IMG/VR virus record: IMGVR_UViG_2724679293_000033
Span: 1-25,904 of that record
DNA: 25,904 nt
From: a virus
Taxonomy: Duplodnaviria; Heunggongvirae; Uroviricota; Caudoviricetes
Strand: one strand, 5' to 3'
Shown: positions 1 to 25,904 of the stretch, piece after piece
Layout of the letters: every line of letters begins with the position of its first letter
Position numbering within the stretch: the stretch's first letter is position 1
Program-made: the position numbers and the translations under genes
Notes under the pieces: model-generated
The model's database searches: none
What the model saw: the letters and a program-made list of their open reading frames with translations, nothing else
What the model was told of the DNA's origin: nothing

Positions 1-1164
1 TTACGCCTTCTTTATATCCTCCATAATTCCAGAGTGGGACATATTTGGGACATTATCACCAAAAATGTCGTCTATTTTCCTCGCATGCTCTGTCAAATGA
101 TTAGGCGCAAGGTGAGCATACCTACGAACCATTTCTATGGACTCCCATCCGCCCATTTCCTGAAGCACTGATAATGGGACGCCTGACTGAATCAGCCAGC
201 TTGCCCAGGTGTGTCTGAGGTCATGGAAACGGAAATCTTCAATTCCTGCACGACGACAAGCTGATAGCCATGATGTCTTGCTGTCGATGCGCATCTTCCT
301 GACCGCAGGCGTTGATGTTCCATCTGCTCGCTTAGCCGCCTTGGTATGTACAAACACCCATTTGTGATGCTTGCCTATTTGATCACGCAACACTTTACAG
401 GCGGTATCGTTCAGCGCCACACCAATGGCGCGGTTTGATTTGCTCTCTTCTGGATTCACCCAGGCAACTCGTCGCTGCATGTCGATTTGTTGCCATTCCA
501 GATTTATGATGTTCGACTTTCTCAGACCAGTTGCCAGCGCAAACTTGACGACAGATTTCAGTGGTTCGGGGCACTCATCAATAAGGCGTTTTGCTTCCTC
601 CTTTTCCAGCCATCTGACTCGCTTGTTTCTGACCGCTGGTATCTTGATGACAGGCGCTTTTTCCAGCCACTTCCAGTCGCGTTCTGCAGCACGGAGAATG
701 GCCTTTATCATGGCAAGATGCTTTGCCTTTGTCTGAGTTGATACTGGCTTTGGTTCATAAACAGGCGGTTCTTTACCTTTCCTGATGGCGGCCTGAACTT
801 TCTGTTTCCATATTTCTTTCGTCTTTCTGTTATGCATTCTGCTTACAGCAGAGTAAATCTTTGCCTCCGAGATATCTTTAAGCCTTATACCCTCAAAATG
901 TTCAAGCCAGAACTCAATCCGGCTTTTATCTGAATCGAGAGATTTTTTATCAGCTTTTTCCTCAAGCCATCTTAGGCAGGCCTCTTCAAAAGTGACATCA
1001 GGTAAATCCCCTAGCTTTTCTACTCGCCAGAGTTCTGCTTTTCGCTTGTCGTGCAACTCCTGAGCTTGCCGCTTGTCCTTTGTGCCAAGAGATTCCTTAA
1101 TTCGTTTCCCGCCCGGGAGCGAATACGAGGCATACCATATTTCATTTCTGCGGAAGAGTGACAT
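1..1164 (-). CDS. int: Tyrosine-type phage integrase (DLP12 IntD-like)
   Basis: 387-aa ORF; C-terminal catalytic region with [11 protein letters not shown] and RRYAHL motifs typical of tyrosine recombinases; recalled near-identity to E. coli DLP12 integrase; sits beside an excisionase-like gene. Confidence 0.95.
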
Positions 1165-1391
1165 TTTCTTTCCTCTGTTATGCCATCACCCGCGCTCACC
1201 TGGACAGTATGCAGCGGAGACTGAAGCGCCGCAATGCAGGCTTGCCGTGTTGTGAGGTAAGGAGATTTTGGCTTGGTTGGATCTTTACGTGTTGCCTGTA
1301 GGCGGCCTGTTCGTATCCAGTTGGTGGCGGTTGGTCTGGATATCTTAAGAAACTGACAGGCCTCATCGAGTGTGAGGCTGTATGATTCCAT
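1020..1391 (-). CDS. xis: Excisionase-like DNA-binding protein; start taken at MESYSL, 3' end overlaps int by ~145 nt
   Basis: N-terminal winged-helix/excisionase-like segment [26 protein letters not shown]; position immediately upstream of int on the same strand. True C-terminus uncertain; 123 codons is long for an Xis. Confidence 0.65.
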
Positions 1392-1641
1392 GGTTACCTC
1401 TGCTTTTTGAACGCATGTCACGTAACTTCTTAATGTGTTCTGCCGTTTCGATCTCTTCTGCTGTCCGATCTGCATCAGCTTTATTCACAGGTTCAAAGTC
1501 ATGATTAAAGCGGAACATGCTGGCGATACATGTTCTGCCTTTTCGGATGTAGTGAACTTTGTTGTGGGTAGAACGCAGGATTTTGCAGGGAGTGCCGTGG
1601 TGGTCGACGTACCAGGTGTTAGGAAAAATGATTCTGAACAT
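1363..1641 (-). CDS. Hypothetical early-left-operon protein (92 aa)
   Basis: ORF co-oriented with int-xis, overlaps xis start by ~9 codons; no family recognised. Confidence 0.45.
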   Translation of the reverse strand: MFRIIFPNTWYVDHHGTPCKILRSTHNKVHYIRKGRTCIASMFRFNHDFEPVNKADADRTAEEIETAEHIKKLRDMRSKSRGNHGIIQPHTR

Positions 1642-1688
1642 TTTTACACCTCAGTTGGACGATGTTGAAATTTGCTGCTTTGAGGCCA

Positions 1689-1907
1689 TCACAGTCCCCA
1701 TTGTTTGTTCTTAAGTTCGATCTCCTCCTGGCAACTTGCACAAGTCCGACAACCCTGAACAGCCAGGCGTCTTCGCTCATCTATCGGATCGCCACACTCA
1801 CAACAATGAGTTGCGGATACAGTCTGGTAGTTCTGACGACGCATTTTTATTGCTGTATTGCGCTGTAATTCTTCGATTTCTGATGCTGAATCAATGATGT
1901 CTGCCAT
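1689..1907 (-). CDS. TraR/DksA-family C4 zinc-finger protein
   Basis: 72-aa ORF with CCECGDPIDERRRLAVQGCRTCASCQ (CxxC-17-CxxC), the pattern of phage/plasmid TraR-like proteins. Confidence 0.7.
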   Translation of the reverse strand: MADIIDSASEIEELQRNTAIKMRRQNYQTVSATHCCECGDPIDERRRLAVQGCRTCASCQEEIELKNKQWGL

Positions 1908-1959
1908 CTTCCATTAATCCCTGAATTGTTGGTTAATACGCTTGAGGATGAATGCGAAC

Positions 1960-1984
1960 AATAAAAAAGGAGCCTGTAGCTCCC
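1960..1984 (-). terminator. Candidate rho-independent terminator inside the leftward early operon
   Basis: Hairpin ggagc-ctgta-gctcc at 1969-1983; on the minus-strand transcript it is followed by UUUUUUAU; lies ~20 nt downstream of the 2006..2287 ORF stop. Confidence 0.5.
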
Positions 1985-2005
1985 TGATGATTTTGCTTTT
2001 CATGT

Positions 2006-2287
2006 TCACCGTTCCTTAAAGACGCCGTTTAACATGCCGATCGCCAGGCTTAAATGAGTCGGTGTGAATCCCATCAGCGTTACCGTTTCGCGGTGCTTCT
2101 TTAGTACGCTACGGCAAATGTCATCGACGTTTTTATCCGGAAAATGCTGTCTGGCTTTTTTGATTTCAGAATTAGCCTGACGGGCAATGCTGCGAAGGGC
2201 GTTTTCTTGCTGAGGTGTCATTGAACAAGCCCCATGTCGGCAAGCATAAGCACACAGAATATGAAGCCCGCTGCCAGAAAAATGCAT
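2006..2287 (-). CDS. Hypothetical protein (93 aa; alternative start at 2221 gives 71 aa)
   Basis: ORF in early-left operon; first ATG lacks a Shine-Dalgarno, internal Met at 2221 has a GGGG ~9 nt upstream. Confidence 0.4.
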   Translation of the reverse strand: MHFSGSGLHILCAYACRHGACSMTPQQENALRSIARQANSEIKKARQHFPDKNVDDICRSVLKKHRETVTLMGFTPTHLSLAIGMLNGVFKER

Positions 2288-2297
2288 TCAGTGGTTG

Positions 2298-2489
2298 TCA
2301 TACCTGGTCTCTCTCATCTGCTTCTGCTTTCGCCACCATCATTTCCAGCTTTTGTGAAAGGGATGTGGCTAACGTATGAAATTCTTCGTCTGTTTCTACT
2401 GGTATTGGCACAAACCTGACTCCAATTTGAGCAAGGCTATGTGCCATCTCAATACTCGTTCTTAACTCAACAGGAGATGCTTTGTGCAT
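2298..2489 (-). CDS. Small acidic early protein, possibly RacC-like
   Basis: 63-aa ORF; segment AHSLAQIGVRFVPIPVETDEEFHTLATSLSQKLEMMVAKAEADE resembles my recollection of RacC-type proteins of E. coli lambdoid prophages (unverified). Confidence 0.5.
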   Translation of the reverse strand: MHKASPVELRTSIEMAHSLAQIGVRFVPIPVETDEEFHTLATSLSQKLEMMVAKAEADERDQV

Positions 2490-2650
2490 ACCGCCTCCCG
2501 TTTATTATTTATCTTCTCAGCCAGCCGCTGTGCTTTCAGTGGATTTCTGATAACAGAAAGGCCGGGAAATACCCAGCCTCGCTTTGTAACGGAGTAGACG
2601 AAAGTGATCGCGCCTACCCGGATATTATCGTGAGGATGCGTCATCGCCAT
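2462..2650 (-). CDS. Hypothetical small ORF downstream of exo
   Basis: 62-aa ORF overlapping the exo stop by 10 nt and the next gene by 28 nt; no family recognised; could be spurious. Confidence 0.3.
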
Positions 2651-3321
2651 TGCTCCCCAAATACAAAACCAATTTCAGCCAGTGCCTCGTCCATTTTTTC
2701 GATGAACTCCGGCACCATCTCGTCAAAACTCGCCATGTACTTTTCATTCCGCTCAATCACGACATAATGCAGGCCTTCACGCTTCATGCGCGGGTCATAG
2801 TTGGCAAAGTACCAGGCATCTTTTCGCGTCACCCACATGCTGTACTGCACCTGGGCCATGTAAGCCGATTTTATTGCCTCGAAACCACCGAGCCGGAATT
2901 TCATGAAATCCCGGGAGGTAAACGGGCATTTCAGTTCAAGGCCGTTGCCGTCACTGCATAAACCATCGGGAGAGCAGGCGGTGCGCATACTTTCGTCGCG
3001 ATAGATGATCGGGGATTCAGTAATATTCACGCCGGAAGTGAATTCAAACAGGGTTCTGGCGTCGTTCTCGTACTGTTTTCCCCAGGCCAGCGCCTTAGCA
3101 TTAACTTCCGGAGCCACACCGGTGCAAACCTCAGCCAGCAGGGTGTGGAAGTAGGACATTTTCATGTCAGGCCACTTCTTTCCTGAGCGGGGCTTTGCTA
3201 TCACGTTGTGAACTTCTGAAGCGGTGATGACGCCGAGCCGTAATTTGTGCCATGCATCATCCCCCTGTTCGACAGCTCTCACGTCGATCCCGGTACGCTG
3301 CAGGATAATGTCCGGTATCAT
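2641..3321 (-). CDS. exo: Lambda-type exonuclease (Red-alpha)
   Basis: 226-aa ORF; sequence ([40 protein letters not shown]...GFVFGEQWR) matches lambda Exo as I recall it almost residue for residue. Confidence 0.97.
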
Positions 3322-4103
3322 GCTGCCACCTTCTGCTCAGTGGCTTTCTGTTTCAGGAATCCAAGAGCTTTCACTGCTTCGGCCTGTGTCAGTTCTGACG
3401 ATGCGCGAATGTCGCGGCGAAATATCTGGGAACAGAGCGGCAATAAGTCGTCATCCCATGTTTTATCCAGGGCGATCAGCAGAGTGTTAATCTCCTGCAT
3501 GGTTTCATCGTTAACCGGAGTGATGTCGCGTTCTGGCTGACGTTCTGCAGTGTATGCAGTATTTTCGACAATGCGCTCGGCTTCATCCTTGTCATAGATA
3601 CCAGCAAATCCGAAGGCCAGACGGGCACACTGAATCATGGCTTTATGCCGTAACATCCGTTTGGGATGCGACTGCCACGGCCCCGTGATTTCTCTGCCTT
3701 CGCGGGTTTTGAATGGTTCGCGGCGGCATTCATCCATCCATTCGGTAACGCAGATCGGATGATTACGGTCCTTGCGGTAAATCCGGCATGTACAGGATTC
3801 ATTGTCCTGCTCAAAGTCCATGCCATCAAACTGCTGGTTTTCATTGATGATGCGGGACCAGCCATCAACGCCCACCACCGGAACAATGCCGTTCTGCTTA
3901 TCAGGGAAGGCGTAAATTTCTTTCGTCCACGGATTAAGGCCGTACTGGTTGGCGACGATCAACAATGCGATGAACTGCGCATCGCTGGCATCACCTTTAA
4001 ATGCCGTCTGGCGAAGAGTGGTGATCAGTTCCTGTGGGTCGACAGAATCCATGCCGACACGTTCAGCCAGCTTCCCTGCCAGCGTTGCGAGTGCTGTACT
4101 CAT
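3318..4103 (-). CDS. bet: Single-strand annealing protein Bet (Red-beta)
   Basis: 261-aa [62 protein letters not shown]... matches lambda Bet; ATGA overlap with exo. Confidence 0.97.
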
Positions 4104-4108
4104 CCGTT

Positions 4109-4405
4109 TTATACCTCTGAATCAATATCAACCTGGTGGTGAGCAATGGTTTCAACCATGTACCGGATGTGTTCTGCCATGCGCTCCTGAAACTCAACAT
4201 CGTCATCAAACGCACGGGTAATGGCTTTTTTGCTGGCCCCGTGGCGTTGCAAATGATCGATGCATAGCGATTCAAACAGGTGCTGGGGCAGGCCTTTTTC
4301 CATGTCGTCTGCCAGTTCTGCCTCTTTCTCTTCACGGGCGATCTGCTGGTAGTGACGCGCCCAGCTCTGAGCCTCAAGACGATCCTGAATGTAATAAGCG
4401 TTCAT
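4109..4405 (-). CDS. gam: Gam, RecBCD inhibitor (98-codon form)
   Basis: [39 protein letters not shown]...VDIDSEV matches lambda Gam; the upstream in-frame region reaches a stop 26 codons up with no start, so only the short form is encodable. Confidence 0.9.
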
Positions 4406-4480
4406 GGCTGAACTCCTGAAAATGGCTGTGAAAAAATCGCCCGCGGAATGCCAGGCTGATTCGGAAAACAGGAAAGGGGA

Positions 4481-4771
4481 TTAGTGATTCAGACCGTTGC
4501 CGCGTCCGTCGAGAAAAACTTCCACGAGCAAGTCACGGGTATAAGTGCGCTCAATGCCGCGATGCAGATAAAGTCGTCCGCGTAAATTAGCTGATGCAGT
4601 CCAGGTACCATCTTTGCGTTTGACCAGCATTCCTGGCATGACCGCACCGCGATTAACGGTCTGCGTTCCGTAATGTTGATGAACCATAAAAACTCCTGCC
4701 CGTAAGCTGGGCTGCTGAACATATAAAGACTTCTGCGCGTATTCAGGCGGTGGATGGCCGCCGGTTGTCAT
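4481..4771 (-). CDS. Basic 96-aa protein, first sizeable ORF downstream of the pL region; possibly the C-terminal part of an N-like antiterminator, or a Kil-like protein
   Basis: ORF between the operator-like region and gam; same frame as an upstream 20-codon ORF (4858..4799) encoding arginine-rich MKRTRERRCDQ..., separated by a single TAG. Confidence 0.5.
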   Translation of the reverse strand: MTTGGHPPPEYAQKSLYVQQPSLRAGVFMVHQHYGTQTVNRGAVMPGMLVKRKDGTWTASANLRGRLYLHRGIERTYTRDLLVEVFLDGRGNGLNH

Positions 4772-4974
4772 AACTAAGCCGCCTCGTTGAAGCGACTAAG
4801 GTATGAAATGTTGAGTTGATTTCAGCTGGTCACACCGACGTTCACGCGTCCGTTTCATCCCTCGCACTCCCCGAAGCCTGCTGAAATTCAAGCTGCGGAT
4901 CTAAGCGGTCATCGCAACGGTGAATCAGGTGATTGCCGTATCGTTGTGTTGTTGCGATGAACTCATTTAAAACT

Positions 4975-5045
4975 GTAGTTGTTTTATCGTCAACAACAAA
5001 AGTTGTTTTGTTGGTTGTTTTAGATATAACTGGTTGTATTTAAGA
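4975..5045 (-). promoter_or_regulatory. Candidate oL/pL operator-promoter region
   Basis: Clustered GTTGTT/AACAAC inverted repeats and two TGGTTGT motifs (5012-5018, 5033-5039) that recur in the cI-cro intergenic region; correct position for leftward early promoter. Confidence 0.4.
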
Positions 5046-5137
5046 TGGATTTATTTTGTGACTTGCATCGCATAGCGATAACTGAAGCGAGGTCGTGGTG
5101 GTTTTTTTGAACGGTGTATGATGAGGGGAGGGCAAAA

Positions 5138-5170
5138 GAAAACCCGGCACGGTGGCCGGGTTTAGATGAT
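5138..5170 (-). terminator. Rho-independent terminator ending the cI-side leftward transcript (tImm-like)
   Basis: Perfect 6-bp stem cccggc-acggtg-gccggg at 5143-5160; on the minus-strand transcript followed by UUUUCUUUUG. Confidence 0.6.
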
Positions 5171-5237
5171 TGGTTAAGAGCGAGGGTAATGGGGAATGAA
5201 AAATCGCTTTACCTAATGCAAGGGTGCGAGCATTTTC

Positions 5238-5681
5238 TTAAGCACTAAAGAAAAAGTACATTGATAGCTTATAAAGTCCTGTTCCTGCAGCGATGATTGC
5301 TGGAACACCAAGCAATACCGCAAGCTTTGCGTCTGAAATCTTTCTATCGACAGCATCACTTGATGGCTTGTTTGTTAAGGATTCTTTTATAGAGTCCAGA
5401 CGTGCAAGAATAGTTATCATATTTTTGTCGATAGCTTTAACGTCTGTTTTAAGTTCATCAACGTCTCGTTTGATATGAGCAACATCGGACTCCAGTTTTG
5501 CAACTTTTTCAGGCATGTTATCACTCCCAGACCCACTGCTACCACTTGATTGTAGCATGTCCCATCTTTTTCCAGATATACCTGCTAGCTGGGAAGACGC
5601 ACTGGAGTGCAAACAAAATGATTCTGCCGCCTTTGCAATTTTATCATTTAGGTTTGGAGCTTCGTAATAATCGTGTTTCAT
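5238..5681 (-). CDS. Uncharacterised 147-aa protein with central coiled-coil-like segment and C-terminal hydrophobic helix (predicted membrane anchor)
   Basis: ORF co-oriented with cI; heptad-like EKVAKLESDVAHIKRDVDELKTDVKAIDKNMITILARLDSIKESL followed by LAVLLGVPAIIAAGTGLYKL; AT-rich; no family recognised. Confidence 0.6.
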   Translation of the reverse strand: MKHDYYEAPNLNDKIAKAAESFCLHSSASSQLAGISGKRWDMLQSSGSSGSGSDNMPEKVAKLESDVAHIKRDVDELKTDVKAIDKNMITILARLDSIKESLTNKPSSDAVDRKISDAKLAVLLGVPAIIAAGTGLYKLSMYFFFSA

Positions 5682-5693
5682 AATTAATTACGA

Positions 5694-5957
5694 TTAGTTT
5701 GTTTTAGCTTTGTCATGCTGGTCGCGAATGAAGTCAGCCAATTTAAGCATCAATTCTTCGGGCATTCTAATGGTTGCAATGTTGTACTTTATGTTCTCAA
5801 CATCGTCACTTTCATCAACAGGCCATTCAGTTACATTATGAAAAAAAGAAATTGAACCTAGGCGCTGAGAGCCGTCACCAAACGAAGAGTAGCCAAACGC
5901 GTCGGCGTATGCATCGACACAGTTATTTGATTTTTTAACAAGTGTTTTATTACTCAT
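5694..5957 (-). CDS. Uncharacterised 87-aa acidic protein
   Basis: ORF 12 nt upstream of the 147-aa gene on the same strand, directly downstream of cI; no family recognised. Confidence 0.55.
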   Translation of the reverse strand: MSNKTLVKKSNNCVDAYADAFGYSSFGDGSQRLGSISFFHNVTEWPVDESDDVENIKYNIATIRMPEELMLKLADFIRDQHDKAKTN

Positions 5958-6038
5958 TTTTGCCTTTCCCGTAATGTTATTTTTTATAAGGTATTTTCTT
6001 CAGCGTATTACCCAAAAGCCTCATCAACACGCGGCTGA

Positions 6039-6728
6039 TTATCCGTGTTTTCTGTACGTCTGCGGCATGCTCCCAATAACCTTACCGAATATGAATACCC
6101 GGTTCATCTCGTCTTTCTCGATAGGGTCCCACGGTGAGTAGCTCTTGTTATCAGAGATAACCAGCAGTTTATCCTTCATCATTTGCAGGCGCTTTACATG
6201 GGCGGTGTCGTCGTACAGAAATGCATAGATACCATCACCGTCGAAAGATTTAACCGTGATATCAACGAACAGCAGATCACCTGGTTCGATCGTTCCTGAC
6301 ATGCTGTCACCACGCACGTTAATGATGCGGATATTTTCTGCCTTCCTACCATCGAACATGTGACGAGCATCGTCAAACGAGTACTCAACCGAGCGTAGAA
6401 CTTCTACAAACTCACGGTTGATGACTCCCGGCCCAGCACTGACTTCTATATCAAGAACGTCAATCTTGAAGTATTTGGAATGGCTGACAGTTGATTGTAT
6501 TGGTTGCACTGTACTGTCTGACATATTTCCAACGCCAGAAGATAACCATTCTGCGCGCACACCCAAAGCGTTCGCGATCTCCACGATTTTAGTTGTTTGA
6601 TTAGCTTTCCCTGTTTCGATTTTCTGAATAGCAGCCTGGCTAACCCCGACCAAATCCCCAAGCGCCTTTTGTGTAAGGCCTCGCGCTAATCTGGCTTCTT
6701 TAAGTCTTTCTGAGAGTGTTGTTTTCAT
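6039..6728 (-). CDS. cI: CI-type prophage repressor (HTH_XRE N-domain + LexA/S24-like C-domain)
   Basis: Start at MKTTLSERLKEARLARGLTQKALGDLVGVSQAAIQKIE (helix-turn-helix); C-terminal region with NVRGDSMSGTIEPGDLLFVD and VKRL (Ser/Lys autocleavage dyad context); divergent from cro. Confidence 0.9.
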   Translation of the reverse strand: MKTTLSERLKEARLARGLTQKALGDLVGVSQAAIQKIETGKANQTTKIVEIANALGVRAEWLSSGVGNMSDSTVQPIQSTVSHSKYFKIDVLDIEVSAGPGVINREFVEVLRSVEYSFDDARHMFDGRKAENIRIINVRGDSMSGTIEPGDLLFVDITVKSFDGDGIYAFLYDDTAHVKRLQMMKDKLLVISDNKSYSPWDPIEKDEMNRVFIFGKVIGSMPQTYRKHG

Positions 6729-6832
6729 AGTCCAAATGTACAACCAAGGTTTTATTCCATCAAACGAAAATGGTTGTTGACTAAAAACAACCATGGTTTT
6801 AATCTTGATTCAAATTAACCACGGAGGTTGTT
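6729..6832. promoter_or_regulatory. oR region with divergent pRM (leftward) and pR (rightward)
   Basis: pR: TTGACT (6777-6782), 17-nt spacer, TAATCT (6800-6805). pRM candidate on minus strand: TTGATG-17-TACATT ending ~6 nt before the cI ATG (leaderless-like). TGGTTGT/ACAACCA motifs at 6740-6749, 6771-6779, 6787-6796 plus palindrome AACCATGGTT. Confidence 0.6.
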
Positions 6833-7063
6833 ATGAACCCAGCTATCAAAACAGCGATCAATATCGTTGGTTCACAAAAGAAACTGGGCGCTGCCTGCGA
6901 AGTTTCACAGCAGGCCGTCTATAAGTGGCTTCACAACAAAGCAAAGGTATCCCCTGAACATGTCGGCAGCATTGTTACGGCTACTGGTGGAGTAGTGAAG
7001 GCATACCAGATTCGCCCGGATCTTCCGAAGTTGTTTCCACACACCGAAAAGAACGCAGCTTAA
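6833..7063 (+). CDS. cro: Cro-like HTH repressor
   Basis: 76-aa ORF divergent from cI, preceded by GGAGG; HTH-like segment QKKLGAACEVSQQAVYKWLHNK. Confidence 0.8.
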   Translation: MNPAIKTAINIVGSQKKLGAACEVSQQAVYKWLHNKAKVSPEHVGSIVTATGGVVKAYQIRPDLPKLFPHTEKNAA

Positions 7064-7075
7064 ATTTCCATTTCA

Positions 7076-7087
7076 CGCTCTTTAACA
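7076..7087 (+). promoter_or_regulatory. boxA-like element (candidate nutR)
   Basis: CGCTCTTTAACA just downstream of cro matches the boxA consensus (lambda nut boxA CGCTCTTA; rrn boxA GCTCTTTAACAA); no obvious boxB hairpin found next to it. Confidence 0.4.
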
Positions 7088-7132
7088 ATAAGCAATCAAC
7101 TTAACAGTCAATTCAAACTAAAGGAGTCAATT

Positions 7133-7672
7133 ATGCAACCACTTCCATACCAACAGACTAGCGGATTTAGCCCGACTGCGGTGATAAATCGTTCTCAAAC
7201 AAAACAGGTGCCAGGCCACGAAAAAATCCGTGATGCCGTCCGCGCCTGGTCGGCTGTAGATAATCAGGATGTCGTTGCCACACTCATTGTGAATGAGTAT
7301 CGGGAGCAGGGCGGCGGCACCATCGATTTCCCTGATGATGTCAGCCGTACACGCCAGAAGCTGTTCCGCTTCCTCGATAACAAATTCGATTCTGAAAAAT
7401 ACCGAAATAACGTGCGTGAACTGACCCCGGCAATTCTGGCGGTACTACCGCTGGAATATCGCGGTTACCTGGTTGAGCAGGATAGCTTCATGGCTAGGTT
7501 GGCTGAAATGGAAAAGGAACTCAGTGAGGCAAAACAGGCTGTCATTCTCAACGCACCACGCCACCAGAAACTGAAGGAAATTAGTGAAGGTATTGTGTCG
7601 ATGTTTCGTGTGGACCCAGAGCTGGCTGGTCCATTGATGGCGATGGTTACTACCATGCTGGGGGCGATATGA
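7133..7672 (+). CDS. CII-like/early regulatory protein (179 aa), family uncertain
   Basis: ORF with AAGGAG RBS in the cII position between cro and O; no confident motif match. Confidence 0.5.
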   Translation: MQPLPYQQTSGFSPTAVINRSQTKQVPGHEKIRDAVRAWSAVDNQDVVATLIVNEYREQGGGTIDFPDDVSRTRQKLFRFLDNKFDSEKYRNNVRELTPAILAVLPLEYRGYLVEQDSFMARLAEMEKELSEAKQAVILNAPRHQKLKEISEGIVSMFRVDPELAGPLMAMVTTMLGAI

Positions 7673-7758
7673 CAGGTTCAGAAATGGCGAAAGCCGGTCT
7701 GCTGGAACAGAACCGACTTTCAGGTGCAAATCGTAACACACTCATTGCGGGAGGAATT

Positions 7759-16458: not shown

Positions 16459-16955
16459 TGCCTCCATCATTACGAAAAGCCGTTGCTGCTGCTATTGGTG
16501 GCGGAGCAATTGCTATAGCATCAGTGTTAATCACTGGCCCAAGTGGTAACGATGGTCTGGAAGGTGTCAGCTACATACCATACAAAGATATTGTTGGTGT
16601 ATGGACTGTATGTCACGGGCATACAGGAAAAGACATCATGCTCGGTAAAACGTATACCAAAGCAGAATGCAAAGCACTCTTGAATAAAGACCTTGCCACT
16701 GTCGCCAGACAAATTAACCCGTACATCGAAGTCGATATACCGGAAACAACGCGCGGCGCTCTTTACTCATTCGTTTACAACGTGGGTGCTGGCAATTTCA
16801 GAACATCGACGCTTCTTCGCAAAATAAACCAGGGCGATATCAAAGGCGCATGTGATCAGCTACGTCGCTGGACATATGCTGGCGGTAAGCAATGGAAAGG
16901 TCTCATGACTCGTCGTGAGATTGAGCGTGAAATCTGTTTGTGGGGTCAGCAATGA
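16458..16955 (+). CDS. R: SAR endolysin (lysozyme with N-terminal signal-anchor-release domain)
   Basis: N-terminal Gly/Ala-rich weakly hydrophobic segment [20 protein letters not shown] followed by lysozyme-like region (EG...D...[10 protein letters not shown]); start overlaps the holin stop. Confidence 0.85.
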
Positions 16956-17413
16956 ACAGAGTAACCGCGATTATCTCCGCTCTGGTTATCTGCATCATCG
17001 TCTGCCTGTCATGGGCTGTTAATCATTACCGTGATAACGCCATTACCTACAAAGCCCAGCGCGACAAAAATGCCAGAGAACTGAAGCTGGCGAACGCGGC
17101 AATTACTGACATGCAGATGCGTCAGCGTGATGTTGCTGCGCTCGATGCAAAATACACGAAGGAGTTAGCTGATGCGAAAGCTGAAAATGATGCTCTGCGT
17201 GATGATGTTGCCGCTGGTCGTCGTCGGTTGCACATCAAAGCAGTCTGTCAGTCAGTGCGTGAAGCCACCACCGCCTCCGGCGTGGATAATGCAGCCTCCC
17301 CCCGACTGGCAGACACCGCTGAACGGGATTATTTCACCCTCAGAGAGAGGCTGATCACTATGCAAAAACAACTGGAAGGAACCCAGACGTATATTAATGA
17401 GCAGTGCAGATAG
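16952..17413 (+). CDS. Rz: Rz inner-membrane spanin (i-spanin)
   Basis: N-terminal TM helix ([20 protein letters not shown]) followed by coiled-coil periplasmic domain; overlaps the endolysin stop; Rz1 embedded in +1 frame. Confidence 0.8.
17172..17354 (+). CDS. Rz1: Rz1 outer-membrane lipoprotein spanin (o-spanin), embedded in Rz
   Basis: Lipoprotein signal with lipobox LVVVGC then proline-rich [15 protein letters not shown]; entirely within Rz in another frame. Confidence 0.8.
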
Positions 17414-17444
17414 AGCTGCCCATATCGATGGGCAACTCATGCAA

Positions 17445-17738
17445 TTATTGTGAGCAATACACACGCGCTTCCAGCGGAGTATAAATGCCTAAAGTAATAA
17501 AACCGAGCAATCCATTTACGAATGTTTGCTGGGTTTCTGTTTTAACAACATTTTCTGCGCCGCCACAAATTTTGGCTGCATCAACAGTTTTCTCCTGTCC
17601 AATTCCCGAAACGAAGAAGTGATGGGTGATGGTTTCCTTTGGTGTTACTGCTGTCGGTTTGTTTCCAACAGTAAACGTCTGTTGAGCACATCCTGTAATA
17701 AGCATTGCCAGAGCGGCAGAAAACAACATTTTTTTCAT
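17445..17738 (-). CDS. bor: Bor lipoprotein (serum-resistance lysogenic-conversion protein)
   Basis: MKKMLFSAALAMLITGCAQQTFTVGNKPTAV... with lipobox LITGC; matches lambda Bor; opposite strand to the lysis genes. Confidence 0.85.
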   Translation of the reverse strand: MKKMLFSAALAMLITGCAQQTFTVGNKPTAVTPKETITHHFFVSGIGQEKTVDAAKICGGAENVVKTETQQTFVNGLLGFITLGIYTPLEARVYCSQ

Positions 17739-18097
17739 CTTATTATCCTGCATTGTTAAAAACGGCAGAATCCTATGTGACAACAATTAAACGATAGTTA
17801 AATGGATTGATGAAAATTAAAACTATATAGGTGGATGCTCAGCCTATTGGAGGAGGGGGGCACTCAGAATCCTGTGGAATGAAATAAACCGCTCTATCTG
17901 TCCATTACCCTTTTAGCTGCGCTGTATCGTCGCCGTATTCCCGCATTAACCATGACCGTAGCCCGACGGGGAATTCCTTCTGCGTGAGTGTGCGGGAATA
18001 ATCAAAAACGATGCACACCGGGTTTTACTGTGCTGACAGACGCAGGGTTACCCTCATAGTCGCTTTTCCGGTGCGATGGTGGAAGAAACCGGGATGT

Positions 18098-18292
18098 TTA
18101 TTCATCATCACTTTGGATTGATGTATATGCTCTCTTTTCTGACGTTAGTCTCCGACGGCAGGCTTCAATGACCCAGGCTGAGAAATTCCCAGACCCTTTT
18201 TGCTCAAGAGCGATGTTAATTTGTTCAATCATTTGGTTAGGAAAGCGGATGTTGCGGGTTGTTGTTCTGCGGGTTTTGTTCTTCGTTGACAT
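18098..18292 (-). CDS. ylcI: Ribbon-helix-helix (Arc/CopG-like) DNA-binding protein, YlcI-like, copy 1
   Basis: 64 aa; RNIRFPNQMIEQINIALEQKGSGNFSAWVIEACRRRL fits the RHH beta-strand plus two helices pattern; matches recollection of DLP12 YlcI adjacent to the Nu1 homologue. Confidence 0.7.
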   Translation of the reverse strand: MSTKNKTRRTTTRNIRFPNQMIEQINIALEQKGSGNFSAWVIEACRRRLTSEKRAYTSIQSDDE

Positions 18293-18572
18293 GAGGTTGC
18301 CCCGTATTCAGTGTCGCTGATTTGTATTGTCTGAAGTTGTTTTTACGTTAAGTTGATGCAGATCAATTAATACGATACCTGCGTCATAATTGATTATTTG
18401 ACGTGGTTTGATGGCGTAGATGCACGTTGTGACATATAGATGATAATTATTATCATTTTGCGGGTCCTTTCCATAATCAAAAACGATGCACACCGGGTTT
18501 TACTGTGCTGACAGACGCAGGGTTACCCTCATAGTCGCTTTTCCGGTGCGATGGTGGAAGAAACCGGGATGT

Positions 18573-18767
18573 TTATTCATCATCACTTTGGATTGATGTA
18601 TATGCTCTCTTTTCTGACGTTAGTCTCCGACGGCAGGCTTCAATGACCCAGGCTGAGAAATTCCCAGACCCTTTTTGCTCAAGAGCGATGTTAATTTGTT
18701 CAATCATTTGGTTAGGAAAGCGGATGTTGCGGGTTGTTGTTCTGCGGGTTTTGTTCTTCGTTGACAT
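18573..18767 (-). CDS. ylcI: Ribbon-helix-helix DNA-binding protein, YlcI-like, copy 2 (identical)
   Basis: Identical ORF in the second 475-bp repeat unit. Confidence 0.7.
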   Translation of the reverse strand: MSTKNKTRRTTTRNIRFPNQMIEQINIALEQKGSGNFSAWVIEACRRRLTSEKRAYTSIQSDDE

Positions 18768-18939
18768 GAGGTTGCCCCGTATTCAGTGTCGCTGATTTGT
18801 ATTGTCTGAAGTTGTTTTTACGTTAAGTTGATGCAGATCAATTAATACGATACCTGCGTCATAATTGATTATTTGACGTGGTTTGATGGCGTAGATGCAC
18901 GTTGTGACATATAGATGATAATTATTATCATTTTGCGGG

Positions 18940-19140
18940 TCCTTTCCTGCGATCCGACAGGTTACGGGGCGGCGACCTCGCGGTTTTTCGCTATTTATGA
19001 AAATTTTCCGGGAACCATGTCCGGTTTCTCTTCAAGTTAACTATATGAAAAATATAAAAACAGGTCTTCTGTGAACCGGACATGCACAAAAAATAGATAT
19101 GTAAACCGGACATGACCGGTTTTGTTGTGATTGTGAGGTG
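18940..19140 (+). other. cos site: cosN with lambda-identical cohesive-end sequence GGGCGGCGACCT (18967-18978) plus cosB with three small-terminase-binding repeats
   Basis: gttacggggcggcgacctcgcgg matches the lambda cos junction; repeats of AACCGGACATG at ~19010-19026 (inverted), 19072-19085 and 19104-19124 immediately upstream of the small terminase gene. Confidence 0.85.
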
Positions 19141-19161
19141 AGAGTTTTTGCGAGGTGAGGA

Positions 19162-19671
19162 GTGGCTACGCAGACTGAAGTTGCCAGGCATTTAAGTCTG
19201 ACCGATCGCCAGCTTCGCAGATTGCAGAAATTGCCGGGTGCCCCGATATCAAATAAGCGAGGGCAACTGGATCTGGATGCCTGGCGCGATTTTTACATAT
19301 CGTATCTGAGGAGAAGTAAAAACGATGTGCCTGATGGCGATAGCGAAGACGACTATGAGGAAAAATTGCTTATTGCCAGATGGGAACTGACAGCAGAACA
19401 GGCTGTTACACAGCAGTTAAAAAATGAGGTGTCAAAAGGAAAACTTATTGACACCGGGTTCTGTATTTTTGCCCTCAGTAAGCTGGCAATGGCGTTATCC
19501 AGTACGCTTGATTCCATCCCTTTATCCATGCAACGACAGTTTCCTGATTTAACACCGCGCCATCTTGACCATCTGAAAACCCTTATTGCTAAGGGGGCAA
19601 ATCAGTGTGCGCGGGCGGGGGATAAATTACCGGATTTACTTGATGAATATATCAGAGCAACAACTGAATAA
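19162..19671 (+). CDS. nu1: Terminase small subunit (Nu1 family)
   Basis: GTG start; N-terminal HTH TQTEVARHLSLTDRQLRRLQKL; C-terminal FCIFALSKLAMALSSTLDSIPLSMQRQFPDL parallels lambda Nu1 FCTFVLSRIAGEIASILDGLPLSVQRRFPEL. Confidence 0.8.
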   Translation: MATQTEVARHLSLTDRQLRRLQKLPGAPISNKRGQLDLDAWRDFYISYLRRSKNDVPDGDSEDDYEEKLLIARWELTAEQAVTQQLKNEVSKGKLIDTGFCIFALSKLAMALSSTLDSIPLSMQRQFPDLTPRHLDHLKTLIAKGANQCARAGDKLPDLLDEYIRATTE

Positions 19672-21571
19672 TATGATGAGTGCTGTCACAACAGCATTAC
19701 AGCCCCTGATAAGGGCATTGCCGGTGACGCCAGTTGAATGGGCTGATCAAAATTATTATCTGCCTAAAGAATCTTCATATGGTGAGGGAGAATGGAAAAC
19801 GCTGCCATTCCAGATCGCCATCATGAACAGCATGGGGAATGATCAGATCCGCACTGTTAATCTGATTAAATCTGCCCGTGTTGGCTATACAAAGATGTTG
19901 CTGGGGGTGGTCGGGTATTTTATTGAGCATAAATCCCGAAACAGTCTGCTTTTTCAGCCCACGGATTCTGCCGCTGAAGATTTTATGAAGTCTCACGTGG
20001 AGGCGACGATTCGGAACGTGCCATGCCTGAAAGACCTTTCCCCATGGCTGGGGCGTAAACATCGTGACAATACTCTCACGCTGAAACGCTTTTCATCGGG
20101 CGTCGGTTTCTGGTGCCTGGGCGGCGCTGCCGCCAAAAACTACCGTGAAAAATCCGTGGACGTGGTCTGCTATGACGAACTTTCCTCGTTCGAGCCGGAT
20201 GTCGAAAAAGAGGGCTCGCCAACCCTGCTGGGGGATAAGCGTATTGAGGGGTCGGTGTGGCCAAAATCCATTCGCGGCTCGACGCCTAAAATCAAAGGCA
20301 CCTGCCAGATCGAAAAAGCCGCTAACGAGTCGGCGCATTTTATGCGTTTTTATGTGCCCTGCCCGCACTGTGGGGAGGAGCAGTATCTGAAATTTGGCGA
20401 TGAGTCCACGCCTTTTGGGCTTAAATGGGAGAAGGACAGCCCTGAAAGTGTTTTCTACCTCTGTGAACATCATGGCTGCGTGATCCATCAGTCTGAACTG
20501 GACCAGAGCAACGGGCGGTGGATCTGTGAAAACACGGGCATGTGGACCCGTGACGGTCTGACGTTTTTCAGCGCCCGGGGTGATGAAATTCCGCCGCCGC
20601 GCTCCATCACGTTCCATATCTGGACGGCGTACAGTCCGTTCACCACCTGGGTACAGATTGTCTATGACTGGCTGGATGCACTGAAAGATCCCAACGGCCT
20701 GAAAACCTTTGTGAACACCACGCTGGGCGAGACCTGGGAAGAGGCCGTGGGCGAAAAACTCGATCACCAGGTACTGATGGATAAGGTGGTGCGTTACACG
20801 GCGGCGGTGCCTGCCCGGGTGGTTTATCTGACGGCGGGCATTGACTCGCAGCGAAACCGTTTTGAGATGTATGTCTGGGGATGGGCTCCGGGAGAGGAAG
20901 CCTTTCTGGTGGATAAAATCATCATTATGGGGCGTCCTGATGAGGAAGAGACGCTGTTACGTGTGGATGCGGCGATCAACAAAAAATACCGCCATGCGGA
21001 TGGCACCGAAATGACTATTTCCCGTGTCTGCTGGGACACCGGGGGGATCGATGGTGAAATTGTTTATCAGAGATCAAAAAAACACGGTGTTTTCCGGGTG
21101 CTGCCGGTAAAAGGCGCATCTGTCTATGGCAAGCCGGTGATCACCATGCCAAAAACCCGCAATCAGCGGGGCGTGTATCTGTGTGAAGTGGGAACGGACA
21201 CCGCAAAAGAAATTCTCTATGCCCGTATGAAAGCCGATCCCTCGCCTGCGGATGAAGCCACGTCGTATGCCATCCGTTTTCCTGATGATCCGGAGATTTT
21301 TTCGCAGACAGAGGCGCAGCAACTGGTGGCGGAAGAGCTGGTGGAGAAGTGGGAAAAAGGAAAGATGCGTCTGCTGTGGGATAACAAAAAGCGGCGTAAC
21401 GAAGCGCTGGACTGCCTGGTGTATGCCTACGCGGCATTACGTGTGTCCGTGCAACGCTGGCAGCTTGATCTGGCTGTACTGGCAAAATCCCGGGAAGAAG
21501 AGACGACCCGGCCAACCCTGAAAGAACTGGCAGCGAAGCTGTCCGGAGGAGTGAATGGTTACAGTCGCTGA
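19643..21571 (+). CDS. A: Terminase large subunit (gpA)
   Basis: From MNISEQQLNN the protein is collinear with lambda gpA (VEWADQNYYLPKES..., KSARVGYTKMLLGV Walker A-like, CPHCGEEQYLKFGD, DTGGID...); first 29 nt overlap nu1. Confidence 0.95.
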   Translation: MNISEQQLNNMMSAVTTALQPLIRALPVTPVEWADQNYYLPKESSYGEGEWKTLPFQIAIMNSMGNDQIRTVNLIKSARVGYTKMLLGVVGYFIEHKSRNSLLFQPTDSAAEDFMKSHVEATIRNVPCLKDLSPWLGRKHRDNTLTLKRFSSGVGFWCLGGAAAKNYREKSVDVVCYDELSSFEPDVEKEGSPTLLGDKRIEGSVWPKSIRGSTPKIKGTCQIEKAANESAHFMRFYVPCPHCGEEQYLKFGDESTPFGLKWEKDSPESVFYLCEHHGCVIHQSELDQSNGRWICENTGMWTRDGLTFFSARGDEIPPPRSITFHIWTAYSPFTTWVQIVYDWLDALKDPNGLKTFVNTTLGETWEEAVGEKLDHQVLMDKVVRYTAAVPARVVYLTAGIDSQRNRFEMYVWGWAPGEEAFLVDKIIIMGRPDEEETLLRVDAAINKKYRHADGTEMTISRVCWDTGGIDGEIVYQRSKKHGVFRVLPVKGASVYGKPVITMPKTRNQRGVYLCEVGTDTAKEILYARMKADPSPADEATSYAIRFPDDPEIFSQTEAQQLVAEELVEKWEKGKMRLLWDNKKRRNEALDCLVYAYAALRVSVQRWQLDLAVLAKSREEETTRPTLKELAAKLSGGVNGYSR

Positions 21572-21761
21572 ACTGCAGGCGCTGCGTCAGGCGCGCCTTG
21601 ATTTATTAACCGGTAAACGGGTGGTGTCTGTCCAGAAAGATGGACGAAGAATTGAATATACGGCGGCCTCTCTGGATGATCTTAACCGGGCGATCAATGA
21701 TGCGGAGTCAGTGCTGGGGACAACAAGCCGCCGCCGTCGTCCGCTGGGAGTGAGGTTATGA
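21555..21761 (+). CDS. W: Head-tail joining protein W
   Basis: 68 aa; LTGKRVVSVQKDGRRIEYTAASLDDL parallels lambda gpW [26 protein letters not shown]. Confidence 0.9.
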   Translation: MVTVAELQALRQARLDLLTGKRVVSVQKDGRRIEYTAASLDDLNRAINDAESVLGTTSRRRRPLGVRL

Positions 21762-23350
21762 AACGAACGCCTGTCCTGATTGATGTGAACGGTGTTCCGC
21801 TTCGGGAGAGCCTCAGCTACAACGGGGGCGGTGCAGGATTTGGCGGGCAAATGGCGGAGTGGTTGCCACCGGCGCAGAGTGCCGATGCGGCCCTGTTGCC
21901 CGCGTTGCGTCTGGGCAATGCCCGTGCAGATGATCTGGTGCGCAATAACGGGATAGCGGCCAATGCGGTGGCACTGCATAAGGATCATATTGTCGGGCAT
22001 ATGTTTCTGATCAGCTACCGTCCGAACTGGCGCTGGCTGGGGATGCGGGAGACTGCAGCAAAAAGTTTTGTCGATGAGGTGGAGGCGGCCTGGTCGGAAT
22101 ACGCCGAAGGGATGTCTGGCGAGATCGACGTGGAAGGGAAACGCACGTTTACGGAATTTATCCGTGAAGGTGTGGGCGTTCATGCGTTTAACGGCGAAAT
22201 CTTTGTGCAGCCGGTCTGGGATACGGAGAGCACGCAACTGTTTCGTACGCGTTTTAAAGCCGTGAGTCCGAAACGGGTGGACACGCCAGGACACGGTATG
22301 GGGAACCGTTTTCTGCGGGCCGGGGTGGAGGTCGATCGATATGGCCGTGCCGTTGCGTACCATATCTGTGAGGATGATTTTCCGTTCTCTGGTAGTGGAC
22401 GATGGGAACGGATCCCGCGTGAACTACCCACCGGGCGTCCGGCCATGCTGCATATTTTCGAGCCGGTGGAGGACGGGCAGACCCGTGGGGCTAATCAGTT
22501 TTACAGCGTCATGGAACGGCTGAAGATGCTGGATTCCCTGCAGGCAACACAGCTTCAGTCGGCCATTGTGAAAGCCATGTATGCAGCGACGATTGAAAGT
22601 GAACTTGATACCGAAAAGGCCTTTGAATATATCGCCGGTGCGCCGCAGGGGCAGAAGGATAATCCGCTTATTAATATTCTGGAGAAGTTCTCCAGCTGGT
22701 ATGACACGAATAACGTGACGCTGGGCGGTGTCAAAATTCCGCACCTTTTCCCCGGTGATGATCTGAAACTGCAGACTGCGCAGGATTCAGACAATGGATT
22801 TTCGGCGCTTGAACAGGCGCTGCTGCGGTATATCGCCGCCGGTCTTGGCGTTTCCTACGAACAGTTGTCCCGGGATTACTCGAAGGTCAGTTATTCAAGT
22901 GCCCGCGCCTCCGCCAATGAGTCGTGGCGCTATTTTATGGGACGACGAAAATTTATTGCGTCCCGGCTGGCCACGCAGATGTTTTCCTGCTGGCTGGAAG
23001 AGGCACTTCTTCGGGGGATTATTCGTCCGCCACGGGCGCGTTTTGATTTTTATCAGGCGCGATCAGCCTGGTCACGGGCTGAGTGGATTGGAGCCGGAAG
23101 AATGGCCATTGACGGGCTCAAGGAAGTCCAGGAATCAGTGATGCGCATTGAGGCCGGACTGAGCACGTATGAGAAAGAGCTGGCGCTGATGGGCGAGGAT
23201 TATCAGGACATTTTCCGCCAGCAGGTCAGGGAATCTGCTGAGCGACAAAAAGCCGGACTCTCACGTCCGGTGTGGATAGCGCAGGCGTATGAGCAGCAGA
23301 TAGCGGAGAGTCGCAGGCCGGAAGAGGAGACAACACCACGTGAGACGTAA
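21758..23350 (+). CDS. B: Portal protein (gpB)
   Basis: 530-aa ORF following W with ATGA overlap; lambda-B-like length and position. Confidence 0.9.
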   Translation: MKRTPVLIDVNGVPLRESLSYNGGGAGFGGQMAEWLPPAQSADAALLPALRLGNARADDLVRNNGIAANAVALHKDHIVGHMFLISYRPNWRWLGMRETAAKSFVDEVEAAWSEYAEGMSGEIDVEGKRTFTEFIREGVGVHAFNGEIFVQPVWDTESTQLFRTRFKAVSPKRVDTPGHGMGNRFLRAGVEVDRYGRAVAYHICEDDFPFSGSGRWERIPRELPTGRPAMLHIFEPVEDGQTRGANQFYSVMERLKMLDSLQATQLQSAIVKAMYAATIESELDTEKAFEYIAGAPQGQKDNPLINILEKFSSWYDTNNVTLGGVKIPHLFPGDDLKLQTAQDSDNGFSALEQALLRYIAAGLGVSYEQLSRDYSKVSYSSARASANESWRYFMGRRKFIASRLATQMFSCWLEEALLRGIIRPPRARFDFYQARSAWSRAEWIGAGRMAIDGLKEVQESVMRIEAGLSTYEKELALMGEDYQDIFRQQVRESAERQKAGLSRPVWIAQAYEQQIAESRRPEEETTPRET

Positions 23351-24845
23351 TCTTTCACACATTATTGCCGCAGCATTCAATGAACCGCTGCTTCTGGAGC
23401 CCGCCTATGCGCGGGTTTTCTTTTGCGCGCTCGGGCGCGAGATGGGGGCATCAAGTCTTTCGGTACCACAACAGCAGGTACAGTTTGATGCTCCCGGAAT
23501 GCTGGCTGAAACGGACGAGTACATGGCCGGAGGTAAACGACCGGCCCGTGTTTACCGGGTGGTGAACGGTATTGCTGTACTGCCGGTGACCGGCACGCTG
23601 GTGCACCGGCTGGGGGGTATGCGGCCATTTTCCGGAATGACAGGCTATGACGGCATTGTCGCCTGTCTTCAGCAGGCAATGGCGGATAGCCAGGTGCGGG
23701 GCGTACTGCTGGACATTGACAGTCCGGGCGGGCAGGCCGCCGGCGCGTTTGACTGCGCTGACATGATTTACCGCCTCCGTCAGCAGAAGCCGGTCTGGGC
23801 ACTGTGCAATGACACGGCCTGCTCTGCAGCCATGCTGCTGGCGTCGGCCTGCTCCCGACGGCTGGTTACCCAGACATCCCGTATCGGCTCCATTGGCGTG
23901 ATGATGAGCCATGTCAGCTATGCCGGTCATCTGGCGCAGGCCGGTGTTGATATCACGCTGATTTACTCAGGGGCGCACAAGGTGGATGGCAATCAGTTTG
24001 AAGCGTTGCCGGCAGAGGTTCGCCAGGACATGCAACAGCGCATTGATGCGGCGCGCCGGATGTTTGCTGAAAAAGTGGCGATGTATACCGGTCTGTCTGT
24101 TGATGCTGTCACGGGAACAGAGGCCGCCGTTTTTGAAGGTCAGTCCGGCATTGAGGCCGGGCTGGCGGATGAATTAATCAATGCGTCGGATGCCATCAGT
24201 GTGATGGCCACGGCGCTGAACAGTAATGTCAGAGGAGGCACTATGCCGCAATTAACTGCAACGGAAGCCGCCGCGCAGGAGAACCAGCGAGTGATGGGGA
24301 TCCTGACATGCCAGGAAGCGAAAGGACGTGAACAGCTTGCCACGATGCTGGCAGGACAACAGGGCATGAGCGTTGAACAGGCCCGGGCGATTCTGGCCGC
24401 GGCGGCACCACAGCAGCCGGTGGCATCCGCGCAGAGTGAAGCCGATCGCATTATGGCGTGTGAAGAAGCGAAAGGTCGTGAACAACTGGCGGCAACGCTG
24501 GCGGCGATGCCGGAGATGACGGTGGAAAAAGCCCGCCCGATCCTGGCTGCTTCACCGCAGGCGGATGCCGGACCCTCACTCCGTGATCAGATCATGGCAC
24601 TGGATGAGGCAAAAGGGGCTGAGGCGCAGGCTGAACAGCTGGCTGCCTGCCCGGGAATGACTGTGGAGAGCGCCCGGGCTGTGCTGGCTGCGGGATCAGG
24701 TAAGGCAGAACCGGTCTCTGCATCCACAACCGCCATGTTTGAACGCATCATGGCGAACCATTCACCGGCAGCGGTACAGGGTGGCGTGCCACAGACGTCA
24801 GCAGACGGTGATGCGGACGTGAAAATGCTCATGGCCATGCCATGA
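23340..24845 (+). CDS. C: Prohead protease/scaffold protein C (S49/ClpP-like) with triplicated C-terminal motif
   Basis: GTG start overlapping B; collinear with lambda C (AFNEPLLLEPAYARVFFCAL, SPGGQAAGAFDCADMI, GSIGVMM); C-terminal third has three ~40-aa repeats EEAKGREQLA...MTVE.AR.ILAA. Confidence 0.9.
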   Translation: MRRNLSHIIAAAFNEPLLLEPAYARVFFCALGREMGASSLSVPQQQVQFDAPGMLAETDEYMAGGKRPARVYRVVNGIAVLPVTGTLVHRLGGMRPFSGMTGYDGIVACLQQAMADSQVRGVLLDIDSPGGQAAGAFDCADMIYRLRQQKPVWALCNDTACSAAMLLASACSRRLVTQTSRIGSIGVMMSHVSYAGHLAQAGVDITLIYSGAHKVDGNQFEALPAEVRQDMQQRIDAARRMFAEKVAMYTGLSVDAVTGTEAAVFEGQSGIEAGLADELINASDAISVMATALNSNVRGGTMPQLTATEAAAQENQRVMGILTCQEAKGREQLATMLAGQQGMSVEQARAILAAAAPQQPVASAQSEADRIMACEEAKGREQLAATLAAMPEMTVEKARPILAASPQADAGPSLRDQIMALDEAKGAEAQAEQLAACPGMTVESARAVLAAGSGKAEPVSASTTAMFERIMANHSPAAVQGGVPQTSADGDADVKMLMAMP

Positions 24846-24881
24846 AGCCAGTGCTGACCATCAACAGGAGGTTTTTACAAT

Positions 24882-25229
24882 ATGGTGACGAAAACTATCA
24901 CTGAACAGCGTGCGGAAGTACGTATTTTTGCCGGTAATGATCCGGCTCATACCGCCACAGGCAGCAGCGGGATTTCCTCGGCAACACCGGCACTGACGCC
25001 CCTGATGCTGGATGAGGCCAGCGGGAAACTGGTGGTCTGGGACGGACAAAAAGCCGGTAGTGCGGTTGGCATACTGGTACTGCCGCTTGAAGGCACAGAG
25101 ACGGCGCTGACCTATTACAAGTCGGGGACCTTTGCGACGGAGGCAATCCGCTGGCCTGAAAGTGTGGATGAACACAAAAAGGCCAACGCCTTTGCCGGCA
25201 GTGCCCTGAGTCACGCGGCGCTGCCGTAA
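24882..25229 (+). CDS. D: Head decoration protein D
   Basis: AGGAGG RBS; DPAHTATG...TPLMLDEASGKLVVWDG...AVGILV...YYKSGTF...AFAG parallels lambda gpD. Confidence 0.9.
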   Translation: MVTKTITEQRAEVRIFAGNDPAHTATGSSGISSATPALTPLMLDEASGKLVVWDGQKAGSAVGILVLPLEGTETALTYYKSGTFATEAIRWPESVDEHKKANAFAGSALSHAALP

Positions 25230-25286
25230 CACGTTATCAGGCCACCGCGGTGGCCTGACTGATTTCTGAATGAAAGGAACTGATTT

Positions 25287-25904: not shown

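What the first reader, a model, noticed from the sequence alone, without database searches (positions are those of the whole stretch)
4771..4858. Arginine-rich N-like start separated from the downstream ORF by one in-frame amber codon
Seen: on the minus strand, a 20-codon ORF with a GGGGAG RBS starts at 4858 and encodes MKRTRERRCDQLKSTQHFIP, then TAG (4798-4796); in the same frame, 8 codons later, the 96-aa basic ORF begins (4771). Established: N antiterminators carry an N-terminal arginine-rich RNA-binding motif (lambda N MDAQTRRRERRAEKQ) and N is the first gene after pL/nutL; a boxA-like element is present on the right side (7076-7087). Inference: either the prophage N gene is inactivated by a nonsense mutation (defective or suppressor-dependent antitermination), or the gene uses readthrough/reinitiation, or the short peptide is coincidental and the 96-aa protein is an unrelated early protein.
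Basis: partly seen in the sequence, partly recalled or inferred. Interest (0 to 1): 0.55.

Follow-up and report, generated by a model that had tools for sequence, protein, structure and literature searches.

The report
Chance ORF in prophage kil leader
The supposed "amber-interrupted N antiterminator gene" is most likely a chance short reading frame in the untranslated leader that precedes the cell-division-inhibitor gene kil of a very common N-less lambda-like prophage, and its stop codon is a harmless natural C/T variant beside a conserved RNA hairpin.

Summary
The sequence is exactly as described: ATG 4858, 20 codons MKRTRERRCDQLKSTQHFIP, TAG 4798-4796, then an in-frame ATG at 4771. The N interpretation fails.

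- **The downstream ORF is Kil, not N.** Its last 68 residues are the FtsZ inhibitor Kil. Homologues and RefSeq start kil at ATG 4687, behind a strong AGGAG.
- **No N homology.** The merged frame hits no N family in Pfam or PHROGs and shows no similarity to lambda N. No protein with this N-terminus exists beyond a 31-aa gene call.
- **No nut or put sites.** There is no boxB, no boxA on the left, and no put RNA.
- **The ORF's signals are polymorphic.** Among 88 natural haplotypes of this leader (found in 2238 of 5426 complete E. coli genomes), the start is GTG in 74 and the "amber" is CAG in 52. Indels break the frame in several.
- **The T of TAG lies outside any constrained codon.** It is the unpaired base just 5' of a 9-bp hairpin with strong covariation. 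The hairpin belongs to a conserved leader cassette that in other Enterobacteriaceae prophages follows an intrinsic terminator and no arginine-rich ORF.

Verdict: an ordinary pL leader plus kil. The conserved cassette is the only part worth further study.

The parts
4965..4993 (-). Putative pL promoter: -35 TTGACG (4993-4988), 17-nt spacer, -10 TTAAAT (4970-4965). The inferred transcription start is about 4958. The promoter is embedded in operator repeats (CAACAAAA...TTTTGTTG) that recur at oR (6762-6802).
   Evidence: Sequence and inverted operator repeats I1/I3/I7. In 4A7 a different promoter (TTGATA-17-TATTAT) ends at the same place, and conservation starts exactly at TCGCAAC. This is an inference: the consensus scan did not list the promoter because its -10 lacks A at position 2.
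4688..4958 (-). 5' leader of the early-left (pL) transcript, about 270 nt. It is 96-100% identical in relatives that carry different immunity regions.
   Evidence: Present in 2238 of 5426 complete E. coli genomes. RefSeq annotates no gene over 4806-4956 in any of the 40 genomes sampled. No Rfam family matches.
4796..4858 (-). The 20-codon arginine-rich ORF plus its stop codon. Judged incidental.
   Evidence: Start is GTG in 74 of 88 haplotypes, with M1R, R3W, R5C, S14L, Q16R, H17Y and F18L variants also seen. Only a 31-aa gene call matches it among 5.8 billion proteins. tblastn finds residues 1-17 only in 16 near-identical phages.
4796..4798 (-). The 'amber' codon. T4798 is the unpaired base immediately 5' of the hairpin, and A4797 and G4796 are the first two paired bases of the stem.
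   Evidence: C in 52 and T in 36 of 88 haplotypes. The base is C in most other genera, G in phi80 and A in KO-TP1. Folds.
4777..4797 (-). Conserved 9-bp hairpin AGUCGCUUC-AAC-GAGGCGGCU, preceded by the invariant CATACC (4805-4800).
   Evidence: At least 10 independent stem versions all fold in the same place. 98.1% of cells are paired against 84.9 +/- 1.4 in shuffles (0 of 500 reach it), 22 cells carry double changes, and slid controls give 30-52%.
4748..4774 (-). Near-invariant 27-mer GTTATGACAACCGGCGGCCATCCACCG. It contains ATG 4771, the start of a small upstream ORF (MTTGGHPP...) that in this lineage is fused in frame to kil, producing the apparent 96-aa ORF.
   Evidence: Identical in E. 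coli, Klebsiella, Enterobacter, Citrobacter, Scandinavium and Huaxiibacter prophages. The ORF continuation differs in length and frame between lineages.
4481..4687 (-). kil, encoding a 68-aa FtsZ/cell-division inhibitor. The true start is ATG 4687, behind AGGAG (4697-4693).
   Evidence: PHROG_294 E = 1e-37. NCBIfam PRK11354 aligns residues 29-96 of the 96-aa ORF to positions 1-70 of 73. Annotated as 68 aa in RefSeq WP_000233582, 4A7 and HK225. Coding signature: diversity at codon positions 1/2/3 = 0.001/0.010/0.055.
4883..4897 (-). Motif A, CGCAGCTTGAATTTC. It recurs as CGCAGCTTAAATTTC at 7054-7068 (+) in the pR transcript.
   Evidence: I5. Chained alignment of the leader against the pR transcript scores 33.5 against 17.9 +/- 2.8, reached by 0 of 1000 shuffles.
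4809..4821 (-). Motif B, AATCAACTCAACA. It recurs as AATCAACTTAACA at 7094-7106 (+).
   Evidence: (I6).
7076..7088 (+). Perfect rrn-type boxA, CGCTCTTTAACAA, between cro and the cII-like gene. Motifs A and B flank it, and no boxB hairpin follows.
   Evidence: Present only with the window-type immunity region and absent from relatives such as 4A7 that keep the same left leader.

Best explanation
The flagged stretch is part of the roughly 270-nt 5' leader of the early-left (pL) transcript of an N-less lambda-like prophage (relatives: the Bievrevirus phages 4A7 and 4C10, plus IdasGreatGrand and the PhiR phages). The first real gene after pL is kil, a 68-aa FtsZ inhibitor that starts at ATG 4687, followed by gam, bet and exo. 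The arginine-rich 20-codon frame is an incidental ORF in a G/C-rich part of the leader. The 'amber' is a neutral C-to-T polymorphism at the unpaired base just 5' of a conserved, covarying RNA hairpin. That hairpin, the near-invariant 27-mer after it (which holds ATG 4771) and a small variable upstream ORF form a leader cassette. In other Enterobacteriaceae prophages this cassette sits directly after an intrinsic terminator and ahead of various delayed-early genes. In this lineage the cassette is joined directly to the promoter-proximal leader, and its small ORF happens to run in frame into kil, which creates the illusion of a 96-aa protein and of a longer interrupted gene. Shown here: the identities, the polymorphism frequencies, the hairpin covariation, and the absence of N, nut and put features. 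Inferred: that the leader is untranslated or only incidentally translated, and that its role is to set the level of toxic Kil expression, for example by sequestering the GAG(G) Shine-Dalgarno-like sequence in the hairpin and by exposing C-rich, G-poor stretches to Rho. Rho silences kilR in the Rac prophage (my own knowledge: Cardinale et al. 2008).
For: Kil identity and true start. Gene order pL, leader, kil, gam, bet, exo, with no N gene in the window or in fully annotated relatives (only a Q-like protein). No N homology: Pfam 0 hits for the merged 125-aa frame, PHROGs 0 hits, tblastn against 50,697 phage records finds the arginine-rich part only in 16 near-identical phages, 5.8 billion proteins give only a 31-aa call, BLASTP against lambda N gives E = 6.2 away from the arginine-rich motif. 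Polymorphism: GTG 74 / ATG 14 and CAG 52 / TAG 36 of 88 haplotypes; ATG occurs only with TAG; several haplotypes carry frame-breaking indels (5-nt duplication, 1-nt deletions) while the 68-aa kil stays intact. T4798 is unpaired beside a hairpin with strong covariation. The same cassette follows a terminator, with no arginine-rich ORF, in about 98 of 106 non-window-type copies. The leader's nucleotides are conserved across different immunity regions from the transcription start onward. RefSeq annotates nothing in the leader.
Against: The arginine-rich ORF has a plausible Shine-Dalgarno sequence (GGGGAG, 8-nt spacing) and sits where N would sit. Its R-T-R-E-R-R core aligns without gaps to lambda N residues 6-11 (RRRERR). 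Its four common third-position polymorphisms are all synonymous, set against two common non-synonymous ones; the numbers are too small to be significant (P about 0.1). The leader shares two colinear motifs with the boxA-containing spacer after cro, which looks like a nutL/nutR pair. No expression data were available, so translation of the ORF cannot be excluded. The regulatory role proposed for the leader is inference only, and whole-leader folding is not unusually stable (z = -0.59).
Confidence: 0.8

Rival explanations
1. N-gene stump. An ancestor had pL, nutL, N, tL1, the cassette and then kil. A deletion from within codon ~17 of N to the U-run of tL1 removed N and its terminator together, leaving the arginine-rich first codons as a non-functional vestige.
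For: The homology break with other phages lies exactly at the T-run/CATACC junction where they carry an intrinsic terminator. In phi80, ENT1 and KO-TP1 the cassette follows the first gene of the pL operon, which is the N-tL1 position. N proteins carry their arginine-rich motif at the extreme N-terminus (established knowledge), and RTRERR resembles lambda N RRRERR. Motifs shared with a boxA-bearing spacer after cro.
Against: No intact gene with a related N-terminus was found in 50,697 phage records, 5426 E. coli genomes or 5.8 billion proteins. There is no boxA or boxB between the transcription start and the ORF. The first pL genes of phi80 and ENT1 have no arginine-rich motif. GTG is the majority and probably ancestral start.
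Confidence: 0.1
2. Regulatory upstream ORF. The short frame, and/or the ATG-4771 frame, is translated on purpose. It would either shield the long leader from Rho or tune kil translation, giving Kil isoforms of 125, 96 and 68 aa depending on the allele. The peptide sequence itself would be irrelevant.
For: A plausible Shine-Dalgarno sequence upstream of 4858. The ATG of the cassette ORF is kept in all ~10 variants of the 12 nt before the core. The frame is open into kil in about half of the haplotypes. The MTTGGHPPP motif contains a polyproline stretch of the kind that stalls ribosomes (established knowledge).
Against: Alleles with TAG, with CAG and with frameshifts all circulate widely, so no single configuration is required. 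The conserved nucleotides downstream of the 27-mer are read in different frames in different lineages. The cassette's GAG(G) lies inside the hairpin and 10 nt from the ATG, which is a poor initiation context.
Confidence: 0.1
3. One reading: a functional-type N gene inactivated by, or dependent on suppression or readthrough of, an amber codon.
For: Position after pL, an arginine-rich start, the in-frame layout, and a boxA on the right.
Against: The part after the stop is a non-coding cassette plus Kil. The CAG allele would give an arginine-rich-linker-Kil fusion, not an N protein. There is no N homology, no boxB and no left boxA. The state of the ORF is uncoupled from the presence of the right-hand boxA.
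Confidence: 0.01

Closest known systems
Lambda N / nutL (first gene and RNA site downstream of pL in lambda, P22 and phage 21)
   Same: Position immediately downstream of pL. A short arginine-rich stretch (RTRERR against lambda RRRERR). A boxA in the equivalent of the nutR position after cro.
   Different: No detectable N homology, no boxB hairpin and no boxA on the left. Only 20 codons, with GTG in most alleles. The sequence after the stop is a non-coding cassette plus Kil. The right-hand boxA is absent from many relatives that keep the same leader.
Kil / KilR FtsZ inhibitors of lambdoid prophages (Rac KilR, NCBIfam PRK11354; PHROG_294)
   Same: The C-terminal 68 residues of the 96-aa ORF are a clear homologue, located directly upstream of gam-bet-exo as in many lambdoid phages. 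kilR of Rac is known to be kept silent by Rho (my own knowledge), which matches a long untranslated leader here.
   Different: Here kil is the first gene of the pL operon, with no N, cIII or terminator in front of it. It scores below the NCBIfam subfamily cut-off (57.6 against 92 bits), so it is a diverged member.
HK022 / HK639 put antiterminator RNAs
   Same: N-less lambdoid phages with a conserved RNA-level element that starts right at the pL transcript. The first ~25 nt of the transcript resemble those of HK639 and phi80.
   Different: The put core (GAACGGCGCG...TAAACCATGCGTCGG...CGGCAAT) and its two-stem architecture are absent. The promoter-proximal hairpin is not kept in all variants.
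Short conserved 'linker' sequences at module boundaries of lambdoid phage genomes (my own knowledge: HK97/HK022 and HK620 genome papers)
   Same: A short, nearly invariant sequence at a gene boundary in the early-left operon, flanked by different genes in different phages.
   Different: This one includes a hairpin with compensatory changes and a fixed position after a terminator, which suggests RNA-level function rather than only a recombination joint.

Membership tests
Lambda-type N antiterminator proteins | Detectable sequence homology to N proteins (family profiles or pairwise) | tested here: not met
   Pfam: 0 families for the merged 125-aa frame. PHROGs: 0 for the 20-mer and only Kil for the 96-mer. 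tblastn at E <= 10 hits no N genes. BLASTP against lambda N gives E = 6.2 outside the arginine-rich motif.
Lambda-type N antiterminator proteins | N-terminal arginine-rich motif able to bind a boxB hairpin | tested here: inconclusive
   RTRERR aligns without gaps to lambda N 6-11, but equivalents of lambda Ala3, Thr5 and Trp18 are missing. 23 arginine-rich 8-mers occur in six-frame translation of the window. R3W and R5C variants exist. RNA binding is not testable here.
Lambda-type N antiterminator proteins | About 100-aa protein with C-terminal NusA- and RNA-polymerase-binding regions | tested here: not met
   The ORF ends after 20 codons. The read-through product would be cassette-derived linker plus Kil.
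Lambda-type N antiterminator proteins | Paired nut sites (boxA + boxB) early in both the pL and pR transcripts | tested here: not met
   The only boxA is at 7076-7088, with no hairpin after it. There is none in the pL leader. The shared motifs A and B are not hairpins, and the right-hand copies are missing in boxA-negative relatives.
Lambda-type N antiterminator proteins | First ORF downstream of pL | tested here: met
   ATG 4858 lies about 100 nt after the inferred transcription start. The promoter itself is inferred.
Kil / KilR FtsZ-inhibitor family | Profile homology over the whole ~70-aa protein | tested here: met
   PHROG_294 E = 1.5e-36 for residues 1-68 of the 68-aa form. NCBIfam PRK11354 E = 3.7e-16 over positions 1-70 of 73, though below the curated subfamily cut-off.
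Kil / KilR FtsZ-inhibitor family | Location in the early-left operon next to gam/bet/exo, or recET | tested here: met
   kil 4687-4481, gam 4405-4109, bet 4103-3318, exo 3321-2641. The same order holds in relatives.
Kil / KilR FtsZ-inhibitor family | Blocks cell division through FtsZ | not testable with these tools
   Needs expression in cells.
HK022-type put antiterminator RNA | Conserved put core sequence and two-stem-loop fold just downstream of the early promoters | tested here: not met
   Alignment with HK022 putL and the annotated HK639 putL-like RNA shows that their shared core is absent from the window leader. Folds.
Any curated RNA family (Rfam 15) | Covariance-model match | tested here: not met
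   Only a spurious miRNA hit at E = 0.087 elsewhere in 4000-7600.

The most novel reading that the evidence does not exclude
The 20-residue arginine-rich peptide (or its Kil-fused form in CAG alleles) is a minimal, free-standing N-like RNA-binding peptide. It would act on the two motifs that the pL leader shares with the boxA-containing spacer after cro. That would make this very common prophage family a carrier of a stripped-down, previously unseen form of Nus-dependent early antitermination. A less radical, more likely novelty is that the hairpin + 27-mer cassette holding the 'amber' is an undescribed cis-regulatory leader RNA of delayed-early genes such as the toxic kil. I would put that at about 0.35 probability and 0.45 interest.
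Probability: 0.03. Interest if true: 0.8.

Novelty: not a real feature. Interest (0 to 1): 0.14.

Why it matters
It prevents a mis-annotation: there is no pseudo-N gene and no suppressor-dependent antitermination here, and kil is 68 aa rather than 96 aa. It also documents that a prophage family present in about 41% of complete E. coli genomes has neither an N-type protein nor a put-type RNA after pL, and places the toxic kil gene first behind a long conserved leader. The one element that deserves follow-up is the covarying hairpin and invariant 27-mer cassette. It is shared by prophages of at least six enterobacterial genera and is absent from Rfam.

Tried and rejected
- **put-type RNA.** I fetched HK022 putL and the annotated HK639 putL-like RNA. 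Their common core is absent from the leader.
- **Rfam.** A scan of 4000-7600 found nothing.
- **N remnant.** The 40-aa query returned only a 31-aa gene call. A distant blastn of the promoter-proximal 151 nt against E. coli genomes returned only near-identical copies and one IS3-interrupted copy.
- **nut-like pair.** The motifs shared with the cro-cII spacer are statistically real. However, the right-hand copies and the boxA occur only with one immunity type and do not track the ATG/GTG or TAG/CAG state, so I did not adopt a two-site antitermination model.
- **mEpimmI/Gp17 N-like system.** This belongs to a different phage group.
- **Coding test by codon-position diversity.** It is clear for kil and gam, underpowered for the 20-codon ORF, and confounded by a synonymous first-position Leu change in 4771-4688.
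- **Whole-leader folding.** Not unusually stable, z = -0.59.
- **Promoter or ops-like reading of the 27-mer.** Rejected by inspection. A second copy or antisense partner of the 27-mer in the window was not found.
- **Literal sequence search of papers** for the 27-mer core: no hits.
- **boxA-like GCTCTTAACCAA at 5181-5170**, just before the terminator 5163-5140: not conserved in relatives, so probably chance.

Full report
**Observation.** Reading the minus strand confirms every coordinate. GGGGAG lies at 4872-4867 and ATG at 4858. Twenty codons encode MKRTRERRCDQLKSTQHFIP, followed by TAG at 4798-4796, eight sense codons, and ATG 4771 opening a 96-aa ORF that ends at 4481. The element at 7076-7088 is a perfect rrn-type boxA, CGCTCTTTAACAA. 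The TAG is genuine. Three complete E. coli genomes are 100% identical over 4680-4960, and TAG is found in 36 of 88 distinct natural haplotypes.

**Context.** The window is a lambda-like prophage:
- int, xis, exo (3321-2641), bet (4103-3318), gam (4405-4109), then the ORF in question;
- an operator-rich promoter region;
- two genes of unknown function, then a cI-like repressor (6794-6039);
- cro (6833-7063), a cII-like/YdaT-domain gene (7133-7672), replication genes, NinB, RusA;
- a Q-like antiterminator (13985-14383), a porin, lysis genes, terminase and head genes.

The putative pL promoter is TTGACG-17 nt-TTAAAT (4993-4965), with a start near 4958. This is an inference. It is supported by the fact that phage 4A7, which has different operators and a different promoter (TTGATA-17-TATTAT), becomes nearly identical to the window exactly from TCGCAAC onward.

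**What the 96-aa ORF is.** PHROG_294, "Kil protein for bacterial septation inhibition", matches at E = 1e-37. NCBIfam PRK11354 (FtsZ inhibitor KilR) aligns residues 29-96 to model positions 1-70 of 73. Kil is annotated as 68 aa in RefSeq E. coli genomes (WP_000233582), in phage 4A7 and in HK225. In the window that start is ATG 4687, 5 nt after AGGAG. Natural diversity gives kil a textbook coding signature, with diversity at codon positions 1/2/3 of 0.001/0.010/0.055. The 28 residues upstream are therefore not part of the conserved protein.

**No N here.**
- The merged 125-aa frame has no Pfam hit, and the 20-mer has no PHROG hit.
- tblastn of the 57-residue extension against 50,697 phage records at E <= 10 finds residues 1-17 only in 16 near-identical phages. 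No N gene is hit.
- A search of 5.8 billion proteins returns a single 31-aa gene call, MNFSRLRGVRGMKRTRERRCDQLKSTQHFIP.
- BLASTP against lambda N gives E = 6.2, away from the arginine-rich motif.
- A fully annotated relative and the rest of the window contain only a Q-type antiterminator.
- The pL leader has no boxA, and neither early transcript has a boxB-like hairpin next to a boxA.
- The alternative used by N-less lambdoid phages, put RNA, is also absent. HK022 putL and the annotated HK639 putL-like RNA share a clear core that the window lacks.
- Arginine-rich stretches are common in off-frame translation of this DNA, with 23 in the window.

**Population evidence.** The leader occurs in 2238 of 5426 complete E. 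coli genomes, and RefSeq annotates nothing in its promoter-proximal 151 nt. Results from about 120 viral contigs, which give 84-88 distinct haplotypes:
- The start codon is GTG in 74, ATG in 14, and non-start in one or two.
- The "amber" is CAG in 52 and TAG in 36.
- ATG is seen only together with TAG, so the window represents a minority sub-lineage.
- Replacements R3W, R5C, S14L, Q16R, H17Y and F18L occur.
- Several haplotypes carry a 5-nt duplication or 1-nt deletions that break the long frames while leaving the 68-aa kil intact.

The 20-codon ORF has four synonymous and seven non-synonymous polymorphic sites. That is too few to decide, but it gives no positive evidence of protein-level constraint.

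**What the amber codon sits in.** A 60-100-nt piece of the leader (about 4808-4706) is also found in HK225, phi80, Klebsiella phage KO-TP1 and Enterobacter phages. It also occurs in Citrobacter, Enterobacter, Scandinavium and Huaxiibacter genomes.
- There it follows the stop codon and intrinsic terminator of an upstream gene. About 98 of 106 non-window-type copies have a hairpin plus T-run immediately before CATACC. It precedes different genes in different phages.
- It consists of CATACC, a 9-bp hairpin, a nearly invariant 27-mer GTTATGACAACCGGCGGCCATCCACCG, and a variable tail.
- The hairpin exists in at least ten independent stem versions that all fold in place. On a gap-free alignment of 24 variants, 98.1% of cells pair, against 84.9 +/- 1.4 in shuffles (0 of 500). 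Twenty-two cells show changes on both sides, and slid controls give 30-52%.
- T4798 is the unpaired base just 5' of this stem, and A4797 and G4796 are its first two paired bases. The base is C in most other genera, G in phi80 and A in KO-TP1. C is therefore ancestral, and TAG is a derived, apparently neutral transition.
- The ATG at 4771 belongs to a small ORF (MTTGGHPP...) whose continuation differs in length and frame between lineages. The conserved nucleotides GCGCAGAAGTCTT are read in different frames, so the constraint is on nucleotides. In the window lineage this ORF happens to run into kil.

**How it probably works.** Shown: the leader is a conserved transcribed element that begins at the transcription start and ends at a strong kil ribosome-binding site, and it contains a selected RNA hairpin. 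Inferred: it is a regulatory 5' UTR for a toxic gene. The hairpin sequesters the conserved GAG(G). The first ~50 nt and the region around +125 to +160 are C-rich and G-poor, as Rho-loading sites are. kilR of Rac is known to be silenced by Rho (my own knowledge). I did not find evidence that the leader as a whole is unusually structured (z = -0.59).

**An unexplained resemblance.** The leader and the spacer after cro share, in the same transcriptional orientation, CGCAGCTT(G/A)AATTTC and AATCAACT(C/T)AACA. On the right these flank the boxA. A chained alignment scores 33.5 against 17.9 +/- 2.8, reached by 0 of 1000 shuffles. This looks like nutL/nutR. However, the right-hand copies and the boxA occur only with the window-type immunity region, and their presence is independent of the ATG/GTG and TAG/CAG states. 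I therefore treat it as a relic of recombination or an optional element, and I keep a small probability for an N-stump or a minimal-N reading.

**Verdict.** The feature is an incidental ORF and a neutral polymorphism in the leader of kil. Interest is low. The conserved leader cassette is the only item that merits further work.

Noticed in passing
window 4805-4748 (-); also L003 2495-2563, L004 2995-3059, L005 3001-3100, L006 3001-3078, L128-L143, L159-L278: A conserved leader cassette: (intrinsic terminator), CATACC, a covarying 9-bp hairpin, the near-invariant 27-mer GTTATGACAACCGGCGGCCATCCACCG with a small ORF MTTGGHPP..., and a further small hairpin before the next gene's ribosome-binding site. 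It occurs in prophages of at least six enterobacterial genera, once per prophage, ahead of different genes. It is not in Rfam, and its function is unknown.
   Followed up: partly
window 7054-7106 (+) and 4897-4809 (-): A perfect rrn-type boxA (7076-7088) after cro, with no boxB. It is flanked by two motifs that recur in the pL leader in the same transcriptional orientation, so the pair looks like nutL/nutR. The right-hand set occurs only with this immunity type. It may give Nus-factor (boxA-only) protection of the pR transcript.
   Followed up: partly
window 4958-4935 (-); L279 ~34380-34355 (-); L004 ~2275-2300: The first ~25 nt of the pL transcript (CATCG, an A/C-rich loop, CGAT(A)) resemble those of HK639, phi80 and Enterobacter phage ENT1, although the promoters and downstream leaders differ. 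It may be a 5'-terminal stem-loop. Some variants (L023, L121) replace its left arm.
   Followed up: partly
window 5694-5957 (-) and 5238-5681 (-): Two genes of unknown function occupy the rexA/rexB position between cI and pL. The second is a coiled-coil protein with a C-terminal hydrophobic segment (PHROG_3556). Neither hits PADLOC. Relatives carry different genes at this position (an ASCH-domain protein in 4A7), as expected for a lysogen-expressed accessory-gene slot that may mediate exclusion or defence.
   Followed up: partly
window 11492-11908 (+) and 11887-12288 (+): An overlapping gene pair in the nin region. The first weakly matches the PADLOC candidate defence protein PDC-M28A (E = 1.8e-7). 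This may be a toxin-antitoxin or defence gene pair.
   Followed up: partly
window 14572-15654 (-): An OmpC/NmpC-like porin gene lies on the opposite strand just downstream of the Q-like antiterminator gene. A Bor-like lipoprotein gene lies at 17445-17786 (-).
   Followed up: no
L158 2607-4080 (E. coli Res13-Lact-PEA14-20): In one genome an IS3-family element is inserted in the leader just after the first codons of the arginine-rich ORF, separating pL from kil.
   Followed up: yes
window 5181-5140 (-): A lambda-like boxA string (CGCTCTTAACC) lies directly before the strong intrinsic terminator that ends the cI operon. It is not conserved in IdasGreatGrand or 4A7, so it is probably chance.
   Followed up: yes
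window 7133-7672 (+): The gene in the cII position matches both PHROG_163 (CII-like activator) and Pfam YdaT_toxin. RefSeq calls it a toxin YdaT domain-containing protein.
   Followed up: no
L002 ~440-468 (-) and L005 ~1136-1153 (-): Relatives without the boxA carry instead a small hairpin, GCCGC-loop-GCGGC, between cro and the cII-like gene.
   Followed up: no

What the first reader, a model, noticed from the sequence alone, without database searches (positions are those of the whole stretch)
5238..5957. Uncharacterised two-gene module in the rexAB slot directly downstream of cI: candidate phage-exclusion system
Seen in sequence: two ORFs (87-aa acidic protein at 5957..5694; 147-aa protein at 5681..5238 with a heptad-like central segment and a C-terminal hydrophobic helix LAVLLGVPAIIAAGTGLYKL) sit on the cI strand, 12 nt apart, starting 81 nt after the cI stop and ending at a clean terminator (5143-5160 hairpin plus U-run on the minus transcript). 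The module is AT-rich relative to its neighbours. Established knowledge: lambda has cI-rexA-rexB-tImm in exactly this arrangement, expressed from pRM in the lysogen, and RexB is a membrane protein; immunity regions of lambdoid prophages are recognised hotspots for exclusion genes. Inference: a soluble sensor/partner plus membrane-anchored effector expressed constitutively in the lysogen. I recognise neither protein as RexA/RexB, SieB or any named defence family.
Basis: partly seen in the sequence, partly recalled or inferred. Interest (0 to 1): 0.82.

Follow-up and report, generated by a model that had tools for sequence, protein, structure and literature searches.

The report
Repressor-linked two-gene prophage membrane cassette
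Two small uncharacterised genes sit just after the prophage repressor gene, where phage lambda keeps its rexAB exclusion genes, and they belong to a widespread, modular cassette family that is a strong but untested candidate for a new anti-phage system.

Summary
Two conserved genes (A, 87 aa; B, 147 aa) lie on the cI strand, between the cI stop and a strong terminator, inside the oL–oR immunity region of an E. coli O26-type lambdoid prophage.

B is tail-anchored. It has a short variable N-terminus, a Gly/Ser linker, a seven-heptad coiled coil, a KPS kink and a C-terminal TM helix. A is a small β-sheet-plus-helix protein.

Neither matches RexA/B, SieA/B, any PADLOC v2 model, or any Pfam or NCBIfam family above threshold. 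Both fall in function-unknown PHROGs.

- **A family, not an orphan.** I found 44 distinct A–B combinations. In at least 30 of 40, the next upstream co-oriented gene is a phage repressor (cI-type HTH/S24, or Mnt/Arc).
- **Named phages carry it.** In HK544 (λ immunity) a family member sits between cI and tImm, where λ has rexAB. VT1-Sakai and ε34 carry one in the same place.
- **Modular pairing.** Partner families pair strictly with B's N-terminal type. The coiled-coil/TM half can be swapped.
- **A cargo slot.** In sister phages the slot holds PDC-M11, a HipA-like pair, other pairs, or nothing.

An exclusion or abortive-infection role is the best reading (about 0.4 for the specific mechanism). 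It rests on context only.

The parts
6039..6728 (-). cI-type repressor gene (HTH_3 + Peptidase_S24). The ORF extends to 6794; the RefSeq start at 6728 gives 229 aa.
   Evidence: Its C-terminal domain is about 100% identical to cI of Lambda_4C10 and PhiR68_2, while the HTH part differs.
5958..6038 (-). 81-nt cI-to-A spacer. No terminator-like site on the minus strand. AAGG Shine-Dalgarno 6 nt before the A start codon.
5694..5957 (-). Gene A: 87-aa soluble, mildly acidic partner protein (phrog_4231). Predicted 3-4-strand sheet plus C-terminal helix. Conserved motif NNCVDAYADxFGYSSFG.
5238..5681 (-). Gene B: 147-aa tail-anchored coiled-coil membrane protein (phrog_3556).
5517..5681 (-). B aa 1-55: variable N-terminal region (helix 11-26) plus Ser/Gly-rich flexible linker. 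This part co-varies with the partner family.
   Evidence: (dN/dS 0.36-0.59)
5370..5519 (-). B aa 55-104: seven-heptad coiled coil (14/14 hydrophobic a/d positions).
5262..5330 (-). B aa 118-140: C-terminal transmembrane helix. It is preceded by the conserved KPS motif, and only about 7 residues follow it.
5140..5163 (-). Rho-independent terminator (tImm-like) that ends the cI-A-B unit. It is also the left boundary of the exchangeable cargo slot (cargo = 5164-6038).
4967..5058 (.). Immunity-specific oL/pL block, with GTTGT-type half-sites.
6735..6832 (.). oR/pRM/pR block between cI and cro, with a GGTTGTT...AACAACC palindrome at 6770-6794.

Best explanation
**What it is.** A-B is one member of a modular, horizontally exchanged two-gene cassette family. 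Temperate phages of Enterobacterales place it immediately downstream of, and co-oriented with, their lysogeny repressor (cI or Mnt). It should therefore be made in the lysogen from the repressor's transcript.

**Shown here.**
- The anatomy of both proteins.
- The slot and its boundaries.
- The repressor linkage across the family.
- The strict pairing of partner families with B's N-terminal type.

**Inferred mechanism.**
- B inserts by its C-terminal helix into the inner membrane and faces the cytoplasm. It oligomerises through its coiled coil.
- It presents its variable N-terminal peptide on a flexible Gly/Ser linker.
- A binds that peptide and holds the complex in a silent state.
- A component of a superinfecting phage is recognised by A, or by the A-B interface.
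- This changes B's oligomeric state so that its TM helices perturb the membrane. That would resemble RexB, and the holin-associated XhlA-type proteins that B distantly resembles.
- The infection is then aborted or excluded.
For: **Position in this window.**
- The module lies inside the immunity region, between cI and a strong terminator.

**The same slot in sister phages.**
- It is bounded by the conserved terminator on the left and the conserved cI 3' end on the right.
- Its contents vary: PADLOC candidate PDC-M11A/B in Lambda_4C10, a HipA-like pair, a 340-aa protein plus a TM protein, another unknown pair, or nothing.

**Family members in named phages.**
- HK544: between λ-type cI and the annotated tImm, where λ has rexAB.
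- VT1-Sakai: cI, an unannotated 93-aa gene, H0053, then the 'terminator for pRM transcript'.
- ε34: repressor, gp45, gp44, then OL/PL.

**P22-like prophages.**
- mnt-A-B have overlapping or abutting reading frames in the immI region, where P22 has mnt-orf59a-sieA (PMC10883804).

**Survey of IMG/VR loci.**
- There are 44 distinct A-B combinations, and 41 have an abutting upstream partner.
- Of 40 co-oriented upstream neighbours: 26 HTH_3, 15 Peptidase_S24, 11 Phage_CI_repr, 4 Arc/RHH.

**Modularity.**
- There are 11 partner clusters, and each pairs strictly with a B N-terminal type.
- The C-terminal coiled-coil/TM half is swapped at the linker in UPF_BP1, Serratia prophages and ε34.
- B's N-terminus evolves 3-5 times faster than its core.

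**Effector hint.**
- There are weak but repeated links of the core to XhlA-type 'hemolysin' families.

**Established knowledge.**
- The cI-to-N interval is a mosaic hotspot that holds the abortive-infection systems rexAB and bstA, which ride the highly expressed repressor transcript (PMC8585504).
Against: - There is no experimental evidence of any kind.
- No homology to any validated defence protein. PADLOC v2 gives nothing for ten family members.
- The family was found only in prophages and phages, and was absent from 72,556 plasmids. Such tight linkage to repressors could instead mean a role in the phage's own switch.
- The XhlA link is below Pfam's threshold and could reflect coiled-coil/TM composition.
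- B has almost no periplasmic part.
- The A-B interaction is inferred from co-variation only.
- B's ribosome-binding site is poor.
- No promoter was detectable by the simple scan.
- I could not read Brenes & Laub 2025 or query current DefenseFinder models. Prior characterisation cannot be excluded.
Confidence: 0.4

Rival explanations
1. Entry-blocking superinfection exclusion. B acts as an oligomeric membrane anchor that concentrates A at the cytoplasmic face of the inner membrane. There the complex interferes with the DNA-delivery machinery of incoming phages, without killing the cell.
For: - In P22-like phages the cassette occupies the immI region where P22 has mnt-orf59a-sieA. [quoted passage not shown]
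- The design looks like a tether: a variable bait peptide on a flexible linker, a coiled-coil stalk and a TM anchor.
- The C-terminal half can be replaced by unrelated coiled-coil/TM segments. This suggests it only needs to anchor and oligomerise.
Against: - Only about 7 residues are periplasmic, and the bulk faces the cytoplasm.
- No similarity to SieA, Imm, or PHROG superinfection-exclusion families.
- The core TM/KPS region is highly conserved (dN/dS 0.09-0.13). That is more than a passive anchor would need.
Confidence: 0.2
2. A toxin-antitoxin-like addiction or stabilisation pair. B is a membrane toxin and A its cognate neutraliser, and together they stabilise the prophage rather than sense phages.
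For: - A small upstream protein and a downstream membrane protein with tight or overlapping reading frames.
- Strict cognate pairing of A with B's N-terminus.
- A HipA-like pair occupies the same slot in PhiR5_1.
Against: - No DNA-binding domain or known antitoxin or toxin fold in either protein.
- The pair depends on the repressor's transcript rather than on an autoregulated promoter of its own.
- It is absent from plasmids, where addiction modules thrive.
- Loss of pRM transcription at induction would unleash the toxin during the phage's own lytic growth.
Confidence: 0.1
3. An accessory of the lysis-lysogeny switch itself, for example modulating induction, repressor level or commitment. RexA has been reported to do this for λ.
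For: - Near-exclusive linkage to repressor genes of two unrelated types, cI and Mnt.
- Found only in phages and prophages.
- RexA is reported to bias the λ switch independently of RexB (abstract of PMC11077077, seen).
Against: - PhiR34_1 carries nothing between the same terminator and its cI-cro-cII region, so the pair is dispensable there.
- The cassette is interchangeable with unrelated cargo.
- The same cassette serves heterologous repressors.
- No DNA- or repressor-binding domain was detected.
Confidence: 0.1
4. A lysis-related (XhlA/holin-accessory) or host-directed lysogenic-conversion function unrelated to other phages.
For: - Weak similarity of the core to XhlA-type 'hemolysin' families.
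- Some relatives sit near tail genes or prophage ends.
Against: - Not in or near the lysis cassette in any locus examined.
- Oriented with and abutting the repressor, so it should be expressed when lysis genes are off.
- Cytoplasm-facing, not surface-exposed.
- XhlA scores are far below threshold (12-25 bits against a cutoff of 34.7).
Confidence: 0.07

Closest known systems
λ RexA/RexB
   Same: - Same genomic slot: between cI and tImm, inside oL-oR.
- In HK544 a family member occupies that slot next to a λ-type cI.
- Also a two-gene unit of a soluble protein plus a membrane protein, presumably expressed from the repressor transcript.
   Different: - No sequence relationship.
- RexA is 279 aa and RexB is a 4-TM protein.
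- Here the partner is 87 aa, and the membrane protein is a single-pass tail-anchored coiled coil.
- No exclusion phenotype is known.
P22 SieA (immI region)
   Same: - The cassette lies downstream of mnt in the immI region of P22-like prophages, where P22 has mnt-orf59a-sieA (PMC10883804).
- Both involve an inner-membrane protein made in lysogens.
   Different: - SieA is a single protein with no similarity to A or B.
- SieA's target (ejection proteins gp16/gp20) is known. Nothing is known here.
BstA (BTP1 and relatives)
   Same: [quoted passage not shown]
   Different: - BstA is a single soluble protein that acts at sites of phage DNA replication and has an aba self-immunity element.
- No homology to A or B.
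XhlA-type phage membrane proteins (Pfam PF10779; phrog_937/1193 'hemolysin')
   Same: - Small size.
- N-terminal coiled coil plus a C-terminal TM helix.
- Weak profile similarity.
   Different: - Scores are below the curated cutoff.
- XhlA genes sit in lysis cassettes of Gram-positive phages.
- They lack the variable N-terminal peptide, the Gly-rich linker and the cognate upstream partner.
Mycobacteriophage Butters gp30/gp31 and S. aureus PdpSau
   Same: Prophage-encoded, lysogen-expressed defences built on a membrane protein. Butters has an interacting partner (PMC7542560). PdpSau causes loss of membrane polarity on infection (PMC10127798).
   Different: - Unrelated sequences and hosts.
- Different genomic positions and topologies. 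PdpSau has an N-terminal anchor and is linked to lysis genes.

Membership tests
λ RexAB exclusion system | Sequence or profile homology to RexA and RexB | tested here: not met
   No RexA/RexB family among Pfam hits at E<=1 or PHROG hits at E<=0.1. PADLOC gave none.
λ RexAB exclusion system | Location between cI and tImm inside the immunity region, on the cI strand | tested here: met
   HK544 has a family member between λ-type cI and the annotated tImm.
λ RexAB exclusion system | Polytopic (4-TM) channel-forming membrane subunit | tested here: not met
   B has one C-terminal hydrophobic segment.
λ RexAB exclusion system | Exclusion of T4 rII and other phages with membrane depolarisation | not testable with these tools
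   Needs plaque and membrane-potential assays.
P22 SieA / SieB superinfection exclusion | Homology to SieA or SieB families | tested here: not met
   No such Pfam or PHROG hits. Only the genomic position downstream of mnt is shared.
XhlA (PF10779) | Score at or above Pfam's gathering threshold (34.7 bits) | tested here: not met
   Window protein: 12.1 bits, E 0.23. Best relative, P0175: 25 bits.
XhlA (PF10779) | Architecture: coiled coil followed by a C-terminal TM helix in a small phage protein | tested here: met
   phrog_1193 at 1.4e-4 and phrog_937 at 1.2e-3 to 1.3e-6.
Known or candidate defence systems in PADLOC-DB v2 | Significant match of either protein to any model | tested here: not met
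   B gave only coiled-coil noise (E>=0.004). A gave nothing. Ten other family members gave nothing.
PHROG phrog_4231 (A) and phrog_3556 (B), function unknown | Profile match | tested here: met
   7e-54 and 1.5e-58.
Repressor-linked A-B cassette family (defined here) | B = variable N-terminus, Gly/Ser-rich linker, coiled coil, K(K)PS motif, C-terminal TM | tested here: met
Repressor-linked A-B cassette family (defined here) | Abutting upstream partner gene whose family pairs with B's N-terminal type | tested here: met
   41 of 44 combinations have a partner ORF ending next to the B start (gaps -56 to +29 nt in 40, 95 nt in one). Pairing table.
Repressor-linked A-B cassette family (defined here) | Immediately downstream of and co-oriented with a lysogeny repressor | tested here: met
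   Window. At least 30 of 40 non-redundant loci. HK544, VT1-Sakai and ε34.
Type II toxin-antitoxin | Antitoxin with a DNA-binding domain, a recognisable toxin fold, and an autoregulated operon | tested here: inconclusive

The most novel reading that the evidence does not exclude
The cassette is a previously unrecognised, plug-and-play immune family of temperate phages. In this reading, interchangeable small recognition proteins (at least four major partner families) dock onto a matching N-terminal peptide of a tail-anchored, XhlA/holin-like coiled-coil effector. The whole unit is hard-wired to the lysogeny repressor's transcript. Different prophages could then swap either the sensor half or the membrane half by recombination at the Gly-rich linker.
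Probability: 0.3. Interest if true: 0.78.

Novelty: new variant of a known kind. Interest (0 to 1): 0.62.

Why it matters
- **It would answer an old question.** If the cassette excludes phages, it would explain what many lambdoid and P22-like prophages carry in place of rexAB and sieA. These include the Stx1 prophage of O157:H7 Sakai and O26/O103 EHEC prophages.
- **It would add a new effector type.** A tail-anchored coiled coil with modular adapters is not among known bacterial immune effectors.
- **It is directly testable.** HK544 has λ immunity but carries this family instead of rexAB, so standard λ genetics can be used.
- **It bears on applied work.** About 3.6% of complete E. coli genomes carry this exact allele. 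That matters for phage-therapy host-range prediction in EHEC lineages.

Tried and rejected
**Homology searches that found nothing useful.**
- Pfam, NCBIfam and PADLOC gave only sub-threshold coiled-coil hits for B and nothing for A.
- PDB sequence profiles gave no relatives.

**Structure.**
- The B model is a low-confidence set of helices (pLDDT 59), so I ran no fold search on it.
- The afdb50 library was unavailable.

**Literature.**
- No paper mentions the protein or locus accessions I searched: WP_012565042, WP_000066829, ECO26_0579/0580, ECs2991/2992.
- The DefensePredictor supplements lack the two WP accessions.
- The Tai paper is unrelated.
- Brenes & Laub 2025 and Degnan et al. 2007 are not held.

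**Readings rejected.**
- Lipoprotein reading of A: 'KKSNNC' has no hydrophobic h-region, so it is not a lipobox (sequence).
- Fusion idea, prompted by the 276-position phrog_3556 profile: A does not match that profile.
- The '91-aa' short form of B (P0014) is a truncated gene call. The full ORF is 146 aa.
- A structured leader RNA between pL and kil: z-score is only -1.0.

**Limit of a tool.**
- The simple promoter scan found no sigma-70 site anywhere in 4400-7200, not even pR or pL. It is therefore uninformative about an internal promoter.

Full report
**Source.** The window is 100% identical over the tested stretch to the argU-integrated lambdoid prophage of E. coli O26:H11 str. 11368 and many O26/O103 EHEC genomes. 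RefSeq calls the two genes 'hypothetical protein': WP_000066829.1 (87 aa) and WP_012565042.1 (147 aa). Of 5,426 complete E. coli genomes, 198 carry the whole module.

**Observation.**
- ORFs 5694..5957(-) (A, 87 aa) and 5238..5681(-) (B, 147 aa) exist as described. They are 12 nt apart, and A starts 81 nt after the cI stop.
- cI has HTH_3 plus Peptidase_S24.
- A 9-bp, 6-GC hairpin with a T-run at 5163-5140(-) follows B. It folds far better than shuffles (z = -3.4).
- No terminator-like site lies between cI and A on that strand.
- The module's GC is 0.38-0.40, against 0.51-0.53 in bet/gam and 0.44-0.47 in cI.
- Both ORFs are real genes. dN/dS against homologues is 0.05-0.09 for A and 0.16-0.25 for B.

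**Proteins.**
- B has a short predicted helix (aa 11-26) and a disordered Ser/Gly-rich linker.
- A continuous helix spans aa 56-103, with 14 of 14 hydrophobic a/d positions.
- A KPS break follows, then a C-terminal helix containing the only hydrophobic segment (KD maximum 1.8 at aa 118).
- There is no signal peptide and only about 7 residues follow the TM helix. I therefore infer a tail-anchored, cytoplasm-facing topology.
- A (pI 4.96) is modelled at pLDDT 78 as a 3-4-strand sheet plus a C-terminal helix.
- Pfam, NCBIfam, PADLOC v2 and PDB profiles give no family above threshold.
- PHROG places A in phrog_4231 and B in phrog_3556, both of unknown function.
- B has weak links to XhlA-type 'hemolysin' PHROGs.

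**The slot.**
- Aligning the window with Lambda_4C10 and PhiR68_2 shows a conserved kil-side flank.
- Next comes a roughly 95-nt block (4967-5058) that differs exactly when the cI HTH domain differs, which marks it as oL/pL.
- A conserved 100 nt then ends at the terminator. Beyond it the sequences diverge completely until the conserved cI C-terminal domain.
- Fifteen phages share the left flank, and homology stops at the terminator in each.
- Contents of the slot:
  - A-B in the window.
  - PADLOC candidate PDC-M11A/B in Lambda_4C10.
  - A same-sized pair in IdasGreatGrand, which I did not scan.
  - A 341 + 149 aa pair in PhiR68_2.
  - A 340-aa protein plus a 'transmembrane protein' in Perceval.
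  - A HipA-like pair in PhiR5_1.
  - Nothing in PhiR34_1.
- This is the cI-to-N mosaic hotspot that holds rexAB in λ and bstA in BTP1 (PMC8585504).

**The family.**
- B's conserved core is the C-terminal 90 residues. The N-termini vary.
- An exhaustive profile search finds 56 clusters at E<=1e-10. They share one plan: a variable N-terminus, a Gly-rich linker (GGGNGGGGDM), the coiled coil LEARVAKLESDV..., a KKPS motif and a TM helix.
- Individual contexts:
  - E. coli: cI, an 89-aa gene, then a 146-aa gene.
  - Two lambdoids: cII-cro | cI, a 150- or 140-aa gene, B, then N.
  - P22-like prophages: mnt-A-B with an ATGA overlap and a 2-nt gap, divergent from arc-ant.
  - Salmonella phage UPF_BP1: mnt-A-B'.
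  - Serratia prophages: mnt-A-B''.
  - P22 itself has mnt-orf59a-sieA in that region (PMC10883804).
  - A few relatives lie near tail genes or prophage ends.
- An IMG/VR scan gave 80 loci and 44 distinct A-B combinations.
- Of these, 41 have an abutting upstream partner.
- Of 40 co-oriented next-upstream genes, 26 carry HTH_3, 15 Peptidase_S24, 11 Phage_CI_repr and 4 Arc-type RHH.
- Named phages also carry the family:
  - HK544 (λ immunity): cI, c104 (93 aa), c103 (183 aa), tImm, oL/pL, nutL, N.
  - VT1-Sakai: cI, an unannotated 93-aa ORF, H0053, then the 'terminator for pRM transcript'.
  - ε34: repressor, gp45, gp44, then OL/PL.
- All of these genes are annotated as hypothetical.
- The pair is rare in sequenced phage isolates. 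The window allele occurs only in UPF_BP1. It is absent from plasmids.

**Modularity.**
- Partner proteins fall into 11 clusters. Four are major:
  - 134-187 aa, β-rich, phrog_5893.
  - 93-106 aa, phrog_12039.
  - 87-113 aa, phrog_4231, which is the window's type.
  - 112-119 aa, Cys-rich, phrog_4293.
- Each pairs with its own B N-terminal type.
- Homology between the cI and mnt contexts begins about 25 nt before A's ATG and ends at B's stop. The pair therefore moves as one unit.
- In UPF_BP1, the Serratia prophages and ε34, the partner and the B N-terminus are retained, but the coiled-coil/TM half is replaced. The breakpoint is at the linker.
- B's N-terminal 55 codons have dN/dS 0.36-0.59, against 0.09-0.13 for the core.

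**Interpretation.**
- Shown here: the anatomy, the slot, the repressor linkage and the cognate pairing.
- Inferred: co-transcription with the repressor, A binding to B's N-terminal peptide, and function.
- The best reading is a lysogen-expressed, membrane-associated exclusion module. In it A, or the A-B interface, senses an invader, and B's oligomeric TM assembly perturbs the membrane.
- Confidence is about 0.4 for that mechanism and about 0.6 for some anti-phage role.
- Rivals are an entry-blocking tether (0.2), a TA-like pair (0.1), a switch accessory (0.1), and a lysis or conversion role (0.07).
- It is not a member of the RexAB, SieA/B or XhlA families by sequence.

**Novelty.**
- The slot and the concept are known, and the genes have long been catalogued as hypotheticals.
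- What I found in none of the databases or papers available to me is the recognition of a large, modular, repressor-coupled family, and its candidacy as a defence system.
- I could not check Brenes & Laub 2025 or current DefenseFinder models.

Noticed in passing
window 10348-10532 (+), with the downstream gene at about 10691-11299: Rfam finds an isrK Hfq-binding sRNA (10348-10420) and a C4 antisense RNA (10445-10532). They lie just upstream of a 'P22AR C-terminal domain' antirepressor gene. This looks like a P1/P7-style c4-ant secondary immunity module in the nin region.
   Followed up: partly
window about 11599-12395 (+): RefSeq annotates a HEPN-domain protein followed by an overlapping small hypothetical gene. 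It may be a second TA- or defence-like pair in the same prophage (coordinates converted from NC_013361).
   Followed up: no
window 4772-4960: This prophage has no N gene or annotated nut site. About 190 nt of non-coding leader between pL and kil is conserved at more than 90% in 15 phages. Its predicted fold is not unusual (z = -1.0). How the leftward operon is antiterminated is unclear.
   Followed up: partly
window 6728-6794: The longest cI ORF starts at 6794, inside the oR palindrome ATGGTTGTTGACTAAAAACAACCAT. RefSeq starts cI at 6728. The 251-aa ORF is probably an over-extension.
   Followed up: partly
L108 2716-2997 (VT1-Sakai) and L012 4478-4732: Two genes are missing from public annotation. 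One is the 93-aa partner gene between cI and H0053 in VT1-Sakai. The other is an 84-aa Mnt-like RHH gene upstream of the cassette in P22-like prophages.
   Followed up: yes
L016 2562-3978, L020 4295-5868, L021 4267-5817, L017 3059-4514: Alternative cargos fill the same cI-terminator slot: PDC-M11A/B (M11B has an ASCH domain), a HipA-like kinase pair, a 340-aa protein plus a 168-aa TM protein (phrog_3482/16807), and a 341 + 149 aa pair with no family at all.
   Followed up: partly
L047 1022-1761: In one IMG/VR locus the ORF upstream of B is itself a 99-aa XhlA-like coiled-coil/TM protein, so two such proteins sit in tandem.
   Followed up: no
window 5880-5930 (A residues 10-27): A's most conserved stretch is the motif NNCVDAYADxFGYSSFG, with many invariant residues. 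It is also the least confidently modelled part, at pLDDT about 60. This pattern fits a binding motif that orders only in a complex.
   Followed up: no

What the first reader, a model, noticed from the sequence alone, without database searches (positions are those of the whole stretch)
17998..18947. Perfect 475-bp tandem duplication carrying a ribbon-helix-helix gene, immediately upstream of cos
Seen: 17998-18472 and 18473-18947 are identical at every position I compared, each carrying a 64-aa RHH-type ORF (YlcI-like) plus its upstream AT-rich region, which contains a near-palindrome ATGATAATTATTATCAT (a possible autoregulatory operator). The unit borders contain the short shared sequence tgcggg. 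Inference: a very recent duplication (gene-dosage change of a small DNA-binding regulator next to the packaging site) or an assembly artefact; perfect identity argues against an old event.
Basis: seen in the sequence. Interest (0 to 1): 0.45.

Follow-up and report, generated by a model that had tools for sequence, protein, structure and literature searches.

The report
Probable assembly-made repeat beside phage cos
The perfect 475-base tandem repeat is really in the sequence, but it sits exactly where two different E. coli prophages seem to have been stitched together, so it is most likely an assembly artefact, not biology.

Summary
Window 17998-18472 and 18473-18947 are identical at 475 of 475 positions, with no homology at the junction. 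Each copy carries a 64-aa YlcI/DUF3950 gene on the minus strand, its upstream region with a perfect 7-1-7 palindrome, and the 7-bp cosQ site. So the repeat overlaps cos; it does not merely lie upstream of it.

The junction was not found in 5,426 complete E. coli genomes, 50,697 phage records, IMG/VR, GTDB representatives or JGI metagenomes. Every relative inspected has one copy.

Only three complete genomes carry the window's rare cos alleles. Against them the window is a chain of three separate prophages: A (argU/intD prophage, 1-18472, 0 mismatches), B (18473-25447, 0 mismatches) and C (25050-25904, 0 mismatches). A and B share an exact 1,830-bp tract. The first base that tells them apart is 18948, the base immediately after the repeat.

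That pattern fits two overlapping contigs joined without trimming the overlap. It is not expected of a biological duplication. I put the artefact at about 0.78 and a real, very recent duplication in an already defective prophage at about 0.17. Either way the interest is low.

The parts
17998..18472 (.). Copy 1 of the 475-bp unit. It is the last part of the stretch that is 100% identical to prophage A (argU/intD prophage) of E. coli 7_33_46A.
18473..18947 (.). Copy 2 of the 475-bp unit. It is the first part of the stretch that is 100% identical to prophage B of DEC9B and F2_407_2_2.
18472..18473 (.). The novel junction ...GGGTCCTTTCC|ATAATCAAAAACG..., with zero microhomology. It was not found in any collection searched.
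18098..18292 (-). ylcI-like gene, copy 1 (64 aa, DUF3950 / YlcI-YnfO family).
18573..18767 (-). ylcI-like gene, copy 2, identical to copy 1.
18441..18455 (.). Perfect 7-1-7 palindrome TGATAAT-T-ATTATCA, copy 1. It lies about 150 nt upstream of ylcI and 6 nt from cosQ.
18916..18930 (.). The same palindrome, copy 2.
18462..18468 (+). cosQ heptamer GGGTCCT, an orphan copy with no cosN next to it.
   Evidence: The site is annotated in phage 434, OL657226.
18937..18943 (+). cosQ heptamer GGGTCCT in its normal place, 23 nt before the cohesive-end sequence.
18948..18948 (.). The first base after the repeat, T. It is the first position at which prophage A (G) and prophage B (T) differ. The T allele is rare.
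18967..18978 (+). cosN cohesive-end sequence GGGCGGCGACCT, a single copy.
   Evidence: The lambda cohesive-end sequence is from established knowledge.
18984..18984 (.). The second rare B-type allele (T; A and most relatives have G).
19162..19671 (+). Small terminase subunit (Nu1 family, 169 aa) of the B/C type. Prophage A of 7_33_46A has a different 181-aa gene here, and its homology to the window ends at 19011.
17445..17738 (-). bor/iss lipoprotein gene, downstream of ylcI on the same strand. The 97-aa form is the one annotated in relatives.
25050..25447 (.). A 398-bp stretch identical in prophages B and C, within which the window switches from B-type to C-type alleles.

Best explanation
The second copy is most likely not in the organism's DNA. 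It looks like an untrimmed overlap left when two assembled pieces from two different but related lambdoid prophages of one STEC-like E. coli genome were joined end to end. The first piece (int through lysis genes, bor and ylcI of the argU/intD prophage, 'A') runs to the last base that A shares exactly with a second prophage, 'B'. The second piece (B: cos, Nu1, terminase, portal, protease) starts 475 bases before the first B-specific base. Butting the two together writes the shared 475 bases twice. What is shown: the sequence anatomy and the match of each side to a separate prophage. What is inferred: that the join was made by software or by hand. I could not identify the assembler or see any reads. 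If one copy is removed, what remains is the ordinary right end of a lambda-like prophage: bor, ylcI, cosQ, cosN, cosB, Nu1.
For: (1) Window 1-18472 equals prophage A of NZ_CP074819.1 with 0 mismatches in 18,472 nt. Window 18473-25447 equals prophage B of DEC9B and F2_407_2_2 with 0 mismatches. In all three complete genomes that carry the window's rare alleles, A and B are separate prophages at distant loci with different early regions, and each has one ylcI unit. (2) A and B are exactly identical over single-copy coordinates 16643-18947. Their first difference is 18948 (A has G; B and the window have T), the base right after the repeat. Over 16643-19011 the two differ at only two positions, so a randomly placed border would land there with a chance of roughly 1 in 2,000. 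An exact-match algorithm stops at a single SNP, whereas recombination would be limited by the true end of homology at 19011. (3) The T alleles at 18948 and 18984 occur together in only 3 of 5,426 complete genomes, always with a single copy, so the SNP predates the repeat and is independent of it. (4) The junction is blunt, with 0 bases of shared sequence. (5) The junction was not found in E. coli complete genomes, phage records, IMG/VR, GTDB representatives or JGI metagenomes, and its junction ORF is not on record. (6) Every relative inspected has one DUF3950 gene here. (7) The window switches again, from B to a third prophage C, at 25050-25447. Only the same three genomes match 25300-25904 at 100%, and they do so at a third locus. 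(8) The B portal gene lies on contigs of 5-10 kb in 174 of 278 blocks, so assemblies commonly break around this roughly 7-kb segment. (9) A widely used assembler for such isolates uses k-mers up to the insert size (PMC6172800), so overlaps of several hundred bases between neighbouring contigs are plausible.
Against: No reads and no source record are available, so the artefact is inferred and not shown. The left border (17997/17998) does not coincide with any paralogue breakpoint I could find. The IS3-family insertion in relatives is at 18035-18037, C homology starts at 17918, and the other contexts share only 25-29 nt. There are no Ns at the join. The B-to-C switch has no duplication, so not every switch in the window is a crude join. 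Prophage-mediated rearrangements are real and common in STEC, so an A/B hybrid could exist. If the source is a long-read complete genome, an internal artefact of this kind would be unusual.
Confidence: 0.78

Rival explanations
1. A real, very recent tandem duplication. It would have arisen by illegitimate, homology-free joining in a hybrid A/B prophage, or during the A x B exchange itself. It would give two expressed copies of ylcI and an orphan cosQ 475 bp upstream of the working cosQ-cosN pair.
For: The sequence is contiguous with no Ns. Each copy keeps the whole gene plus 180 nt of upstream sequence, so both could be expressed. Tandem duplications with homology-free junctions are known in phage lambda (my own knowledge). 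Recombination between prophages is common in STEC, so the A/B and B/C switches could be genuine.
Against: The right border falls exactly on the first A/B-discriminating SNP, which a biological event has no reason to respect. The junction is absent from every collection searched. The nascent end ...CCTTTCC has no complementarity to the sequence before 17998, so a template switch has nothing to prime on. The left part carries a frameshifted replication gene P, according to the annotation of the identical sequence. The prophage is therefore defective, and there is no selection on packaged length.
Confidence: 0.17
2. An older duplication kept identical by gene conversion, or kept by selection for a higher dose of the small DNA-binding protein or for a second cosQ.
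For: Only the perfect identity of the copies and the completeness of each unit.
Against: An older event should appear in related genomes, and none of 5,426 complete genomes has the junction. All close relatives have a single copy. cosQ is required for nicking of the downstream cosN at termination (PMC4669245), so an orphan copy 475 bp away has no obvious role.
Confidence: 0.03
3. A by-product of terminase cutting at cos in the prophage: a broken end near cosN rejoined to another copy.
For: Copy 1 ends 19 nt to the left of the position of the top-strand nick.
Against: The end is not at the nick. No homology is available for rejoining. E. coli has no efficient end-joining pathway (my own knowledge). 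The coincidence with the SNP remains unexplained.
Confidence: 0.02

Closest known systems
False duplications from untrimmed contig overlaps at multi-copy prophage repeats in draft assemblies
   Same: The two copies are perfectly identical and the junction is blunt. The flanks belong to different paralogous loci. The border lies at the end of the exact repeat.
   Different: The left border is not explained by any breakpoint found. There are no reads and no assembly graph to prove it.
Right end of phage lambda and phage 434 (bor, DUF3950 ORF, cosQ, cosN)
   Same: The gene order is the same. Phage 434 is 98-99% identical over the unit. The cosQ heptamer GGGTCCT and the cohesive-end sequence GGGCGGCGACCT are the same.
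   Different: Those phages have one copy of the unit. The window's cosB and Nu1 are of another specificity type (169-aa Nu1), and two rare SNPs flank cosN.
E. coli K-12 DLP12 prophage (intD ... nmpC/ompC-like porin, essD, rrrD, rzpD, borD, ylcI, nohD)
   Same: The integration site next to tRNA-Arg is the same, and the same gene names are assigned by the annotation of the identical sequence.
   Different: DLP12 is truncated after cos. In the window the region continues into B-type head genes.
Spontaneous tandem duplications in phage lambda (classical genetics)
   Same: Head-to-tail copies with a junction that has no homology.
   Different: Those were selected for genome length in viable phage. 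The element here appears defective (P frameshift), and its border tracks a SNP between paralogues.

Membership tests
Tandem duplication (as a property of the sequence) | Two adjacent head-to-tail copies, with more similarity than chance would give | tested here: met
   475 of 475 positions identical; TRF score 1900.
Genuine biological duplication | The novel junction is seen in independent sequences or reads | tested here: not met
   No match to the junction in five collections, and the junction ORF is not on record. Reads are not available.
Genuine biological duplication | Borders are independent of positions that merely distinguish paralogous copies | tested here: not met
   The right border is the last base before the first A/B difference.
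Genuine biological duplication | Read depth and read pairs are consistent with two copies | not testable with these tools
   No reads and no source record.
Contig-join (overlap) artefact | The two sides of the junction derive from different loci in the closest complete genomes | tested here: met
   A at about 3.98 Mb and B at about 1.90 Mb of NZ_CP074819.1. Both sides match with 0 mismatches: A in 7_33_46A, B in DEC9B and F2_407_2_2.
Contig-join (overlap) artefact | The duplicated segment lies inside an exact repeat shared by the two loci and ends where that repeat ends | tested here: met
   The exact A/B tract is 16643-18947, and the repeat occupies its last 475 bases.
Contig-join (overlap) artefact | The other border is explained by the assembler (k-mer or read length) or by another repeat boundary | tested here: inconclusive
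   No breakpoint at 17997/17998. A length of 475 fits an insert-size k-mer, but the assembler is unknown.
YlcI/YnfO family (Pfam PF13132 DUF3950; NCBIfam NF041551) | Score above the curated cut-off | tested here: met
   73 bits against a cut-off of 25; 37.7 bits against a cut-off of 30.
Ribbon-helix-helix DNA-binding proteins | An N-terminal beta-strand followed by two helices, with significant similarity to known RHH proteins | tested here: inconclusive
   The AF2 monomer has pLDDT 67, with helices at 19-32 and 34-63 and no strand. Two of the three Foldseek matches, including the top one, are Arc (1par) and ParD2 (7r5a), both RHH proteins (my own knowledge), but with E-values of 6-9. hhalign places the strand and helix A in register with Arc, with E 0.03 and probability 1.6%. 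No hit by sequence to the PDB.
Lambda-type cos site | cosQ heptamer, 12-nt cohesive-end sequence and Nu1-family small terminase in the canonical order and spacing | tested here: met
   GGGTCCT at 18937, GGGCGGCGACCT at 18967 and Nu1 (PF07471) at 19162. cosQ is annotated in phage 434 at the same offset.
Fur box (7-1-7 form TGATAATnATTATCA) | Match to the consensus | tested here: met
   Two perfect matches, one per copy, and none expected by chance. Conserved in 25 of 25 fetched relatives. The consensus is from my own knowledge.
Fur box (7-1-7 form TGATAATnATTATCA) | Fur binding or iron-dependent expression | not testable with these tools
   Searches for ylcI/ynfO, one of them combined with Fur, returned no title pointing to such work; none of the papers was opened.

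The most novel reading that the evidence does not exclude
The repeat is real: a just-arisen duplication in a hybrid prophage that doubles an uncharacterised small DNA-binding gene and places an orphan cosQ 475 bp upstream of a complete cos. That would be a natural construct for asking whether cosQ alone slows or perturbs a translocating terminase.
Probability: 0.15. Interest if true: 0.25.

Novelty: not a real feature. Interest (0 to 1): 0.08.

Why it matters
It matters mainly as a caution. A perfect duplication next to a packaging site looks like a gene-dosage event, but here its border follows a single SNP between two paralogous prophages, which is the signature of software and not of recombination. 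Anyone using this record for prophage typing, gene counts or cos mapping should treat 18473-18947, and the A/B/C linkage of the whole window, as unverified. If the repeat were real it would still be a minor, recent change in a defective prophage. The one point of possible wider interest lies outside the finding itself. A perfect Fur-type palindrome is conserved between cosQ and the ylcI-bor gene pair of these phages. It hints at iron-regulated expression of the serum-resistance gene bor/iss.

Tried and rejected
1. Crossover at the 'tgcggg' motif. Rejected: the motifs are 8 and 14 nt from the borders, so they are out of register.

2. IS insertion site as the left border. Rejected: the IS3-family element in relatives sits at 18035-18037.

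3. Left border as a paralogue breakpoint. C homology starts at 17918. Thirty-seven IMG/VR contigs have G instead of A at 17997 but share only 25-29 nt beyond it. That is too short to matter, and my search was biased towards finding such a difference.

4. Finding the source record or another copy of the junction. All attempts came back empty: 50-mer and 34-mer searches of five collections, a look-up of the junction-spanning ORF, and a look-up of contexts of the B portal.

5. Finding the rare B-type cos allele in metagenomes or IMG/VR in order to look at contig ends. No hits.

6. A known RNA inside the unit. None in Rfam, even at E up to 1.

7. Proving the RHH fold. The monomer model has low confidence and all similarity scores are insignificant.

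8. A lesion-induced template switch that would create both the repeat and the G-to-T change at 18948. Rejected: the T allele exists in single-copy prophages, and the switch has no homology to prime on.

9. A new promoter created by the junction. The only minus-strand promoter-like hit is TGGAAA-16-AATAAT at 18473-18446 (9/12), which starts at the first base of copy 2. It is a marginal consensus match and I did not pursue it.

Full report
**1.

Tandem Repeats Finder reports 17998-18947 as 2.0 copies of a 475-nt unit with 100% matches and no indels. A direct string comparison shows the copies are identical, and the identity cannot be extended by a single base to the left or right. The phase of the repeat is therefore fixed, and the novel junction is ...TTTTGCGGGTCCTTTCC|ATAATCAAAAACG... 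at 18472/18473, with zero microhomology. They are out of register and cannot be the crossover point.

**2. What the unit contains**

- On the minus strand each copy has a 64-aa ORF, at 18098-18292 and 18573-18767. It scores well above threshold for Pfam DUF3950 (E=1.8e-20) and NCBIfam YlcI_YnfO_N.
- Its upstream region runs towards cos. This region contains a perfect inverted repeat, ATGATAAT-T-ATTATCAT (core at 18441-18455 and 18916-18930).
- The last 11 bases of the unit are GGGTCCTTTCC. GGGTCCT is cosQ, annotated at the same offset in phage 434 (positions).
- To the right come the 12-nt cohesive-end sequence GGGCGGCGACCT (18967-18978, one copy), a cosB region, and a 169-aa Nu1-family small terminase at 19162-19671.
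- To the left, on the same strand as ylcI, is bor/iss.

The repeat therefore overlaps cos. It duplicates cosQ but not cosN or cosB. According to PMC4669245, cosQ is needed together with cosN for nicking at the downstream cos when packaging ends, and it is highly conserved. An orphan cosQ 475 bp away from any cosN has no evident function (inference).

**3. Is the protein a ribbon-helix-helix?**

It is plausible but not shown.

- The motif IRFPNQMIEQINIALEQKGSGNFSAWVIEA resembles the strand-helix-turn-helix pattern of Arc and Mnt. hhalign places it in register with Arc, but without significance (E 0.03, probability 1.6%).
- An AlphaFold monomer model has pLDDT 67, with helices at 19-32 and 34-63 and a disordered N-terminus.
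- Of the three Foldseek matches in the PDB, the top one is Arc (1par) and another is the ParD2 antitoxin (7r5a). Both are RHH proteins, but their E-values are 6-9.
- Sequence search of the PDB finds nothing meaningful.

**4. Relatives have one copy and nobody else has the junction**

- Phage and prophage relatives match the region with one unit. An O26:H11 genome (CP031922) has the exact 475-nt unit once, with both flanks contiguous.
- A 50-nt probe centred on the junction (25 nt on each side, so that only a junction-spanning word can seed a match) finds nothing in 5,426 complete E. coli genomes or in 50,697 phage records.
- An exact 34-mer finds nothing in GTDB species representatives, IMG/VR or JGI metagenomes.
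- The only ORF of at least 30 aa (the look-up minimum) that spans the junction is not on record.
- In every gene context retrieved for Nu1, YlcI and the portal there is a single DUF3950 gene or none.

**5. The window is a chain of three prophages**

Window 1-19011, minus one unit, is essentially identical to the prophage next to tRNA-Arg (intD, DLP12-like) of E. coli 7_33_46A (NZ_CP074819.1). Homology then stops, because that prophage has a different cosB and a 181-aa Nu1. All relatives first examined differed from the window at 18948 and, wherever their alignment reached that far, at 18984. A search with 18920-19011 found both T alleles in only three of 5,426 genomes: 7_33_46A, DEC9B and F2_407_2_2. 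In each of them the alleles lie in another prophage, at a distant locus with a different early region.

| Segment | Window coordinates | Matches | Mismatches |
|---|---|---|---|
| A | 1-18472 | argU/intD prophage of 7_33_46A | 0 in 18,472 nt |
| B | 18473-25447 | second prophage of DEC9B and F2_407_2_2 | 0 |
| C | 25050-25904 | third prophage of 7_33_46A | 0 |

Only the same three genomes match 25300-25904 at 100%, and they do so at a third locus. The B-to-C switch lies in a 398-bp stretch that B and C share.

**6. The decisive detail**

In 7_33_46A, prophages A and B are exactly identical over single-copy coordinates 16643-18947. The first difference is at 18948 (A has G, B has T), the second is at 18984, and complete divergence begins at 19012. 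The duplicated unit is the last 475 bases of that exact tract. Copy 1 ends on the last base that A and B share, and copy 2 is followed by the first B-specific base.

The T allele exists in single-copy B prophages, so it is not a scar of the duplication. Over 16643-19011 the two prophages differ at only two positions, so the chance that a randomly placed border lands directly before the first difference is of the order of 1 in 2,000.

A recombination or repair process would be limited by the real end of homology (19011) or would run in register. In neither case would it produce a duplication. A procedure based on exact matching, such as a de Bruijn graph fork or an overlap cut at the first mismatch, stops exactly at the SNP.

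The structure therefore reads as follows. One contig ends at the fork. The neighbouring contig starts 475 nt before its first unique base. The two were joined without removing the overlap. A blunt junction, perfect identity and uniqueness are all expected under this reading.

Two further observations make it plausible. Assemblies usually break around this segment: the B portal gene is on contigs of 5-10 kb in 174 of 278 blocks. At least one standard assembler for such isolates uses k-mers as long as the insert size (PMC6172800), so overlaps of several hundred bases between neighbouring contigs can occur.

**7. What argues the other way**

- I have no reads and could not find the source.
- The left border (17997/17998) matches no breakpoint. 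The IS3-family insertion in relatives is at 18035-18037, C homology begins at 17918, and other contexts differ at 17997 but share only 25-29 nt beyond it.
- There are no Ns at the join.
- The B-to-C switch shows no duplication, so at least that switch is either genuine or a clean graph path.
- Recombination between prophages is common in these strains, so an A/B hybrid may exist.

A real, very recent, homology-free duplication therefore remains possible, at about 0.17. Even then it would sit in a prophage whose replication gene P is frameshifted, according to the annotation of the identical sequence. Its effects would be limited to a possible doubling of ylcI expression and an inert extra cosQ.

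**8. Regulation of the unit, if one asks how the single-copy module works**

The palindrome is a perfect match to the 7-1-7 form of the Fur box, TGATAATnATTATCA (the consensus is from my own knowledge). It occurs only here in the window, with none expected by chance. It is conserved in all 25 cos-proximal regions among the fetched relatives, including a variant with a central C.

A weak minus-strand promoter-like element has its -10 hexamer inside the palindrome. Neither reading can be tested here. Searches for ylcI/ynfO (one combined with Fur) returned no title pointing to such work, and I opened none of the papers.

**9. Verdict**

The feature is most likely not real (0.78). Interest is low.

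Noticed in passing
window 18441-18455 and 18916-18930: The palindrome upstream of ylcI is a perfect Fur-type 7-1-7 box (TGATAAT-n-ATTATCA), 6 nt from cosQ. It is conserved in 25 of 25 fetched relatives. bor/iss lies downstream on the same strand, so iron-regulated expression of ylcI-bor is a testable idea.
   Followed up: partly
window 18948 and 18984: Two G-to-T differences flank cosN, 19 nt left of the top-strand nick and at base 18 of the left end. Both together occur in only 3 of 5,426 complete E. coli genomes. One further genome (CP110097) has only the first.
   Followed up: partly
window 25050-25904: The window switches from prophage-B alleles to prophage-C alleles inside the major capsid gene: 13 B mismatches between 25448 and 25706, and 0 C mismatches. 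The window ends mid-gene at 25904, 3 nt before the next B/C difference. This looks like a contig end in a multi-copy gene.
   Followed up: partly
window 1-1164: The window starts exactly at the stop codon of the intD-type integrase gene, which lies 16 nt from tRNA-Arg in the identical prophage of NZ_CP074819.1. This suggests the window was cut at a gene boundary by a prophage-extraction step.
   Followed up: no
window 8685-9279: Replication gene P is frameshifted, according to the RefSeq annotation of the 100% identical sequence, and the reading frame is split in the window. The A-type prophage is probably defective.
   Followed up: no
window 10348-10532: Rfam finds isrK (64 bits) and C4 antisense RNA (82.5 bits) side by side on the plus strand, just upstream of a P22 antirepressor-like fragment. 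This is a known immunity/antirepressor control module.
   Followed up: no
window 8110-8226: Four 22-nt direct repeats (TTACCCGAATCAGGTAA...) lie inside the O-like replication gene, with an overlapping palindrome at 8139-8174. They look like the origin iterons of a lambdoid replicon.
   Followed up: no
window 10006-10167 and 12328-12489: A 162-nt direct repeat (81% identity) brackets about 2.3 kb that holds isrK/C4, the antirepressor fragment, a HEPN-domain gene and a neighbouring ORF. It may mark an inserted module.
   Followed up: no
window 17918-18026: A block of about 110 nt around the left border of the unit (core GAGTGTGCGGG[A/G]ATAATCAAAAACGATGCACACCGGG) recurs in 37 IMG/VR contigs whose downstream sequence is otherwise unrelated. 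It holds a 37-aa minus-strand ORF, and Rfam has no match. Function unknown.
   Followed up: partly
proteins P0001-P0120: Most near-identical YlcI hits are singletons on ENA contigs of about 3.5 kb, and some carry names from unrelated organisms (Staphylococcus, Veillonella). This looks like contamination of assemblies by the 3.6-kb lambda control DNA used in nanopore sequencing. That is my inference and I did not check it.
   Followed up: no
L017, L020, L022 (relatives); equivalent to window 18035-18037: An IS3-family element is inserted between ylcI and bor in several STEC prophages, with a 3-bp overlap of the flanks.
   Followed up: partly
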